Notes under the pieces: generated by a model
What the model was told of the DNA's origin: nothing
The model's input: only the letters and a program-made list of their open reading frames with translations
Database searches by the model: none
Origin: Chloroflexota bacterium
Lineage (GTDB): Bacteria; Chloroflexota; Limnocylindria; Limnocylindrales; CSP1-4
Length of the DNA: 64,000 nucleotides
Direction of reading: 5' to 3'
Assembly (NCBI GenBank): GCA_046328155.1
Contig: JAXLXC010000001.1
Location: forward strand, 133,222-197,221
Part shown: positions 1 to 64,000 of the stretch, piece by piece
Position numbering within the stretch: the stretch's first letter is position 1
Layout of the letters: every line of letters starts with the position of its first letter
Made by a program: the position numbers and the translations under genes

Positions 1-322
1 GCACGAGCGGGATGGGATAGCCGAACACCAGCGCGAGCAGCGCGAACCAGACGGTGTTGCGGATGGCCGTCCAGAATAGCGGGTCGTTCCAGACCCGCGC
101 GAAGTTGTCGAGGCCCACGAAGGTCGGGTCGCTCACCAGGTTGGTGTCCTGGACGCTCATGACCACCGCCCGCACGATGGGCAGCCACGAGAAGACGCCA
201 AAGATGACCAGCAGCGGCACCAGGAACAGGAAGGTGCCGATGCCCTCGCGCAGGCGCTCCATGGTCCAGCGGCGCGGACGCGCCACGGCCCGGGCGTGGG
301 CTGGTGCGGCGTCGCTGGTCAT
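1..322 (-). CDS. sugar ABC transporter permease, N-terminal part (gene runs off the window start)
   Basis: Own translation of the minus strand from the ATG at 322 gives MTSDAAPAHARAVARPRRWTMERLREGIGTFLFLVPLLVIFGVFSWLPIVRAVVMSVQDTNLV... This has a TM helix followed by the typical MalF/UgpA-type start. It lies directly downstream of the solute-binding gene. It is absent from the ORF track because it has no stop in the window. Confidence 0.7.
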   Translation of the reverse strand, partial: MTSDAAPAHARAVARPRRWTMERLREGIGTFLFLVPLLVIFGVFSWLPIVRAVVMSVQDTNLVSDPTFVGLDNFARVWNDPLFWTAIRNTVWFALLALVFGYPIPLV

Positions 323-419
323 GCGGTGGGGGACCTCCCCGACGGTGGTCGACATGGCGCGGATGCGAACGACGGGGCCCGCCCAGGTCGGACGGACCCC
401 GTCGGTTCGATCGAGGAGC

Positions 420-1814
420 CTACTGCGCGGCGGCCGCGTCCGCGTCGATGAGCGCCTGGACCTGGCTCTGCGCGTCGGTCAGGAGCGCATCGATGTCCGC
501 GTTCTCGTCGGTGAGGACGGCCTGGACGACGGTGTCCAGGATCGCGTACATCTCCTGGGTGTGGTGGCTGGGCTCGCCCACGAGCTGCTGGTCGTAGATG
601 CCGTCGGTGAAGCCGGTCATCTGGTCGAGCGGCACGTTGATGTAGTCCTTGATCCACTCCCGGGACTGCTCCAGGGTGGCCTGGTCGAAGATGGGCATCG
701 ACGGGGTGCCCACCGGCTGACCGTCGGCGGCGAGCGTCTGCGCGTCGAGCACCGCCGCGTCCTTGTCCAGCAGCTTCTGCATGTAGTAGAAGTCGATCCA
801 GCGGACCGCTGCCGCCTGCTCCTCGGGCGTCGCCTTGACGTTGACCGCGGCGATGTCGCCGCCGATGAGCACGCCCGCGTCGGGGCTGTCGCTCAGGGGC
901 ACGGTGGTCAGGCCATAGATGGCCGGGTCGATCTGCTGCGCCTGCACCAGGTTGGTGTAGACGTCGGCGCCCTGGGTGTACATGCCCACCTGGCCGGCCG
1001 CGAAGGCCTGGTTGGAGGAGCCCCAGTCGAGCAGGAAGTTGGAGCCCATCGAGTCGTCCTCCCAGCGCAGGGCCTTGAGGAACTCGAGGGCCTCCTTGGT
1101 GGCCGGGTTGTTGACGGTCGAGGTGACGGTGCCGTCCTCGTTGACCTGCTCCATGCGGCCGCCACGGGCGTACGTCGCCACGGTGGTCTGCCAGCCGCCG
1201 GTGTTGTTCTGGCTCATCTGGACATAGCCGGCCTGGCCGGTCTGCTCGGCGATCTGCTTGGCGGCCGCCCGGACCTCGTCCCAGGTCGTGGGGGGCGCGT
1301 CGGGGTCGAGACCCGCCTGCTCGAACAGCTGGCGGTTGTACTGGAGGCCGATGGCATAGCCCTGCCGCGGCACGCCGTAGATGTGGCCCTGGTCGTCCTG
1401 GGCCGTCGCCAGCACGTTGGGGTTGAACTTGTCGCCGTACGGCAGCGCCTTGACGAGGTCGGTGATGTCGGCGAGCTGGCCCTGCTCGATGAGCGACTTG
1501 CCGTCCGTGTAGGGGATGGTGAACACGTCGGGCAGCGTGCCGCCCGCGAGCATCGCGGCGAACGTGGGCCCGGTCCAGTTGTACTCGTGGGCCACGATGT
1601 CGATGTCGGGGTTGGCCGCCTCGAACTGGGTGACCTGGGCATCGAACGCGTGGAACGCGTCCTCCGAGTCGCCGGGTCGGAGGCTCACCACGTCGAGGAT
1701 GAGCTTGTCCTGTGCGCTGGCCGGGGCCACGAGGCCTGCGGCGAGCATGCCGACGGTCGCGGTCGCCGCGAGGGCGATCATCGAGCGTCGTGCCCGGGTG
1801 CTGCGTGTGGTCAT
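420..1814 (-). CDS. ABC transporter extracellular sugar-binding protein (family 1 SBP)
   Basis: 464-aa ORF with an N-terminal signal/TAT-like region (RARRSMIALAATATVGMLAAGLVAPASA) and SBP_bac_1-like sequence throughout. GGAGGAG RBS upstream. Flanked by a permease and a GH13 gene. Confidence 0.9.
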   Translation of the reverse strand: MTTRSTRARRSMIALAATATVGMLAAGLVAPASAQDKLILDVVSLRPGDSEDAFHAFDAQVTQFEAANPDIDIVAHEYNWTGPTFAAMLAGGTLPDVFTIPYTDGKSLIEQGQLADITDLVKALPYGDKFNPNVLATAQDDQGHIYGVPRQGYAIGLQYNRQLFEQAGLDPDAPPTTWDEVRAAAKQIAEQTGQAGYVQMSQNNTGGWQTTVATYARGGRMEQVNEDGTVTSTVNNPATKEALEFLKALRWEDDSMGSNFLLDWGSSNQAFAAGQVGMYTQGADVYTNLVQAQQIDPAIYGLTTVPLSDSPDAGVLIGGDIAAVNVKATPEEQAAAVRWIDFYYMQKLLDKDAAVLDAQTLAADGQPVGTPSMPIFDQATLEQSREWIKDYINVPLDQMTGFTDGIYDQQLVGEPSHHTQEMYAILDTVVQAVLTDENADIDALLTDAQSQVQALIDADAAAAQ

Positions 1815-1892
1815 CGAATGCTCCTCCGGTGGTCCTTCCTGCCTGCGCGACCGGTCCGGTCGCGTCCGCCCTGGAACGGGTCTCGCCTCACG

Positions 1893-3653
1893 TCATCCGC
1901 GCCCTCCCTCCCATGCCAGCGGAGGGGTTGGCACGCGGAGCCACGCCGTTGCGTCGGCGGGCAGCCGCCCGTCGACGATGGGCGCGCTGGCGAGCAGCGG
2001 TGATGTGCCCGCGGGCAGCGGCACCGCCGCGGGCGACAGGTTGGCGAGGCACGCGAAGCCATCGCCGCGCGCGAACGAGAGGATGTCCGTGGGGGTGCGC
2101 AGCCAACGGAAGCCGCCGCGCAACGCCGGCTCGGCATGCCGGATGGCGAGCATCTCGCGGTACAGCCAGAGCATCGAGCGGGGGTCCGCGAGCTGGGCCT
2201 CCACGGTGAGGTCGGCCCACCCCGCCGGCTGTGGGAGCCATGGCTCGCCACGGGCACCGGCGGGGCTGAAACCGAACGGCGGGGTCGTGCCGGACCATGG
2301 CAATGGCACGCGGCAGCCATCACGCCCGGGGTCGGTGCCCCCCGAGCGGTGGTACATGGGGTCCTCGATCCGCTCGGCGGGGATGTCGGCGACCTCGTCC
2401 AGGCCCAGCTCGTCCCCCTGGTAGATGTAGAGCGCGCCGGGGAGGGCGCCCACCAGGAGCGCCGCGGCCCGCGCGCGCCGACGCCCGAGGTCGAGGTCGG
2501 TGGGGATGCCCTGGCGCTTGCGCAGGAACGCGAACGAGCTGTCCTCGCGACCGAGGCGGGTCACGGGACGGGTGACGTCGTGGTTCGAGAGGACCCACGT
2601 GGCGGGCGCCCCGATGGGCGCGTGCGCGGCGAGCGTGCGGTCGATCGAGGCCCGCAGCGCCTCGGCCGCCCACGGCTGCTCCAGGAAGTCGAAGTTGAAG
2701 GCCGTGTGCAGCTCGTCGGGCCGGAGGTACAGCGCGAAGCGGTCCACGTCCGGCAGCCACACCTCGCCCACCAGGATCCGCGTGCCCGGGTAGCCGTCGG
2801 CGACCGCGCGCCAGCCGCGGTAGATGTCGTGCAGCTCGTCGCGGTCGGTGTTGGGGTGTCCGCCCGGCGGCACGACGCTGCCGGGTGCCGGCTCCTCGGG
2901 GAGCGCCGGGTCCTTGACCAGCAGCGCCGCGGAGTCGATGCGCACCCCCGCGGCTCCTCGGTCGAACCAGAACCGGAGGATGTCCTCGTGCTCCCGACGC
3001 ACGTCCGGATGCCCCCAGTTGAGGTCCGGCTGACGCACCGAGAAGAGATGCAGGTACCACTCGCCCGGCGACCCGTCGGGATCGGTCGTGCGGGTCCAGG
3101 TGGTGCCCGAGAAGTTGCTGCGCCAGCTCGTGGGCATGACCGAGCCGTCCGGGCCCTTGCCGGGATGGAACCAGAACCGGGCGCGCTCGGGGGAGCCGGG
3201 TCCCGCGGCCAGCGCCGCCTGGAACCACCGGTGCTGGTCGGAGACGTGGTTGGGGACCACGTCGATGATGGTCCGGATGCCCATCCCAAGGGCCTCGGCG
3301 ATGAGCGCCTCCGCCTCCGCGAGGGTCCCGAACCGCGGGTCGATCGCACGATAGTCGGCGACGTCGTAGCCGCCGTCCGCGAGGGGCGAGACGTACCACG
3401 GGGTGATCCAGATGGCGTCGATGCCCAGGTCGCGCAGATAGCCCAGACGGGACCGGATGCCCGCGATGTCGCCGATGCCGTCGCCGTTCGCGTCCGCGAA
3501 GCTGCGTGGATAGACCTGGTAGATGACCGCGTCCCGCCACCAGGCCGGGTCATCGTCCGGGGGCGACACCGGCGTGTCGGCGGACGTCGTCGGGCGTGTC
3601 GGCACGGCAGGCGCGATGGTGGCCGGGACTGTCAGGCCGGTGGCTTCCGCCAC
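1893..3653 (-). CDS. GH13 alpha-glucosidase / oligo-1,6-glucosidase-like enzyme
   Basis: 586-aa ORF with a GTG start and GGAGGA RBS. Hallmark GH13 motifs are present: WWRDAVIYQVYPRSFADANGDGIGD, IDVVPNHVSDQH, GVRIDSA, VGEVW and LSNHD. Confidence 0.9.
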   Translation of the reverse strand: MAEATGLTVPATIAPAVPTRPTTSADTPVSPPDDDPAWWRDAVIYQVYPRSFADANGDGIGDIAGIRSRLGYLRDLGIDAIWITPWYVSPLADGGYDVADYRAIDPRFGTLAEAEALIAEALGMGIRTIIDVVPNHVSDQHRWFQAALAAGPGSPERARFWFHPGKGPDGSVMPTSWRSNFSGTTWTRTTDPDGSPGEWYLHLFSVRQPDLNWGHPDVRREHEDILRFWFDRGAAGVRIDSAALLVKDPALPEEPAPGSVVPPGGHPNTDRDELHDIYRGWRAVADGYPGTRILVGEVWLPDVDRFALYLRPDELHTAFNFDFLEQPWAAEALRASIDRTLAAHAPIGAPATWVLSNHDVTRPVTRLGREDSSFAFLRKRQGIPTDLDLGRRRARAAALLVGALPGALYIYQGDELGLDEVADIPAERIEDPMYHRSGGTDPGRDGCRVPLPWSGTTPPFGFSPAGARGEPWLPQPAGWADLTVEAQLADPRSMLWLYREMLAIRHAEPALRGGFRWLRTPTDILSFARGDGFACLANLSPAAVPLPAGTSPLLASAPIVDGRLPADATAWLRVPTPPLAWEGGRG

Positions 3654-3782
3654 GACGCTCCATCCTCCGTGACCCTGTGCTACCGATCGGCAACCTCAGC
3701 GGGTCTCGGATGGAACGTACCATATCGGACAACAGTAACGCAAGAACTTGACAAGCAAGCGAAGGAGTCCGCGAGGTGACGC

Positions 3783-4796
3783 CTAGGAGGCGGGGCTGAC
3801 GGGCCCCGTGGAGCCGCGGACCACCAGCTCCGGGCGGAAGCGGAGCTCGTCGAGGGGGACGCTGCGACCCTCGATCTGGGCGATGAGCAGCTCGATGACC
3901 ATGCGGCCCATGGCCTCGATGGGCTGCCGGACCGTGGTCAGCGGCGGCTCCGTGCAGTTCATGAGCGCCGAGTCGTCGTAGCCCACGATGGACACGTCGC
4001 CCGGCACGCCCAAGCCCAGCTGGCGGGCGGCGCGGATGGCGCCCAGGGCCATCGGGTCGCTGGCGCACACGATCCCGGTGACCCCCGTGCGCAGCAGCCG
4101 GACCGCGGCCGCCTGGGCCGCCTCGAGCGAGTACAGCGAGCGCACGACGTGGGACGCGGGCAGGGCGATCCCGGCCCGAACGGCGACCGTCTGCGCCGCT
4201 TCCAGCTTCCGGTTCGATGGGATGTGGTCGGCGGGGCCCAGCAGCAGGCCGATACGGCTGTGGCCGAGGGAGACGAGATGGCCCATCGCCTGCTCCGCGG
4301 CCACCGCGTCGTCGCACACCACGGCCGGGAACCCCAGGCCGTCGATGGCCGCGTTGACCAGCACCGTGGGCAGGTTGCGCTGGGTCAGCTCGGCGTAGTG
4401 GTCGTGGGGGGCGTTCGCCTGCGCGTACAGACCGCCCGCGAACACCACCCCGCTCACCTGGTGCTGGAGCAGCAGCTCGATGTAGTCCGCCTCCGTCACG
4501 CCGCCCGCCGTCTGGGTGCACAACACGGCGGTGTAGCCCTGCTGGGCGAGCGCGCCGCCGACCACCTCCGCGAACGCTGGGAAGATGGGGTTCTGGAGCT
4601 CCGGCAGGACCAGGCCCACGAGACGCGCCCGCTCGCCACGGAGCTTGGTGGGTCGCTCGTAGCCCAGGACGTCGAGCGCGGTCAGCACCGCCTGCCGAGT
4701 GGCCTCGCTGACGCCGGGCTTGCCGTTGAGCACCCGGCTCACGGTGGCCTCGCTCACCCCGACCTTGCGTGCGACCTCAGCCAGCCGTCGTGCCAT
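3783..4796 (-). CDS. LacI family transcriptional regulator
   Basis: 337-aa ORF with the N-terminal HTH VARKVGVSEATVSRVLNG and a periplasmic-binding-protein-like sugar-binding core. Confidence 0.9.
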   Translation of the reverse strand: MARRLAEVARKVGVSEATVSRVLNGKPGVSEATRQAVLTALDVLGYERPTKLRGERARLVGLVLPELQNPIFPAFAEVVGGALAQQGYTAVLCTQTAGGVTEADYIELLLQHQVSGVVFAGGLYAQANAPHDHYAELTQRNLPTVLVNAAIDGLGFPAVVCDDAVAAEQAMGHLVSLGHSRIGLLLGPADHIPSNRKLEAAQTVAVRAGIALPASHVVRSLYSLEAAQAAAVRLLRTGVTGIVCASDPMALGAIRAARQLGLGVPGDVSIVGYDDSALMNCTEPPLTTVRQPIEAMGRMVIELLIAQIEGRSVPLDELRFRPELVVRGSTGPVSPAS

Positions 4797-4814
4797 GCCG
4801 CAAGTCTATCGCAA

Positions 4815-4832
4815 GCAAACGCAAGTGTTTGC
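4815..4832. promoter_or_regulatory. candidate operator: inverted repeat GCAAAC-N6-GTTTGC in the LacI/hydrolase intergenic region
   Basis: The sequence gcaaacgcaagtgtttgc was read directly. It sits in an AT-richer stretch just upstream of the LacI start codon. The half-sites resemble LacI-family operators but the spacing is atypical. Confidence 0.3.
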
Positions 4833-4919
4833 AGTGTTTGACCGGACCGACCCTCATGGCCCGTCGTCGATGATGATTGGGCCCGCCCGCTCACGCGTCA
4901 GTCCCCAGGAGGCTGCGAC

Positions 4920-5681
4920 ATGTGCTTCGACACCGATTCCCACCCGCCCGTCGCACCCATCGCGGGTGCCGCCGTGGATGGGGCCCATCTGACGCTCCAG
5001 GCGGCGGATGGCAACCGGTTCACGGCCTATCGGACCCGCGCCACCACCCCGGGCCCGGCGCGGATGGTGGTGCTGCCGGACATCCGGGGCCTGTTCTCGT
5101 TCTACGAGGAGCTGGCGCTCCGGTTCGCGGAGGCGGGCATCGACGCCCTGGCCATCGACTACTTCGGGCGGACGGCGGGCGTGGGCACGCGGGACGCCGA
5201 CTTCGAGTTCCGGCCCCATGTCGACCAGACCACGTGGGCCGGGCTGTCCGCCGACATCGCGACGGGGGTGACGGCGCTGCGTGCCGACGCACCGGACGCG
5301 CGGGTGTTCGCGGTCGGCTTCTGCTTCGGCGGTCGGCTCGCCTTCGATGCCGCGACGCTGGTCTTGGGCCTCGCGGGCGTGATCGGCTTCTATGGCGTGC
5401 CGACCGGGCCGCGTCTTGACCTGCCGGCGCCGGCCGAGGTGGCGAGCGCCATGGCCTCGCCCGTCCTGGGCCTGTTCGGGGGTGCCGACCCAAGCATCCC
5501 CGCCGAGATGGTGGCGGCGTTCGGGGGCGCGCTGACGGGCGCGGGGGTCGAGCACGAGCTGGTGACGTACGAGGGCGCGCCCCACAGCTTCTTCGACCGC
5601 AAGGCCGCCGAGTTCGCTGCTGCCTCCGAGGACGCGTGGCGGCGCATCCTCGCCTTCGTTGAGCGCCATGTGACGTCCTGA
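4920..5681 (+). CDS. dienelactone hydrolase family protein
   Basis: 253-aa ORF with an AGGAGG RBS. Shows the DLH-like pattern VVLPDIRGLFSFYEELALRFAEAGIDALAIDYFGR and the nucleophile-elbow region VGFCFGG. Confidence 0.85.
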   Translation: MCFDTDSHPPVAPIAGAAVDGAHLTLQAADGNRFTAYRTRATTPGPARMVVLPDIRGLFSFYEELALRFAEAGIDALAIDYFGRTAGVGTRDADFEFRPHVDQTTWAGLSADIATGVTALRADAPDARVFAVGFCFGGRLAFDAATLVLGLAGVIGFYGVPTGPRLDLPAPAEVASAMASPVLGLFGGADPSIPAEMVAAFGGALTGAGVEHELVTYEGAPHSFFDRKAAEFAAASEDAWRRILAFVERHVTS

Positions 5682-5696
5682 GGTCGACGGCTACTC

Positions 5697-5885
5697 TCAA
5701 GATCCTAGAGTAGTTGCCAAGCTTCGGGGCTCGCCGGGCGAGCGCCGGAGCCGCCAGTAGCCACGCGGGTCGTTGGCGGACATGCGCACGGCCTCCACCA
5801 ACCCCGCCGTCTCCAGTCGATGCAGGTAGGTCAGGGCCGTCGGCCGCGAGACCCCCAGCAGCTGCACCGTCTCGGTCGTGGTCAC
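5697..5885 (-). CDS. small winged-helix DNA-binding protein (possibly the C-terminal remnant of a larger gene)
   Basis: 62 aa with a GTG start. The wHTH-like segment is ETVQLLGVSRPTALTYLHRLETAGLVEAV. The start overlaps, as GTGA, the stop of a very short upstream reading frame. Confidence 0.4.
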   Translation of the reverse strand: MTTTETVQLLGVSRPTALTYLHRLETAGLVEAVRMSANDPRGYWRLRRSPGEPRSLATTLGS

Positions 5886-6080
5886 TCGGCCACGCGCGCG
5901 AGATGCTCGGCGAAGCGCTCGGAACCGGCCGGCAGGTGCGCGCGGCCATCAGGAGGCATGTCCTGGGCCACCGACCCATCGACGATCGCCGGCCCTGCGG
6001 TGGGGCTCGGCGGCAGCGTGCGGCGTGCCGTGGCACCATCTCACCCCGATTGGGAGACCTGACCCACGGAGGCTCCACAC

Positions 6081-7283
6081 ATGCGCAGGATCGCGCTGGC
6101 CATCGCCGCCGGGCTCATGCTCGTCGCCACCACCGTCATCGCAGCCGAGCCGGATGACTCCAGCGGCGGCGTGGTGACACCCCTCATCAGTGGCCAGGAG
6201 CTGGCCGATTCGCTCATGGAGTGGGACGGCTACGACTTCGCGGACGCCGGTGACATCTGGCCGGGCGCGCTCCGCTCCGGCCCCTCGTCGCTCTCCGACC
6301 CCAACGACCCGTTCGGCGGCGACGGCACCATCTGGATCCTGCCGGAGCTGGACCAGCCCGCGCACGTCCTGGTGGAGGTGCGGCTGTCCGAGATGGCCAA
6401 CGCCTCGATCTGGGGCAACCTCCAGCGGATCATGGAGGAGCTGAGCCTCACCCCCGAGGAGCAGCAGGACGTCTACGCCGGCCTGGGCAAGGTCCTGGGC
6501 GCCGGCTACGCGGTGGCCGGCGACGACGAGGAGTCGTCGAACGCCGATGCGCCGTTCGCCGGCGGCGTGGCCCTGTGGCAGGTGCAGACCCGTGGCTTCG
6601 AGACCGTCCCCGACGGCCAGACCGCGCCCCTGGTGCCCATGCCTGACGGTGGCGTGACCCTGGAGATCGTGCCGGACGGCCAGGATTCGGCGGTGCTGCC
6701 GATGCCGGAGCCCACCCCCACGCCCACCATCGAGCCCACCCCCACGCCACGCAGGACCGCCAAGCCGACCGCCCGGCCGACGGCGACGCCCGCGTTCACG
6801 CAGGCCCCCTCGCCCAAGAACTGGGTGTGCGACGGCAGCGACACCATCATCCCGGATCCGCTGCTCAAGGGCTGGAACATCCAGCGCGTCAACTGGGGCA
6901 AGCGCAGCGGCTATGACCGGATCACCATCACGCTCAGCCGCTACAACTCGCTGGGCGGCAACGGCGCGCAGGCCATCACCCACGTGCTGGAATCCGACCA
7001 GGTGAGCTCCACGCTCAAGGTCAAGGAACCCAAGGACGGCGCCTGGTCCGTCGCGCTGGGGCTGTTCCAGGACGTCCGGCTAACGTGGTCGCTCGACCGG
7101 GAGCTGTCCGGGCTGGGTGCCGTCGAGGCCATCACCCTGGGCAAGGACAACAACGGCTACCCGTGGCTCGTGGTCGGGACGGACGAGGTGCCGCCCTGCT
7201 ACCAGCTCCAGGTGCCGGCGTGGACCGCCAGCAACCCCAAGAACCAGCAGTCCATCCAGGTGTTCCTGGACATCAAGAGCTGA
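6081..7283 (+). CDS. secreted hypothetical protein with a Pro/Thr-rich linker
   Basis: 400-aa ORF with a signal peptide (MRRIALAIAAGLMLVATTVIAAEP) and a PT-rich linker (PEPTPTPTIEPTPTPRRTAKPTARPTATP). No catalytic motif recognised. Confidence 0.7.
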   Translation: MRRIALAIAAGLMLVATTVIAAEPDDSSGGVVTPLISGQELADSLMEWDGYDFADAGDIWPGALRSGPSSLSDPNDPFGGDGTIWILPELDQPAHVLVEVRLSEMANASIWGNLQRIMEELSLTPEEQQDVYAGLGKVLGAGYAVAGDDEESSNADAPFAGGVALWQVQTRGFETVPDGQTAPLVPMPDGGVTLEIVPDGQDSAVLPMPEPTPTPTIEPTPTPRRTAKPTARPTATPAFTQAPSPKNWVCDGSDTIIPDPLLKGWNIQRVNWGKRSGYDRITITLSRYNSLGGNGAQAITHVLESDQVSSTLKVKEPKDGAWSVALGLFQDVRLTWSLDRELSGLGAVEAITLGKDNNGYPWLVVGTDEVPPCYQLQVPAWTASNPKNQQSIQVFLDIKS

Positions 7284-7345
7284 GGCACCGCGGGGCCCGG
7301 CGCCAGTCGGGCCCCCAGCGCCCATCGCCTATACTTCGGGACCCG

Positions 7346-7420
7346 GCCGACATAGCTCAGCGGTAGAGCAGCTGTTTCGTAAACAGCAGGTCCTCGGTTC
7401 AAATCCGAGTGTCGGCTCCA
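7346..7420 (+). tRNA. tRNA-Thr (anticodon CGU), CCA encoded
   Basis: Hand-folded cloverleaf. Acceptor stem GCCGACA/TGTCGGC, D stem GCTC/GAGC, anticodon stem GCTGT/ACAGC with loop TTCGTAA, T arm CTCGG-TTCAAAT-CCGAG, discriminator T followed by CCA. Confidence 0.9.
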
Positions 7421-7421
7421 C
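7384..7421 (+). repeat. direct repeat copy 1 (attL-like), equal to the 3' half of tRNA-Thr
   Basis: cagcaggtcctcggttcaaatccgagtgtcggctccac. Thirty nt are identical to 10849-10878, plus 7 more nt after a 1-nt indel. Confidence 0.85.
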
Positions 7422-7816
7422 CTTTCCCCGCACGAGATGGTGCCTCCTGGCACCACTGGGCCCGCGGCAGCAATGACCGGTAGCAGTCGGCGTACAGTGG
7501 CGCGCAAGCGCGATGGCCCCGAGGCTCTCACCCCGAGGCCACAAGGTCGCGCTCCTGTCTGGCGCAAGACGCCCAGCGCCCCCCAGATCGGCAAGGCGGT
7601 CGCGGACGCGTCGGGCACGGGACCGAAGGGCGACGGGGACCGCGAGCTGACGCGGGTGATGCGGCACCTGTCGCAGGTCGACAGCCACGAGGGGAACGAG
7701 CGCCTGTTCGGACGGTCGTCCGACAGGCTGGCGCGGCAAGTGCGCGACGCGCTCGGGACCAGGTGAAGGCGGTCGGCGGTCGGTCCGCGAGCACTGGTCT
7801 CTGAGAGGCGACGAGA

Positions 7817-8161
7817 TCATGGGCTCGCAAGAAGTCCTTCGACCATCATCACCGAGCTGGGATCATCGGACGTCCCCTTCAAGCAGGCATTCGAAACGTG
7901 GTCCCCTGCACGCATCCTGACTCTGCCTCGATCATCGAGAATCTCGAGCGAGGGTGCGAACCGTGCAGACCAGCCGGAAGGCCAGAGGAGCGGTGTCTGG
8001 TCTCCGGAGTCGTGGACGAGCCAGGCGATCCGGGGGTCCCCTGCGGCGCCGGCCAAGGTGGCTTCCACTGCAACCCCGCGACATCGCTCAGGGAACTCCG
8101 CGGCCGGCAGTGGACGCGCTGTCTGTGCGCCGCACCCGATCAGAAGCGCGGCGACCAGCAT
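7817..8161 (-). CDS. small putative lipoprotein
   Basis: An internal ATG at 8161 gives MLVAALLIGCGAQT..., with the lipobox LIGC. It is 114 aa and lies 62 bp downstream of the protease gene on the same strand. The longer track ORF (to 8401) has an Arg-rich, non-coding-looking N-terminus. Confidence 0.5.
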   Translation of the reverse strand: MLVAALLIGCGAQTARPLPAAEFPERCRGVAVEATLAGAAGDPRIAWLVHDSGDQTPLLWPSGWSARFAPSLEILDDRGRVRMRAGDHVSNACLKGTSDDPSSVMMVEGLLASP

Positions 8162-8223
8162 GATCGGCCACGCCGGCCCACGGCTCAAGGGATGGGCCCC
8201 CGGTCCCGGATCCGACGTCCGTT

Positions 8224-9480
8224 CTACTGGGTCACCACGGTCGCGTCGTAGGTGTTGAGTACGGTCTGGCGCTTGTGATCCCACGCGTAGCAGTGTTGCG
8301 CGTCGCCTCCCCGAGCGATGACGATGCCGCGGGCGCTGACGCCGCCGGACACCTCCCGGTGCACCCCGCCCCCGGAGTCGCCGCCCGAGCCCATGCTGCA
8401 ATTCGGACCCTGGGGAGCCTCCGTGAACGCGAGGCTGTTCGTGCAGCCCGACTCGTCGCAGAACTGCTCACTGAGCGAGTCGTAGGCGTAGCACACACGT
8501 AGGGTCGTGGCGCCGAACTGGCAGTAGACCACGCCCGTCGTGGGGTTCGCCGATCCGGTGACGGCCTTCGTCGTCGTCTGGTCATTCCACGCATACGACC
8601 GTGCGTTATACGCAGCTCCGTCGATGAGGACCAGATCGGGGTTCGGGAATCGTACGCCCTCGGTCGTACCGACCTGCTCGCTGTCGTTCCCGTTCCAGAC
8701 CGTGCGACCGTTGTTCCCGTTCGAGCAGTGGCCGGCAGTGACCATCACCGTTCCGTTCGTGTTGCTGTCGATGTAGAAACCCGTGGTGCAACCAGCATTG
8801 CCGATGTGGATGCGAGCGCCGCCACGGAACGGCGATGAATCACTGGTCCTGCTGGAGCGCGTGGCGTCGCCTCGCTCGTTCTTCCGGAGACGGAGGGTCT
8901 CGTCACGCCGGGCGTCGGCGACGTAATCCGAAGGCCGTCGGACGGACGCCGCGGCCTCCAGAGCGCGAACCACATCCTGCGTGTCGAAGGTCGCGTGGAC
9001 AATCACCGCGTCGCTGAGCGCGTCATACCCGGCGGAGGCGAAATCCCCGGGACCGTAGTTGAACGTGCGAAGTGCTTGCGATGCTGCGTCGATCACATCC
9101 TGGCCCACGCAACTGGGCGCGGCACGCACGTCCGACCCGGCGAGCCGCTCTCGCCAGGCCGCGAGGAATCGATCATCGACGACGACCGTGACGTCACGGC
9201 CGTCGAATACCACCGCCCGGAATCCGTCAGTCGCCTCGTACTTCGCCTGATGCGCCTCGAGTACGTCAGCTGCGGCGCCATCGAGGTTCGTTAGCACACG
9301 CTCGACAGACCCAGGGCAACTGGTCCGGTGGGAGACCTCCTCAGTCGTAAGCGCTGATGCACGTTCGCCCGCCGATGACGCAGCCCCCGGGACCCCGGTC
9401 GAAGCGGCAGCGACGAGGGCGGCTATGGGCAGGACCACAGTCACCCAGCGAATCGTCCGTGGTGCGAGGAGATGGGACAT
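8224..9480 (-). CDS. secreted S1 (chymotrypsin-fold, alpha-lytic/streptogrisin-like) serine protease with N-terminal pro-region
   Basis: Start at the ATG at 9480, preceded by GGAGG. Signal peptide MSHLLAPRTIRWVTVVLPIAALVAAAS. Catalytic motifs are TAGHC (His) and GDSGGG (Ser). The multiple Cys pairs are typical of S1E enzymes. Confidence 0.85.
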   Translation of the reverse strand: MSHLLAPRTIRWVTVVLPIAALVAAASTGVPGAASSAGERASALTTEEVSHRTSCPGSVERVLTNLDGAAADVLEAHQAKYEATDGFRAVVFDGRDVTVVVDDRFLAAWRERLAGSDVRAAPSCVGQDVIDAASQALRTFNYGPGDFASAGYDALSDAVIVHATFDTQDVVRALEAAASVRRPSDYVADARRDETLRLRKNERGDATRSSRTSDSSPFRGGARIHIGNAGCTTGFYIDSNTNGTVMVTAGHCSNGNNGRTVWNGNDSEQVGTTEGVRFPNPDLVLIDGAAYNARSYAWNDQTTTKAVTGSANPTTGVVYCQFGATTLRVCYAYDSLSEQFCDESGCTNSLAFTEAPQGPNCSMGSGGDSGGGVHREVSGGVSARGIVIARGGDAQHCYAWDHKRQTVLNTYDATVVTQ

Positions 9481-9626
9481 CACCAGCCTCCAATCCTGAC
9501 CTGCCGACGTGACTGGGCCGAACACCCCCGATCCCAGTCAACCAAGCAGCCGTCCAGTACGACGCGCGGACTCTCCTCGATGTTGCATCAGTCTGTCACC
9601 TCGCACCATGCGGTCGCGCTGAGGAC

Positions 9627-9770
9627 GTGGCGGGGCCTCGGCGCCGGCCGCGCTCGCGGTTCCACGATCTTCGGCATGCCGCCGCGACGTTCGTCCTGGC
9701 GCACGGCATGACGCTCGAGGACGTCAAACAGCTCCTCGCCCACGGCTCGCAAGGCAGCCGTGGGCGATGC
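9627..9770 (+). pseudogene. tyrosine recombinase/integrase C-terminal fragment
   Basis: Contains RFHDLRHAAATFVLAHGMTLEDVKQLLAHGS, which matches the conserved HxLRH...LGH box II region of phage-type integrases. No N-terminal or catalytic-Tyr part is present in frame. Confidence 0.5.
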
Positions 9771-10213
9771 GGGGGTCGAGTTGGTGCTGCGGCAGGCGGT
9801 GACATCAACGTTCGCTGGTCCCTCTGACCCGCGCCGCGACCGCGAGTTGTTATATGACACTCTGGTCCATCGGGTGCAGGGCGATGAGATCGACCTAAGG
9901 GCGGCCGACGCAGAGCTCGCGCGCTTGGCTGCTAGGGCGACCGCCTGGGTCGCGGAGTGGGCGATCCGATGGGCCGGCGCAGACGTGCACCCTGGTGGCG
10001 GGTGAACGCCCGCCCTCGATGATGCCGCCCGCGTGGTCGTCGAGGCCGTCGCCGATGTCCCGACGGGCGAGACGTTCGAGGCTGTGCTGGGGGTCATCGA
10101 CCCCGAGTCGGTGCCCTGGCTCGAGCGGGCCTACGCCGAGCTGGCGCCGGTGCAGGAGCCCGACGGCTACAGCGTGGCGCTCGCAGCGGCGTAGGCTTGA
10201 CACATGGTCTTGA

Positions 10214-10555
10214 GTGCGGGCGCCATCGGGCTCACTAGGCAACGTGCCCGCACTCGAGGCCTGTGGGGTTCATCTGCGATACGGTCGGCGAGGGTCTGCT
10301 GCGCTCTGCGAGTTCGCGATGGCCGCGCCACGGGGCTCAATCACCGCCCTCGTCGGGCCGAACGGTGCCGGCAAGTCGTCGCTCCTGAGATCGTTCGTTG
10401 GTTTCGAGCACCCGCAGCAGGGCGTGCTGCGGGTGCTGGGCCACGGTGTCCGGGCAGAGCGAGCCCCGGCACTCGCGAGTGTCGGCTACCTTGCCCAGGA
10501 TTCGCAGCTGTACCACGGCCTCACCGTGGCGCGTCACGTCGACCTCATGGAGCCT
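10214..10555 (+). pseudogene. ABC transporter ATP-binding protein, N-terminal fragment only
   Basis: Walker A (LVGPNGAGKSSLL) and the Q-loop region (YLAQDSQLY) are present. The signature motif, Walker B and H-loop are absent. The reading frame runs directly into unrelated sequence. Confidence 0.6.
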
Positions 10556-10585
10556 CCGAACGGGCTTCGACCGCGCCGACGCACT

Positions 10586-10845
10586 GTCGACACTCGAGTG
10601 GATGCGAAGACCGACCCCCGGGGCATCGTGACCACCTACGAGTACGATGGCTTGGGGAGCCAGACGCGCGTCATCCTCAACGATGTCGCTGGCTCCTCGT
10701 CCGAGGGCGACGAGGACCTGAGCGAGCGGACCTGGTATGACACCATCGGGTATGTGGCCGCGACCGAGGACCCGCGCGGCACGGTCACCCGGCACATCAC
10801 CGACGTGCTCGGCCGCGAGACCAAGACGATCCAGCAGGCCTCGGT
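10586..10845 (+). pseudogene. RHS/YD-repeat protein internal fragment
   Basis: YD repeats DPRGIVTTYEYDGLGSQTRV and YDTIGYVAATEDPRGTVTRHITDVLGRETKT. It lies in the same ORF as the ABC fragment and ends at the att-like repeat. Confidence 0.6.
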
Positions 10846-10878
10846 TCAAATCCGAGTGTCGGCTCCACAACCCCGTCG
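10842..10878 (+). repeat. direct repeat copy 2 (attR-like), a partial duplicate of the tRNA-Thr 3' half
   Basis: cagcaggcctcggttcaaatccgagtgtcggctccac. It lacks the tRNA 5' half, so it is not a second tRNA gene. Confidence 0.85.
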
Positions 10879-10981
10879 CCGCCTCCGAGCTGCCGAGCAC
10901 GGCACATGGATGTCCTCGCCAAGATGCCGCCCGCATCGGCGACACATGCGCCAGCGTGACGTGCTCACGCCCTTGGCGCTG

Positions 10982-11018
10982 AGTCTAATGACTCTTAGAC
11001 TAATCTGATTTAGACTAA
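10982..11018. promoter_or_regulatory. AT-rich repeat cluster upstream of the first ATPase gene
   Basis: AGTCTAA-N6-TTAGACT inverted repeat (10982-11001) plus a second TTAGACTAA copy at 11010-11018. Roughly 35% GC in a ~70% GC genome. Confidence 0.45.
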
Positions 11019-11024
11019 CACCCC

Positions 11025-12569
11025 ATGGATCAGCAGGACCTCGGTCTGGTCGACGTCGACCAGACCATCATGCGAATCGCCGAGGCGCATCCGGACCGGG
11101 TCCGCCTGGAGGAGACCACGCCCCTCCGTCGCCGATTCATCGATCGGCATGTCGAGCAAGCGGTCCTTGCCGACGCATGGAACTCTGGTCGGGCCGAGCT
11201 CGTCCACCTGCATGGTCGTCGTCGTGTGGGCAAGAGCGCGCTCCTGGGCCGGTTCGCCGAAGGACGCCATATCGCCTACTACGTGGCAGCGCAGCAGCTT
11301 GAGGCCGCACAGCTCACGGACCTGGGCGAGGTGCTCGGGCCGCTCTCCACCGGGTTCCGGCCCGGCCGGCCGCCGCGGCTCGCGATCCGGGACTGGGCCG
11401 AGCTGCTCGACGTCCTCACCGATGCCGCGCGCCGGAGCAGGGTCGGCCTCATCCTCGACGAGTTCCCGTACCTCATCGAGGCGAACGAGAGCCTCCCATC
11501 GCTCATCCAGCGTTGGTGGGACCGCGTTGGCTCCAAAGCCGATCTCGTCCTGGTCCTCGCGGGCTCCCATCAGGCCATGATGCGAAGCCTGCTCGATCCG
11601 GACGGCGCCCTCCATGGCAGGCCCACCCGTCGACTCGAGGTTCGACCCCTCGATTACTTCCACGCGGGCAGGTTCATGGCCCGGTGGTCGCCGGAGGACC
11701 GCGTGCGCGCATACGCCGTTGCTGGAGGGATGCCGGCGTACCTCGAGCGCTTCGACGACCGGCACCCCTTCCGCTACGAGCTGTACCGGGTCGCGTACTC
11801 GCCGGACGGACGCCTGTTCCAGGAGGCACCAGAGCTGCTCAGCCGGGAGTTCACCGAGCCACGGACCTATGAGTCCGTGCTCCGGGCCATCGCGAGCGGC
11901 TACGTGACCCCGAGCGAGATCGCCCAACAGGCGGGCCTCTCGGGCGCGAACCGGGTCGGGCCGTACATCGACCGGCTCATCCAGCTCGGCATGGTGCGCA
12001 GGGTCACGCTCCCGTCCGAAGCACAGGAGGTGCGCCCGCGAATCAGCCGATACGTCCTCGCCGATCAGTATCTGCGCTTCTACTTCGCCCTGGTCGACCC
12101 ATGGCGGAGCGCCATCCAGCAGGGCCGAGGCGGGCCAGTCCTCGACCACCTCTGGCCGGAAGCATTCGACCAGTTCGTGAGCCGGGCGTTCGAGGACGTC
12201 GCCGTGCAGTATCTGCTGCGCCTCAGCGGAGCGCAGGAGCTGCCGCCCGTGTCGTCGTCCGGTCCATGGTGGTTCACGGGGGGCGGCGACATCGATGCCG
12301 TGACGATGACTGGCAACGTCATGACCGCGGCAGCCGAGGCCAAGTGGACCACCGAGTACCTCAAGCCCGGCGACCTGGCGGAGCTTCGGACGAACGTCGC
12401 CAGAGCGCAACGAGGGGCGACGCCACGACTCTTCGGGTTCTCGCGGTCGGGCTTCGACCGTCATCTCCGCGATGAGACCGACCTCACGCAGGTCAAGCTC
12501 CGAGACCTGTACCGTGCTGACCTCGACTACGAGCGACGCACGGACGCCTGGTTGACCGCACGGCCGTAG
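11025..12569 (+). CDS. AAA+ ATPase (archaeal-ATPase/PF01637-like), wHTH and DUF234 (PD-(D/E)xK-like) protein
   Basis: 514-aa ORF, with an alternative start at 11070. Walker A HGRRRVGKSALL, Walker B GLILDEFPYL, wHTH TPSEIAQQAGLSGANRVGPYIDRLIQLGMV. The C-terminal GDIDAV-x11-AEAKW fits a D...ExK nuclease motif. Confidence 0.85.
   Translation: MDQQDLGLVDVDQTIMRIAEAHPDRVRLEETTPLRRRFIDRHVEQAVLADAWNSGRAELVHLHGRRRVGKSALLGRFAEGRHIAYYVAAQQLEAAQLTDLGEVLGPLSTGFRPGRPPRLAIRDWAELLDVLTDAARRSRVGLILDEFPYLIEANESLPSLIQRWWDRVGSKADLVLVLAGSHQAMMRSLLDPDGALHGRPTRRLEVRPLDYFHAGRFMARWSPEDRVRAYAVAGGMPAYLERFDDRHPFRYELYRVAYSPDGRLFQEAPELLSREFTEPRTYESVLRAIASGYVTPSEIAQQAGLSGANRVGPYIDRLIQLGMVRRVTLPSEAQEVRPRISRYVLADQYLRFYFALVDPWRSAIQQGRGGPVLDHLWPEAFDQFVSRAFEDVAVQYLLRLSGAQELPPVSSSGPWWFTGGGDIDAVTMTGNVMTAAAEAKWTTEYLKPGDLAELRTNVARAQRGATPRLFGFSRSGFDRHLRDETDLTQVKLRDLYRADLDYERRTDAWLTARP
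11043..11066. promoter_or_regulatory. perfect 24-bp palindrome GGTCTGGTCGACGTCGACCAGACC
   Basis: Read directly from the sequence. It lies between the annotated ATG (11025) and an in-frame ATG at 11070, so it is either an operator/5'-UTR hairpin or is encoded in the first 15 codons. Confidence 0.5.
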
Positions 12570-12572
12570 GCG

Positions 12573-14036
12573 TCAGGACCCGGTGTAGATGCGCGCGAGG
12601 TCGACGAGTTCGAGGTCCGGGCGACCGGCCGCCTCGGCGACGAGGTCGGGCGAGAAGCCGGAGCGACCGAAGAGGATCAAGCGGGCCCTCGCCGCATCGC
12701 ACCGCCCCGCGAGAAGCGTTCTGCTCTTCTCGAGCTTCTTGAGGTCACCTGTCGTCCGCTTGGCACTGCCACCCTTGGCCTCGCCGACGGCGAGCACCTT
12801 GGGACGCTTCGCGTTGGGGTTGCCCTCGACGGCCACCACGTCAAGCTCGGCCATGCTCCTGGCTGCGGCGTCATTGATCTGGGTCGATCCGACGACCGAC
12901 GGGCGACCGCCCAGAGTCGTCTCGCCCGCGAACTGGCGGGTCCAGATCCGGGCCATCTCCTCGAAGTGCGGTCCGAGCACAGAGGACTCGAAGGTCGCTC
13001 GCGCGTCGGCCCATGCCTCGGCAGTGCGTCGGTCCTCGAAGCGGGCGAGGTCTCGCCGGACGACGGCGAAGTGGAACCGAAGATAGGGGTCCACCAGCCG
13101 CACGACAGGGCGCTTCGCCCGCCAGAGGTCGTCGTCGCGTCTGATGAACGAGGCGTCCTCGAGCACCTTGAGCGGGTAGCGCAGCGCCGAGTCGTCGCGG
13201 GCAAGCACCTTGCCGATGCCTGTGCGGGTGGTGTTTCCCTCCGCAATCGCCGCGAGCACGGACTGATAGAGTGCGCGGTCCGTGATGGCCGGGTCCTCCG
13301 TGAGGACGTAGTCCGCCTCCCGGAACAGGGCGCTCGAGGGATCGAGCATCCCCTCGATGAGCCACGTCTCGAACTCATCTGGTGTCTGCGGCGCAGCATC
13401 CGAGAGAAGCGGCCGATAGCCTGGGGTGCCTCCAAGGACCGCGTTGACGAGGAATGCCGTCCCGGGATCCGTGATGCCCCAGTAGTCGGCTGCCTGTCGG
13501 AAGTCGAACGGGGCCATGAGGGTGTCGAGGCTGACACGGCCCCGCAGGGCCTTCTGGCCCGAGAGCAGATCGGTCATGACCGAAAGTGCCGAACCGCACA
13601 GCACCAGGCGGAAGGGTGGGCCGGCAGCCGAACGCGCAGCGTCGAACGCGGCCTGGATGACGGAGGGCAGTTCGGGCGACTTGGCGATCAGGTAGGGGAA
13701 CTCGTCAAGGACGACCAGACGGTCGGGACCGGCGCGCCGGATCAACTCGTCGAATGCCGCGACCCAGTCGGGGTATGTGATCGTGCCGGAGACTCCGGCA
13801 TCGGCCGCGATCAGACGGCCGATCCGGGTGAGGGCCGGCTCACGCTCCTCCTCGAGCGCCTGGTGATAGAGGCCCCCTGTCAGGGTGGAGAAGGAGCGCA
13901 GGACATATGACTTGCCTTGACGCCGGCGTCCGTAGACGAGACCGATCGCGGGCGCTGGCCGCCGAATGAAGGTCTCCAGGTCCGCCCACTCCCGGTCGCG
14001 GTCGAAGAGGATGTCGGGCTTCATCTCACGAACCAT
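12573..14036 (-). CDS. AAA+ ATPase, wHTH and DUF234 (PD-(D/E)xK-like) protein, paralogue of 11025..12569
   Basis: The real start is at the ATG at 14036 or 14024 (MVREMKPDILFDRDREW...). The upstream 117 codons of the track ORF are Arg-rich junk. Walker A YGRRRQGKSYVL, Walker B LVVLDEFPYL. C-terminal ELDVVAV-x14-VGEAKG. Confidence 0.85.
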   Translation of the reverse strand: MVREMKPDILFDRDREWADLETFIRRPAPAIGLVYGRRRQGKSYVLRSFSTLTGGLYHQALEEEREPALTRIGRLIAADAGVSGTITYPDWVAAFDELIRRAGPDRLVVLDEFPYLIAKSPELPSVIQAAFDAARSAAGPPFRLVLCGSALSVMTDLLSGQKALRGRVSLDTLMAPFDFRQAADYWGITDPGTAFLVNAVLGGTPGYRPLLSDAAPQTPDEFETWLIEGMLDPSSALFREADYVLTEDPAITDRALYQSVLAAIAEGNTTRTGIGKVLARDDSALRYPLKVLEDASFIRRDDDLWRAKRPVVRLVDPYLRFHFAVVRRDLARFEDRRTAEAWADARATFESSVLGPHFEEMARIWTRQFAGETTLGGRPSVVGSTQINDAAARSMAELDVVAVEGNPNAKRPKVLAVGEAKGGSAKRTTGDLKKLEKSRTLLAGRCDAARARLILFGRSGFSPDLVAEAAGRPDLELVDLARIYTGS

Positions 14037-14043
14037 GATAAGG

Positions 14044-14073
14044 GTAAGTCGACTTACGGTAAGTCGAGTTACC
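14044..14073. promoter_or_regulatory. tandem palindromes GTAAGTCGACTTAC and GGTAAGTCGAGTTACC just upstream of the second ATPase gene
   Basis: Read directly, 8-37 bp upstream of the ATG at 14036, in a locally AT-richer segment. Confidence 0.5.
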
Positions 14074-14149
14074 CCTCCCGGCGCGTCTCGGCGACGGCAC
14101 CGATTCGGAGATCGCCGCCGCCACGCCTCGCACGGCGCCGTGGCACCTA

Positions 14150-14321
14150 TCGCGAGGCGGCCCGTCCATCGGGGAGAACCCTCGCCACGAGTCGGGCGGC
14201 CACGATCCGGGTGGCGACGCACGGTCGCCGTAGCGTCCCAGGCCCGGGGTGGCTGGCCGAGCCGTTCACCCAGTGGGTCATCGAGGACCGCTGCCCGCAA
14301 GCCCGCCCGCCGCGGGCGTGA
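14150..14321 (+). pseudogene. possible mannitol-dehydrogenase-family remnant
   Basis: The only support is the short, characteristic stretch LAEPFTQWVIEDR. There is no start and no N-terminal domain, and the region is overlapped by the 3' end of the opposite-strand gene. Confidence 0.3.
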
Positions 14322-15147
14322 ACCCCTCGGCCCGCAGCAGGTCGTCGAGGCGGTCCAGGAGGCGGTCCACGCGGACGCCCAGCCCATCGAGGTCGGTGGT
14401 CGCGGTGCGGAGCAGCTCCTCGATGTCGTGAGCCATGCCCGTGGGACGCCGGGGACACTCGCGGCTCATCGCCTCCACCAGCCGCTTCTCGCCCGGGTGG
14501 GTGCGCCGGTTGAGCGCGAACACGATGTCCGCGTAGCTCGCGAGGAGCCCCGTCAGCCGGTGCTGGATGCTGACCAGGTCCCGGCGCGCGACCGCCGCGG
14601 CCAGCTGGTTGGCGTAGGAGGGCAACACCGCCCGCAGGACCGGGTGGTTCCGAGTGACGATGCTGGCCCGGAGCGCCTCGGGGTATGGCACGTCGACGCG
14701 TGCCTGGAGGCGCCGCAGCCAGCCCGTCTCGTCCGCGAGCACGACGCACCCGCGGACCGTATGCCAGAAGCAGGTCGTGTAGCCCAAGCTCGCCTCGTGA
14801 CGGTCGAGCACCGCGGCGACGCGGTCCTCCATCCATGCGGCGTCGAAGAACACGACGTCCACATGCGTCCCCGTCGGCGCATGCAGCCACTCGTCGCCAG
14901 GTCCCCAGAAGTCCATGCCGAGGTCCGAGCGCGTCGCCCCGCCCAGCGCGGCCACGAGGTCCCGTCGGTCGGCCACCGGGACATCGCCCCGGGTGTAGAC
15001 CTCGAGGTCCAGGTCGGACGCGTCGTCCGGACCGAGCCCGCCATGGCCACGCGATCCGCCCATGGCCACCGCCACGACGCCCGGGAGCACCGCCAGCCCC
15101 TGTGCCACCCGTGCCGCCAGGTCGGCCACCTGCCCGACCTCGGTCAT
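14278..15147 (-). CDS. nucleotidyltransferase-domain protein (DUF4037-like)
   Basis: Start at the ATG at 15147 (MTEVGQVADLAARV...). NTase motif GGSRGHGGLGPDDASDLDLEVY. The ATGA overlap with the TetR stop suggests translational coupling. Confidence 0.75.
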   Translation of the reverse strand: MTEVGQVADLAARVAQGLAVLPGVVAVAMGGSRGHGGLGPDDASDLDLEVYTRGDVPVADRRDLVAALGGATRSDLGMDFWGPGDEWLHAPTGTHVDVVFFDAAWMEDRVAAVLDRHEASLGYTTCFWHTVRGCVVLADETGWLRRLQARVDVPYPEALRASIVTRNHPVLRAVLPSYANQLAAAVARRDLVSIQHRLTGLLASYADIVFALNRRTHPGEKRLVEAMSRECPRRPTGMAHDIEELLRTATTDLDGLGVRVDRLLDRLDDLLRAEGFTPAAGGLAGSGPR

Positions 15148-15719
15148 CGTCTGCGGGCCCCGCGCTGGCCCAGCGCCACGACGAGACGCTCCACCCCGAA
15201 GTGGAAGGCGGCGTCCGGGTCGCCGCCCAGCCGGAATGCCCCGGCCAGCTCCATGGACACGAAGCCGCTGGCCCACGCGGTCAGCAGGCGTGCAGCCGCC
15301 AGCGCGTCTCCGGGCCCCGCGAGCGCGGCGGCGACCCGCAGGACGGGCTCGGCCGCCCGTCGGTTGACCTCGGCATCCACCCGCTGATCCTGAGGCACGC
15401 GAGCGAGCAGCAGCGCAAAGGCGCCGGGTCGGGCATGCCCGAACGCCCGATACGCCGCCGCCAGGGCAGCGAGGTCGTCGCCCGGCGAGACGCCCCGGAT
15501 GCTCGCCGCGAGCGCCTGTGTCAGGTCCGCCAGCACGGCGGTGGCGACCAGGCGCACCAGGTGGTCGCGGTCGCGGACGTGCTTGTACAGCGATGGCGCA
15601 CGGACCCCCACCTCGACCGCGACGCGTCGCATCGTCAGGCCATCGATTCCCTCGGCCTCCAGGATCCGCTGCCCGGCATGGACGATGGCATCGATGGAGG
15701 TCCGGGCGGGAGCTGGCAC
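15144..15719 (-). CDS. TetR/AcrR family transcriptional regulator
   Basis: 191 aa with the N-terminal HTH LTMRRVAVEVGVRAPSLYKHV. Confidence 0.9.
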   Translation of the reverse strand: MPAPARTSIDAIVHAGQRILEAEGIDGLTMRRVAVEVGVRAPSLYKHVRDRDHLVRLVATAVLADLTQALAASIRGVSPGDDLAALAAAYRAFGHARPGAFALLLARVPQDQRVDAEVNRRAAEPVLRVAAALAGPGDALAAARLLTAWASGFVSMELAGAFRLGGDPDAAFHFGVERLVVALGQRGARRR

Positions 15720-15740
15720 TGGTCGTCGACCCCCGGGTTC

Positions 15741-15803
15741 TAAGGCTATTGACAGTAGCCATGAATGCTACGCATCATAGCCTTGATACGCCAAGGATAG
15801 CCA
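15741..15803. promoter_or_regulatory. divergent TetR/MBL promoter region with repeated TAGCC/GGCTA motifs
   Basis: aaGGCTAttgacagTAGCCatgaatgctacgcatcaTAGCCttgatacgccaaggaTAGCC. This is an AT-richer intergenic region, and the TAGCC copies are spaced about two helical turns apart. Confidence 0.4.
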
Positions 15804-15825
15804 CTCATCGAGGACCACGGAAGCC

Positions 15826-16578
15826 ATGCGAGTCGCGGACGGGCTGCACCGATTGGGCAACGGCACGGTCAACTGCTATCTGGTGGCCGACGGGTCCGAG
15901 GTCAGCATCATCGACGCCGGCGTCCCAGGCTACTGGGGCGACCTGCCCCGGGACCTCGCTGCGATGGGCCGCACGCTGGACGACGTCCGTGCGGTCGTGC
16001 TCACGCATGGGCACACCGATCACATCGGCTTCGCCGAGCGGCTCCGCCGGGAGCGACACATCCCCGTCCGCGTGCACGAGTTCGACGCCGCGCTGGCTCG
16101 GGGTGAGGTGCCCAACCCGGCCAAGGGCCTCGGTCCGACGCGGATCCGGCCGCTGCTCGAGTTCCTGGCCTACACCGCACGACGCGGCGGTCTGCGAATC
16201 ACCTACCTGACGGAGGTCGCGACGTTTGGCGACGGCGCCACCCTGGACGTGCCGGGCGCGCCGCGGGTGGTGCTGGTGCCGGGACATACGCCCGGGAGCG
16301 TCGCGCTGCACATGCCCAGCCACGACGCGCTGTTCGTGGGCGACGCACTCGCGACACGCGCCGTGACCACTGGCGAGACCGGCCCGCGGCTGGCGCCGTT
16401 CACCGCCGACGCCGACCAGGCCCTGGCGTCGCTGGCGCGGCTGGAGACGCTCGACGCCGGGCTGGTCCTGCCGGGGCACGGCGAGGCGTGGGCGGGCGGG
16501 GTCGCGGAGGCGGTCAGGCTCGTGCGGGCGGCGGGCATCCGGGGGCGCCCGGGGCGCGGGACCGGCACGGACGGCTGA
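15826..16578 (+). CDS. MBL-fold metallo-hydrolase
   Basis: 250 aa with the metal-binding motif VVLTHGHTDHIGF. Confidence 0.9.
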   Translation: MRVADGLHRLGNGTVNCYLVADGSEVSIIDAGVPGYWGDLPRDLAAMGRTLDDVRAVVLTHGHTDHIGFAERLRRERHIPVRVHEFDAALARGEVPNPAKGLGPTRIRPLLEFLAYTARRGGLRITYLTEVATFGDGATLDVPGAPRVVLVPGHTPGSVALHMPSHDALFVGDALATRAVTTGETGPRLAPFTADADQALASLARLETLDAGLVLPGHGEAWAGGVAEAVRLVRAAGIRGRPGRGTGTDG

Positions 16579-16602
16579 CCCGACCTGCCATGCTGTCGCC
16601 GC

Positions 16603-16958
16603 ATGGGCACCGTCGCCGACTACATCGCCGAGCTCGACGAGCCGGCACGCTCGCTGCTGGCAGGCTATCGGTCGCGCGCGCTTGGCCTGGTGCCTGACGC
16701 GGACGAGGGCACCAGCTACGGCATGGCGGCGCTGCGCCATCGTGGGCGACCGCTGGTCGCGATCCTCGTCACCAGGGCCGGCTACTCCGCGTACCCGTTC
16801 AGCCCGGCGGTGGTGGCTCGCGTGATGGCGACGCTGGAGGGTTCGAAGGGACCAAGGGCGGCATCCGGTTCACGGACGAGCGACCGCTCCCGGACGAGGC
16901 CTTCGATTCGCTGGTCCTCGCCCGCCGCGACGAGATCGACGCGGCGCTGGCTCGCTGA
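16603..16958 (+). pseudogene. DUF1801 (YdhG-like) protein interrupted by one frameshift
   Basis: The first frame gives MGTVADYIAELDEPARSLL...VMATLEG. The expected C-terminus, FEGTKGGIRFTDERPLPDEAFDSLVLARRDEIDAALAR*, continues in another frame from about 16842. The total length of 356 nt is not divisible by 3. Confidence 0.65.
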
Positions 16959-16967
16959 GCGCCGCCG

Positions 16968-17003
16968 CCTACTGGACGGTGACCGCCTACTGGACGGTGA
17001 CCG
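16968..17003. repeat. perfect 18-bp tandem duplication (cctactggacggtgaccg x2)
   Basis: Read directly from the sequence. It duplicates the last codons plus the stop (VTVQ*) of the minus-strand CAP-domain gene. Confidence 0.9.
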
Positions 17004-17791
17004 CGACCGGCTCCGTCCAGTCGCCGATGTTGCCCGCCTTGTCGCGAGCCCGGACCCGGAACTCGAACGTCACGCCTGGCGAGTGCTCGCGAACGTAGGT
17101 CCGGTTGCGGGTCGCGTTGCGCATGCGCTTCCACTCCCCGCCCGGGGTGCGTCGCTCGAGGTCGAAGCCACGCAGCCCGGCGGTGCCGGTGACGAGCCGT
17201 GGGTCGGAGCCGGTCCAGCGGACGGTGACCTCACCGCCGTCGGCGCGCGCGGTGGTGATGCTCGCGCGAGGGTCGGTGCGGTCGCGTCCCGTGATGAAGA
17301 TCACGGTCCACTTCCAGGAGCGGCCGTCGGTCGCGACGCCGGCGCCGAAGTAGTTGTTGCCGCTGAGGATGAGCTTCTTGTGTGGCGCGGAATGCATCCA
17401 CAGGTCGACCGCCTCGTCGGCGGACGCGAGGAGGTCGCCGTCGAAGCGGCCCCAGGCGATGATCTCGCCCACGCGCGTGAAGCGCACGCCGGCCCTGGAC
17501 AGGTGATAGCTGGCGAAGTGGCCCTTGCGGTCCGCATGGTCGAAGTAGTCGCGGTCGTCGTGTCCTGCGACTTGGCACGCGCGAGTGCCCGCCACCCGCG
17601 GGTCGACGCGGAACGGTTGCTTGCCGCGGCTGTCGCGACGGGCGTTGATGAGGGATTCGACGCGCGCCTCGGCGGAACCGATCTCCGCCGTGGTCGGCAT
17701 CGCCTGCGTCGATTCGGCGGCTGCGGGCGTACGCCCAGCATGGACAGGGCCATCAGGAGCGTCGCGATGGGTGCTGTGAGGCGCGGGGCAT
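16987..17791 (-). pseudogene. secreted CAP (SCP/PR-1-like) plus fibronectin-III domain protein, with a disrupted 5' end
   Basis: The CAP core (GEIIAWG...DLWMHSAPHKKLILSGNNYFGAGV) and the FN3-like C-terminus are intact. The signal peptide can only be read from the ATG at 17791 (GGAGGAGG RBS) by using three frames: MPRASQHP | IATLLMALSMLGV | PAAAESTQA. Confidence 0.65.
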
Positions 17792-18081
17792 TCGGCCTCC
17801 TCCCTGGGTCGGATCGGGGTCACGGTAGGCGGCGCCGCGTCCAGGTTCCATGGGAACCACGACGCCGTCATGTCGGCCCGGAGGTACCGTCCCCGCTCTC
17901 ATGCCAAGAGCCCCGGACCACACCGGTCCGGACACCCGACCACGTCGGCACCGACCGATCGCGCATCCCTCCAGGCATGCGCGACAGGGCTCGCCACCCG
18001 TGGACACGACCCACGAGGGCGCACGGCCCGGCGCGGCTGGGGCGACCGCTACCTACCGGGGCAACTCATCGCACGGGCTGT

Positions 18082-18714
18082 CTACCCGGCGTCCGACCCA
18101 TCCTCGCCGGCGAGCAACCGGGCGAACGGCACGGGATCCCCGAACGGGTCCGCCGCCACGGCACGTGTGCGTGCCGCGATCGCGTCGGCGAGCTGCCCGC
18201 CCTCGCGCTGGATGCGTCGCGCGAGTCCCGTCGCCGAATCGGGGTCGCCCCAGTCATCGGTGGCCGCGAACACCGCCGTGGGCACGGTCACGGCCCCCAG
18301 ATAGGCGAACAGTGGCCGGAGCGCATGCTCCAGCGCCAGCGAGTGACGCTCCGAGCCGCCGGTCGCGCCGATCGCGACGGGCGTGCCCCGGAGGGCGTCC
18401 ATCTCGAGCACGTCGAAGAAGGTCTTGAACAGCCCGCTGTACGAGGCGCTGAAGATGGGCGTCACCGCGACGATCCCGTCCGCCCCGGTCACCGAGTCGA
18501 TGGCGGCGCGGAGGCGCGGGCTCGGGAAACCCGTCAGCAGGTTGTCCACCAGGTCGTGGGCCAGCTCCCGCGCCTCGACCACCGTCACCTGGGTGTCGAT
18601 GTCCCGTTCCCGCAGCGCCTCGGTGGTGGCGCCGGCCAGCCGGTCCGCCAGCAGCCGCGACGACGACGGCTGGCCGATGCCGGCCGTCACCACCGCGAGG
18701 CGCCGCAATGCCAT
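18082..18714 (-). CDS. NAD(P)H-dependent FMN reductase (LLM-partnered type)
   Basis: 210 aa. Begins LAVVTAGIGQPSSSRLLADRL, as in flavodoxin-like FMN reductases. It lies directly downstream of the LLM gene with a 2-nt gap. Confidence 0.85.
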   Translation of the reverse strand: MALRRLAVVTAGIGQPSSSRLLADRLAGATTEALRERDIDTQVTVVEARELAHDLVDNLLTGFPSPRLRAAIDSVTGADGIVAVTPIFSASYSGLFKTFFDVLEMDALRGTPVAIGATGGSERHSLALEHALRPLFAYLGAVTVPTAVFAATDDWGDPDSATGLARRIQREGGQLADAIAARTRAVAADPFGDPVPFARLLAGEDGSDAG

Positions 18715-18716
18715 GG

Positions 18717-19883
18717 TCAGGCCGCGCTCCGCGGCGCGATCGCGGAGGACGTGTCGAGCGAGGGGTCGATGGATGCGGCCGCAGCCAGCTCCGCGCTGGC
18801 GTCATGCGCCTGCCCGGCGGCGGCCAGCAGGGACGCATGGGTCGGCGCATCCGGGACCCCCGGCGCGCGCTTCGCCGCGAACTCGCGCCGAAGCACCGGC
18901 ACGACCTCGCCGCCCAGGATGTCGAGCTGCTCCAGGACCACCTTCGTGGGCAGCCCGGCATGGTCCACCAAGAACAGCTGGCGCTGGTAGTCGCCCACGA
19001 GGTCCCGGAACGCAAGCGTCCGGTCGATGACCTGCTGGGGCGAGCCCACGACGAGCGGCGTCTGCTCCATGTAGTCCTCGAGCGATGGGCCGCCACCGTA
19101 CACCGGCGCGTGGTCGAAGTAGGGCCGGAACTCGCGCACCGCGGCCTGCGAATCGGCGCGCATGAACACCTGCCCGCCCAGGCCGACGATCGCCTGGTCG
19201 TACGAGCCGTGGCCGTAGTGGGCATACCGCCGCCGGTACAGGTCGACCATGCGTCGCACGTGGTCGGACGGCCAGAAGATGTTGTTGTGGAAGAATCCGT
19301 CGCCGTAGTAGGCGGCCTGCTCGGCGACCTCGGGGCTCCGGATCGACCCGTGCCACACGAAGGGCGGGATCCCGTCGAGCGGCCGGGGCGTGGAGGTGAA
19401 GCCCGTGAGGGGCGTCCGGAAGCGTCCCTGCCAGTCGACCACGTCCTCGCGCCACAGACGATGCAGCAGCGCGTAGTGCTCGACCGCCAGCTGGATTCCG
19501 TTGCGGATGTCCTGGCCGAACCACGGATAGACGGGACCCGTGTTGCCCCGACCCAGCATCAGGTCCATCCGACCATCCACCAGGTGCTGGAGCATGGCGT
19601 AGTCCTCGGCGACCTTGACCGGGTCGTTGGTCGTGATGAGCGTGGTCGCCGTGGACAGGATGAGGTCCGTCGTCTGTGCGCCGATCGAGGCGAGCGTCGT
19701 GGTGGGCGACGAGCTGAAGAACGGCGGGTTGTGATGCTCGCCCAGCGCGAACACGTCGAGACCCACCGCCTCCGCGTGCTTGGCGATGGCGACCACGTCC
19801 CGGATGCGCTCGTGCTCGGTGGGCGTCCGACCCGTGACCGGGTCGGCGGTGATGTCGCTGACGGAGAAGATGCCGAACTGCAT
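18717..19883 (-). CDS. LLM-class (luciferase-like) FMN-dependent monooxygenase
   Basis: The likely start is the ATG at 19883 (MQFGIFSVSD...). The family pattern GLDVFALGEHHN is present. Confidence 0.85.
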   Translation of the reverse strand: MQFGIFSVSDITADPVTGRTPTEHERIRDVVAIAKHAEAVGLDVFALGEHHNPPFFSSSPTTTLASIGAQTTDLILSTATTLITTNDPVKVAEDYAMLQHLVDGRMDLMLGRGNTGPVYPWFGQDIRNGIQLAVEHYALLHRLWREDVVDWQGRFRTPLTGFTSTPRPLDGIPPFVWHGSIRSPEVAEQAAYYGDGFFHNNIFWPSDHVRRMVDLYRRRYAHYGHGSYDQAIVGLGGQVFMRADSQAAVREFRPYFDHAPVYGGGPSLEDYMEQTPLVVGSPQQVIDRTLAFRDLVGDYQRQLFLVDHAGLPTKVVLEQLDILGGEVVPVLRREFAAKRAPGVPDAPTHASLLAAAGQAHDASAELAAAASIDPSLDTSSAIAPRSAA

Positions 19884-19965
19884 GTGGACCCTCTGGGCGC
19901 CCGATCCGAGCGGCCGGGCCCCGTGCCCGGCCCCGTGGTCGGCGCCGGTCAGCATCATATCGCTC

Positions 19966-19987
19966 GATAGTTGCGCAGTCAACTATC
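19966..19987. promoter_or_regulatory. inverted repeat GATAGTTG-N6-CAACTATC upstream of the LLM/FMN-reductase operon
   Basis: Perfect 8-bp arms read directly, about 85-105 bp upstream of the start at 19883, and locally AT-rich. Confidence 0.45.
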
Positions 19988-20197
19988 TCCGGCCAGGGCG
20001 ACCCGCCGCTCGGGGGAGGCCCCCGCTGCGCTCGCGCTGGTGGCAGGCCCTCGAGAAGGGTGCGCCGATCGACCGGAGACCTGAGATGCGCCTGCGACGA
20101 GACCGTCGTGACGCCGGGCGCATCCGTCAGGCGGGCCGGGGTGTCATGCACGGGCGTCGGCCCGGCACGGGAGCGGGCGATCAGGAAAGCGAGGACG

Positions 20198-20521
20198 ATG
20201 CCCCGGCGCGCATGGTCCGCCAAGCGCAGGCGCCAGTACGAGCACATCAAGGACGGCCTGCTCGACCGCGGCGAGCGCGAGGACAAGGCGGAGGAGATCG
20301 CGGCTCGAACAGTCAACAAGGAGCGCGCCCGCGCCGGTGAGGCGGCGCGGGCGAGGTCGGACCTCGACGGATGACATCGTCGGTCGTCGGGGCGGCCTGC
20401 GGTCGCACACGGGACCCGGCGGCCGGACGCGCCGCCAGCTGTACGCGGAGGCGCAGCGCAAGGGCGTCCGGGACGGTCCCGGATGAGCAAGGCGGAGCTG
20501 CTCCGAGCGGTCGGCGACTGA
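20198..20521 (+). pseudogene. small basic protein with Rho-N-like C-terminus, split over frames
   Basis: The ATG at 20198 (GAGGA RBS) gives MPRRAWSAKRRRQYEHIKDG...TVNKERARAGE... and then a stop at 20372. The middle part, DDIVGRRGGLRSHTGPGGRTRRQLYAEAQRKGV, is in a second frame. The tail GRSRMSKAELLRAVGD* is back in the first frame. Confidence 0.55.
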
Positions 20522-20559
20522 GCGCCGGCGGGGGCACATCAGCAACGGCCGCGCCGCCC

Positions 20560-21559
20560 GGAGTCCCGGCCTCGAGTACGTCCGACACCGAGCCAGGCAT
20601 CCGGCGCGTCCGCCAGGGCCGCGGCTTCCGCTACCTGCGCCCGGATGGCGCCTCGGTTCGCGACGCGGCCACGCTCGCGCGGATCCGACTCGTTGGCCAT
20701 CCCTCCCGCGTGGCACGACGTCTGGATGTCACGACGAGCGAGGGCATGTCCAGGCGACCGGGCAGGATGCTCGCGGCGCAAGGTCTATCGGTACCACCCG
20801 CGGTTCCGCCGCCAGCGTAGAACCGACAAGTACGCGAGGCTGGCGCGCGTCGGGCACGCGCTGCCGAGGATGGCGCGCCGTGGCCCGCGACCTGGCCCGG
20901 CCCGGGGTGCCCCGGGACAAGGTGCTGGCACTCGTGGTACGGCTCACGAACGACCCAGATGCGGGTCGGCACCGAGGCGTATGCCGAGGCGAACCGCTTC
21001 CTTCAGCCTCACCACCCTGCGCGGTCGCCACGCCACGGTGGCAGGGTCCGGGATCGGTTCCATTCCGGGAAGTCGGCCAGGTCCACGACCTGCGGCTCAT
21101 GACCGACGGCTGGCGGGTCTCGTCCGACGCTGCCAGGAGCTGCCCGGACAGCAGCTGTTCGAGTGGCTGGACGACGACGGCAGACCCCACCGGGTGGACT
21201 CGGACGACGTCAGCTTGACTACCTGCGACGGGCGTCCGGGGACGAGACGATCTCGCTCGCGACTTCCGCACGTGGGCCGGCTCGGTGCTCGCGCTCCGGG
21301 CGCTCGACGCGCGGGTGACCCGGGCACGGACCACGCAAGGACCCGCCAGGTCGCGGGTGCCGTGGACGAGGTCGCCGTGCGACTGGGCAACACCCGGACC
21401 GTCGCGCGCGCCAGCTACATCCACCCGCAGGTGATCGATGCCTGGGAGCGCCAAGCGCTGCCACCGGGCCAGGTGCGCGCGCCCGAGCTACCGCCCGCCC
21501 GCGGAGAGCGTGACCTGCTGCGCGTGCTGCGCACGGAGGAGCGACGACGGGGTCGTTGA
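20560..21559 (+). pseudogene. DNA topoisomerase IB, heavily fragmented
   Basis: Recognisable TopIB blocks are scattered over all three forward frames. They include EPGIRRVRQGRGFRYLRPDG, LAIPPAWHDVWM, GHVQATGQDARG, RKVYRYHP, ARDLARPGVPRDKVLALVVRL, FSLTTLRGRH, LVRRCQELPGQQLFEWLDDDGRPHRVDSDDV, DFRTWAGSVLALRAL and VRLGNTRTVARASYIHPQVIDAW. No usable start codon was found. Confidence 0.7.
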
Positions 21560-21599
21560 GCCTCGCGCCCGCGAACGTCGCGAGCAGGAGCGTGCCGAT

Positions 21600-22489
21600 G
21601 GCGGTCGCCCAGTTGGCAGCGGGACGCCGCGCCTGGATGGGCGTCCCGGGCTCCGCTCCACGACGACGGGAGGCCGGCGTTGACCCAGTCGCTGTACGAG
21701 CCCGCGGCGGCAGCGGGTCCTCGGACCGGCGATGCGCATGGCCAGCGCGGTGTGGCAGGCAGTCACGCCGCTGCCGCGACACGACCTGCGGCCGGGCGTC
21801 CGCGACGGCGCGGCCGTCGCCGCCCCGCGGCCAGGACATCAGGCAGCTCGAGCAGGCCGTCAGGTCCCACGTTGGCAGTCGTGGGTGCGCTGATGGCGGT
21901 CGGGATGTGGCCCGGCACCAGGTCGACCGGCTCGACCTCGCCGGATAGCGCTCGGCCGCCCGCACGTCGAGCAGGGTCAGCGCGCCGAGGCGCTCGCGAA
22001 GCTCGTCGCGCCCAGTCGTCCAGGGCCACGCGCCACCAGGGTCGAGCACGGTGGCCGGCAGCGGCGGCTCCTCGCCCGCCACCTGGGCCAGCCCCGCGCC
22101 GCCACGCGGCGATGCCGCCGTCCAGCAGCCGCACGTCGCGATGACCCAGCGCATCGAGCATCCACCAGAGCCGCGACGCCGGCACGCCCGAGCCGTCGTC
22201 GTAGGCGACCACGGTATCGTCAGTGCCGATGCCCAGCGCCGCCAGGCGCCGCGCGAACGCGACCGGGTCGAACAGCGGATGACGTCCCAGCGAGTCGAGG
22301 GCGTCGTGGTCGGCGAGGTCGGCGTCCAGGTCGATGCGGATCGCCCCGGGGATGTGGCCCTCGGCGTACTCCCTCGGCCCGCGCGTGGGGTCGGCGAGGT
22401 ACCAGCGCGTCGCACACCCGGAGCGTCAGCTCCCCGATCCGAGCCGCGAGCTCCTCCACGCCGATGAGCGGGTCGGGACGGAGCGTCAT
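21600..22489 (-). pseudogene. rhodanese-domain sulfurtransferase (two-domain, SseA-like), fragmented
   Basis: Blocks lie in different frames: MTLRPDPLIGVEELAARIGELTLRVCD | TRWYLADPTRGPREYAEGHIPGAIRIDL...VVAYDDGSGVPASRLWWMLDALGHRDVRLLDGGIAAW | ...LLDVRAAERY | SGEVEPVDLVPGHIPTAISAP | GSGVTACHTALAMRIAG | GSYSDWVNAGLP. The 3' end is uncertain. Confidence 0.65.
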
Positions 22490-23062
22490 GACGACCGGGC
22501 CCGGTCGCTCCGGGGGTTCGGCCTTGGGCGGCTTGGCCGAGGTCGTGGTCGTGCCCAGGTTGACCCAGCCCAGCAGGCGCTCGTCGGGTGTCATCCCGAA
22601 CAGCCGACGGACCGGCTCGCCGTCGAGATGGCGGCCGCTCTTCCACGCCGCGCCGACACCCACCGCGGCTGCCGCCAACTCCATGGCATAGCCAGTCAGC
22701 CCCGCGGTCAGCTCCTGCTCCCACTGGGGGACCGTGGCGTGGGGACGCGGCGAGGCGATGATGACCACCTGGAGCGGCCCGAACAGGGGCTTGCGGGGAG
22801 CCTTCGCGACGGTGACCGGGTCGGCGTCCGCATGGATGGCCGCCGCCCGGAGCGCGGCACCGAACCGCCTGCGGGCCTCGCCGGCGACGATGACGAAGCG
22901 ATAGGGCCGCAGCCGGCCGTGGTCGGGGACCCGCGTCGCGGCGCCCAGGATGGCCCGCAGCTGGGCGCCCGTGGGCCCCGGCGTGGTCAGGCCGGGCGCG
23001 GTGCGTCGGGCGGCGATGAGGTCGATGAGCGTGGCCGGCGTGTCGCCGCCGGGGTCGGGCAT
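22490..23062 (-). CDS. nitroreductase family protein (no stop codon before the rhodanese start)
   Basis: Start at the ATG at 23062 (MPDPGGDTPATLIDLIAARRT...). Nitroreductase-like pattern RVPDHGRLRPYRFVIV...LGWVNLG. The frame continues uninterrupted into MTLRPDP at 22489. Confidence 0.7.
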
Positions 23063-23120
23063 GGTCACCCCGGAATCGTGGACGATGCGGCGCGACCCTG
23101 CACGTGCGTATGCTCCGACG

Positions 23121-24146
23121 ATGTCCATGCCGATCGCCTCGGGTCCCATCCGCGCCGTCCTGTATGGGTTCGGTCGGGTCAACCAATCCGTGTGGCGCCT
23201 GGCCGCCACGCGTCCCTGGCTCAGGGTCGATGGCCTCATCTCGACCCACGACCTCGATGCCGACCCCGCTGGCGGGGTCCCGCTCCCCGTCACCTCCGAC
23301 GCCCGGGCGCTCCTCCGGTCGACGCGACCGGACGTAGTCATCGTGGCCACCCGGTCGCGGCTGCCGGACGTGCTGCCACAGCTGCGCCTCGCGTTCGAGG
23401 CCCGTCCTCGCGCCATCCTGTGCACCGCGGAGGAGCTGGCCTGGGTCGAGACGGGGCCTGACCGCGCCGAGCTGGAGTCGCTCGCCGCCGCGACGGGCAC
23501 CGCGCTGGTGGCGACGGGCGTCAACCCGGGGTTCGTGCTCGACCTGTGGCCGCTGGTGGCATCGGGCCTCGCCTGGGATGTCGCGTCGATCCACGCCCAC
23601 CGGATCTCCGACGTGGCGGCGTTCGCGCCGGCGACCCGGCTTCGACTGGGCCTCGACCACACGCCCGAGTCCTTCGCGGCGGGCGTCCGTGATGGCAGCG
23701 TGGTGGGCCACCTGGGCTTCCCCGAGAGCCTGCGCATCCTGGCGGCCCGGATGGGTCGTGCCATCGACGAGGTCCGGATGCGCACGGACCCGGTCATCGC
23801 CGACCGTCGCTACGCTCTCCCCGACGGCGTCATCGAGGCAGGTCGGACCATCGGTGCCAGCCAGCGTGCCGAGGCATGGGTCGACGGGGCCCCCTTGATC
23901 ACCGTCGAGCTCATGGTCCATGGCGCGCCGCGCGAGGCCGGCGTCCCCCCGGTCGACGAGATCGCCATCGAGGGCGACCACGCCATCCACGTTCGCGTGG
24001 ACCCCGGGTGCGCGGGGGTGCGAGGCACCGCCGCGCTGCTGGTCAATGGCATCCCACGGGCGCTCGAGGCGCCAGCCGGGCTGCACGCCCCGGGCGACCT
24101 GCCGCCGGTCGCGCCGTGGCTGGGTGCGGAGCTGCCGGGTCGCTAG
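23121..24146 (+). CDS. NAD(P)-binding DapB-like / amine-dehydrogenase-family oxidoreductase
   Basis: Start at the ATG at 23121 (MSMPIASGPIRAVLYGFGRVNQ...). Family pattern ATGVNPGFVLDLWPL...GHLGFPESL. Confidence 0.65.
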   Translation: MSMPIASGPIRAVLYGFGRVNQSVWRLAATRPWLRVDGLISTHDLDADPAGGVPLPVTSDARALLRSTRPDVVIVATRSRLPDVLPQLRLAFEARPRAILCTAEELAWVETGPDRAELESLAAATGTALVATGVNPGFVLDLWPLVASGLAWDVASIHAHRISDVAAFAPATRLRLGLDHTPESFAAGVRDGSVVGHLGFPESLRILAARMGRAIDEVRMRTDPVIADRRYALPDGVIEAGRTIGASQRAEAWVDGAPLITVELMVHGAPREAGVPPVDEIAIEGDHAIHVRVDPGCAGVRGTAALLVNGIPRALEAPAGLHAPGDLPPVAPWLGAELPGR

Positions 24147-25612
24147 TCGCGCAGCTCCGCCAGGAGTGCCGCGACCGCGTCGCGGATCCGTGCCTCCGAG
24201 TCCGGGGCGATGGCCACCGGCAGCAGGTAGGACTGGAACACGAGGTCGGGGACCCGGTAGCGGTCGCGGACGTCCCAGCCACCATCGGGGAAGTCGGTGG
24301 CCGTCGGGAGGTAGCACAGCACGCCGTTGGAGTAGCCCAGCGGCACCGTGTGGGCGAAGGGCGACGCCTCGCGGATCCAGCGCGTGGTGGACGAGAACGT
24401 CTCGGACGCGATGCCCGTCAGCACGATGTCGTTGACGCGGATCGCCTGCACCTCCATGGTCCGCGTCCGGTCGCCTCGCTCGACGGCGGCGACCAGGCCA
24501 TCGGCCCACGCCATGAAGTGCCGGGCGATCGTCCTGCCGCGGTCGCTGTCGCCGGCGAGCGCCCGCTCCAGGTCGGCCTGCCGCTCGGCGCGCAGCCGCT
24601 GGGCTTCCTCGAGGGTCGGCAGCGGCACCAGGTCCAGGGTGACGGCCATGCTCCGTGCGTCCAGCGCCGTCACGGCAGGCCCGGTCACGGGCACCCACGG
24701 GCGCATGGTCATGCCCGTGCCCAGGAGCGATGGCAGGGAGACCCGGGCGCCGCGTCGCACATCGGTCCTGATGGATGCCGCGACCCGCACCACCTCGCCA
24801 CCGAGCATCCAGCCGATGCGAGCCTTGTCCGCGGTGGGATCCTCGTCGTGGCTCATCCCCCACAGCGGCATGATGTCGCCGCCACCGCCCTGGAGGAACA
24901 GGCAGGTGCCACCCAGGGTCGCCTCGACCATCCGGCGCAGGGGTCCCGGGAAGTCGGGCGAGGCGAGGCGCGACCGAGGCCCGACCGCCACCGTGTGGCA
25001 GCCGTACGCCGCCAGGATGGCGATGGGCCGGCCCATCAGATCGTCCACCCGGACCACACCCACGACCGGGTCGATGGGGCCGTCGGGGACCTCGCCCAGG
25101 AAGGTGGAGCCGTCCCGGTCACGCTCGCGCCGCTGGACACCGATCCGGCTCTGGCCCTCGCCTGCCCCGACCCTCGCCGGCTGGAGGGCGTCCGCGGCAG
25201 CGGTGGCGGCCTCGACGAGGCGCTCGCCCAGCAGCCGCTCGTAGCCTGCGAGCAGGTCAGCCTGGTCGGCGAACTCGGGCTGGGTCCGCAGGAGGGCACC
25301 CGCGCTGTGGGTGTGGCTGAGGTTCACCAGCACGTGCGAGGCGCTGGTGCCAATGGCGTCCCCGACCGCCACCCGCCACGCCAGGGCGATGTCCTGCGGG
25401 ACCATGCACAGGTCGAGGGCCGCGACGCACACCCGGCGGCCCATGCCCTCCAGCACCAGCGCCGTGACCGACAGCTCCTCGTCGATCCCCTCGACGACGT
25501 GCTCGCGCGACGAGAAGCCCGCCGTCCTGATGCCCAGCGGCGGCTCCACCGACCGTCTGGCCACGCCCGCCCGAAGCCCTTCCGCCACGACGCCCTCCCC
25601 CTGCGCGCTCAT
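24143..25612 (-). CDS. neutral/alkaline ceramidase-like N-terminal domain hydrolase
   Basis: Start at the ATG at 25612 (MSAQGEGVVAEGLRAGVARR...). Patterns GIDEELSVTALVLE and VNLSHTHSAG. ATGA overlap with the IclR stop. The stop shares a CTAG with the convergent gene. Confidence 0.6.
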   Translation of the reverse strand: MSAQGEGVVAEGLRAGVARRSVEPPLGIRTAGFSSREHVVEGIDEELSVTALVLEGMGRRVCVAALDLCMVPQDIALAWRVAVGDAIGTSASHVLVNLSHTHSAGALLRTQPEFADQADLLAGYERLLGERLVEAATAAADALQPARVGAGEGQSRIGVQRRERDRDGSTFLGEVPDGPIDPVVGVVRVDDLMGRPIAILAAYGCHTVAVGPRSRLASPDFPGPLRRMVEATLGGTCLFLQGGGGDIMPLWGMSHDEDPTADKARIGWMLGGEVVRVAASIRTDVRRGARVSLPSLLGTGMTMRPWVPVTGPAVTALDARSMAVTLDLVPLPTLEEAQRLRAERQADLERALAGDSDRGRTIARHFMAWADGLVAAVERGDRTRTMEVQAIRVNDIVLTGIASETFSSTTRWIREASPFAHTVPLGYSNGVLCYLPTATDFPDGGWDVRDRYRVPDLVFQSYLLPVAIAPDSEARIRDAVAALLAELRD

Positions 25613-26409
25613 CGCCCGGTGTCGGGCCGATGGCCCAGCGCCGTCGAGACGTCGTCCGCGGCGCGGACCACGATGTCCACGGCGCGGCGTTCCTTGGCCG
25701 CGCTGGTGCGATTGTCCGGCCAACCGAAGACGAGGTCGCCGATCACCCGGCCCGTCGCGTCGCGGATGGGGGCGGACACCCCGACGGCACCCGGGAAGCG
25801 CTCCCCGTGGCTCACCACATGGCCCCGGGCGCGCGCCCTGTCCAGCTCGGCGCGGAGCGCGGCGAGGGAGATGGGCGGATGCCCGGGCACCGGGTCGGGC
25901 AGGGCTCGGAGGACCGCCTCGCGATCCTCGGGTGGCAGGAACGCGAGGATGCCCTTGCCGGACGCCCCCGTGTGCAGCTCGCTCCACTGGCGGAGCGGGG
26001 CCCAGATGTAGCGGATGGGGTGGCTCGACTCCACCGCGTCGACCGCCCAGAACCGCCCTCGGTCGGGCGCGTGCAAGGCCAGCACCAGCGTCTCGTCGAG
26101 TTCGCGTGCGGCGACCTCCATGACCGGTCGCGCGACGCTCCGGACGTCCACGCGCTCCGCGAGCACCACGGCCAGCCGCGTCGTGGCAGGCCCCACCCGG
26201 TACCGGCCGTCGGTCGCCGCCGGTGCGAGCATGCCCAGCTCGGCCATGCCATGCACGATCCGATGGACCGCGCTCCGTGGCATCCCAGCGTGCGTGGCGA
26301 GGTCGCGGATGCCCCACTCGTCGCGGTCGCCAAAGGCGTCCAGGACCCGCAGCCAGCGTGCCATGGGGCTGGTGGCGCGGCGCACGCCGCTTGCCTCACC
26401 CTCGATCAT
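25609..26409 (-). CDS. IclR family transcriptional regulator
   Basis: 266 aa with an N-terminal wHTH (WGIRDLATHAGMPRSAVHRIVHGMAELGML) and a C-terminal IclR effector domain. Confidence 0.9.
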   Translation of the reverse strand: MIEGEASGVRRATSPMARWLRVLDAFGDRDEWGIRDLATHAGMPRSAVHRIVHGMAELGMLAPAATDGRYRVGPATTRLAVVLAERVDVRSVARPVMEVAARELDETLVLALHAPDRGRFWAVDAVESSHPIRYIWAPLRQWSELHTGASGKGILAFLPPEDREAVLRALPDPVPGHPPISLAALRAELDRARARGHVVSHGERFPGAVGVSAPIRDATGRVIGDLVFGWPDNRTSAAKERRAVDIVVRAADDVSTALGHRPDTGR

Positions 26410-26431
26410 CGGGGTACCCTAGCACGACATC

Positions 26432-26445
26432 GGGACAGCTGTCCC
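26432..26445. promoter_or_regulatory. perfect palindrome GGGACAGCTGTCCC in the IclR/E1 divergent intergenic region
   Basis: Read directly from the sequence. An extra GGGACA half-site lies 9 nt downstream. It sits between the IclR start (26409) and the E1 start (26476). Confidence 0.55.
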
Positions 26446-26475
26446 GTTATCCGGGACACGAGGCAGGATCATCCG

Positions 26476-28929
26476 ATGGTCACCACCCATCGCCCGCGGG
26501 GCGTCGCCGTCGAACGACGGGATGGCCGTGGCGCGAGCGCCCCCGAGACCGCGGCGACCATCGAGTCCATCGAGCGCCGCGTGCTGTGGCTCGCGGTGCG
26601 CATGATCCACGAGGCCAACCTCGTGCGCCCCAATCCGGACGGCCTCAAGGTGGGCGGCCACCAGGCGTCGTCCGCGTCGATGGTCTCCATCCTGAGCGCG
26701 CTGTACCTGCGCTGGCTGCGCCCGGACGACCTCGTCGCGGTCAAGCCCCACGCGAGCCCCGTCTATCACGCGCTGCGCTACCTCATGGGGGACCTCGACG
26801 CCACGTGGCTGCCTAAGCTGCGCGCCTTTGGCGGCCTCCAGTCCTACCCGTCGCGGACCAAGGACCCCGAGCGCGTGGACTTCTCGACCGGGTCGGTCGG
26901 ACTCGGTGCCGTGGCGCCCATGTTCGCGGCACTCGCCGACCAGTACCTGCGGGCGCATCTCGCCGCGGACGCGGCCGCCTGGCCGGACCGGCGGTTCGTC
27001 GCCACCGTGGGCGACGCGGAGCTGGACGAGGGCAACGTCTGGGAGGCGCTCCTGGAGGAGCCGCTCGCGGGTCTGGGCAACGTGACGCTGCTGGTCGACC
27101 TCAACCGACAGAGCCTCGACCGGGTGGTGCCCGGGATCCGGATCCGGCGACTCGCCCGGATGTTCGCGGCAGCCGGCTGGCAGGTGCTCGAGGCCAAGTA
27201 CGGCCAGCGGCTGGAGGCGGCGTTCGCGGGACCGGGCGGCGAGGCGCTGCGTCGGCGCATCGATGACATGCCCAACGAGGCATACCAGGCGCTCATCCGT
27301 CGCCCGGCCCCCGAGATCCGGGCACGCGTGGTCGATGGCGCCGACGTCGCCGACCGCGACGACCTGGCACGGGCGCTGCGGGACGTCGATGACGCGGACC
27401 TGCCCCGGCTGGTGGCCGACCTGGGAGGCCACGACACCGACGCCATCGTCCGGGCGCTCGACGAGGCCGACGCGGACCGGGCTCGCCCCAGCGTGATCTT
27501 CGGGTACACCATCAAGGGCTGGATGCTGCCCTTCGCGGGCGATCCGCTCAACCACTCGGCGATGCTCACGGCCGACCAGGTCGCGGCACTCGCCGGCACG
27601 CTCGGCGCGGACGCCGACGATCCGTGGGCGGCGTTCCCGGCGGGCTCCGCCGAGGCCCGGCTATGCGAGGGGCGCGGGCAGGCGCTGCGGCGGCGGAGCG
27701 CCAGCACCGCCCCCGGCACCGTCATCGCCCCGCCCGCCGACGTGGACGTGCGGATCGCGGCCACGACCTCCACGCAGCAGGTCCTGGGTGACGCCCTGGC
27801 CGCCCTCGCCCGGGTGGACGGCATCGGCGGCCGAATCGTCACCGCCTCGCCGGACGTGTCGGTGTCCACCAACCTGGGCGGCTGGATCAACCGCGTCGGT
27901 GTGTTCGCGCCCGAGGACACGCCGCACGTGGATGACGCGCCGCGGATCCTGCGCTGGCAGCCGGGCCCCTCGGGGCAGCACATCGAGCTGGGCATCAGCG
28001 AGATGGACCTGTTCATGTGGCTGTCGCAGTTCGGGCTGACCGCGGAGCTGTTCGGCGAGCCGCTCGTGCCGCTCGGCACGGTCTACGACCCATTCATCGC
28101 CCGGGGCCTGGACGCGCTCATCCATGCGCTCTACGTGGGGTCGCGCTTCATCCTCGTCGCGACGCCCTCGGGCGTGACGCTGGCCCCCGAGGGTGGCGCC
28201 CATCAGTCGAGCGTCACCCCGTCGCTGGGCATCGAGCTGCCCATGCTGCGTGCATGGGAGCCTGCCTTTGGCCAGGAGGCGGCCTGGTGCCTGCTCGAGG
28301 CGATCGGCGGTGTGGCGGACCGCTCGGCCGACGGGTTCTCCAGCTACCTGCGACTCACCACGCGGCCCGTCGACCAGAGCCTCGCATCACCGGCGCGCAG
28401 CCGCCTGGGCGACGCGACATACCGGCGCCACGTCCTCGCCGGGGGATATCGGCTGCTGGAGCCGGCCGAGCTGGCCGCGGAGCTGGGGGTGACGCTGCCA
28501 TCCGATGCGCCGGGCGTCAGCGTCGTGGCGATGGGGGCCGTGGTGCCCGAGGCGGTGGCGGCCGTGCGCGAGCTGGTCCGCGAGGAGATCGCCGCCAGCC
28601 TCGTGGTGGTGACCTCGCCCGAGCGGTTGCACGCGGAGCTGGCCGGACGACGCCTGGGCTCGCTGCGCGCCGGGGACGACCACAGCCTGCCCCATCTGGC
28701 CGAGCTGTTCCCCGGCGCCACGCGACGCCAGCCCCTGGTCACCGTGCTCGACGGCGCGTCGCACGCGCTCGACTTCCTGGGTGGTGCCTTCGGGGCCCCG
28801 GTCGTGCCGCTCGGCGTCGACCGCTTCGGTCAGTCCGGCACCATCGGCGACCTGTATGGCTACGCCGGGATCGATGCGCCGCACATCGTCGAGGCCGCCA
28901 TCCTGGCGACCGAGCTGGGCGCCAGCTAG
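26476..28929 (+). CDS. homodimeric-type 2-oxoacid dehydrogenase E1 / transketolase-like ThDP enzyme (AceE-like)
   Basis: Start at the ATG at 26476 (MVTTHRPRG...), 817 aa. AceE-like pattern IERRVLWLAVRMIHEANLVRPNPDGLKVGGHQASSASMVSILSALY. No E2 or E3 gene is adjacent. Confidence 0.8.
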   Translation: MVTTHRPRGVAVERRDGRGASAPETAATIESIERRVLWLAVRMIHEANLVRPNPDGLKVGGHQASSASMVSILSALYLRWLRPDDLVAVKPHASPVYHALRYLMGDLDATWLPKLRAFGGLQSYPSRTKDPERVDFSTGSVGLGAVAPMFAALADQYLRAHLAADAAAWPDRRFVATVGDAELDEGNVWEALLEEPLAGLGNVTLLVDLNRQSLDRVVPGIRIRRLARMFAAAGWQVLEAKYGQRLEAAFAGPGGEALRRRIDDMPNEAYQALIRRPAPEIRARVVDGADVADRDDLARALRDVDDADLPRLVADLGGHDTDAIVRALDEADADRARPSVIFGYTIKGWMLPFAGDPLNHSAMLTADQVAALAGTLGADADDPWAAFPAGSAEARLCEGRGQALRRRSASTAPGTVIAPPADVDVRIAATTSTQQVLGDALAALARVDGIGGRIVTASPDVSVSTNLGGWINRVGVFAPEDTPHVDDAPRILRWQPGPSGQHIELGISEMDLFMWLSQFGLTAELFGEPLVPLGTVYDPFIARGLDALIHALYVGSRFILVATPSGVTLAPEGGAHQSSVTPSLGIELPMLRAWEPAFGQEAAWCLLEAIGGVADRSADGFSSYLRLTTRPVDQSLASPARSRLGDATYRRHVLAGGYRLLEPAELAAELGVTLPSDAPGVSVVAMGAVVPEAVAAVRELVREEIAASLVVVTSPERLHAELAGRRLGSLRAGDDHSLPHLAELFPGATRRQPLVTVLDGASHALDFLGGAFGAPVVPLGVDRFGQSGTIGDLYGYAGIDAPHIVEAAILATELGAS

Positions 28930-28951
28930 CCACGACCTGCCCAGATCCCGG

Positions 28952-29005
28952 GCATGCGATGCGACTGCAACCGGCTGGGCCGGCCGATGGTCGCGCATCG
29001 CATGC
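28952..29005. repeat. 12-nt perfect inverted repeat (GCATGCGATGCG ... CGCATCGCATGC) forming a long-loop hairpin, with a third degenerate copy at 29030-29044
   Basis: Read directly, 23 nt after the E1 stop codon. The stem can extend to about 16 bp with one bulge. No U-tract follows. Confidence 0.6.
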
Positions 29006-29075
29006 GGGCTCGCGCACGATGGCCGCGCCGCATGCGTGCGATGCCCGCGGGCGGCGTCACGCACAGGAGGACCCG

Positions 29076-29327
29076 ATGGGCGAGTTGAGCCAGGACCGTC
29101 GCGACCATCTCCCAGACAACGCCTTCGCCTACATCGACCGCGCGGGCGAGCGTCATCTGCCGCTCAACGACGAGGAGCACATCCGGAACGCGATGGCGCG
29201 CTGGAACCAGACCGACTTCGACAGCGCGGCGGCCAGGGAGCGGGCCCGCAAGCGGATCGTCTCGGCGGCCAAGCGCTCGGGGATCGAGGTCTCGGACGAC
29301 GCCAAGGTGGCGCACCCGGCCCACTGA
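29076..29327 (+). CDS. small conserved hypothetical protein (DUF6582-like)
   Basis: ATG at 29076 with an AGGAGG RBS, 83 aa. The pattern HLPDNAFAYIDRAGERHLPLNDEEHIRNAMARWNQTDF is recognised from memory only. Confidence 0.55.
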   Translation: MGELSQDRRDHLPDNAFAYIDRAGERHLPLNDEEHIRNAMARWNQTDFDSAAARERARKRIVSAAKRSGIEVSDDAKVAHPAH

Positions 29328-29354
29328 CGCGACGGGCCGGTCGGCCCCGACCCG

Positions 29355-30284
29355 TCACCCGGCGCCGGTCAGAGCCCGGCGCGGGTTGTCCACCATGAGC
29401 CGGGAGACCAGCGCCTCCGGAAGGCCGTGCCCCAGGAGCCGGTCCCGGAACCCGGTCAGCAGGTACGCGTAGCCCGGCCCGCCGTACGCCGCCAGGTCGC
29501 TGGTGAGGCACACGTCGTGGGACAGCAGCAGTCGCCCCTCGAACCCCGCGTCCACGAGCGCGGCGATCCATGCGAGGCGCCGACGCGTGTCGGTCTCGTG
29601 CACCCCCTGGATGGTGTCAAACTGGACCCACGCGCCCCGCTGCGCCAGCCGCAGGTGGTAGGCGGGGTCGGCGACCATGTCGCAGTGGCCCACGATGACC
29701 CGGGACGGATCGACCCCCTCCTCCGCGAGCAGGTCCAGCTGGGCCTCGCCCACGGGCCAGCGAGCGGCGTGCGTGGTGATTGTGGCGCCAGTCCTGCGAT
29801 GGGCGCGAGCGGCGGCGCGGAAGACGCGCTCCTCCACGGCGCTGATGGACCGGTCGCACCCGATCTCCCCGATGATCCCGGCCCGGATGCCCGTGTCGCC
29901 GACGCCCACCTCGAGGTCGCGCACGATGCCATCGGCCAGGGCGTCCACGGACGACGCATCGATGCGTGTCTCGTCGAGGTACGGCCGCCGATAGTGGCCC
30001 GAGCCCATCACGATGTTGACGCCGGTCACCTCCGACACGCGGCGGAGCGCCTCGGGCTGCCGACCCAGCCCCTCGCTGGTGCAATCGACGAGCGTCGCAC
30101 CGCCGGCGGCGCGGAAGCGACCGAGCTCCTCGATGGCGAGCGGCTCGTCGGCGAGGAGGCCCACGCCCCGGTATTCGCGGAGCAGGTCGATGAACACGTG
30201 CTCGTGCGGCAGGGTGATCCCCAAGTCGGTGGCGGCCAGCGGGCCACGCACGGTCATCACGCTCGCGGCCCCGCCGCCGCTCAC
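29355..30284 (-). CDS. phosphotriesterase-related (amidohydrolase-fold) protein
   Basis: 309 aa with the metal-binding start motif GITLPHEHVFIDL and later HC/HD motifs. Confidence 0.85.
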   Translation of the reverse strand: MSGGGAASVMTVRGPLAATDLGITLPHEHVFIDLLREYRGVGLLADEPLAIEELGRFRAAGGATLVDCTSEGLGRQPEALRRVSEVTGVNIVMGSGHYRRPYLDETRIDASSVDALADGIVRDLEVGVGDTGIRAGIIGEIGCDRSISAVEERVFRAAARAHRRTGATITTHAARWPVGEAQLDLLAEEGVDPSRVIVGHCDMVADPAYHLRLAQRGAWVQFDTIQGVHETDTRRRLAWIAALVDAGFEGRLLLSHDVCLTSDLAAYGGPGYAYLLTGFRDRLLGHGLPEALVSRLMVDNPRRALTGAG

Positions 30285-30937
30285 GAGGCTGGGCTCACCG
30301 CCGGCGGATCCGGCACGCCCGGGTACGTGGGCACCGTCAGGAACCCGATGCCGCTGTCCAAGGGCCAGAACCGGATGACGGCTCGCCCGATGACCTCATC
30401 GACGGCCACGGGGCCGAACTCGCGCGAGTCGACCGACTTGGCGCGATGGTCGCCCATCACGAAGACGTCGCCGGCGGGCACGTCCCACTCGGTGGTGCCG
30501 TCCAGGGGGAGCGTCGCCCCGTGGTCTTGGCCATCGTCGGAGATGTACGGCTCGTCGATGGCCACGCCATTGACCACCACCTGGCCGTCCTCGAGGGCGA
30601 CGTGGTCGCCTGCCACGCCGATCACCCGCTTGATGTACGGGACCGCGTCGGGCTTGGTGCCAGGCGCGTGGAACACCACGATGTCACCCCGGCTGTAGGG
30701 GTCGAAGCGCGGCGTCAGCTTGTCCACCAGGAGGTGCTGGCCCTCCTTGAGCGTCGGCAGCATGGACACCATCTCCACGCGGTACGTGCCCACCAGGAAG
30801 GTCTGGATCACGAGGTACAGACCCACGGCCAGGATGACCGTGACCCCGATCTCGATGGCCGCGTCGAGCGACCGGGACCGCGTGCGGGGGCGGGACAGCG
30901 TCTCGCCGGTCGCCGACGGGATGGTGGGGGTGGTCAC
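30281..30937 (-). CDS. lepB: signal peptidase I
   Basis: 218 aa with one TM helix. Contains the S26 boxes GDIVVFH, IKRVIGVAGDHV and VFVMGDHRAKSVDSR. Confidence 0.9.
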   Translation of the reverse strand: MTTPTIPSATGETLSRPRTRSRSLDAAIEIGVTVILAVGLYLVIQTFLVGTYRVEMVSMLPTLKEGQHLLVDKLTPRFDPYSRGDIVVFHAPGTKPDAVPYIKRVIGVAGDHVALEDGQVVVNGVAIDEPYISDDGQDHGATLPLDGTTEWDVPAGDVFVMGDHRAKSVDSREFGPVAVDEVIGRAVIRFWPLDSGIGFLTVPTYPGVPDPPAVSPAS

Positions 30938-31077
30938 TGCGACAGGGTAGCGGCTGGTGTGTCGGAGGGCCTCGCGACCGAGGGGTCGTGACTCGACCGG
31001 GCCGATCCGGTATGGTGACGACTGGCGCGGCGTCGCCCGGCGCCCGCCGTCATCGACGCAAGGAGGGGATGGGGGAG

Positions 31078-31455
31078 ATGATCAAGGAGTTCCGGGACTT
31101 CCTGCTGCGCGGGAACGTCGTCGACCTGGCGGTCGCGGTCGTCATCGGCGCTGCGTTCACGCAGGTCGTCAACGCGCTCGTCGAGGGCGTCATCACGCCG
31201 CTCGTGGGTCTCTTCGGCGTCGATGCGATGCAGGATTGGAGCATCCAGGTGGGCAGCGCCACGCTCAACTTCGGGCTGTTCCTGACCGCGCTGCTGAACT
31301 TCGCAATCGTGGCCGCGATCATCTTCTTCTTCGTGGTCAAGCCCATGAACGCGGCGATGAAGCGACTCAAGAAGCCCGAGGAGGCCGCACCGGCCGGGCC
31401 CACCGAGGTCGAGCTGCTGACCCAGATCCGCGACGAGCTCGCCAAGCGACCCTGA
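31078..31455 (+). CDS. mscL: large-conductance mechanosensitive channel
   Basis: MIKEFRDFLLRGNVVDLAVAVVIGAAF..., a canonical MscL N-terminus. RBS AAGGAGGGG upstream. An alternative ATG lies at 31069. Confidence 0.9.
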   Translation: MIKEFRDFLLRGNVVDLAVAVVIGAAFTQVVNALVEGVITPLVGLFGVDAMQDWSIQVGSATLNFGLFLTALLNFAIVAAIIFFFVVKPMNAAMKRLKKPEEAAPAGPTEVELLTQIRDELAKRP

Positions 31456-31555
31456 GGTCCGCGGGGCACGCCCCGCGCCAACGGAGCGAACGAGATCGCC
31501 CGGCCCACCAGGGCCGGGCGATCGCTCGTGTTGGCCGGGGAGTCGAGACCGGACG

Positions 31556-32236
31556 CTAGCCCTCGGACGACTCCGCGGACTCGTCGGTGGCGGCCGCCGC
31601 CGTCTCGTCGATGACCTCGGCGGCGAGGACCGGCTCCTCGGCGACGCGAGGCGCCTGGACGCGTGCCAGTGGCTCGGCAGCGTCCGTCACGATGGTCACG
31701 CCCTGGGGGGCCACGATATCGCCCACGTGGAGCGTGGTCTCGAAGTCGCTGAGCCCGGAGATGTCCACCTCGATGGCCGACGGCAGGGCATCGGGCAGCG
31801 CACGGACGCTCACGGTCTCGCGTTGATGGAGCAGCGTGCCGCCGTCGCGGCGGACCGCCTCCGACTCGCCCGTGAAGGCGACCGGAACATCGACCGTGAG
31901 CTCCTCGGTCATCCTCACCACGAACAGGTCGACATGGACCGGCCGGCGTGTCACCGGATGCTCCTGGACATGCTGGAGGATCACCGGGGTCGCCTTGCCC
32001 TTGCCCAGGGTCAGGTCGAGGAGCGCGTTCCGACCGGCGTGACGACGCAGCAGGTCGAGCTCATGGGCGTCGAGCTGGATGGGCTGCGACTCGTGGCCGT
32101 GGCCGTACACGACCGCGGGGACCTTGCCCTCGCGTCGCAGGCTGGCGACCTTCTTGCCGGTGATGGTCCGGGGCTCCGCGGCGAGGCGCGGACGGGTGCT
32201 GGTGCTCACTGTCTGACCGACCTCTCGTGTTGTCAT
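31556..32236 (-). CDS. rplY: 50S ribosomal protein L25 / general stress protein Ctc
   Basis: GKKVASLRREGKVPAVVYGHG...HVDLFVV, with an acidic C-terminal tail. The start is either the ATG at 32236 or a nearby GTG. Confidence 0.9.
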   Translation of the reverse strand: MTTREVGQTVSTSTRPRLAAEPRTITGKKVASLRREGKVPAVVYGHGHESQPIQLDAHELDLLRRHAGRNALLDLTLGKGKATPVILQHVQEHPVTRRPVHVDLFVVRMTEELTVDVPVAFTGESEAVRRDGGTLLHQRETVSVRALPDALPSAIEVDISGLSDFETTLHVGDIVAPQGVTIVTDAAEPLARVQAPRVAEEPVLAAEVIDETAAAATDESAESSEG

Positions 32237-32376
32237 GCGCGCCCGGGTCGCGACGGCGCTTCCCGGCGGCTCCGAGCCCCGCGCACGGCGGACGCGACAC
32301 GCGCAGGCGTCCGGGACGGGGGAGCGGCATCGTAGCACGAGCGACGACGTGGCCCCCGGGGTACCATCCCTCGTCG

Positions 32377-33075
32377 ATGGCAGCCACGATCCTGATCGTC
32401 GAGGACGAGTACGCGGTGGCCCGCGGGGTGCAGTACGCCCTCCAGCAGGAGGGCTACGAGGTGACCCTCGCGTCGTCCGCCGAGGAGGGCCTGACCATCG
32501 CCCAGGAGCTGGTCCCGGACCTCATCGTGCTCGACGTGCGACTGCCCGGCATCGACGGCTTCGAGGCGCTCCGACGGCTGCGTGCGGTCGGCTCGAAGGC
32601 CCCGGTGCTGATGCTCACGGCGCGCGACGAGGAGATGGACAAGGTCATCGGCCTCGAGCTGGGCGCCGACGACTACCTCACCAAGCCCTTCGGGCTGCGC
32701 GAGCTGATGAGCCGCATCAAGGCGCTCCTACGCCGCGCCTACGGGGACCTCGCGGATGCCGCGGGTGGCCGCCAGATCCGTCACAAGGACCTGGTCATCG
32801 ACCTCGAGCGACGCCGCGTCCAGCGCGGGGCCCGACGCATCTCGCTCACGGCGACCGAGTTCGAGATCCTGCGCCATCTCGCGTCGCGCCCGGGCCGCGT
32901 GTTCTCGCGGCGGGAGCTGCTGGAGCTGGTCCGCGACTACGAGGCGCTGGACCAGGACGAGAAGACCATCAACGTCCACGTGAGCCACCTCCGCGAGAAG
33001 CTCGAGGACGACCCGGGCGACCCCTCGTTCATCCTCACCGTGCGGGGCGCCGGGTACGCGTTCGCCGAGCGCTGA
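32377..33075 (+). CDS. OmpR-family response regulator (MprA-like position)
   Basis: 232 aa with a receiver domain (ILIVEDE...DLIVLDVRLPGIDG...KPF) and a winged-helix output domain (TVRGAGYAF). Confidence 0.9.
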   Translation: MAATILIVEDEYAVARGVQYALQQEGYEVTLASSAEEGLTIAQELVPDLIVLDVRLPGIDGFEALRRLRAVGSKAPVLMLTARDEEMDKVIGLELGADDYLTKPFGLRELMSRIKALLRRAYGDLADAAGGRQIRHKDLVIDLERRRVQRGARRISLTATEFEILRHLASRPGRVFSRRELLELVRDYEALDQDEKTINVHVSHLREKLEDDPGDPSFILTVRGAGYAFAER

Positions 33076-33127
33076 CCCGGGGCACCGAGCGCTGACCGCC
33101 GGCAACCAGCGCGAGCGCTGACGGGCC

Positions 33128-34666
<1,539 letters not shown>

Positions 34667-34747
34667 CCCGCGAGACTCCGGGCATGAACCACGACCCGCC
34701 ATGCTGCGCATCGGTTCGGACGCCATCCCACGTGGACCCAGCCCACG

Positions 34748-36169
34748 GTGCGTCCTGACCTGGCCGCCAATGGAGATCGAGATCGCGTGAAGGACCAGCC
34801 CCGGTTCGAGGTGGACGACACGACCACCTCCTACTCGCCCCCGCGCACGGTGCGCCCGCGCTGGGTCGACGGCGGCCGCATGGATGCGTCCACGCAACTG
34901 GCGGGGGACCAGGTCCTAGGCCAGCATTGGTACGACCCCCACGGCAGCACGGACCGTGCGCCGCATGGCCGCTCCGCACCAGCCCCCCCGTCAGAGGCGC
35001 GCGGGCCGCGTGCCCGTGGTCCGTTGGTCGTGGGCGCCGTGGCCCTCGCGGGCATCACCGCGGTCGTCGCCGCGATCGGCACGGTCGGGTTCCTCGCCGC
35101 CGGTGGCTGGCTGGGCGATGGTGGCCAGATGGCTGGTGCCGTGACCGTCGCGCCCAGCCAGGTCCCCTCCGGGGGCCGCTCGGTGGGCCGCCCCGACACC
35201 ACCCGGATCGCCGCCGAGGTGACCCCGGCCATCGTCACGGTCATCGTCGGCCCGGCCGAGGCGGACCCCCTCGCCGACGCCATGGGCAGCTCGCAGGCGC
35301 AGGTGGCCTCGGGCATCGTGTTCGCCCCCGGCGGCTGGATCCTGACCAATCGGCACGTCGTGTGCGAGGCGGGCTCGGTCAGCGTGCTGCTCGCGGATGG
35401 GCGCCGGCTGACGGCCCAGGTCTATGGCCTGGACAGCCTCACGGACCTGGCCATCATCCAGGTCGATGCCACGGACCTCGCGCCCGCCGACATCGGCGAT
35501 TCCACGTCGCTGCGGCTCGGCCAGATGTCGCTCGTCTTCGGCACCTCGTCCGACAGCCTCGAGACGACGGTCGCAGGCGGGGTGGTCAGCGCCCTCGGCC
35601 GGGACCTGCTCGTCGCCGACCCGTGCCTCGACGGCGAGCAACGCGCGTTGCGCAACGTCATCCAGACCGATGCCCAGAGCGAGGACGGCAGCTCGGGCGG
35701 GGCGCTCGTGGATGCCGCCGGTGCCGTGGTCGGCATCAGCACCGTCGTGGCGGGCGTGGAGGACGCGACCTTCGCCATCCCCATCAACATCGCCAAGCCG
35801 ATCATGGAGCAGGCGGTCGTCGGCAAGCCGCTGTCCCGGCCGTGGATGGGGATCACCTACACGGCGCTCAACCCGGCCATCGCCAGTGCGCATGGGCTGC
35901 CCATCGACCATGGCGCATGGCTGCGGGCCTCCACGGATGGCAGCCTGCCCGCGGTGGTGCCCGATGGGCCAGCCGACCATGCAGGCCTCCAGGACGGCGA
36001 CATCCTGACCGCCGTCGACGACCAGCGAATCGACTCCAGCCACTCCCTCGATGACATCCTGTCCCAGTACCGTCCGGAGGATCAGGACCCCGTCGAGATC
36101 TCCGTGCTGCGGGACGGCACTCCGTTGGACAAGGTCCTCACCCTGGGCATCCGCACCAGCGGCTCCTAG
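34748..36169 (+). CDS. HtrA/PepD-like S1C serine protease with C-terminal PDZ domain
   Basis: TM anchor followed by a trypsin-like core (TNRHVV; DLAIIQV; GSSGGALVD) and a PDZ-like end. The start codon is uncertain; several in-frame candidates lie between 34748 and 34880. Confidence 0.85.
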   Translation: MRPDLAANGDRDRVKDQPRFEVDDTTTSYSPPRTVRPRWVDGGRMDASTQLAGDQVLGQHWYDPHGSTDRAPHGRSAPAPPSEARGPRARGPLVVGAVALAGITAVVAAIGTVGFLAAGGWLGDGGQMAGAVTVAPSQVPSGGRSVGRPDTTRIAAEVTPAIVTVIVGPAEADPLADAMGSSQAQVASGIVFAPGGWILTNRHVVCEAGSVSVLLADGRRLTAQVYGLDSLTDLAIIQVDATDLAPADIGDSTSLRLGQMSLVFGTSSDSLETTVAGGVVSALGRDLLVADPCLDGEQRALRNVIQTDAQSEDGSSGGALVDAAGAVVGISTVVAGVEDATFAIPINIAKPIMEQAVVGKPLSRPWMGITYTALNPAIASAHGLPIDHGAWLRASTDGSLPAVVPDGPADHAGLQDGDILTAVDDQRIDSSHSLDDILSQYRPEDQDPVEISVLRDGTPLDKVLTLGIRTSGS

Positions 36170-36211
36170 TCTCGGCCGCACCGCCGGCATGGGCCGCCTG
36201 AGCGGCCGGGA

Positions 36212-36565
36212 TCAGCGGGTGAGCTCCACCTGGGCATACTCCAGCTCCACGTCCAGGGGCACCGCCGGCTTGCGCACCCGGACGGTGACGCGCTCGACAC
36301 CCGGTCGCGACCGCACCTCGTCCGCGATGCCACCCGCGACCGCCTCCAGCAGCCGCTGGGAGCCCTCCTCGACGACGCGACGGCACACCTCCACGAGCAC
36401 GCCGTAGTCGAGCGTGTCCGCGAGGTCGTCGCTCGCCGCGGCTCGCGTCAGGTCCAGCACGACCTCCAGGTCCACCTCGAGCAGCTGCGGGAACGCCCGC
36501 TCCTCCGCCGAGACGCCGTGGATGCCCTCGAAGCGCATCCCCGCGAGCAGGATGCTGTCGCTCAT
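36212..36565 (-). CDS. folB: dihydroneopterin aldolase
   Basis: 117 aa, ILLAGMRFEGIHGVSAEERAFPQLLEVDLEV. ATGA overlap with the folP stop. Confidence 0.9.
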   Translation of the reverse strand: MSDSILLAGMRFEGIHGVSAEERAFPQLLEVDLEVVLDLTRAAASDDLADTLDYGVLVEVCRRVVEEGSQRLLEAVAGGIADEVRSRPGVERVTVRVRKPAVPLDVELEYAQVELTR

Positions 36566-37422
36566 GCCGCTCCTCCGCTGGTGTGGTCACGCCAGCCCCG
36601 CACGATCGCGTCGGCCATGCGAACCGCGCGCAGGTTGGCCCGCACATCATGGACCCGCACGATGTCCACCCGCGCGGCGACGCCCAGGACGGTCGTCGCG
36701 AGGGTGCCCTCCAGACGTTCCTCGGGCGGCAGGTCGAGGACCCGCCCGATGGTCGACTTGCGGCTCGCACCCAGGAGCACCGGTGCACCCAGCGCGTGCA
36801 GCCGATGGAGGTCCCTGAGGAGCAGCAGGTTGCCCGCCGCATCCTTGCCGAACCCGATCCCCGGATCCACGATGACGGACCCTCGGGGGCAGCCCAGCGC
36901 CTCCGCGCGCGCCACCGCCGCGGCGAGGTCCTCGGTCACACGCCGCGCGATGTCGGGGGTGGCGGGCACGGCACGGTCGTGCATCAGCACGTAGGGGACG
37001 CCCCGCTTGCCCGCCAAGGCGGCCATGCGCCCATCCCCGGTCACCCCGGCGACGTCGTTGAGCAGGTCCGCGCCCGCATCCAGGGCCGCCGCCCCCACCT
37101 CGGGCTTCCGGGTGTCGACGCTGATGGGCAGGTCGGGGAACTCGGTGCGGAGCGCGCGCAGGACCGGCATCAGGCGGGCCTGCTCCGCCACCGCATCGAC
37201 GGGCTCGTGGCCGGGGCGCGTGGACTCGGCGCCCAGGTCGAGCAGGTCGGCGCCCTCGGCGACCATGCGACGGCACGCGGCGAGCACCGTCGGGGTCGTG
37301 GCCGACGCAAGGCCGTCGCCGCTGAACGAGTCAGGCGTCAGGTTGACGATGCCCATGAGGTACGTGCGCGTCCCCCAGGCCAGCTCGAGGCCTCGCACCC
37401 GGATCGAGGTGGGATGGCTCAC
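36562..37422 (-). CDS. folP: dihydropteroate synthase
   Basis: GTG start at 37422, overlapping the folC stop as GTGA. Motifs LMGIVNLTPDSFSGDG, DLGAESTRPG and DPGIGFGK. Confidence 0.9.
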   Translation of the reverse strand: MSHPTSIRVRGLELAWGTRTYLMGIVNLTPDSFSGDGLASATTPTVLAACRRMVAEGADLLDLGAESTRPGHEPVDAVAEQARLMPVLRALRTEFPDLPISVDTRKPEVGAAALDAGADLLNDVAGVTGDGRMAALAGKRGVPYVLMHDRAVPATPDIARRVTEDLAAAVARAEALGCPRGSVIVDPGIGFGKDAAGNLLLLRDLHRLHALGAPVLLGASRKSTIGRVLDLPPEERLEGTLATTVLGVAARVDIVRVHDVRANLRAVRMADAIVRGWRDHTSGGAA

Positions 37423-38768
37423 GGCACCGCCCCGCCGGTGAGCAACCCGCGCGCGCGTCCCACCAGATACAGCGAGCCCGCCACGACCAGCGGCCCGCCC
37501 TCCCGCGAGGCCGCGGCCAGCCCCAGCTCCAACGCCTCGTCCACGGATGCCGTGGGCTCGGCGCGCGGGCCCCAGACCCTCGCCAGCTCGGTCGCGTCGA
37601 GCGACCTCGGCGTGTCCGGGACGGGTGTCGCGAGGACGCGCGCCGCTCGCAGGGACGACGCCTGTCGCAGGGCGGCGACCATGCCCGGGACGTCCTTGTC
37701 CGCGAGGATCCCCAGGATCAGCGTCGGCCGACCGGTCCCCAGCCAGGGCGCCAGCCGGTCCAGGGCCGCGGCGAGGGCGCGTGCGCCATCGGCGTTGTGC
37801 GCGCCGTCCAGGAGCACGTCCACCGACCCCGCCCGAAGCAGCTCGAGGCGTCCGGGCCAGCGGGCGTCGGCCAGACCGCGGCGGATGGCATCCGGACCCA
37901 CGGTCGCGATGCCGGCGCGTGCCAGCGCCCCGAGGATGCCCAGGGCGACCGCCGCGTTGGCTGCCTGATGGTCCCCCAGCAGGCCGATTCGCAGCTCGCC
38001 GAGGTCCTGGTCCGCGACCCGCAGCCCGGACCGATCTACGCCCAGGATGTCGAGCGGGGTCGTCACGACGAGCGGCGCGCGCACCCGCGACGCCCGACGG
38101 CGGATGGGCGGCAACGCGTCGCCCATGGCGCCCGTGACGGCGAGGTCGCCGCGCTTGATGATGGCTGCCTTCTCGCGCGCGATGACCGCGACGGTCTCGC
38201 CCAGGTGCTCGGTGTGGTCCAGGCCCACGTTGGTGATGGCCGCGACGCCGCCGTCCCACGCGTTCGTGGCATCCAGCCTCCCACCCAGGCCCACCTCGAT
38301 GACCGCGACGTCGACCCGCGCCCGATCCAGCCACAGGAACGCCGCCGTGGTGAGCACCTCGAACTCGGTCGGTGGGCCATGGCGACGCTCGACGCGGTCG
38401 GCCGCGGCCAGCACCTCGCGGAGCACCGAATCCAGGTCGGCGCCCTCGATCGGCTGGCCATCGACCACGACCCGCTCGCGATAGCTCACGAGGTGCGGCT
38501 TGGGGGTCTGCCCGACGCGCAGGCCGGCCGCCCGCAGCACCGACGCGACCATCGCCTGGGTGCTGCCCTTGCCGTTGGTCCCGCCGATGAGGGCACCCCG
38601 CAGGTGGCGCTCCGGCGAGCCGACCGCGGCAAGCAGCGCACGCGTGCGCGACAGCCCGAGCCGGATGCCGAACCTGCCCCTCGCCTGGAGGGCGGCGACC
38701 ACCGCTGACACGGGTTCGGCCGCGGGCCTGGTGGTGGCTCGGTCCGGCGTCCCGCCAGTGCCGGTCAT
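37419..38768 (-). CDS. folC: bifunctional folylpolyglutamate synthase / dihydrofolate synthase
   Basis: P-loop IGGTNGKGST and a Mur-ligase-like body. The preferred start is the ATG at 38768 (ATGA overlap with the upstream ORF). The track start at 38801 is also possible. Confidence 0.85.
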   Translation of the reverse strand: MTGTGGTPDRATTRPAAEPVSAVVAALQARGRFGIRLGLSRTRALLAAVGSPERHLRGALIGGTNGKGSTQAMVASVLRAAGLRVGQTPKPHLVSYRERVVVDGQPIEGADLDSVLREVLAAADRVERRHGPPTEFEVLTTAAFLWLDRARVDVAVIEVGLGGRLDATNAWDGGVAAITNVGLDHTEHLGETVAVIAREKAAIIKRGDLAVTGAMGDALPPIRRRASRVRAPLVVTTPLDILGVDRSGLRVADQDLGELRIGLLGDHQAANAAVALGILGALARAGIATVGPDAIRRGLADARWPGRLELLRAGSVDVLLDGAHNADGARALAAALDRLAPWLGTGRPTLILGILADKDVPGMVAALRQASSLRAARVLATPVPDTPRSLDATELARVWGPRAEPTASVDEALELGLAAASREGGPLVVAGSLYLVGRARGLLTGGAVP

Positions 38769-39202
38769 CGACCGGTCAGCTCGTCCTCGTAGAACACGCA
38801 CTGGTTGAAGCGCGAGGACAGGCAGATGTCGCCCACGTAGCCGCCATCGAGATGCACGCCGCCACGCAGCTGACAGCGGCAGATGGTGGCGTCATGGCGC
38901 ATGAGCGCCTTGAGCATGTGCGGCGCGTGGATCGGGATGGGGCCGCGGGGCCCCGTGACGAAGAAGTGCGGGCAGACGTTGCGCCGGAGGTTGGGCAGGC
39001 CGAAGCGCTCGCGGGTGCCCATCGCGGCCAGCTGCGCGGATGCGACCGCGGTCCGGGACAGCGCCGGTGCCCTGCCATACGGGCCTTGGGGAGGCGGCGG
39101 GGGTGCGGGCCGACCGCCGACCGTGCGCGGCGCCGCCTGAGCTGGCTTCCGGTACTGGGCTGACAACGGGCCTCCCTCATGCCACGACGCGTGTGGCGAC
39201 AT
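38765..39202 (-). CDS. hypothetical protein with a Pro-rich N-terminus and a Cys-rich C-terminal domain
   Basis: The ATG at 39202 gives 145 aa. The C-terminal part is RFGLPNLRRNVCPHFFVTGPRGPIPIHAPHMLKALMRHDATICRCQLRGGVHLDGGYVGDICLSSRFNQCVFYEDE, with 5 Cys and several His. Its stop overlaps the folC start. No family recognised. Confidence 0.5.
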   Translation of the reverse strand: MSPHASWHEGGPLSAQYRKPAQAAPRTVGGRPAPPPPPQGPYGRAPALSRTAVASAQLAAMGTRERFGLPNLRRNVCPHFFVTGPRGPIPIHAPHMLKALMRHDATICRCQLRGGVHLDGGYVGDICLSSRFNQCVFYEDELTGR

Positions 39203-39336
39203 GGGTACCTTACCGGTTCGGAGCCCACCACACGCACCGACACCGACCCACATGCGCTGCGTCTCCGCGTGACCTCTGCCATGATCACGTATCCATGGAC
39301 GGCTTGGCCCCGCGGACGCGCCGACCCGACCGGTCG

Positions 39337-40533
39337 ATGGTGAGCTTCGTACCGGCGCGTCCATCCGAACGACATGTCCCGGGTACAGGGCCCGTGCGAC
39401 TCCCGGAGCGTCAGTCCCATGCCCGGGCGCTGCCGGCGCCCGACGATGCGTCCCTGACGCTGGGGCGGCGTATCGGGGTGCTGGTCGTGCTGCTCGTGCT
39501 GGGGGGCGCCATCCTGCTCGCCGCCAACGGTGGGCGGCATGGCGACGAGACCGCGGGGGTCGTCGTCGCGCCCACGGCCGTGGTGGTCGCCGCCACGCCA
39601 TCGGCGGCCGTCGACCCCGCGACGAGCATCCTGCCCATCGTGGGCGCGCCCACCGGCCAGCCCTCGTTCGTGGCACCGGATTCGACCCTCGTGAACACCC
39701 GCAAGGTCAACCTGCGCGTGCGCGTGCCGGACCCGGGCGTCCCCTGGGATGGCATGGAGCTGCGCGTGCTCCGGGGTGGCACCCAGGTGCTGGCCAAGGC
39801 GGTCGCGGCCGACGACGTCAACTCCAAGGGGCGCGTGACCCTCAAGGGCGTCCCCCTCAAGCGGGGCACCAACAAGCTCGTCGTCGTGCTCGCCAACGGC
39901 AGCGGCGCGGGGCCCGCCTCGGACGTCCTGGCCATCAAGCTGGATGACCAGCCGCCAAAGCTCAAGGTCACCGCCCCCCGCGCCGGCGCGACCCTCAACT
40001 CGGACTCGGTGGCCGTGCGAGGCCGCACGGTGGCAGGCGCGAGGGTCATCGTCCGCAACGTGACCACCGACCAGAAGGTCGAGGTGTTCGCGGCTGGCGA
40101 TGGTGCCTTCCAGGCCAAGCTGGACCTCAAGCGGGGACGTGACACGATCAAGGTCGCGGTCGCGGACCAGGCCGGCAACCAGAACGTGGAGCAGTTCGCG
40201 ATCGTCCGGGGCAACGGCAAGCCCGAGGCGATCCTCACGATCTCGCGGAAGCTGTTCCATCGGGCGGCGCTGCCCAGGACCCTGGACATCCGCGCCACGG
40301 TGCTCGACGCGGAGGGCCGACCCATCAAGGGCGCGGACATCGTGTTCACCGTCGCGCCGCCAGGCGTCCAGGCGCAGGTCCGCGAGGCGACGACGAGCAG
40401 GGACGGGACGGCGGGCTGGTCAGGCTTCCGGGTCGTGAAGGACGTCTCGACCGGGGATGGCCTGGTGACCATCCGGGTCACCCTCCCAGACGGGCGGGCG
40501 CTCACCAGCACCAAGCACTTCAAGGTCGACTGA
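39337..40533 (+). CDS. membrane-anchored protein with repeated Ig-like/beta-sandwich modules
   Basis: ATG at 39337, with an alternative at 39294. One TM helix (IGVLVVLLVLGGAILLAA) is followed by repeats of the type VRGRTVAGARVIV...GRDTIKVAVADQAGN. Confidence 0.65.
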   Translation: MVSFVPARPSERHVPGTGPVRLPERQSHARALPAPDDASLTLGRRIGVLVVLLVLGGAILLAANGGRHGDETAGVVVAPTAVVVAATPSAAVDPATSILPIVGAPTGQPSFVAPDSTLVNTRKVNLRVRVPDPGVPWDGMELRVLRGGTQVLAKAVAADDVNSKGRVTLKGVPLKRGTNKLVVVLANGSGAGPASDVLAIKLDDQPPKLKVTAPRAGATLNSDSVAVRGRTVAGARVIVRNVTTDQKVEVFAAGDGAFQAKLDLKRGRDTIKVAVADQAGNQNVEQFAIVRGNGKPEAILTISRKLFHRAALPRTLDIRATVLDAEGRPIKGADIVFTVAPPGVQAQVREATTSRDGTAGWSGFRVVKDVSTGDGLVTIRVTLPDGRALTSTKHFKVD

Positions 40534-41124
40534 CCCGGGCGGCCCGGGCGGGGCGGAGCGGGCGATGCCGCGCGCCGGGACGAAGGTCGCCTCCCGCAAC
40601 CCGGCCATGGCGCCCACCGCTCGGGTGCGCTCTCCGGCGACCGGGATGACCCAGGTCCGCGTCCCCACGGTGTCGCCGCGGTGGTCGCCGCTCGTCCCGG
40701 CCCAGGTGCCCGTCGCGGACGTGGCATGGGCGCCGGTCCTCGCGTCCGATGCGTCGTCGGCGATGACGGGCGGCTCGGGGTCGAGCCCGCGGAACAGACC
40801 CTCGAAGGGCTCCGGCCGCGACGGCGCCTGCCAGCACGCCCGGACCTCGTCGCCCTGGAGGACGGCCCGCGTGCGGTCGAGCGCGCAGTAGCCCAGACGC
40901 CCGGCGACGGCGCGGACGTAGTGGCGGCACGTGCCGCACGCGAAGGGGTGGCGGGAACACGCCCAGCACCGCGCGCCGTCGGTCTGGGGCGTGCCACAGT
41001 GGGGACAACGCCACGTCTCCACGGTCGCACAGTGTAGCTGCACCGGGCGGACCACCCCGGCACTCGGCGCACGCGCGGCGAGGGATGCGTCGGTCGGCTG
41101 TCGATCCGACCATGCGTTCGACAT
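40420..41124 (-). CDS. hypothetical zinc-ribbon/Cys-rich protein downstream of the PASTA kinase
   Basis: 234-aa ORF starting 27 bp after the kinase stop. The N-terminal part, WRCPHCGTPQTDGARCWACSRHPFACGTCRHYV...YCAL, contains CxxC pairs. The C-terminal half is low-complexity and overlaps the convergent gene by 114 bp, so the 3' end is doubtful. Confidence 0.45.
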   Translation of the reverse strand: MSNAWSDRQPTDASLAARAPSAGVVRPVQLHCATVETWRCPHCGTPQTDGARCWACSRHPFACGTCRHYVRAVAGRLGYCALDRTRAVLQGDEVRACWQAPSRPEPFEGLFRGLDPEPPVIADDASDARTGAHATSATGTWAGTSGDHRGDTVGTRTWVIPVAGERTRAVGAMAGLREATFVPARGIARSAPPGPPGSVDLEVLGAGERPPVWEGDPDGHQAIPGRDVLHDPEA

Positions 41125-41150
41125 CCGCGGCCGTCACCGGGATGGGCGGC

Positions 41151-42887
41151 TCAGGCCGGGCAGGGCTCCGAGGGGTCGACGACCCACAGCTGGACCACCG
41201 TGCCGGGTTGGACCTCGGCGCCTGCGGCCGGCTCCTGGTCCCGGACCAGCCACGAGCCATCGCTCTGCGGCTCCGGCGGCAGGACGGCGCCCATCGCGAG
41301 CCCCGACTCCTGGACCTGGCGCCTCGCATCGTCGAGCGGCAGGCACTCGTAGTTGCCGACCATGACCGGGGCGACCTCGGGTGGCACGCTCGGCGTGGGG
41401 CGTGGCCCCCGCGACACGTAGTAGGCGACCGTGGTGCCCTCCGCGACCTCAGCCCCAGCGGCGGGCTCCGTGCGCACGACCCGACCCTTGCGCACGTCGT
41501 CGTCATACGTCTGGAACCGGCCGCTGGGCTTGAGCCCCGCCTCCACGAGCCGCGTCTTGGCCTGCGACTCCGTCGCACCCCGGAGGTCCGGCACCCGGAC
41601 GGTGTCGACCTCCTGCGCCACCACCACCTTGACCGTGTCGCCCGGCATGACCGCGGCGCCCTCCTCGGGGTCCTGGTCGATGATGGTGCCGGGCTCCGCC
41701 CGGTCACTGGTGCGTTGGTGCTCGTCGAGGAAGATGTCCGCCCGGTCGGCCAGGACACGGGCATCCTCGACACGCGTGCCCACGAACCGAGGCACCGCGA
41801 TCGAGGTCGGGCCTGGGACCTGGGAGCCGGGGCTCGCCGTTCCCGTGCCGACCCCCGACCCGGCGACCAGGGACAGGAGCACGAGCACGCCGGCGACCAC
41901 CAGCACGAACAACGCCAGGAGCGCCACCACCCAGCCCACGCGTCCCAGCGGACCGCCCGAGCTGCGGGGTCGCTGGGCGCGCAGCGAGGTGCTGGAGCCG
42001 GTGGCCAGCGAGGTCGTCGGGTAGCCGGTCGGCGGCAGGACGGCCTGATAGGTCGAGGTGCCGAGCGGGTCGGCCAGGAAGCGCCCGAGGGAGGATGCGA
42101 GCTCGCTGGCGGTCGGCCTGGACCGCGGATCGGGCTGGAGCGACCAGCGCACGATCGCGTCGACTGCCGCGGGCACGTCCGGTCGCACCTCGATGGGCGA
42201 GGGGATCCGGCCACCCAGCCGCGCCATGGCGACCTCGGCCGCCGTGCCACCACCGAACGCGCGATGCCCCGTGAGCATCTCGTAGATGACGAGCCCGGCG
42301 GAGTACACGTCCGACGCGGCGGTGACGGGCTCCCCCTTGGCCTGCTCGGGGCTGAAGTAGTGGACGCTGCCCATGGTCACGCCGGTCATGGTCAGCTGGG
42401 CGTCCGTGAACGCCTGGGCGATGCCGAAGTCGGCGACCTTGACCCGACCTCCCGCCGACAGGAGCACGTTGCTGGGCTTGATGTCGCGATGCACGATGCC
42501 GCGCTGGTGCGCCGCGTCGATGGCATCGGCGACCTGCTGGCCGATGCTCGCGGCCACGGTCGGCGGCAGCGGCCCCCGCTCGCGGAGCGCGCCCGCGAGG
42601 TCGCCGCCCGTCACCAGCTCCATCACGATGTACGGGCCGACGGGGTCCTGCCCGTAGTCGAACACGGCGACCACGTTGGGATGGTTGAGCTGTGCGGCCG
42701 CCTGCGCCTCGCGCTGGAAGCGGGCGAGGAAGCTGGCGTCCGTGCCGTACTCGCCGCGCAGGACCTTGATGGCGACGTCGCGACCCAGCTTGGTGTCGCG
42801 ACCACGGTAGATGGTCGCCATGCCACCCTGGCCGATGAGCTCGACCAGGGCGTACCGGCCCCCCAGCACGCGCCCGACGTCAGCCAT
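41151..42887 (-). CDS. pknB: Ser/Thr protein kinase with extracellular PASTA repeats
   Basis: 578 aa. Kinase motifs GQGGMATIYRG, AIKVL, HRDIKPSN and DFG. One TM helix followed by three PASTA-like repeats. Confidence 0.9.
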   Translation of the reverse strand: MADVGRVLGGRYALVELIGQGGMATIYRGRDTKLGRDVAIKVLRGEYGTDASFLARFQREAQAAAQLNHPNVVAVFDYGQDPVGPYIVMELVTGGDLAGALRERGPLPPTVAASIGQQVADAIDAAHQRGIVHRDIKPSNVLLSAGGRVKVADFGIAQAFTDAQLTMTGVTMGSVHYFSPEQAKGEPVTAASDVYSAGLVIYEMLTGHRAFGGGTAAEVAMARLGGRIPSPIEVRPDVPAAVDAIVRWSLQPDPRSRPTASELASSLGRFLADPLGTSTYQAVLPPTGYPTTSLATGSSTSLRAQRPRSSGGPLGRVGWVVALLALFVLVVAGVLVLLSLVAGSGVGTGTASPGSQVPGPTSIAVPRFVGTRVEDARVLADRADIFLDEHQRTSDRAEPGTIIDQDPEEGAAVMPGDTVKVVVAQEVDTVRVPDLRGATESQAKTRLVEAGLKPSGRFQTYDDDVRKGRVVRTEPAAGAEVAEGTTVAYYVSRGPRPTPSVPPEVAPVMVGNYECLPLDDARRQVQESGLAMGAVLPPEPQSDGSWLVRDQEPAAGAEVQPGTVVQLWVVDPSEPCPA

Positions 42888-42922
42888 GTGCCCGCATCCC
42901 GGTCAGCCCCCGCGGGCGGGCA

Positions 42923-43801
42923 TCAGCGGAGGTCGACGGAGGACAGGTAGCTGCGGAACTCGGCGCCGATGTCGGGGCGCTCGAGCGCCAGCTCCACCGA
43001 TGCCTTGAGCCAGCCCATGGTGGTGCCGGCGTCGTACCGCGTCCCCTCGAACTCGTAGGCGTAGACGTCCTGCTCCGCCATGAGCGCCATGATCGCGTCG
43101 GTGAGCTGGATCTCGCCGCCCGCGCCACGAGGCGTCTGCTCCAGCTTCTCGAAGATCTTGGGGGTCAGGACATAGCGCCCGATGATGGCGAGGTCGCTGG
43201 GCGCGGCGCCGGGCTCGGGCTTCTCGACCAGGCCTCGGACCTTGTGCAGCCGCTCGTCCCCGTTGTGACCGCGGGTGGCCGGGTCGACCACGCCGTATCG
43301 GCTGGTCTCGTCGGCCGGCACCTGCATCACCGCCACCACCGACGAGTGGGTGCGCTGGTAGGCATCGATGAGCTGGCCGATGCACGGCCGCTCGGCGGCG
43401 ACCACGTCGTCGGACAGGATGACCGCGAACGGCTCGTGCGCAACCAGCTCCTTGGCCATGAGCACGGCATGGCCAAGGCCCAGCTGCTCCTTCTGCCGCA
43501 CGTAGCTGATCTGGACCATGTCGCCGATCTGGCGGACCCGGCGGAGCATCTCGATGTCACCCTTGGCCTCGAGCAGGTGCTCCAGCTCGTAGCTGTGGTC
43601 GAAGTGGTCCTCGATGGCTCGCTTCTGGCTGCTGGTGACGATGATCACCTGCTCGATCCCGGCGGCCACCGCCTCCTCGACGGCGTACTGGATGACGGGC
43701 TTGTCGACCAGGGGCAGCATCTCCTTGGGCTGCGCCTTGGTGGCGGGGAGGAACCGCGTCCCCCAGCCGGCGGCGGGGAAGACGGCTTTGCGGACGCGCA
43801 T
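42923..43801 (-). CDS. galU: UTP--glucose-1-phosphate uridylyltransferase
   Basis: Start at the ATG at 43801. MRVRKAVFPAAGWGTRFLPATKAQPKEMLPLVDKPVIQY is a canonical GalU N-terminus. Confidence 0.9.
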   Translation of the reverse strand: MRVRKAVFPAAGWGTRFLPATKAQPKEMLPLVDKPVIQYAVEEAVAAGIEQVIIVTSSQKRAIEDHFDHSYELEHLLEAKGDIEMLRRVRQIGDMVQISYVRQKEQLGLGHAVLMAKELVAHEPFAVILSDDVVAAERPCIGQLIDAYQRTHSSVVAVMQVPADETSRYGVVDPATRGHNGDERLHKVRGLVEKPEPGAAPSDLAIIGRYVLTPKIFEKLEQTPRGAGGEIQLTDAIMALMAEQDVYAYEFEGTRYDAGTTMGWLKASVELALERPDIGAEFRSYLSSVDLR

Positions 43802-43936
43802 CGGACCTCGTCGTGATCGTCGCTGGCGGTCGCGTCGGGCGTGCGACCTCGTGGGACCCGAGTATACCGGCGCCCCTCCCCCCGCCGACCACCCGTTGGG
43901 CGGCGTATCCGGCCCTTCTTTGGTACGGTCGCGCCG

Positions 43937-45779
43937 ATGGCGGCATCGCGCGTCCGTCAGGGCGTCGCCCTGCTGCTCCTCCTCACGCTCCAGCTCGCGG
44001 TCTCGCCCGTGCATGCCGCATCGCCCGCGCCGAGCGGCCTGCCCTCGCCCATCGGGGCGTCGCCGGCTGGCTCCCCCGTCGCGTCGCCCACGCCACGGCC
44101 CTCGCCCACGCCCCTCCCGCTGCCGTCGCTCGACCCGGTCGAGCCGCTGGCGCCGACCGCGCCCGCCCTCACCCGGGAGGTCGTCGCCTACCTGCCGTAC
44201 TGGGTCGCCCTCCACCAGGACCTGCCGTGGGACCCGGACGCCGAGCCCTGGATCACGGATGGCCGCCTCACGGACCTCGTGCTGTTCAGCGTGGGAATCG
44301 CGCGGAACGGATCGCTCCGCCTGGACGAGCCGGGCGCCCAGTGGATCCTGGGCCCGGATGCCGCACGCGTCATCAGCGCCGCCCACGAGCGAGGGATCCG
44401 GGTGCTGGTGTCGTTCACCAGCTTCGGGCGGGACCGCAACGAGCGGCTCATGGGGTCCGACGAGGCCATCGACCAGTTCGCCCGCGAGGCGGCCCAGCTG
44501 GTGGCGGCACGTGGCCTCGACGGCGCGGACCTGGACGTGGAGCAGCTGCCCAGCGACCGCTTCAGCGGCTTCGGCCGGATGGTGCGGGCGCTGTCCCGGG
44601 CGCTCCGCGCCGACGATCCGGATGCGCGGGTCATGGCCGCCACCAACGGCAACAGGTCGGGCGCGCGCATGGCGTCGCTGGCCATCCGACGGGGTGCCGA
44701 CCGGGTGTTCCTGATGGGCTACTCGTACCGCGGACCCACCTCGTCGCTGACCGGCAGCATCGCGCCGCTCGTGCGCACCGACGGCGGCCTGAGCCTGCGC
44801 CAGCCTCGAGCTGTACGCGGCACGCGAGGTCCCGTTCGACCGGATCGTCGTGGGCCTGCCCGCCTACGGCATGACCTGGGCCACCCGTGGTCCCGAGCTG
44901 CACGCTCGTCGGGCGCCGGCGAGCGTGTCGGCCCGGGGCGCCACGACGCTGTTCCGCGTGGTGGGCCCGAGCAGCGGCGCCATCGACGTGACCTACGACA
45001 CCGACCCAGTCGAGGGGTCCGCGCGCCTGACCTGGTTCCAGCCGGACCGAGGCTCGTGGTTCCAGACCTACTACGACACGCCGGCCACCCTCCGGGCCAA
45101 GTACCTCCTCGCCCACGAGGAGGGGCTGGCAGGTGTGGGCATGTGGACGCTGGGCTACGACTGGGGCGACCCTGGCTACCCGGCGCTCGTCGATGAGGTG
45201 TTCGCGCGGCCGGTGCTCGACGCGGTCACGGTGGCCGGGTCGGGCGACCTTGACGTGCGCATCACGGCGCGGGTGTTCCCTGGCCTCGCGGCGACCAGCG
45301 GCGTGCGGGTCTCGGATGACGGGCTGACGTGGAGCGACTGGCTCGACCCGGCACCGCTCGACCCCGCGGGCGGCGGGCTGGCATGGCGCCTCCCCGGATG
45401 GCCCCGACGGCCCTCGGACGATCCATCTCCAGGCCGGCGACGCCGCAGGCACGCTGTCCGCCGACACGCAGGTCGAGGTGCGCGTCGACCGGGTGCCGCC
45501 GGTCCTGGTCGGGCCGTCCCTGCGGCCCGGGCCGGTGCCGGGCTCGTGGAGCGTGCTCGTGGGCGCGGCCGACCAGGGCGGGTCGGCCAGGCCGAGGTCC
45601 GCTGGACCATCGGCGACGCGCTGGCCCGCGACTGGGCGCCCCTCGACTCGCTCGCGGCAGGGTCCATCACGGCGCCCGTCGACCAGCCGGTCTCCGTCGA
45701 GGTCCGCGCGACCGACCTGGCAGGTCGGGTGACCACAGGCAGCGCCACCGCGCCGGCAGGGAGCTGGGCCCGCCCCTGA
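43937..45779 (+). pseudogene. secreted GH18 (chitinase-like) glycoside hydrolase with at least 3 frame changes
   Basis: Signal peptide MAASRVRQGVALLLLLTLQLAVSPVHA and catalytic motif LDGADLDVEQ. The frame changes at about 44797 (…GGLSL | LELYAAREVPFDRIVVGLPAYGMTW), about 45395 and about 45585. The length of 1843 nt is not divisible by 3. Confidence 0.65.
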
Positions 45780-45785
45780 CGCCGG

Positions 45786-46851
45786 TCAGCGGGCGACCGG
45801 CTCGCCCGTCGGCTCGGGCTCGCTCCGCCTGGCGCGCAGCACGATCGACGTGAACGGCACGCGCACCTCCGCGAACGTCTCGGTGGACACCAGGAACCCG
45901 GCGAGGAGCAGGACCACCCCCGCGAGCTTGCCCACGCCGTAGTACTCGGTCGACCCGAACCGATTGAGGCTGTCCGTGATGGTCGGCACCAGCGCCCCGG
46001 CCGCGATGAGCAGGGTTGCCGGCACCCGGCTGTGGAGACGGCCCTGGAGCAGTGCCCGGAACGCGCCCGGCACCGACGCCACGAAGTTGACCGCGATGGC
46101 GACGGGCGAGATCAACAGCTGGAACAGGAACTGCTCGCCGGGCTGGTCGGGCTCCAGCGAGTGGTCCAGCACGCGGCGCTTGGGCATGAACACGTAGGCG
46201 CTGAACAGGGCGCCCAGGATGAGCGCGAACGCGCCCGTGACGTTCATGAATGGCGTCAGCAGCCGCAGCTGCCCGGGCAGCAGGGCCCCGGTCGGTGCCG
46301 CCGTCACCGGGTCGATGGCGTAGCCGGGCGCGGGGAATGGTGGTGCCCATCATCAGCACCAGCGACAGGAGCGTGGCGCCCACCACGGCGAGGGCCGCGA
46401 GGCGCGGCCAGCGCCAGTCGGCGAGCCAGGTCGCGGTGGCCACCGCGAACGCGAGTGCACCCGCGACCACGAGGTACACCAGGGGCACGATGCCCACGTC
46501 CGGGTACTCGGCGGGGAAGCGACGAGGCGTCAGGAACGTGAACAGGCCCGCGAGGAACAGGCCCAGCGCGAAGCCGTAGCCGAACCTGGTCCGTCCCAGC
46601 AGGAACGCGTTGCCGAGGCCCAGCCAGCCGGCGGTCCACACGGCGCCGGTCAGGTACCACGTCCGATACAGGGCCTCGTCCCAGCCCCACGCCGCCGCGA
46701 GCGCCTCGCAGCCGGAGGCCACCGCGAAGCAGGCCATGCCCACGAACCAGACCAGCTGGAACGTGCCGTGCCGATCGCGCCACTGCGCCAACAGGCCGGC
46801 GGCCATCAGCGCGGCCAGCAGCGAGGTGAGCGCCGGGATCAGGAGCGCCAT
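45786..46851 (-). pseudogene. polytopic membrane protein with one frame change
   Basis: The N-terminal 170 codons (MALLIPALTSLLAALMAAGLL...LVLMMGTTIP) and the C-terminal 173 codons (…TAAPTGALLPGQLRLLTPFMNVTGAFALILG...) are hydrophobic in two different frames, joining near 46320-46340. Length is 1066 nt. Confidence 0.6.
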
Positions 46852-46896
46852 GGCATGGGCCTGCCCGTCAGGTCGCCGACCATGCGGGGATGCGCC

Positions 46897-47274
46897 TCAG
46901 GCGGGCAGGAACTCGTGCGACTCGTGGTGGACCCCATCGCACAGGCCGAACCCGGGCGGCTCCGTGGGCAGCGGCACCGGGCGCATCAGCTCTCGCACCG
47001 ACGACAGCCGGCACAGGTAGTAGCCCCGCTCGCGCGCCCAGGCTCGGAAGTGCGCTGGGTCGGCGTGGAACTGGTGCGGCCCTGGGTTGATGGCCGCCCG
47101 CTCCGCCCAGGATGCGGACGTCTCGACGGCCACGGGATCCAGGATGGACACCCGGAACGGCGTGCCCCCGATGGGCTCGCCGCAGCCCGCGCATCGCCTG
47201 CCGTCGTTCTCGTCGAACACGGTGGGGATGCGGATGCCCATGATCGCGCCGCCGCGGAACCCTGTCGCTGCCAC
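46897..47274 (-). CDS. hypothetical protein
   Basis: 125-aa ORF with a GTG start, or 114 aa from the ATG at 47241. Contains RCAGCGEPIGG. No family recognised. Confidence 0.45.
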   Translation of the reverse strand: MAATGFRGGAIMGIRIPTVFDENDGRRCAGCGEPIGGTPFRVSILDPVAVETSASWAERAAINPGPHQFHADPAHFRAWARERGYYLCRLSSVRELMRPVPLPTEPPGFGLCDGVHHESHEFLPA

Positions 47275-47292
47275 GTCCGGATCGTAGCAGGG

Positions 47293-48284
47293 TCAGGCGG
47301 TGCCGGCGTCCGGCATCGGGGCAGCCAGGGCCAGCCGGCTCGCCTCGAGCGCCAGCCGGTGCGTCCGCAGCGCGTCGTCCCACGTCGACCGGATGTCGCT
47401 GGCCCGACCCAGCACCGCATCGAGGAACGCCCGGTCCTGCCGACGATATGGCTCCAGACGGTCGTGCGCCGACGCCACCTCGGTGGTGCGCGGCCCCTCC
47501 CGGACCACCAGCCGATGGGGACTGACCTCCAGCGCGACCGACCGACCCACGCACAACGCCTCCAGCCCGGCACGCTGCCCCCGGTCCAGGCCGCGTGGTG
47601 GCCAGCAGGCCGATCCGCCCCGGACGCGCCGGCGAGCCGCCCCACCGAGCCATCGCGGTCGACCGCGTCGCCCCGCAGCGCCGGCGATGCGTCCGCGGCC
47701 CGCGCCGCGACCACGCGCGCCTCGCCCACGAGGAACCGCATCAGGTCCAGGATGTGCGTGGCCTGCTCCACAACCTGCCCGCCCGACGATGCCTGGCGGA
47801 CCCACCACGTCGCGCTCGGCGTGTCTCCCAGCCAGACGCCCAGCAGGAGCTGCGGTGGTCGCTCGGCGAGCAGGGCGCGGGCCTGCTCGGCGAGGTCCAG
47901 ATACCGCCACTGGTAGCCCACGGAGGCGATCACGCCGGTGGTGCGGATCCGCTCCCCGATGTGCGCGGGCTGCGCGTCATCGAGGCCGATGGGCTTCTCG
48001 ACCAGGAGGTGGAGGCCCAGGTCCAGGGCGTCGAGCTCGGGCGCGCCGCGGGCGTCGGGCGGCAGGCAGGTCAGGATCGCGTCCAGGCCACCCGCATCGA
48101 GCAGCGCCCGATGGTCGGCGAACGAAGCGACGCCCGGGCCCGCCATGCGTGCGAGCGCCTGGGCCCTGGACAGGTCTCGGCTGGCCACTCCCACGATGAC
48201 CACGTCCGGCTCGTCCCGGAGGGCGGCCAGATGCGTCCGGGCCGCCCAGCCCGACCCGACGATGCCGAGGCGTACCCTGTCCAC
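47293..48284 (-). pseudogene. Gfo/Idh/MocA family oxidoreductase with two closely spaced frame changes
   Basis: A GTG at 48284 gives VDRVRLGIVGSGWAARTHLAAL (Rossmann fold). Near 47590-47630 the sense reading switches: ...GRLAGASGA | IGLLATT | GLDRGQRAGLEALCVGRSVALEVSPHRLVV. The length of 992 nt is not divisible by 3. Confidence 0.65.
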
Positions 48285-48317
48285 GGGTCGAACGATACGT
48301 CGCAGGCGAGGTGTGGG

Positions 48318-49178
48318 ATGCGGGTGTGCGTCACGGGAGCCAACGGCAAGCTGGGGCGTGGCGTGGTCGAGGAGCTGCTCGCGCACGACCACGAGGTGGT
48401 CGCGACCGACGTCGCAGGCGCACCCGGTCACCTCTCCGAGCTCGCGGTGCCGCTCGCCCACGCCGACCTGACGGACCTCGGCCAGACGGTCGACATCCTC
48501 CAGGGCGTGGACGCCGTGGTCCACCTCGCCAACATCCCGGCGCCCGGCATGGAGACCCCCGCCAACACGTTCACGCGCAACGTGACCATGAACTTCCACG
48601 TGTTCCACGCGGCGACCCTGCTGGGCATGGCGCGCGTCGTGTGGGCGTCGTCCGAGACCACCCTGGGGCTGCCCTTCGACGTGCCGCCGCGCTACGTGCC
48701 CATCGACGAGGCGCACTACCCGCTCCCCACCAGCACGTATGCGCTGTCCAAGGTGGTGTCCGAGACGATGGCCCAGCAGATGGCGGCGTGGTCCGGCATC
48801 CCGTTCGTGGCGCTCCGCCTCTCGAACATCATGTCCGTCGCGGACTACGCCCGGTTCCCTTCGTGGCAGCGGGACGCCCACGCCCGCAAGTGGAACCTGT
48901 GGAGCTACATCGACCTGCGGGACGCGGCATCGGCATGCCGCCTCGCCCTGGATGCGCCGATCTCCGGCGCGCGCAGCTACATCATCGCCAACGCCGACAC
49001 GGTCATGGAGCGGCCCACCACGGAGCTGCTGCGGGAGGTGTTCCCCGACGTGCCGGTCCGCGACGACATCATTGGCACCGCCAGCCTGTTCTCGACGGCA
49101 GCCGCGCGCGCGGACCTCGGCTGGCGCCCCACCCATGGCTGGCGCGAGCCATCCCCGGGCCGGCTACGGAGCGCCTGA
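48318..49178 (+). CDS. NAD-dependent epimerase/dehydratase family protein
   Basis: The ATG at 48318 gives MRVCVTGANGKLGRGVVEELL (GxxGxxG). YALSK catalytic motif. 286 aa. Confidence 0.85.
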   Translation: MRVCVTGANGKLGRGVVEELLAHDHEVVATDVAGAPGHLSELAVPLAHADLTDLGQTVDILQGVDAVVHLANIPAPGMETPANTFTRNVTMNFHVFHAATLLGMARVVWASSETTLGLPFDVPPRYVPIDEAHYPLPTSTYALSKVVSETMAQQMAAWSGIPFVALRLSNIMSVADYARFPSWQRDAHARKWNLWSYIDLRDAASACRLALDAPISGARSYIIANADTVMERPTTELLREVFPDVPVRDDIIGTASLFSTAAARADLGWRPTHGWREPSPGRLRSA

Positions 49179-49179
49179 G

Positions 49180-49833
49180 GTGCTCTACCAGCCGGCGCAC
49201 GAGCGCTTCGTCGTCGATGACCCCGGCGCCGAGCTCGCGCAGCTCGCCGCGAGCGTGCCGGCGACGCTCGTGACGCTCTCCAGCAGCGGCTTGGTGGCGT
49301 CGATGCTGCCCATGGTGTACGACGCGGCGGCGCGAATCCTGCGCGGGCACCTCGCGCGCGCCAACCCCCAGTGGCGCGACATCTCGACGGGCGTCGAGGC
49401 ACTCGCCCTGTTCGACGGCCCGGAGACCTACGTGACGCCCAGCTGGTACGAGACCAAGCGCCGGACCGGCAAGGACGTGCCCACCTGGAACTACGTCACG
49501 GTCCAGGTCCGCGGCTCGCTCACCGTCCACGAGGACGAGCCGTGGCTGCTCGACCACCTGCGGGCGCTGGTGGACGGGCAGGAGGCCCATCGGCCCGAAC
49601 CGTGGTCCATCGACGACCCGCCCGAGGGATACATCGCCACCAACGCCCGGGCCATCGTGGGCCTCGAGCTCGCCATCGGCACCATCGAGGCCAAGCGCAA
49701 GCTCAGCCAGAACCGCCTCGCCGTCGACTTCGACGGCGTCGTGGAGGGTCTGGCCGCCGGCTCCGCACGCGAGCGCGCCGTCGCCGCCGAGATGCGCCTG
49801 GAGACGCCACGGGACCGCGAGCCGGGGCGCTAG
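49180..49833 (+). CDS. FMN-binding negative transcriptional regulator (PaiB family)
   Basis: GTG start at 49180, 1 nt after the epimerase stop. Motifs GHLARANPQW, YVTPSWYETK, VPTWNY and EAKRKLSQNR. Confidence 0.8.
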   Translation: MLYQPAHERFVVDDPGAELAQLAASVPATLVTLSSSGLVASMLPMVYDAAARILRGHLARANPQWRDISTGVEALALFDGPETYVTPSWYETKRRTGKDVPTWNYVTVQVRGSLTVHEDEPWLLDHLRALVDGQEAHRPEPWSIDDPPEGYIATNARAIVGLELAIGTIEAKRKLSQNRLAVDFDGVVEGLAAGSARERAVAAEMRLETPRDREPGR

Positions 49834-49837
49834 GGGG

Positions 49838-50629
49838 TCAGCCCTCGACCCGCCCGACCGGGTCGCCCAGCCGCACGTCCCCGGCCTGGACCACCTCGGC
49901 CCAGACCCCGCACGGGAGGTCCTCGTCGGGGCTCGAGATGTGGCCGCGCAGCCGCTGGAGGACCTGGAGCGTGTGGAAGTCGGGGACGCCCGTGTCGGGG
50001 TCTTGGGTCGTGACGGCGCAGCGGCCCACGTGGTCGACGGGCCGCACCACCGCGTCGCCCACGCGCACGTCGCGAGCCAGCCAGCCATCCTCGGCGAACG
50101 GCTCGGTGCCCTCGATGCCGACGTTCATGCGGAAGCGGCGCCCGTCGAGCGGCCGGTCGGCGCCACCCTCGGCGGCGAGCACGCCCAGCCCCGCCGCTGA
50201 CAGCAGGGACACCGAGGGGCCCCGGTCGATGCCTGCGCCGTCGCCCGTCATGGCCACCAACCGCAGCTCCCTGGCCGCCCAGTCGCTGAGGCCCTCGGAC
50301 CACGGGCCGCGCACGACCCGGACGGGTCGCGGTCGGCCGAAGAAGATGGCCTCCACGGGCTCGCCCAGCTCCACCACGTCTGCCGCGACGTGGCCATCGG
50401 GGAACCGGAGGGCGAGCTCGCCCGTGTCGGGCCGGTAGTCGGGGCGGATGGACGCCAGGGCGCCGATTCGCTTGCCGTTGACCAGCCGCAGGTCCGCGTC
50501 GATGACCGCGAAGGCGCGGTCACCCGCGATGCCCGTGGCTTCGAGGCGGGCGGCCTGGAGCTGGACCAGGGCCATCGCCTTGACCGGCGCGATGGCGACC
50601 CACGCGACCCGGCCCGAGCGTGCATCCAT
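49838..50629 (-). CDS. MOSC domain-containing protein
   Basis: 263-aa ORF with a MOSC_N-plus-MOSC-like sequence (VAWVAIAPVKAM...RCAVTTQDPDTG). It starts 7 nt downstream of tRNA-Glu on the same strand. Confidence 0.8.
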   Translation of the reverse strand: MDARSGRVAWVAIAPVKAMALVQLQAARLEATGIAGDRAFAVIDADLRLVNGKRIGALASIRPDYRPDTGELALRFPDGHVAADVVELGEPVEAIFFGRPRPVRVVRGPWSEGLSDWAARELRLVAMTGDGAGIDRGPSVSLLSAAGLGVLAAEGGADRPLDGRRFRMNVGIEGTEPFAEDGWLARDVRVGDAVVRPVDHVGRCAVTTQDPDTGVPDFHTLQVLQRLRGHISSPDEDLPCGVWAEVVQAGDVRLGDPVGRVEG

Positions 50630-50636
50630 GGGAACT

Positions 50637-50713
50637 TGGTACCCCCAAGGGGATTCGAACCCCTGATCTCCACCTTGAAAGGGTGGCGTCCTAGGCCTCT
50701 AGACGATGGGGGC
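50637..50713 (-). tRNA. tRNA-Glu (anticodon UUC), CCA encoded
   Basis: The reverse complement is GCCCCCATCGTCTAGAGGCCTAGGACGCCACCCTTTCAAGGTGGAGATCAGGGGTTCGAATCCCCTTGGGGGTACCA. Anticodon stem CCACC/GGTGG with loop CTTTCAA. T arm AGGGG-TTCGAAT-CCCCT. Confidence 0.9.
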
Positions 50714-50741
50714 CCGCGGCGCGCCGAGTGTACCGCCGACC

Positions 50742-51041
50742 CTACACCGACATCTGGATGTAGCCCAGGATCACCGCGAGCAGCAGGGCGGCCGACGCCC
50801 CCAGGGCGAACAGCCCGCCCAGGACGGCGCCCGAGATGGCCCGGATGCCGCGTCCCTCGTTGCCGGCTCCGAAGGCGCCTCGGGCGAGACCCACCGAGAT
50901 GACGGCGGCCGTGACGCCCAGCACCAGCAGCCCCGCGACCGTGAAGGGGATGGCCTGGCCGCTCCGGTCGAACAGCAGGCCATACACCACCACCGCCCCC
51001 GACCCGAGGAACGCGACCAGGAGGATGACCCGGACGATCAC
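50742..51041 (-). CDS. small integral membrane protein
   Basis: GTG at 51041, overlapping the upstream stop as GTGA. 99 aa with three hydrophobic helices (VIVRVILLVAFLGSGAVVVYGLL...). Confidence 0.5.
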   Translation of the reverse strand: MIVRVILLVAFLGSGAVVVYGLLFDRSGQAIPFTVAGLLVLGVTAAVISVGLARGAFGAGNEGRGIRAISGAVLGGLFALGASAALLLAVILGYIQMSV

Positions 51042-51655
51042 GCGGCGATGCCCGCCAGCAGCGCGGCGTCCGCGTGATACACGGCGACCTTGTACGCCAG
51101 ACGCGGTCGGCGCATTCCCTGTGCCAGGCGATGACCCGGTTCGCCGAACGCTCGCTCCAGCTCGGCGGTGGCCTCCTCGATCGTGTCCCAGCGCCACCAG
51201 CAGTGCAGCACCCGGACGCGGAACCCGGCAGCCAGGAACGGCCCCTTGGGATGGCTGAAGGACACCAGCTGGCGGGCACGTGCCGCGTCGCCCAGGAGCG
51301 ACGTCACCTCGTCCCGACCGTAGTCCTTGACCACCAGCAGCCGCCCGGCGGCCCGGAGCACGCGCCCGGCCTGGGTCAGGTCCTCATGCCATCGCTCGTC
51401 AGCCGGGCTGAAGCCATGGCGCCACGCGACCAGGACGTCGGCCGATGCATCCGGCAGCTCGCCCAAGCCATCCTCCGATGCGGTGCGCACCCAGGCCCCC
51501 GACGTCAGCATACGGCGTGGACCGGGCCCGTCCGAGGCATCCAGCACGGCCACGTCACGACCCGCCACCGGTCCGAGGGCCTCCAGCGCGGCGGACAGCC
51601 GTGCCTCAGGGTCGACGGCGCGCACGAGCGGCTCGAGCAGCTGCGTATCCCCCAC
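51038..51655 (-). CDS. class I SAM-dependent methyltransferase-like protein
   Basis: 205 aa. Motif-I-like VAVLDASDGPG and post-I/II-like ADVLVAWRHGF...GRLLVV. The assignment is weak. Confidence 0.55.
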   Translation of the reverse strand: MGDTQLLEPLVRAVDPEARLSAALEALGPVAGRDVAVLDASDGPGPRRMLTSGAWVRTASEDGLGELPDASADVLVAWRHGFSPADERWHEDLTQAGRVLRAAGRLLVVKDYGRDEVTSLLGDAARARQLVSFSHPKGPFLAAGFRVRVLHCWWRWDTIEEATAELERAFGEPGHRLAQGMRRPRLAYKVAVYHADAALLAGIAA

Positions 51656-51676
51656 GGCGCCGCGAGTATAGGCGCG

Positions 51677-53220
51677 TCACTCGATGCGGACGATCGTCCC
51701 CGTCCGCGGTGGGACGAGGACCTCCAGCCCGGTCGCCGTCAACGAGCAGCCGGCGCCGATCGCCTCTCCACCGCCAAGCTCGACGAGCGCCACGCCTGTG
51801 ATGGGGCCCCAGCCGTCGGGGAGCGTGACATCGAGACGTCGGGACTCGCCATCCGCGTTGGTGGCCACCACGAAGCGCTCGCTGGCGGCTCGCCGCGCCG
51901 TGGAGCATGCGTCGCGCCCACGACCACCAGCTCGCCGTCGCGGAGGGCCTGATGTCGCTTGCGCAGGCCGATGAGCGCCCGGACGTAGCCACGCAGCGCG
52001 TGGTCCCAGCGCGAGCGGTCCCACGGGAAGGCACGACGGTTGTCCGGGTCGTGGCCGCCCTCCAGGCCGATCTCGTCGCCGTAGTACACGCAGGGCGCCC
52101 CGGGCAGCGTCATCTGGAGCAGGGTGGCCAACCGCAGCGACGCGACGTCCCCGTGGGACATCGAGAGGAAGCGCGCCGTGTCGTGGCTGTCGAGCAGGTT
52201 GAGCTGGACGGCGGTCACATCGGGGTCGTCCAGCGCGAGCAGGCGCTCCAGCTCGGCCGCGAACGACGGACCGTCGCGACGCACCAGGTTGCGCCGGTAC
52301 TCGTCGTGGCCGTGGGCCATGGCCAGGTCGAGATGCTCGCCGGGCGCGTAGCCCAGGATGGCCTGGGCCAGCGGATAGTTCATGAACGCGTCGAAGTGAC
52401 GCCCCGTGAGCCACTCGGGCTTGGCGTGCCAGACCTCGGCGACCAGGTACGCCTCGGGGTTCACCGCCCGACATCGGACCCGGAACTCCTCCCAGAAGTC
52501 CCCGCCGATCTCCTCCGCCACATCGAGGCGCCAGCCGTCGATGCCGAAGCGGAGCCAGTGCTCGGCGACGTCCAGCAGGTGGGCCCGCGTCTCGGGGTGG
52601 GTCACGTTGAGCTTGGGCAGCGCGGGCAGCCCCCACCAACCCTCGTAGCCGAGCACGCGTCGGGAGGCCTCGCCGGGGCCGATGCCCTGGGTCTCGAGTT
52701 GGCGCATCTCGGCGACCTGGTGCGCATCGGGATAGGCGAGGAGCGGCAGGCCTGCCGCGGACCGCTCGGGGTCCAGATGGAACCAGTCCCGATACGGCGA
52801 GCCCACGCCCGCCTCGACGATGTGGTGGAAGGGCAGGAACCCGCGGCCGCAGTGGTTGAACACCCCGTCGAGGACCAGCCGCATGTCACGGGCGTGCGCC
52901 GAGTCGAGCAGCTCCCGGAGCGCGGCATCGCCGCCCAGGAGCGGGTCCACGTGGAGGTAGTCGTCCGTGTGGTACCGGTGGTTGGACGCCGAGGTGAAGA
53001 TGGGCGTCAGGTAGAGCGCCGTGATGCCCAGGTCGGCAAGCTCGTCGAGGTGCTCCGCGATGCCCAGCAGGTCCCCGCCCTTGTAGCCGTGGAACGTGGG
53101 CGGCGCGTCCCACGGCTCCATGGCGCCGGGCTTGGGCACACGTGGGCTGGACGCGAACCGGTCGGGGAAGATCTGGTAGAAGACGGCGTCCCGCGCCCAG
53201 CGCGGCGTGTCCACGCTCAC
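51677..53220 (-). pseudogene. cytoplasmic GH13 alpha-glycosidase (neopullulanase/cyclomaltodextrinase-like) with one frame change near the C-terminal domain
   Basis: GH13 motifs DAVFYQIFPDRF, LDGVFNHCG, GWRLDVAEE, LVAEVWH and LLDSHD. After ...GELVVVGA (about 51905) the sensible C-terminus, DACSTARRAASERFVVATNADGESRRLDVTLP...IVRIE*, is in another frame. Length is 1544 nt. Confidence 0.75.
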
Positions 53221-53251
53221 GCGCGGTCCCTCCTTGGGTAGCTCTGCGATG

Positions 53252-56718
<3,467 letters not shown>

Positions 56719-56722
<4 letters not shown>

Positions 56723-57639
56723 CCCTTGACGCCGCCGAGCGTCAGGCCGGAGACGAGGTACTTGGAGACGTACACGAACAGGATGACGATGGGCACGGAC
56801 ACGATGATGGCCGATGCCGAGAGGTCGGCCCACTGGGTCTGGAACTGCTGCTGGAAGCGCTGGATGCCCAGCGGCCAAGTGAGCAGCTCCTCCTTGCCGC
56901 CGATGAGCACGCGCGCCGTGAAGTACTCGCCCCACGCGGCCAGGAAGTTGAACAGGAACACGATGGCGAGGGCGGGCACGGAGAGCGGCAGGAGCACCTT
57001 GCGGAACGCCTGGAACTCCGAGCAGCCGTCGATGAGCGCCGCCTCCTCCAGGTCCACGGGCACCGTGTCGTAGTAGCCCTTGAGGATCCAGATGCTGAAC
57101 GGGATGGCGGTCACCGAGTAGGCGATGACCAGGCCCTGGTAGGTCCCCGTCAGCTTGAGCTGCGCCGCGAGCAAGAAGATCGGGACGAGCAGCATGATGC
57201 CCGGGATGAGCTGGGTGGCGAACAGGAACGTCAGCCCCAGGCTGCGCCCCCGGAACTTGTAGCGGGAGAACGCGTAGGCGGACGTGGCGGCGAGGATCAG
57301 CCCGACAGCCGCCGTGCCCAGGGTGATGACCAGGCTGTTGAACAGCCAGTTGGGCAGGTTGGTCTCGAACAAGACGTGGTGGAAGGCGTCCAGCGTGGCG
57401 CCCTTGGGGATGATCTCCAGCGTCGGGTTGAGCAGGTTGTTGCCGGGGCGCAGCGCGGTGCCGAACACCCGGATGACCGGGAAGACCGCGATGAGCGCGG
57501 CGATGATGAGGCCGACGTGGATGGCCAGACGCTTGAGGGGCGGGTCCTCGCCTCGCCGAGGCGAGGACGTGAGCCAGCGGCCACGGCTCTCCTTGCGCGC
57601 GTCGCGCACCTCCAGCATCTCTCGGACCTGGATGCTCAT
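56719..57639 (-). CDS. sugar ABC transporter permease (MalG-like)
   Basis: 306 aa and polytopic, with the EAA-loop region EEAALIDGCSEFQAFRKVLLP. ATGA overlap with the upstream permease. Confidence 0.9.
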
Positions 57640-58676
57640 TCGTAGGCCCCCTTGAGCGCATTCGTCTTGCGGACGTAGAACACCGTGAACACCAGCAGGA
57701 TCGCGAAGATCACGAAGGCGAACGCCGCCGCGAAGCCGAACCGACTGAACTGGAACGCAGCGCGATACAGGGCGGTGACCAGGATGTCGCTCGTCTCGAG
57801 CTCGTTCTGGTTGATGAAGAAGGGCACCAGGATGTTGTTGAAGGTCAGGAAGGTGCCCAGGAGGACCGCGGGGACCAGGACGGGCTTGAGCAATGGGATG
57901 GTGATGGCCCGGAACGACTGGACCGTGCTGGCGCCGTCGATCTCGGCGGCTTCGTAGTAGTCATGGGAGATGCTCTGGAGGCCTCCCAGCGTGATGACCA
58001 TCATGAACGGCACGCCCAGCCAGACGTTGGTGATGATCATGGCGATGAAGTTCCAGATCGGGTCCGACAGCCACTGCACCGGCGCGATGCCCACCACGCC
58101 CAGCAGCTGGTTCACGGCGCCGTACTGGTAGTTGTACTCGGTGCGCCAGATCTGGAGCGACGCGAACGCGGGGATGGCCCAGGGGAGGATGAGGAACGCC
58201 CGATAGAGCGTCCGCCCGCGCAACCGCCGATTGAGCATCAACGCGAGGAGCACGCCCAAGATCACGTGGAAGAACACGTTGACCGCGGTCCAGATGAGCG
58301 TCTGGGCGAACAGCTGATAGAAGCCCGTCTGCTTGAGGACCGGCTTGGTGAACACGTCGATGTAGTTCTGGATGCCCACGAAGATGGGCGGGTCCGACGT
58401 CAGCCCCAGGAAGCCCGGGTCGACGAAGTTGCGGATGCCCATCTTCGTGAACGAGACGTTGAGCTCCCACAGCAGCGGGTACACGTAGAGCACGAGCAGC
58501 CCGATGACCGCGGGGGTCAGCAGCATGATGGGAAGGGCGAGCGGCGCCTTGCGCCACTTGACGAGGACGAGCCAGAGGAACACCTCCAGGATCGCCACGC
58601 CGATGACCAGCAGCAGGACCGTCCGGGCGACGTCCGAGAGTGCCGCCCAGGCCTGCGTCGGGTCGAACACCACCAC
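57636..58676 (-). CDS. sugar ABC transporter permease (MalF-like)
   Basis: 346 aa with a GTG start and GGGAGGGG RBS. EAA-loop YEAAEIDGASTVQSFRAITIP. Confidence 0.9.
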   Translation of the reverse strand: MVVFDPTQAWAALSDVARTVLLLVIGVAILEVFLWLVLVKWRKAPLALPIMLLTPAVIGLLVLYVYPLLWELNVSFTKMGIRNFVDPGFLGLTSDPPIFVGIQNYIDVFTKPVLKQTGFYQLFAQTLIWTAVNVFFHVILGVLLALMLNRRLRGRTLYRAFLILPWAIPAFASLQIWRTEYNYQYGAVNQLLGVVGIAPVQWLSDPIWNFIAMIITNVWLGVPFMMVITLGGLQSISHDYYEAAEIDGASTVQSFRAITIPLLKPVLVPAVLLGTFLTFNNILVPFFINQNELETSDILVTALYRAAFQFSRFGFAAAFAFVIFAILLVFTVFYVRKTNALKGAYE

Positions 58677-58747
58677 CCCTCCCTTCGATTGCGCCCGGCC
58701 GGGTCTCGACCCGGCCGGGCAACCCGGTCAGCGACCGGGGAGCAGGA

Positions 58748-60064
58748 TCAGGCCGGGCCGCACTCGCCGCCCGGGGCGACGCCAACCTCGGCGCTCGACT
58801 GCATGGTCGCCGCGATCGACGCCGGGTCGGAGTCGGCGGTCGCGAACAGGTCGCGGACGCCGGCCGTCATGGAGTCGAACACGCAGCGCATCTCCAGGTT
58901 CGTCGGCTGCGGGATGGCATGCTGGATCGCAGCCGCCGAGCCGGCGAGGAAGGTGTCACCGGCGACCACGGGGTCGGCGATGGCCTCGTTGTTGGCGGGC
59001 AGGCGACGCAGCTGCTCGACCATCGCGACCTGGTTGTCCTTGTCGGTGGACCAGGACACGAAGTCGGTGACCGCGGCCAGCTTGGCGGCGTCATCGGCGA
59101 CGCCCTTGGCGATCATGTAGAACGCGCCGGCCGCGTACGGGGCAGGCCAGTCGGCGCCGGTGATCTGGGGGATGGGGCAGACGTTCAGCTGGTCGCCGAA
59201 GAGCTCGGCATATGCACCCAGCGTCCAGTCGCCGTTGATGATCATGGCCGCGACACCGGTCGGGGCAGGCGTGGCCGACGGGGCCAGGCTGGCGTCCGGG
59301 GCGGGCGCGGTGGCGCCCGGGGCGCCGTTCTTGAACATGCCGTCCGCGACGTTGTAGTCGGCCTCGGCGGGCATGACCTGGTCGGTGTACTTGAGGCCCT
59401 TCATGTAGCTGAGGGCGTTGGTCATGGCCTCGGTGTTGAGGGTCGGGGTGACGCCGTCCTCGGCGAACACGCGACCGCCGTAGCCGCCCAGGAAGGGCAC
59501 CAGCCAGAACGACTCGGTCTGGTTGAACACCAGGCCGTAGTTGCCGTCGCCGGTGTTGGCCTTGGCGGCGGCCAGCAGCGCATCGCTGTCGGCCGGACAC
59601 TCGGGCACGAGGGTCTTGTTGGTGTACAGCATCAGGTGGTTGCCGTACGAGATGGGCACGCCGTAGGTGGCGCCGCCGGCCTGGACGGCCGCGACTGCGT
59701 TGGGCAGGTACCCCGAGGTATCGACCACGCCATCGAGCGCCATGATGGTGTTGGATGCGGTGAACGGGCCGACATGGTCGGCGACGGTCCACAGCAGCTC
59801 GGGCGCCTGGCCCGCCAAGCTCGACGTGAGGAAGTCCTCGCGCAGCGCCTCGACGTCCTTGTTGACGACCGTGATGGTGACGTTGGGATGCGCCGCGGTG
59901 TAGCCGGCGGCCAGGCTCTGGACGTACTGGAGCGAGCCGTCCGCCTCGCCCTCCTTGGTCCACAAGGTGAACGCCACTGGGGCGTCCTGCGCGAACGCCG
60001 GGACCGTGGTGCCGATGACGGCGGCCGCAGCCAACAGGCTCGCGAGCTTCGAAGTCCGATGCAT
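58748..60064 (-). CDS. ABC transporter maltodextrin/sugar-binding protein
   Basis: Start at the ATG at 60064 (MHRTSKLASLLAAAAVIGTTVPAFAQDAP, a signal peptide). The body is SBP_bac_1-like. The track ORF start at 60223 is an upstream extension. Confidence 0.9.
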   Translation of the reverse strand: MHRTSKLASLLAAAAVIGTTVPAFAQDAPVAFTLWTKEGEADGSLQYVQSLAAGYTAAHPNVTITVVNKDVEALREDFLTSSLAGQAPELLWTVADHVGPFTASNTIMALDGVVDTSGYLPNAVAAVQAGGATYGVPISYGNHLMLYTNKTLVPECPADSDALLAAAKANTGDGNYGLVFNQTESFWLVPFLGGYGGRVFAEDGVTPTLNTEAMTNALSYMKGLKYTDQVMPAEADYNVADGMFKNGAPGATAPAPDASLAPSATPAPTGVAAMIINGDWTLGAYAELFGDQLNVCPIPQITGADWPAPYAAGAFYMIAKGVADDAAKLAAVTDFVSWSTDKDNQVAMVEQLRRLPANNEAIADPVVAGDTFLAGSAAAIQHAIPQPTNLEMRCVFDSMTAGVRDLFATADSDPASIAATMQSSAEVGVAPGGECGPA

Positions 60065-60131
60065 GGTTCGGTTCAACCTCCTCGATCGATGTGGGTGCCC
60101 GTCCAGGGTCGGACGAGCCGCCGGTGGTCGA

Positions 60132-61208
60132 CTAGCGGGCGACGACCACCTCCTGACTCCGGTCGCCCGATGGCGTCGCCGTCGATCGGCGGACCACCAG
60201 TCGCGTCTCCAGGACCAGGACACGCGCCTGGTCGTCAGCGGGAGGTCGCCGGAGCGCCTCCAGCAGCATGGTCGCCGCCGCCGCGCCCTTCGAGCGCACC
60301 GGCTGGTGCACCGTGGTCAGCGGCGGGTCCGTGAATCGCGTGAGGGGCAGGTCGTCGAAGCCCACGATGGACAGCTCCTCCGGCACCCGCACGCCCAGAC
60401 GCCGCGCCGCGAGCAGCACGCCGGCGGCGGCCGCGTCGCTCATGCACAGCACCGCGGTGGGCCGCTCGCCCCTCGACCACGCCCGCAGGAACGCGGCCTC
60501 GCCGCCCTCGATGGTGGCCGGGGTCCTGATGAGCTGCTGCGCCGATGCCCCGACGCCAGCCGCGCCGAACGCGGCGCGATAGCCCGCCAGCCGCCTGCCC
60601 GCGACACCCTCGTCCTCGGCCTCGCCCACCGCGGGCTCCACGCCCACCACGAGGATGTGGCGGTGGCCCAGCTGGAGCACGTGCTGCGCAGCCAGACGGG
60701 CCCCGCCCTCGTCATCCACGAGGATCGCACGCTGCCCCGCCCAGGCAGGGGAATCGACCACCACCGCAGGGACCCCCGCGCCACGGATCGAGCCCACCTC
60801 GGGGTGACGCTCGTCCAGCCCGAGCGCGACCACGCCATCGACGGTCGCCCGGTCCAGCGCGCGCGCCAGCGAGCCGTGGAGGGGCGAGATGAACAACAGC
60901 CCGAACCCATGCTCCTCGGCGACCGATGCGACACCCTCGGCGAACAGCGCGAAGAACGGGTTGGCGAAGACCTGGCCCAGCGCCTGGGGCGACAGGATCC
61001 CGATGGTCGTGGTCTGGCCGGCGGACAGCATGCGTGCGACCGGGTGCGGCCGATAGCCCATCCGGTCCGCCACGTCGCGGATGCGGGATGCGGTCTCCGT
61101 CGACAGCCGATCGGGGCTGTTGAACGCGAAGGACACCGCGGACTTGCTGACGCCCGCCTCCCGCGCCACGTCGGCGATGCCAACCCGCTGGTCGGATCCC
61201 TTGCCCAA
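60132..61208 (-). CDS. LacI family transcriptional regulator
   Basis: 358 aa with the HTH IADVAREAGVSKSAVSFAFN and a PBP-like core. Confidence 0.9.
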   Translation of the reverse strand: MGKGSDQRVGIADVAREAGVSKSAVSFAFNSPDRLSTETASRIRDVADRMGYRPHPVARMLSAGQTTTIGILSPQALGQVFANPFFALFAEGVASVAEEHGFGLLFISPLHGSLARALDRATVDGVVALGLDERHPEVGSIRGAGVPAVVVDSPAWAGQRAILVDDEGGARLAAQHVLQLGHRHILVVGVEPAVGEAEDEGVAGRRLAGYRAAFGAAGVGASAQQLIRTPATIEGGEAAFLRAWSRGERPTAVLCMSDAAAAGVLLAARRLGVRVPEELSIVGFDDLPLTRFTDPPLTTVHQPVRSKGAAAATMLLEALRRPPADDQARVLVLETRLVVRRSTATPSGDRSQEVVVAR

Positions 61209-61287
61209 TCGGGCGCCTCCTCGTCGGCCATGCCCCTGTCGCCCGGTCCTCCCGTGCGATGTGGTCGCGCCCGGGTTGCGAACAGGG

Positions 61288-61303
61288 TGCTAAACCGGTT
61301 TAG
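61288..61303. promoter_or_regulatory. perfect 16-bp palindrome GCTAAACCGGTTTAGC (LacI-type operator)
   Basis: Read directly, 80 bp upstream of the LacI start. It has the central CG and the AAAC/GTTT half-sites typical of LacI/GalR operators. Confidence 0.65.
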
Positions 61304-61442
61304 CGGACGGTAGCGACGATCACGTCCGGTGTCAATACGGGTTCCTGCGGTCATGGCTTCCGGACGGTGGGCGGCGGCCGGTGCCCTCGTGGGTGGACGT
61401 GCACGCGTCGTCCATGGGGCCCTGTAGTACGATCGCGCCCCC

Positions 61443-61817
61443 ATGCTCGGTCAGCGTCGGCTCATGCCCATCGGCGTCCTGCTGTTCCTGCTGTACGGAT
61501 TCGCCATGCTCGCGGGCCTCGCGGTCGCGATGCCCCTGGTCATCGACCAGGCGGTGGAGGCGTCCGTCTCGCCCCTCGGCGTGATCTACATGCTGCTCCT
61601 GGCGTACCTCATCTTCACCCTCACCCTGGTCCTGCAGCGCAAGCAGGCCGGCTATCCCCTGGCGCTTGGCCTCGCGACGCTGAGCGTGCCGTTGATCCCC
61701 GTGCTGTTCCTGTCGCCCGCCGGGCTGCCGGGTGCCGCCCTTGCGGCGGTGCTCGCGGTCGGCCTGTTCACGGCGCTCCGACGCCAGGCCACCCGGGCCT
61801 GGTTCGTCGAGCCCTAG
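61443..61817 (+). CDS. small integral membrane protein
   Basis: 124 aa with four hydrophobic helices (MPIGVLLFLLYGFAMLAGLAVAM...). Confidence 0.6.
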   Translation: MLGQRRLMPIGVLLFLLYGFAMLAGLAVAMPLVIDQAVEASVSPLGVIYMLLLAYLIFTLTLVLQRKQAGYPLALGLATLSVPLIPVLFLSPAGLPGAALAAVLAVGLFTALRRQATRAWFVEP

Positions 61818-61870
61818 CGGTACCTCAGGGGTCCCCGGAGCCACCCACCCAGCCGCCCACGAGGAGTCGA

Positions 61871-62905
61871 GTGAGCAAGCGATCGCGCACCTTCCAGCCG
61901 TCCGACGCCCGGACCGCGAGCCCCGACCAGGGTGGCCAGACGGCCCCGGGCGGCTCGGACCCGGCGCCTGCCACATCGACGGCCCCCGTCTCGACCTCGT
62001 CCGCGACCACGCCACCGACCGGGAAGCCCGCGACGACCACCTCATCGCGTGCCGATGCGCGTCGGCGGGGCACCGCCCCCAAGCCCACCGCCAACCAGTC
62101 GTTCTTCGACCGCTACAAGCTGCTCATCATCGGCGGCGCCGGCGTGGTCGTCGTGCTGTTCGCGCTCCTCTTCGTGACGCGCCAGAACACCGCGGCCTAC
62201 GAGTGCGCGACCCTCCTGACGCCGCCACCCGCCGCGGCACCGGCGAGCGGCCAGGCGCCGACCGACAGCGCGGCGCCCGCCTCCCCGGCGCCCAGCGCAG
62301 CCGCCGCCTCGCCGGCACCCACCGCGGCGTCCGCCTCCCCGGCGCCCAGCACAGCCGCGCCCGCGACCAGCGCCAGCCCCGGGACGAGCCCGTCGCCCAC
62401 GGCCAGCGCCGCCCCGGCGGCGACGCCCCTGCTCGGCTTCCAGACGTCCGACATGGGCAAGAACCACGTCGTGCAGGGGTCCACCGTCAAGTTCGGGTAC
62501 TGCCCGCCGGCCAGCGGCAGTCACTACAACCTCGGCGGTGGCCAGGCGCCCCTGACGCGTCGGCTGTACGGCCCCGACGACGGGATCATGCCGCAGCAGT
62601 GGATCCACAACCTCGAGCATGGATACGTGGTGCTGCTGTATCGAGGCGAGGTCGATACCGGCGTCCTCGACCAGCTGCAGTCCGTCATGGACGAGGCCGA
62701 GGTGAGCGACTGGTCGACGCAGAACTGCGGGCCGGTCAACAAGGTCATCGGGGTCCGCTTCGACGAGATGGACCCGAGCGTCAACTTCGCGGCCATCGCA
62801 TGGGACCGGGTGCTCCTGCTCGAGGACCTCGACAGCGAGCAACTGCTGACCTTCGCCAACCAGTGGCAGGATGGCCCGCAGACCCCCGAGCGGGTCTGCG
62901 GCTGA
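61871..62905 (+). CDS. DUF3105 domain-containing membrane-anchored protein
   Basis: GTG at 61871 with a GAGGAG RBS. TM helix LLIIGGAGVVVVLFALLFV followed by an Ala/Pro/Ser-rich linker. DUF3105-like core YCPPASGSHY...WIHNLEHGYVVLLY. Confidence 0.75.
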   Translation: MSKRSRTFQPSDARTASPDQGGQTAPGGSDPAPATSTAPVSTSSATTPPTGKPATTTSSRADARRRGTAPKPTANQSFFDRYKLLIIGGAGVVVVLFALLFVTRQNTAAYECATLLTPPPAAAPASGQAPTDSAAPASPAPSAAAASPAPTAASASPAPSTAAPATSASPGTSPSPTASAAPAATPLLGFQTSDMGKNHVVQGSTVKFGYCPPASGSHYNLGGGQAPLTRRLYGPDDGIMPQQWIHNLEHGYVVLLYRGEVDTGVLDQLQSVMDEAEVSDWSTQNCGPVNKVIGVRFDEMDPSVNFAAIAWDRVLLLEDLDSEQLLTFANQWQDGPQTPERVCG

Positions 62906-63585
62906 GCGGGGCGCCGCAACCCGCCGCTCCGCGCTGGGTCTGCCTCGACGTCGGCGAGACGCTCATCGACGAGACCCGAGGGTGGACGGTCTGGGCCGAG
63001 GTCCTGGGCATCCCCGTCATGACCTTCATGGCGGCGTTCGGGGCGGTCGTGGATCGCAGTCGGCACCACGCGGAGGTGTTCCACCTGCTCGGTGTCCCGG
63101 ACCCGGATCGCTACCAGGCCGAGGTGGCGCGACGCTACGGGGGCTTCCAGCAGGTGGACCTGTACCCGGACGTCCTGCGGACGATCGCCGCGCTCCGGGC
63201 GACCGGCCATCGGGTCGCCATCGTGGCCAACCAGCCCGCGATCCGAGGGCCAGAGCTGCGGGCGCTGGGCGTGACCGCCGAGGTCATGGGCATGAGCGAC
63301 GCGATGGGCGTCTGGAAGCCGGATGCCGAGTTCTTCCGGCGGGCCCTTCAGCTGATGGGCGACCCCGAGGCGGCCGACGTGGCCTACGTCGGTGACCGGC
63401 CGGACAACGACGTCGCGCCGTCCCGGGCCGCCGGCATGCGCGCGGTGTGGCTCCGCCGGGGACCCTGGGGGGTCATCCACCAGGCGGCGCCCGGTGCGAA
63501 CCTGGTGGTCGGCTCGCTCGACGAGCTGGTGAGCCGCATCCACGAGGCCTGGGCACCGGAGCCGGGCGTCGGCCCGCTCGCGTAA
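62863..63585 (+). CDS. HAD-superfamily hydrolase
   Basis: Motif I (VCLDVGETLID), motif III (WKPD) and motif IV (YVGDRPDNDV) are present. The start is uncertain. The nearest in-frame start is the GTG at 62863, which overlaps the previous gene by 43 nt. Confidence 0.65.
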   Translation: MAGWPADPRAGLRLSGAPQPAAPRWVCLDVGETLIDETRGWTVWAEVLGIPVMTFMAAFGAVVDRSRHHAEVFHLLGVPDPDRYQAEVARRYGGFQQVDLYPDVLRTIAALRATGHRVAIVANQPAIRGPELRALGVTAEVMGMSDAMGVWKPDAEFFRRALQLMGDPEAADVAYVGDRPDNDVAPSRAAGMRAVWLRRGPWGVIHQAAPGANLVVGSLDELVSRIHEAWAPEPGVGPLA

Positions 63586-63598
63586 CCTATCGCCACCC

Positions 63599-64000
63599 AT
63601 GTCACTGCCGGCCTCGCCCTCCATCGACACCGTCCCATCGCTCCGGACGCTCGGGCGCGTCGCCGTCCAGGCGGCTTGGGATTCCGCGGTCGCATCCGGC
63701 GCGCTGCCAGCGGTGCCACGCGATGCCACCCAGCCCACCGTGGAGGTGGAGCGTCCGGCGGACCCGGCGCATGGCGACCTCGCCAGCAACATCGCCATGA
63801 GGCTGGCCCGACCGCTGCGCCGGTCGCCGCTCGTCATCGCCGACGCGATCGCGGACCAGCTCCGCGCGGCTGGCGGCGACACGCTGGCCAGCGTCGAGGT
63901 GGCGGCGCCCGGGTTCCTCAACCTGCGACTCGCGGACGGCGCCCTGGAGCGCACCCTGGACGCAGCCCGTGCGGCCGGTGACGCATTCGGCCGGCTCGCG
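63599..64000 (+). CDS. argS: arginine--tRNA ligase, N-terminal part (runs off the window end)
   Basis: Own translation from the ATG at 63599 gives MSLPASPSIDTVPSLRTLGRVAVQAAWDSAV...VEVERPADPAHGDLASNIAMRLARPLRRSPLVIADAIADQL...VEVAAPGFLNLRL, a canonical ArgRS add-1 domain pattern. It is not in the ORF track because there is no stop in the window. Confidence 0.85.
   Translation, partial: MSLPASPSIDTVPSLRTLGRVAVQAAWDSAVASGALPAVPRDATQPTVEVERPADPAHGDLASNIAMRLARPLRRSPLVIADAIADQLRAAGGDTLASVEVAAPGFLNLRLADGALERTLDAARAAGDAFGRLA

Follow-up and report, generated by a model that had tools for sequence, protein, structure and literature searches.

Probable residue of integrated DNA beside the tRNA-Thr(CGU) gene of an uncultured Chloroflexota bacterium

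Introduction

In a MAG of a Chloroflexota bacterium (GCA_046328155.1), an intact tRNA-Thr(CGU) gene is followed, a few kilobases downstream, by a second copy of its 3' part. The stretch analysed here, referred to as the window, comprises 64,000 nt of contig JAXLXC010000001.1 (positions 133,222 to 197,221, forward strand), and all coordinates below are those of the window unless a contig is named. The locus raises the question of how the second copy arose, what the DNA between the copies once was, and whether any of it can still move. The original prediction was of a decayed integrative island at the tRNA, and the repeat, the gene remnants, the composition, the use of the same site in relatives and a phage attP all support it. 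The interval 7422-10868 is probably an immobile, heavily eroded residue of DNA that a tyrosine integrase recombined into the 3' part of tRNA-Thr(CGU). As such it is an ordinary kind of feature, a tRNA-integrated genomic island or prophage remnant.

The tRNA gene and its partial duplicate

The features that define the two ends of the island are as follows.

7346-7420, + strand: tRNA-Thr(CGU), intact (ARAGORN; Rfam RF00005, 72.6 bits); putative integration target, attB/attL side
7384-7421, + strand: proximal repeat copy, extending from the 3' strand of the anticodon stem to the CCA and 1 nt past it, including the exact 30-nt block 7392-7421
7422-7480, + strand: post-tRNA flank with a GGTGCC/GGCACC hairpin (alignment with relatives)
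10832-10868, + strand: distal copy of the repeat, 37 nt of the tRNA 3' part; putative relic attR

The tRNA gene is the sole copy of this isoacceptor in the assembly. A repeat search finds an exact 30-nt direct repeat (7392-7421 and 10839-10868) that includes 1 base flanking the tRNA. When one 1-nt gap is allowed, the match extends to 37 of 38 positions (7384-7421 against 10832-10868); direct reading shows CAGCAGG at both 7384-7390 and 10832-10838, with T7391 absent from the distal copy. The two methods thus agree with the predicted duplication of the tRNA 3' half, 30 nt identical and 7 more after a 1-nt indel. The second copy had been placed at 10842-10878 and the DNA between the copies put at 3.46 kb; the actual position is 10832-10868, and the intervening DNA measures 3410-3417 nt. 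The tRNA-derived repeat is far beyond chance: a search with the 25-mer GGTTCAAATCCGAGTGTCGGCTCCA that tolerates up to 3 mismatches hits two places in the window and none in 100 shuffles.

The distal copy lacks the tRNA 5' half, as predicted, and does not sit inside a complete tRNA gene; ARAGORN detects no tRNA there, nor does Rfam even at E<=1. It begins at tRNA position 39, in contrast to 30/31 in the copies of related genomes, and is 37 nt long versus 46 nt, with a 1-nt deletion. Alignment with those copies shows that it is missing the anticodon-loop part and the conserved upstream and downstream flank motifs. The DNA directly after the intact tRNA (7422-7480) loosely fits a consensus found after every repeat copy in the relatives.

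Gene fragments between the copies

The interval contains two intact genes on the minus strand among pieces of genes on the plus strand.

7562-7766, + strand: phage tail tape-measure gene fragment, internal/C-terminal, ~65 codons, within ORF 7437-7766
7817-8161, - strand: small lipoprotein gene, intact (ORF; lipobox LLIGC), the partner of the protease gene
8224-9480, - strand: secreted S1 protease gene (streptogrisin/alpha-lytic type), intact, with signal peptide and pro-region (alignment, homologues)
9582-9749, + strand: tyrosine-integrase fragment, ~57 codons around box II (HDLRH...LLAHGS) (PF00589; PHROG integrase)
9760-10194, + strand: two start-less, coding-looking fragments (ORFs)
10214-10595, + strand: ABC-transporter ATPase, N-terminal ~125 codons (PF00005 positions 6-80 of 137; NCBIfam)
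10596-10831, + strand: RHS/YD-repeat gene fragment (PF05593), in frame with the ABC fragment

About 400 bp after the tRNA (7422-7816) had been left unassigned. A piece of a tape-measure gene lies in them, which makes the relic prophage in part. The fragment has 91% nucleotide identity to the end of a contig of the same genome (C16) and 83% to part of another (C56:19239-19359), and matches at the protein level too; the ORFs on both contigs match PHROG tape-measure families, and C56 encodes a portal as well. PHROGs reveal no other phage or conjugation genes in the island.

The predicted integrase box-II fragment (about 9640-9760) is real by PF00589 and maps to 9582-9749. It covers PF00589 positions 126-158 (E 3e-5, under the curated cut-off), ends just before the catalytic Tyr, and aligns to residues 380-436 of full-length integrases of the genus with 61-79% identity. 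The integrase search proposed for 7422-10878 returned this single fragment, and there is neither another integrase piece nor an intact recombinase in 7000-17500, in agreement with the claim that no intact recombinase remains. The assembly as a whole has no integrase linked to this att site. The fragment is 71-79% identical to integrases located beside tRNA-Lys(UUU) in relatives, whereas its identity to the phage integrase linked to a tRNA-Thr attP (see below) is 48% over just 27 residues. It lies parallel to the tRNA, 1.1 kb from the distal copy; at the phage and tRNA-Lys sites, the integrase would adjoin the tRNA and be antiparallel to it. Judged by these comparisons, the source of the fragment may not be the enzyme that made the tRNA-Thr repeat. 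Its tRNA-Lys affinity, together with its orientation and position relative to the tRNA, was counted against the integration reading.

The two fragments at 9760-10194 (GC3 0.76 and 0.94) have no matches in Pfam, NCBIfam, or PHROGs. The predicted ABC-ATPase and RHS/YD fragments are both present, as seen from a partial PF00005 match and a Pfam RHS repeat. The ABC piece retains Walker A and the Q-loop, lacks the signature motif and Walker B, and has its closest paralogue at C101. The RHS piece has 78% nucleotide identity to an RHS gene of the same genome (C35:164992-165214), and this homology stops at 10831, directly adjacent to the first base of the tRNA-derived copy. Lying where they do, downstream of the integrase fragment and ahead of the distal repeat, these two pieces misfit a single collinear prophage, a point that likewise counts against the integration reading.

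The intact protease and lipoprotein genes

That both of these genes are intact, as originally claimed, is borne out by their ORFs, the lipobox, and the invariant protease motifs. In an alignment with nine homologues, protease residue His251 falls in an invariant TAGHC, Asp282 in an invariant Asp column, and Ser369 in an invariant GDSGG; these three residues would form the catalytic triad. The protease has a weak PDB match to 2sfa. Homologues with 42-54% identity over most of its length occur in uncultured samples, and no close homologue is present in 48 genomes of the genus. In L072, a lipoprotein homologue with 48.5% identity directly follows the protease homologue; the two genes are a pair conserved elsewhere. 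The pair elsewhere is located in RHS/toxin loci and not beside tRNA repeats. As predicted, the two genes have a lower GC content than their surroundings (GC3 of 0.71 for the lipoprotein and 0.79 for the protease versus 0.90-0.95 for flanking genes). They are probably the only functional cargo of the island.

Composition and extent of the variable region

The GC and codon-usage check suggested along with the prediction reveals a compositional shift. Besides the lower GC3, island GC is 67.9%. The genome averages 72.1% (sd 1.9), and the island falls among the lowest 2.7% of its equally long windows. The low-GC block is 6.9 kb long and continues to ~14300, 3.4 kb past the distal repeat. The repeat is not a compositional boundary. 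The DNA beyond it contains the following.

10869-14300: low-GC accessory block outside the repeat (GC 67.9%, GC3 0.84)
11025-12569, + strand, and 12573-14030, - strand: two ATPase_2/DUF234-type genes (Pfam)
14301-16986: remainder of the variable region (GC 73.1%, native-like; no synteny with G017)
15144-15719, - strand: TetR
15826-16578, + strand: metallo-beta-lactamase-fold gene
16603 (start): small ORF
16987-17871, - strand: CAP/fn3 secreted-protein gene (Pfam), the first conserved-backbone gene shared with G017:C397

The first ATPase gene has a homologue in the nearest relative (G017), on a different contig with no att nearby. Synteny with this relative resumes only at ~16990 (16992-19882 versus G017:C397:21838-24737, 77% identity). 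By this comparison, the variable region measures 9.6 kb, and the repeat closes only its first 3.4 kb, or first third.

The same tRNA in relatives and a phage with a matching attP

Two relatives (G017 and G019) have the upstream gene and the tRNA in common with the window and unrelated DNA afterwards, and metagenome contigs also differ in content after the same tRNA. Identical content in all relatives, which would have spoken against an island, is therefore not what is found; polymorphism at the site is seen between species only. An empty site, with the tRNA followed by sequence like that from 10869 or from ~16990 onward, is present in no relative examined.

Of 48 other genomes of the genus, 20 have two or more matches to the 37-nt core at up to 3 mismatches, with a maximum of 9 (1-8 extra copies), and a reversed-pattern control gave 0 matches. 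The extra copies lie after the tRNA, in the same orientation, and the tRNA with its downstream partial copies is also found on megabase contigs. In 14 genomes, 36 inter-repeat intervals range from 0.8 to 42 kb. Fic, TPR, PIN, and 5'-nucleotidase modules recur end to end across genomes, with differing positions in the arrays. The modules are often single-gene (Fic, PIN, TPR regulator, 5'-nucleotidase, PIG-L, and others), and their boundary is a conserved junction unit of ~130 nt: a short motif upstream, then the 46-nt 3' part of the tRNA, then ~60-75 nt of downstream consensus. Together, these comparisons show that tRNA-Thr(CGU) is an insertion hotspot across the genus.

An IMG/VR phage contig (L095) has genes for a portal, large terminase, primase, and integrase. 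Immediately beyond the 3' end of its integrase gene is a 47-nt segment identical to tRNA positions 30-76. The contig has neither the tRNA 5' half at this segment nor a tRNA gene, and the segment is a cognate attP for this tRNA.

Origin of the island and alternative explanations

In the proposed mechanism, an incoming element would have carried an attP with a copy of the tRNA 3' part. Crossover within the shared segment would have exchanged the 3' end of the tRNA for the element's copy and so kept the gene whole; the original 3' part would have been displaced to the far end of the insert, giving the direct repeat. The inserted DNA would have come at least partly from a tailed temperate phage. 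Later deletions would then have removed nearly all of it, leaving the tape-measure, integrase, ABC ATPase, and RHS pieces; the left edge of the distal repeat would mark the exact endpoint of one deletion or junction. Here we infer both the order of events and whether the debris has a single origin or several. The island is probably fixed in place, since no recombinase is left and both the anticodon-loop segment and the flank motifs are missing from the distal repeat.

Arrays in the relatives bring up a different history, in which the interval is a collapsed multi-cassette array: several modules that have lost the repeats between them, one of them being the protease pair, and the phage and integrase fragments left by separate visitors. 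Short intervals are common (17 of the 36 are below 3.5 kb), the same modules turn up at varied array positions in different genomes, and lost internal repeats are actually observed, since interval 5 of G053 consists of the Fic module and the beginning of the module that follows it in G014, and interval 4 of G054 of the TPR and PIN modules. The relatives' arrays also lack PF00589 except for frameshifted integrase pieces (G014:C11:73119-73620), and the mixed orientation and origin of the fragments suit several donors. However, the island has no module in common with any relative's array, no internal repeat remnant is present in 7422-10831, and the protease pair elsewhere occupies loci of another kind. 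This history is thus doubtful. An origin by misassembly, with the contig chimeric at or near the short repeat or the phage-like fragment and strains or loci joined, is far less probable still. The MAG is 84% complete and split into 122 contigs, no independent assembly of it is on record, and the 1.7-kb contig C16 ends exactly inside the region homologous to 7562-7640, suggesting an assembly-graph tangle. Yet C16 is just 91% identical to the window and is thus a different copy, not an alternative path. In addition, a repeat of 30-37 nt is shorter than the final k-mers of most assemblers, a single open frame runs through the ABC-RHS-tRNA junctions uninterrupted by any N or coverage-type break, and the relatives' megabase contigs contain the same arrangement of tRNA and partial copies. 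Sequence identity by itself would also fit a tRNA pseudogene left by duplication of the tRNA gene and unrelated to mobile DNA, but this reading is effectively refuted by the missing 5' half (no Rfam or ARAGORN signal), the mobile-element debris between the copies, and the phage attP with the same segment; moreover, the copy starts where the integration-derived copies of relatives start.

Relation to known systems

Elements that use tyrosine integrases at tRNA sites duplicate the tRNA 3' part and reportedly fall into sublocation classes. Like cryptic or defective prophages and islets at tRNA genes, the island adjoins the 3' end of an intact tRNA, has a direct repeat of the tRNA 3' part at its ends, holds integrase and phage structural-gene remnants, and has a deviant composition and, at least between species, a content that differs among relatives. 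It is unlike them in that its mobile machinery is extremely eroded, with no gene larger than ~60 codons, its distal repeat is shortened relative to its relatives' copies, and its integrase remnant resembles tRNA-Lys-associated enzymes.

Cis-mobilizable elements (CIMEs) and tandem accretion have been described for ICESt1-type elements (PMC5704250; Pavlovic et al. 2004 cited therein). By definition, a CIME retains functional attL and attR. The island resembles CIMEs in occupying a locus where successive elements accumulate at one tRNA and differs from them in its distal site; truncated, with a 1-nt deletion and missing motifs, that site would not form a functional att pair, and the island is thus unlikely to be a CIME. 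In the tRNA-flanked variable islands of Prochlorococcus, which contain tycheposons, repeated integrations at one tRNA displace older elements outward (bioRxiv 10.1101/2020.12.28.424599). This picture of outward displacement fits the island and its genus; the phylum is different, however, and many modules of the genus are single-gene and integrase-less. No replication/integration module of the tycheposon type was detected here.

Implications

As an annotation result the island is routine. It accounts for a patch of pseudogene debris and for a chimeric ORF of 264 codons, identifies the protease-lipoprotein pair as cargo gained by horizontal transfer, and sets the left boundary of the 9.6-kb variable region. 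At the level of this poorly studied, uncultured Chloroflexota genus, one tRNA is a recurrent landing pad, and discrete integrase-less modules are common to several species in differing order. This genus-wide cassette array is a more interesting lead than the island itself. It is conceivable, though unlikely on present data, that tRNA-Thr(CGU) anchors an integron-like array of small modules that a trans-acting recombinase picks up, rearranges, and passes from species to species, the island being a collapsed dead end. Candidates for such an enzyme are a phage integrase or the two Xer-like recombinases that are the only full-length ones in these genomes, and the attP and integrase of the phage contig provide a concrete enzyme-site pair. 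If a trans-acting recombinase does move the modules, the locus would amount to a gene-cassette system anchored at a tRNA, from which defence and toxin genes could be mined.

Target tRNA and direct repeat

The left edge of the interval is marked by a tRNA-Thr(CGT) gene, which both ARAGORN and Rfam report as intact at 7346-7420; the source is a MAG that is 84% complete, in 122 contigs, with 72% GC. A repeat search of the window finds an exact direct repeat of 30 nt, pairing 7392-7421 with 10839-10868. Direct reading of the bases extends it leftward by seven nt (CAGCAGG, 7384-7390 and 10832-10838) when T7391 is taken as deleted in the distal copy, giving 37 matched positions of 38. The window contains two occurrences of the repeat 25-mer at ≤3 mismatches, against none in any of 100 shuffles. 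A tRNA 5' half is missing from the distal copy, where ARAGORN finds no tRNA and Rfam has no match even at E ≤ 1. The original prediction had placed this copy at 10842-10878, which is 10 nt too far right; the rest of its repeat observation is borne out. A search with the exact protease product encoded within the interval yielded no independent assembly of the locus on record.

Contents of the interval

Features of the interval 7422-10868
7422-7480, flank after the tRNA with a GGTGCC/GGCACC hairpin; a loose fit to the consensus after every repeat copy in relatives
7562-7766, tape-measure fragment within ORF 7437-7766; DNA identity to contigs C16 and C56
7817-8161, minus, lipoprotein; small gene with lipobox LLIGC
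8224-9480, minus, S1 protease with signal peptide and pro-region
9582-9749, tyrosine integrase fragment of about 57 codons; contains box II, stops just before the catalytic Tyr
9760-10194, two coding-like fragments without identification
10214-10595, ABC ATPase fragment, N-terminal ~125 codons
10596-10831, RHS fragment, 78% identity to an RHS gene on contig C35 of the same genome

The DNA after the tRNA, originally described as unassigned, in fact holds a piece of a phage gene. The second half of ORF 7437-7766 has 91% DNA identity to the end of C16 and 83% to C56:19239-19359, both from the same genome. PHROGs assigns both matched ORFs to phage tail tape-measure proteins, and a portal is encoded on C56 as well; thus, some 65 tape-measure codons lie 140 nt from the tRNA. 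C56 (34.5 kb), which carries portal, tape-measure and tail genes, looks like a prophage or phage contig; the reading frame of its tape-measure gene changes near 19017. C16 (1.7 kb) is a second tape-measure gene, and the contig end falls inside the segment homologous to 7562-7640.

At the other end, RHS homology stops at 10831, one base ahead of the tRNA-derived copy. ORF 10214-11008 (264 codons) is a chimera of ABC, RHS and tRNA pieces. The ABC-ATPase and RHS debris of the original prediction is real, as is the reduction of the recombinase to a remnant: tblastn with five full-length integrases of the genus and a phage integrase detects nothing in 7000-17500 beyond 9582-9749.

Of the genes in the interval, just the protease and the lipoprotein are intact; both are less GC-rich than their surroundings, as the original prediction stated, with GC3 values of 0.71 and 0.79 versus 0.90-0.95 in flanking genes. 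The S1 protease has no match in Pfam or NCBIfam, and a search of PDB sequences links it no more than weakly to a Streptomyces serine proteinase. In an alignment with nine homologues, His251 lies in TAGHC and Ser369 in GDSGG, both motifs being invariant, and Asp282 occupies an invariant Asp column; from this alignment, we take these three residues to be the catalytic triad. The protease is absent from the 48 other genomes of the genus, where the best match has 30% identity; uncultured samples supply homologues that are 42-54% identical across most of the protein. In one such locus (L072:5200-6826), a protease homologue precedes a lipoprotein homologue (48.5% identity) beside RHS C-terminal toxin/immunity modules. 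Because the lipoprotein homologue again follows the protease, the two genes constitute a conserved pair. In another locus (L070:6001-8214), the pair lies beside a DUF6531 protein, and the gene after the protease repeats the protease pro-region.

Composition and extent of the variable region

The interval has a GC content of 67.9%, compared with a genome mean of 72.1% (sd 1.9, windows of the same size), which places it in the lowest 2.7% of genome windows, in agreement with the compositional shift predicted. The low-GC block runs past the repeat: 10869-14300 is also 67.9% GC, and 7422-14300 taken as one block falls in the lowest 1.3% of the genome. The segment 10869-14300 carries two ATPase_2/DUF234-type genes; just upstream of the first, 10975-11024 is AT-rich with repeated TAGACTAA motifs. 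A putative mannitol-dehydrogenase remnant at 14150-14321 finds no supporting match in the genome, relatives or Pfam.

G017, the closest genome compared, has the same upstream gene (83% DNA identity) and tRNA on its contig C397, followed by 17.7 kb without similarity to the window. Synteny restarts at G017:C397:21838, corresponding to window position 16992; the variable region thus extends from 7422 to ~16990 (9.6 kb). The repeat, originally read as the island boundary, closes only the first 3.4 kb of that region. A second relative, G019, is syntenic upstream (5-4833 and 6178-7438); its tRNA is followed by 12 kb that bear no relation to the window. Between these syntenic blocks, at 4833-6178, the window has a 1.1-kb insertion relative to G019:C56, with a dienelactone-hydrolase gene (4920-5681) and a small HTH gene (5697-5885, minus). 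No empty site, defined as the tRNA followed by sequence from 10869 or from ~16990 onward, was found among 40 relatives, all of other species, by blastn and tblastx, or among genome and metagenome contigs scanned with the upstream protein.

A genus-wide hotspot and a phage with a matching attP

The 37-nt core (≤3 mismatches) is present in two or more copies in 20 of the 48 other genomes of the genus, with nine each in G053 and G054; a reversed-pattern control gave no occurrences. The extra copies lie beyond the tRNA and share its orientation. Their usual starting point is tRNA position 30/31, within the anticodon loop, which makes them 46 nt long; several that look older begin at position 38-40, as in the window, among them that of G017, 1.9 kb after the tRNA.

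The IMG/VR contig IMGVR_UViG_3300045968_000086 (L095) encodes a portal, a large terminase, a primase and an integrase and is a genuine phage fragment. Just past the 3' end of its integrase (5041-6243, plus) lies an attP (6273-6319, minus) of 47 nt, exact to tRNA-Thr(CGU) positions 30-76 and without the 5' half. Thus, there exist temperate phages that would target exactly this tRNA segment, which directly supports the integration mechanism. L095 also offers a ready candidate enzyme-site pair for integration at tRNA-Thr(CGU).

Module arrays without integrases

The relatives' repeats delimit 36 intervals in 14 genomes, ranging from 0.8 to 42 kb, with 17 of the 36 below 3.5 kb. Individual modules reappear over their full length in different genomes, at differing array positions and among unrelated neighbours. 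A 1.4-kb module with a single Fic/DOC gene and the 46-nt repeat on both sides is found in seven genomes (80-87% identity to the G008 copy), in first, second or third position and with no integrase.

Copies of the Fic module
L036:1221-2606 (G008)
L035:15302-16666 (G020)
L038:4000-5378 (G014)
G006:C200
G021:C12
G051:C10
G053:C5

Arrays with the tRNA-Thr 3' repeat
G053:C5:295904-348510 (L096-L098), nine copies
G054:C1:369-27985 (L099-L100), five copies

The repeat-bounded 1.9-kb island of G017 is likewise one Fic gene. A 2.7-kb TPR module is shared by G013 (interval 2), G053 (interval 7) and G054 (interval 4) at 92-94% identity, and PIN (0.8 kb) and 5'-nucleotidase (2.0 kb) modules also recur; the G053 and G054 arrays hold the TPR, PIN and 5'-nucleotidase modules in different orders. 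The window interval has no module in common with the array of any relative. The arrays give no PF00589 match except for frameshifted integrase pieces in G014 (G014:C11:73119-73620), and several array genomes have only two full-length Xer-like recombinases. Conservation at the junctions reaches past the tRNA part: each unit, of ~130 nt, combines a short motif upstream (GTCCTCGCGA or GTACCTCT) with the 46 nt and, downstream, ~60-75 nt of consensus in which RNAalifold predicts no pairs. The pattern suggests that the modules are recombination units mobilised in trans; alternatively, homologous recombination between junction units may have shuffled them. It matches CIME/accretion (PMC5704250) and the Prochlorococcus islands, in which tRNAs are partial and integrases fragmented (bioRxiv 10.1101/2020.12.28.424599).

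Origin of the debris

Full-length integrases adjoining tRNA-Lys(UUU) in four relatives share 71-79% identity with the integrase fragment; against the phage integrase that accompanies the tRNA-Thr attP, identity is 48% over just 27 residues. The fragment is oriented parallel to the tRNA and lies nearer the distal copy, with the ABC and RHS debris intervening before the repeat; the phage and the tRNA-Lys sites would have the integrase adjoining the tRNA in antiparallel orientation. G014 does show the parallel, distal arrangement: frameshifted integrase pieces lie ~230 nt ahead of an att copy there. Together, the Lys-type identity, the orientation and the intervening ABC/RHS sequence indicate that the debris is probably the product of more than one visiting element or of rearrangement. 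A tRNA-Lys remnant, sought in the island as an explanation for the Lys-type fragment, was not found. Elsewhere in the genome, C31 has a tRNA-Lys(UUU) at 57171-57246 and, 17.5 kb downstream (74761-74804), a partial copy (44 nt) of its 3' part, a second tRNA-bounded island; no PF00589 gene was detected on C31. In a search for an intact relative of the lost element, the inter-repeat intervals of G023 (41 and 28 kb), G009 (27 kb) and G014 (16 kb) yielded no homologue of the C56/C16 phage proteins, the island proteins or the tested integrases, and a 42-kb interval in G062 has no PF00589 match and none to the tested integrases.

A classical history of tRNA integration is best supported. The attP of an element would have shared the tRNA's 3' segment; integrase-mediated crossover within it would have kept the tRNA whole and left the displaced copy at the insert's far end, and later deletions would have taken away nearly all of the element or elements. 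The distal copy is without the anticodon-loop part and the flank motifs conserved in relatives. It may be a naturally shorter identity block, as in G017. Most likely, however, a deletion or junction endpoint lies at the repeat's left edge, which would explain both the RHS abutment and a short distal copy without flank motifs. Since the distal site is truncated and no recombinase is left, the relic should be unable to move.

The original reading of a decayed integrative island at tRNA-Thr is thus supported by the repeat, the remnants, the composition, the genus hotspot and the phage attP. It is a further case of a familiar kind of feature, an ordinary and dead remnant of integration at a tRNA gene, of interest mainly for the genus-wide array to which it belongs.

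Follow-up and report, generated by a model that had tools for sequence, protein, structure and literature searches.

Two adjacent ATPase_2–DUF234 genes in a Chloroflexota genome, each with its own operator-like array

The window, i.e. the whole 64,000-nt stretch of DNA analysed here, carries two convergent genes, A and B, that belong to COG1672 and combine Pfam ATPase_2, a winged helix and DUF234, corresponding to the PADLOC candidate PDC-S27. The two genes are probably independent single-gene cassettes, each with a self-regulatory array, that lie side by side by chance in a variable region 3′ of tRNA-Thr(CGT), and not a two-gene module. Architecture and candidate status are already known for PDC-S27; the operator-like arrays provide a new, testable regulatory handle on this family.

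Gene pair and protein architecture

A and B end tail to tail, with only 'gcg' (12570–12572) between their stop codons, that of B beginning at 12573 on the minus strand (Table 1). The paralogues share 30% identity over 467 aa (E 6e-27) and are slightly lower in GC (A 0.683, B 0.678) than the whole window (0.718). Convergence and reduced GC had both been described in an earlier note made from the sequence alone, and of the two starts it gave for A (11025 and 11070), ATG 11025 holds, since the N-terminal extension is conserved as a peptide in six relatives. Its start for B at 14036 is replaced, most likely, by ATG 14024, which is kept in the orthologous locus L174, where NCBI calls the gene.

Table 1. 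Positions of features in and around the A/B pair (window numbering)
Feature	Position	Strand	Details
tRNA-Thr(CGT), integration target, attL side	7346–7420	+	ARAGORN
Decayed integrated element	7421–10837		GC 0.679
433-aa ORF, apparently intact	8224–9525	-	ORF list
Integrase C-terminal fragment	9627–9827		Pfam
ABC ATPase fragment	10214–10561		Pfam
RHS-repeat fragment	10562–10840		Pfam
Exact 30-nt direct repeat of tRNA-Thr 3′ end, attR-like boundary	10838–10867	+	
-35-like hexamer, gene A	10973–10978		TTGGCG
Gene A array	10980–11018	+	three 9-bp boxes TGAGTCTAA, TTAGACTAA, TTAGACTAA, 15-bp period; can be read as a tandem pair of CTAA-N6-TTAG palindromes (10985–10998, 11000–11013)
Gene A	11025–12569	+	514 aa
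24-bp perfect palindrome	11043–11066		GGTCTGGTCGACGTCGACCAGACC; spans codons of A's LVDVDQT stretch
A ATPase	11136–11750	+	aa 38–242
A winged helix	11859–12059	+	aa ~279–345; recognition helix A308-N309-R310...
A PD-(D/E)XK/DUF234 domain	12159–12494	+	aa ~379–490; E390, D422, D424, E438, K440
B cassette (promoter/operator to stop codon)	12573–14101	-	91% nucleotide identity with L174 (blastn)
Gene B	12573–14024	-	483 aa; alternative ATG at 14036
B PD-(D/E)XK domain	13025–12603	-	aa ~334–474; E355, E393, D395, E415, K417
B winged helix	13277–13095	-	aa ~250–310; recognition helix D278-S279-A280-L281-R282
B ATPase	14009–13407	-	aa ~6–206
Gene B array	14043–14073	-	tandem GTAAGTCGACTTAC / GTAAGTCGAGTTAC palindromes, 15-bp period, 18 nt 5′ of ATG 14024; GTAA-N6-TTAC at 14044–14057 and 14059–14072

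The three-part architecture that had been read from the sequence (ATPase, winged helix and PD-(D/E)XK-like end) was borne out by Pfam, AlphaFold, Foldseek and hhalign. Both proteins pass the Pfam gathering score for ATPase_2, A also that for DUF234, and both match the PDC-S27 HMM PDLC04984 (A, E 1.5e-39; B, E 2.2e-18). In the AlphaFold models (pLDDT 92.7 for A and 94.4 for B), A and B are ORC/Cdc6-like AAA+ ATPases in which a lid and a winged helix precede a PD-(D/E)XK-type C-terminal domain whose predicted catalytic residues are intact. The best structural matches are archaeal 'Walker-type' AAA+ ATPases of the same Pfam family, PABY2304 (PDB 2qen; E about 1e-12) as top match for both and SSO1545 (PDB 2fna) for A as well. 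The alignments cover ~365 residues, from the ATPase through the lid to the winged helix, at E values of 1e-12 to 3e-11 and a target-normalised TM of 0.65–0.67. These proteins differ in being about 350 aa long, and the alignments stop before the DUF234 domain. To our knowledge neither has a known function. Further Foldseek matches include Orc1/Cdc6, RuvB, Apaf-1, plant NLRs, Avs4 and MalT. The Walker A (GRRRVGKS in A, GRRRQGKS in B) and Walker B (DEFPYL) motifs, already pointed out in the earlier note, are invariant in 57 family members.

The modelled C-terminal domain has an alpha-beta-beta-beta-alpha-beta order in both proteins; the first helix carries E, strand 3 carries ExK, and D lies where strand 2 begins. 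Foldseek matches span only the first ~365 residues and so give no superposition of this fold on a solved nuclease; a sequence profile of the domain found no solved relative. By profile alignment, the C-terminal domain of B is homologous to A-type DUF234 (hhalign, 98.1% probability, E 8e-14). The D...ExK motifs proposed earlier are present in both genes at the coordinates given in the note. B-type sequences retain the catalytic E, D and E in 31/31 and K in 30/31, and all 26 A-type sequences keep E, D and K. Ser or Thr takes the place of the ExK glutamate in 19 of these 26, which means that some members may lack nuclease activity.

A also gives weak, marginal matches to PADLOC PDC-S01 (E 2e-4 or weaker), which, we assume, may correspond to DUF1703. 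The DUF1703/PDDEXK_9 fusions (Knizewski et al. 2007, PMC1913061) similarly join an ATPase_2-related AAA+ module to a C-terminal PD-(D/E)XK domain and have an arginine-rich Walker A (RPRRFGKS; compare GRRRVGKS in A), but their nuclease family is PDDEXK_9, not DUF234. DUF234 was placed among the PD-(D/E)XK families in 2012 (PMC3424549). PDC-S27 is a PADLOC phage-defence candidate (Payne et al. 2024 preprint, doi 10.1101/2024.01.29.577857), and its census gives the architecture as an ATPase fused to a PD-(D/E)XK domain (PMC12988326). One representative was challenged with T4, T5 and T7 in E. coli B and is absent from the four protective candidates (cold-seep preprint, doi 10.1101/2024.09.26.614923). 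In line with the earlier note, literature searches found no experimentally established function for the family.

Operator-like arrays and a possible mechanism

Each gene is preceded by tandem xTAA-N6-TTAx palindromes that recur every 15 bp, downstream of a -35-like hexamer and upstream of the start codon. Window shuffles give 0.00 expected matches for CTAA-N6-TTAG and likewise for GTAA-N6-TTAC, and, apart from a lone site at 61290, the motifs occur in the window only at the A and B promoters. Upstream of the B array, the -35-like hexamer is TTGCCA in L174 and a degenerate GCGCCG in the window; a simple consensus scan of 10800–14300 detected no sigma-70 promoter. Arrays were scored as TAA-N6/7-TTA-N3-TAA-N6/7-TTA with at most two mismatches, within -120 to +30 of the start. 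All 22 A-type orthologous loci carry one (background, 0 matches in 272 kb), as do 27/73 B-type loci (2 matches in 603 kb) and 28/57 relatives at 24–35% identity from other phyla (0.08 expected per 150 nt). The doubled GTAA-N6-TTAC recurs in B-type loci L005, L006, L008, L090–L094, L139, L173 and L174. The repeats 5′ of A and the tandem palindromes 5′ of B, both flagged in the earlier note, are real cis elements conserved in orthologous loci.

The half-site sequence tracks the recognition helix. 'GANR..PYL' pairs with TCTAA (22 A-type loci) and 'A[AST]A..PYL' with T[TA]TAA; among B-type proteins, 'RD[DE]SALRHPL' pairs with GGTAA, 'GRKSxDLAHPL' with xATAA/TATAG, and 'DAR[GS]L' or 'SDRAL' with xCTAA. 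This co-variation (CTAA with A-N-R in A, GTAA with D-S-A-L-R in B), which comprises few independent evolutionary events and is uncorrected for phylogeny, suggests that the proteins may bind their own arrays and autoregulate. Literature searches found no report of conserved 15-bp-periodic operator arrays or autoregulation.

The 24-bp palindrome that had been taken as an upstream element of A lies within the coding sequence, given the start at ATG 11025. Of all palindromes in the window it is the longest, and lengths of at least 24 bp arise in 5/100 shuffles; it is missing in L171, and the LVDVDQT peptide is not conserved in relatives. It is probably incidental and near chance level.

Conservation of the array, its co-variation with the recognition helix and the lack of a conserved partner regulator point to a model in which the protein's own winged helix would bind the array and repress its own promoter. 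The A (CTAA) and B (GTAA) operators would be orthogonal, so that the paralogues could coexist without cross-talk. To judge from the fold, ATP binding may lead the protein to oligomerise on DNA, in the manner of its ORC/Cdc6 and STAND relatives, and thereby license the nuclease domain to cut DNA. Orc1/Cdc6 initiators, strong Foldseek matches that include the DNA-bound 2qby and 2v1u, likewise combine an AAA+ module with a C-terminal winged helix and bind repeats of specific sequence that occur in arrays (origin recognition boxes), but lack a nuclease domain. A and B are instead bacterial, patchy and sometimes multi-copy, with arrays at their own promoters and not at an origin, and no replication context was seen. 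Avs/STAND sensors (Avs4, PDB 8dgf), also matched by Foldseek, couple an NTPase switch to a nuclease effector, and their oligomerisation-gated nuclease offers an analogous mechanism. They differ in having an N-terminal effector and a large C-terminal repeat sensor that recognises phage proteins, whereas A and B have the reverse domain order and no repeat sensor, the winged helix being the only candidate sensor.

Genomic neighbourhood and alternative readings

Location at a tRNA integration hot spot, as put forward previously, was upheld. A 25-mer of the tRNA-Thr 3′ repeat is found twice in the window (0 expected), and both genes fall just beyond the remnant bounded by the tRNA, on the far side of the attR-like repeat. 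The surroundings, earlier characterised as almost entirely gene debris, do contain integrase, ABC ATPase and RHS fragments, but the 433-aa ORF appears intact. Other neighbours are a DUF4037 nucleotidyltransferase, a TetR regulator and an MBL-fold gene; the window's A and B are not embedded in a recognisable defence system. The window tRNA-Thr is 75/75 identical to the one beside an A-type homologue in L030. Family genes lie 3′ of this tRNA-Thr(CGT) in both genomes, with opposite orientations.

Elsewhere, a type I R-M system has a homologue flanked by hsdM-hsdS on one side and hsdR on the other (L173). In L170 a homologue is flanked by a DUF1156 methylase and HEPN-DUF499, and an SNF2 helicase and MNT/HEPN are close by. 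Further homologues lie among MazE-PIN, PemK, BrnT, MNT-HEPN, NERD/UvrD and Mrr genes; distant members occur on 43 IMG/VR viral contigs. Embedding as in the type I R-M and DUF1156/DUF499 systems is the criterion that defined PDC-S27, itself an unvalidated prediction, and would suggest a role in conflict with phages or other mobile DNA. The window's own genes are not inside a known system, and some homologues have housekeeping-looking neighbours: aminotransferase, ADH and hydrogenase genes in L002, a glycosyltransferase cluster in L006.

The survey comprised 204 non-redundant foreign loci, in 170 of which the 3′ flank extends over 500 nt or more. Among these 170, no tail-to-tail partner was found, which speaks against the duplicated convergent module envisaged previously. 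A second family copy was present in the fetched flanks of only 2/204 loci, head to head in L102 and 2.4 kb apart in L163, a geometry unlike that of A and B; all other A-type (L002–L004, L010–L032; 58–78% identical) and B-type loci (41–90%) are singletons. The closest B orthologue (L174, 90% identical) has unrelated neighbours and no A beside it. An obligate pair kept by selection, whose members act together, e.g. as hetero-oligomeric sensor and effector, would fit the 3-nt spacing, the shared architecture, the same pair in L001 (assembled independently from a second sequencing run) and the two members within a few kb in L102 and L163. We regard it as highly improbable given this survey and the separate promoter/operator of each gene, with distinct half-sites.

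The favoured reading of independent, self-regulated cassettes must also be weighed against two others. It is fairly unlikely that A and B have no defence role and act instead as AAA+ regulators that bind specific DNA sequences, or as chromosome-maintenance factors, with the arrays as main targets and the nuclease-like domain used for oligomerisation or ligand sensing. Strong array conservation at the genes' own promoters, the Ser/Thr replacements in A-type relatives, the housekeeping-like neighbours and the negative published phage test are consistent with such regulators, but no regulon is visible in the window beyond the lone site, the remaining catalytic residues are invariant in both clades with the full E-D-ExK conserved in B-type, and the distribution is patchy, sometimes multi-copy, and includes R-M-type, TA and viral-contig contexts. 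That the promoter-to-stop unit is a selfish, homing-like or addiction-type nuclease, with the array as its insertion or maintenance recognition site and not an operator, is distinctly unlikely. Homology of the B unit to L174 ends exactly at the stop codon (12573) and 29 nt upstream of the operator (14101), with unrelated flanks on both sides; this, the recurrence at tRNA-Thr(CGT), the multiple copies in one MAG (L019 and L030) and a weak resemblance in sequence to TnsC, a transposition ATPase, would all suit a selfish element. Against it, the array is on the 5′ side only, the cassette has no flanking terminal repeats, inverted or direct, and no recombinase or transposase consistently adjoins homologues in the examined loci. 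In L003 and L004 the family gene is retained at a syntenic position, an ordinary vertical synteny that favours the regulator reading and argues against the selfish one.

Domain architecture of the A and B proteins

Genes A and B meet tail to tail with only 'gcg' between their stop codons, in keeping with the 3-nt gap described in the earlier note, and their products are paralogues that share 30% identity over 467 residues (E 6e-27). The start of B, previously placed at 14036, lies at the conserved ATG 14024, which is also the NCBI call; L174, a 91%-identical homologue locus, keeps this ATG and lacks the more upstream one of the window. The N-terminal 35 residues of A (MDQQDLGL...RIAEAHPDRVRLEE) are conserved as a peptide in six relatives, indicating that ATG 11025 is its real start. 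Database records for the exact proteins read 'MAG: ATP-binding protein [Chloroflexota bacterium]', their closest relatives come from Candidatus Limnocylindrales MAGs, and neither protein was matched by any family model in an NCBIfam search. Both genes are slightly GC-poor, as had been suspected (0.683 for A and 0.678 for B vs 0.718, or about 72%, for the window), with a GC3 of 0.84 vs 0.85-0.95 in neighbouring genes. An intrinsic-terminator scan of 10800-14300 found none, including between the convergent genes.

Coordinates of genes, operator-like arrays, island features and homologue loci (window positions unless a locus, L, is named)
Feature	Position	Strand	Description
Gene A	11025-12569	+	514 aa
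Gene B	12573-14024	-	483 aa; start, ATG 14024
A array, box 1	10980-10988		TGAGTCTAA; upstream of A; three 9-bp boxes, 15-bp period
A array, box 2	10995-11003		TTAGACTAA
A array, box 3	11010-11018		TTAGACTAA
B array, unit 1	14044-14057		GTAAGTCGACTTAC; upstream of B; 15-bp period
B array, unit 2	14059-14072		GTAAGTCGAGTTAC
tRNA-Thr(CGT)	7346-7420		ARAGORN
ORF	8224-9525	-	433 aa, apparently intact; inside island
Integrase fragment	9627-9827		Pfam; inside island
ABC ATPase fragment	10214-10561		Pfam; inside island
RHS fragment	10562-10840		Pfam; inside island
Direct repeat	10838-10867		exact 30-nt copy of tRNA-Thr 3' end
Two family members	L102:7971-11449		head to head, about 600 bp apart; B-type copy and copy best matching A (31% identity)
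Two family members	L163:11-5304		convergent, 2.4 kb apart; two B-type copies
Gene cluster	L170:770-12760		order: SNF2/DEAD/NOV_C helicase, MNT, HEPN, DUF1156 methylase, A-type ATPase-DUF234, HEPN_Swt1-DUF499

The ATPase of each protein matches Pfam ATPase_2 (PF01637) above its gathering threshold of 33.2 bits (61.1 bits for A, 40.0 bits for B). The Walker A (GxxxxGK[ST]) and Walker B (hhhhDE) motifs are intact in both, and across 57 A-type and B-type sequences, that is, homologues grouped with A or with B, residues G64, G69, K70 and D145 are invariant and E146 is retained in 56. AlphaFold2 models, built from a 57-sequence alignment mixing both clades, reached pLDDT 92.7 and pTM 0.90 for A and pLDDT 94.4 and pTM 0.91 for B. 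They display an AAA+ fold, a helical lid and a C-terminal winged helix as in the archaeal Walker-type ATPase PABY2304 (2qen), the top Foldseek match in the PDB for both (E 8.8e-13 for A, 1.3e-12 for B), and in the archaeal AAA+ protein SSO1545 (2fna), second for A (E 3.4e-11). Further matches include Orc1/Cdc6 (DNA-bound complexes among them), RuvB, Apaf-1, plant NLRs, Avs4 and MalT; these alignments span the first ~365 residues, corresponding to ATPase, lid and winged helix. A full-length PDB sequence search returned nothing beyond a weak AAA+ similarity to TnsC (E 2e-3). STAND/Avs immune NTPases carry a C-terminal repeat sensor (TPR, WD40, LRR), whereas A and B have no such Pfam domain and their models terminate in a nuclease domain.

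This terminal domain matches Pfam DUF234 (PF03008; threshold, 22.5 bits) in A with 47 bits over aa 353-443. A Pfam search with the C-terminal 175 aa of B at E up to 10 returned nothing, DUF234 included; hhalign nevertheless aligned the domain with the A-type DUF234 profile at 98.1% probability (E 8e-14), and B is therefore a divergent DUF234 relative lying beyond the present Pfam model. DUF234 was already listed as PD-(D/E)XK family 76 (COG1672) by Steczkiewicz et al. 2012 (PMC3424549). In both proteins the C-terminal ~120 residues are predicted to fold as alpha-beta-beta-beta-alpha-beta. Candidate catalytic residues are E390 (helix), D422/D424 (start of strand 2) and E438-A-K440 (strand 3) in A, and E355, E393/D395 and E415-A-K417 in B. 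These acidic and lysine residues are placed as in PD-(D/E)XK nucleases, which fits a predicted nuclease core. Foldseek searches with the full-length models, in which the ATPase dominates, gave ATPase/winged-helix matches and no nuclease superposition; a PDB search with a sequence profile of the C-terminal domain found no significant solved relative, and an Mrr_cat match to the domain was weak (E 0.04) and confined to 2 of 15 members. The ATPase-winged helix-nuclease-like architecture proposed from the sequence is upheld by Pfam, AlphaFold2, Foldseek and residue placement; in structural terms, ATPase and winged helix are matched to solved structures, while the nuclease fold is read from secondary structure and residue placement rather than from superposition.

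A and B are independent single-gene cassettes

The convergent arrangement had been interpreted as a duplicated module. Loci were retrieved from genomes (80, A-type alignment), metagenomes (80, B-type alignment) and viral contigs (43), together with 14 contigs carrying specific homologues; duplicate removal left 204 foreign loci, 170 of them with at least 500 nt of 3' flank. No tail-to-tail partner was detected by tblastn with A and B in any of these 170 non-redundant loci, and a second family member lay within the retrieved flanks of only two of the 204 (L102 and L163). The only other A/B pair, L001, is a 3.5-kb contig of identical sequence that derives from a separate sequencing run. L174 holds the closest orthologue of B (90% protein and 91% DNA identity) and has no A beside it; its neighbours encode a small nucleotidyltransferase, a 178-aa ORF and an Mrr-type endonuclease. 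Homology between window 12573-14101 and L174:662-2189 has sharp limits, the B stop codon on one side and a point 29 nt upstream of the operator on the other, and the flanks beyond are unrelated. Since the foreign loci lack a tail-to-tail partner and L174 shares the B cassette only, A and B are two independent single-gene cassettes abutting by chance, and the conserved two-gene module is rejected. This chance juxtaposition removes a tempting false lead.

Operator-like arrays and recognition helices

The symmetric elements noticed upstream of both genes proved to be real, conserved and family-wide. Each is an operator-like array of tandem xTAA-N6-TTAx palindromes, the three boxes of A amounting to two CTAA-N6-TTAG palindromes in tandem. 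Shuffling the window gave an expectation of 0.00 matches to the A pattern and likewise to the B pattern. The architecture recurs in orthologous loci whose flanks are unrelated. We searched positions -120 to +30 of the start for a generic pattern (TAA-N6/7-TTA-N3-TAA-N6/7-TTA, at most two mismatches in 12 specified bases). It was present in all 22 A-type loci (background, none in 272 kb of sequence from these loci), in 27/73 B-type loci (background, 2 matches in 603 kb) and in 28/57 loci of relatives at 24-35% identity from Treponema, Fibrobacter, Sphaerochaeta and others (0.08 expected per 150 nt). Visual inspection shows this layout, with different half-sites, in many of the B-type loci that lack the generic pattern. 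In several orthologues a TTGAC-type -35 hexamer lies directly upstream of the array, placing the array over the promoter-to-ribosome-binding-site region. A scan of 10800-14300 for the sigma-70 promoter consensus gave no match. Across the 10 nt of L174 that contain a TTGCCA -35-like hexamer, the window differs at about five positions (GCGCCGGGAG), so the B promoter may be weakened relative to L174.

In the models the recognition helix of the winged helix starts at A308-N309-R310 in A and at D278-S279-A280-L281-R282 in B. A-type helices of the form GANR..PYL accompany the half-site TCTAA (22 loci), and the A[AST]A..PYL helices of L029, L032 and partly L025 accompany T[TA]TAA. Among B-type proteins, RD[DE]SALRHPL goes with GGTAA, GRKSxDLAHPL with xATAA or TATAG, and DAR[GS]L or SDRAL with xCTAA. 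CTAA half-sites in both clades coincide with an arginine in the first helix turn, and the arginine is lost from the helix where the G:C pair is lost from the half-site, a comparison that includes few independent switches and ignores the kinship of loci. Such tracking suggests that each protein reads its half-sites directly through its own winged helix, and it implies putatively orthogonal operators for A and B. No consistently adjacent regulator gene was present among the homologue neighbourhoods examined, and the array travels with the gene. Judging from these sequence patterns, autoregulation, with the winged helix binding the array and repressing its own gene, is somewhat favoured. We found no prior report in the literature of a family-wide self-associated array or of its co-variation with the recognition helix.

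The 24-bp palindrome that the earlier note assigned to the region upstream of A (11043-11066) falls within the coding sequence once translation begins at ATG 11025. It is absent from L171, and its length was reached in 5/100 shuffles; it was rejected as an operator. The 70%-identical A orthologue of L171 has a 7-bp inverted repeat, GGCCTCG...CGAGGCC, in its 5' coding region (L171:3140-3260), roughly matching the palindrome in position, and a 5'-CDS hairpin might recur among A orthologues though its sequence differs. The second-longest perfect palindrome of the window is TCGCGGTGGCCACCGCGA (18 bp, 46431-46448). A lone perfect 14-bp palindrome, CTAAACCGGTTTAG (61290-61303; 0.00 expected in the window), has the CTAA-N6-TTAG form of the A operator; it is single rather than tandem and far from any family member.

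Proposed mechanism and genomic setting

Domain architecture, intact motifs, gene independence and conserved, clade-specific arrays at each gene's own promoter are shown. Beyond these, the winged helix of each protein would autorepress its gene through the array, ATP would make the protein oligomerise on DNA, in the manner of its ORC/Cdc6 and STAND relatives, and thereby gate the nuclease, and the role would be conflict with phages or other mobile DNA. We tentatively propose, as a possible rather than a favoured account, that the whole ATPase_2-wHTH-DUF234 family consists in many bacterial phyla of self-contained promoter-to-stop cassettes in which an AAA+ nuclease acts as its own sequence-specific repressor. 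The winged helix would bind the 15-bp-periodic xTAA-N6-TTAx array over its own promoter, and operator specificity would diversify with the recognition helix, allowing paralogues such as A (CTAA) and B (GTAA) to coexist in one genome without cross-talk. The array could nucleate an ATP-bound oligomer that stays inactive pending its release by foreign DNA or a phage factor, and the effector would then sense its own de-repression.

Three other explanations were weighed against the mechanism of autorepression and an ATP-gated nuclease. E, D and E are invariant in the B-type sequences (n=31) and K is kept in 30/31. In the A-type (n=26), E390, D424 and K440 are invariant, whereas the E438 position of ExK is occupied by Ser in 15 sequences, by Glu in 7 and by Thr in 4; A itself has Glu there. 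That the proteins are instead non-catalytic regulators we regard as unlikely. A selfish cassette using the array as its recognition site is slightly less probable still. It is most improbable that A and B work as a two-gene unit, given that their adjacency is not conserved. A conserved array that co-varies with the recognition helix makes this abundant family directly testable. If the proteins autorepress, clones that keep the native upstream region may yield hardly any protein, and those lacking it may be mis-regulated or toxic; either construct problem could then account for a negative heterologous phage test.

Both proteins belong to PDC-S27, a PADLOC phage-defence candidate family (HMM PDLC04984: A 1.5e-39, B 2.2e-18; PDLC04985: A 1.2e-12, B 4.6e-08). 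PDCs were predicted because their genes occur inside BREX, DISARM and type I R-M systems (Payne et al. 2024 preprint). A 2026 census (PMC12988326), which calls validation pending, gives the PDC-S27 architecture as a fusion of an ATPase with a PD-(D/E)XK domain and ranks the candidate among the commonest defence-type calls in prokaryotes, counting 3,503 detections among 7,747 archaeal genomes and 4,562 among 40,000 bacterial ones. In the one published phage challenge that our search located, a cold-seep preprint, a single representative was exposed in E. coli B to T4, T5 and T7 and was outside the four protective candidates. Our literature search on DUF234, ATPase_2, COG1672 and PDC-S27 returned classification and census papers and no functional study, and the view that the function of this ATPase/DUF234 family is not established stands. 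A and B are new members of a catalogued family; their candidate-defence nature agrees with the earlier note, and both the family and its defence candidacy were already on record. From that overall interpretation the architecture, the candidate-defence family and the hot spot persist, while the convergent-pair module and the 24-bp palindrome as upstream element are withdrawn.

Some homologues are embedded in defence-type loci. In L173 a homologue separates hsdM-hsdS from hsdR within a type I R-M system. In L170 an A-type homologue is flanked by genes for a DUF1156 methylase and a HEPN-DUF499 protein; an SNF2 helicase and an MNT/HEPN pair lie nearby, and the cluster resembles a multi-gene, R-M-like defence system that encloses the family member. 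Other neighbours include MazE-PIN, PemK, BrnT, MNT-HEPN, NERD/UvrD, SLFN-helicase, PLD-DEAD-DUF3427, HNH and Mrr. Homologues also adjoin plain metabolic genes (L002) or lie within a glycosyltransferase cluster (L006). Distant members, 21-29% identical to A, are encoded on 43 IMG/VR viral or proviral contigs (L175-L217); several are near contig ends and may represent host flank rather than phage cargo. In the window, A and B are surrounded by island debris, a nucleotidyltransferase, a TetR regulator and an MBL-fold gene, outside known defence systems.

The ~3.4 kb bracketed by tRNA-Thr(CGT) and the 30-nt repeat is a decayed integrated element. Its integrase, ABC ATPase and RHS fragments agree with the gene debris reported earlier, whereas the 433-aa ORF appears intact. 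This ORF contains a GGDSGGG stretch resembling GDSGG, the active-site motif of trypsin-type serine proteases, and has no Pfam match at E up to 0.01. A and B sit just outside the repeat, and because the window holds no third att repeat downstream of B, they are not demonstrable as bounded island cargo. In L030, from a different MAG, a tRNA-Thr(CGT) identical to that of the window at 75/75 bases has an A-type gene (60% identical; L030:10001-11660) 140 nt from its 3' end, in the orientation opposite to the window's. The 3' flank of this tRNA gathers such genes repeatedly, and the proposed hot-spot location holds. A tRNA occurs within ~3 kb in about 5/23 A-type loci, which is suggestive and not taken as significant. 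About 60 nt upstream of the L030 gene lies an unrelated tRNA 3'-end-like fragment, GGGTTCAAGTCTCCCGCGGCGCCA. Elsewhere in the window, ARAGORN called an unusually long tRNA-Ala(GGC) of 88 nt (28864-28951, minus strand), which could reflect an insertion or a false call.
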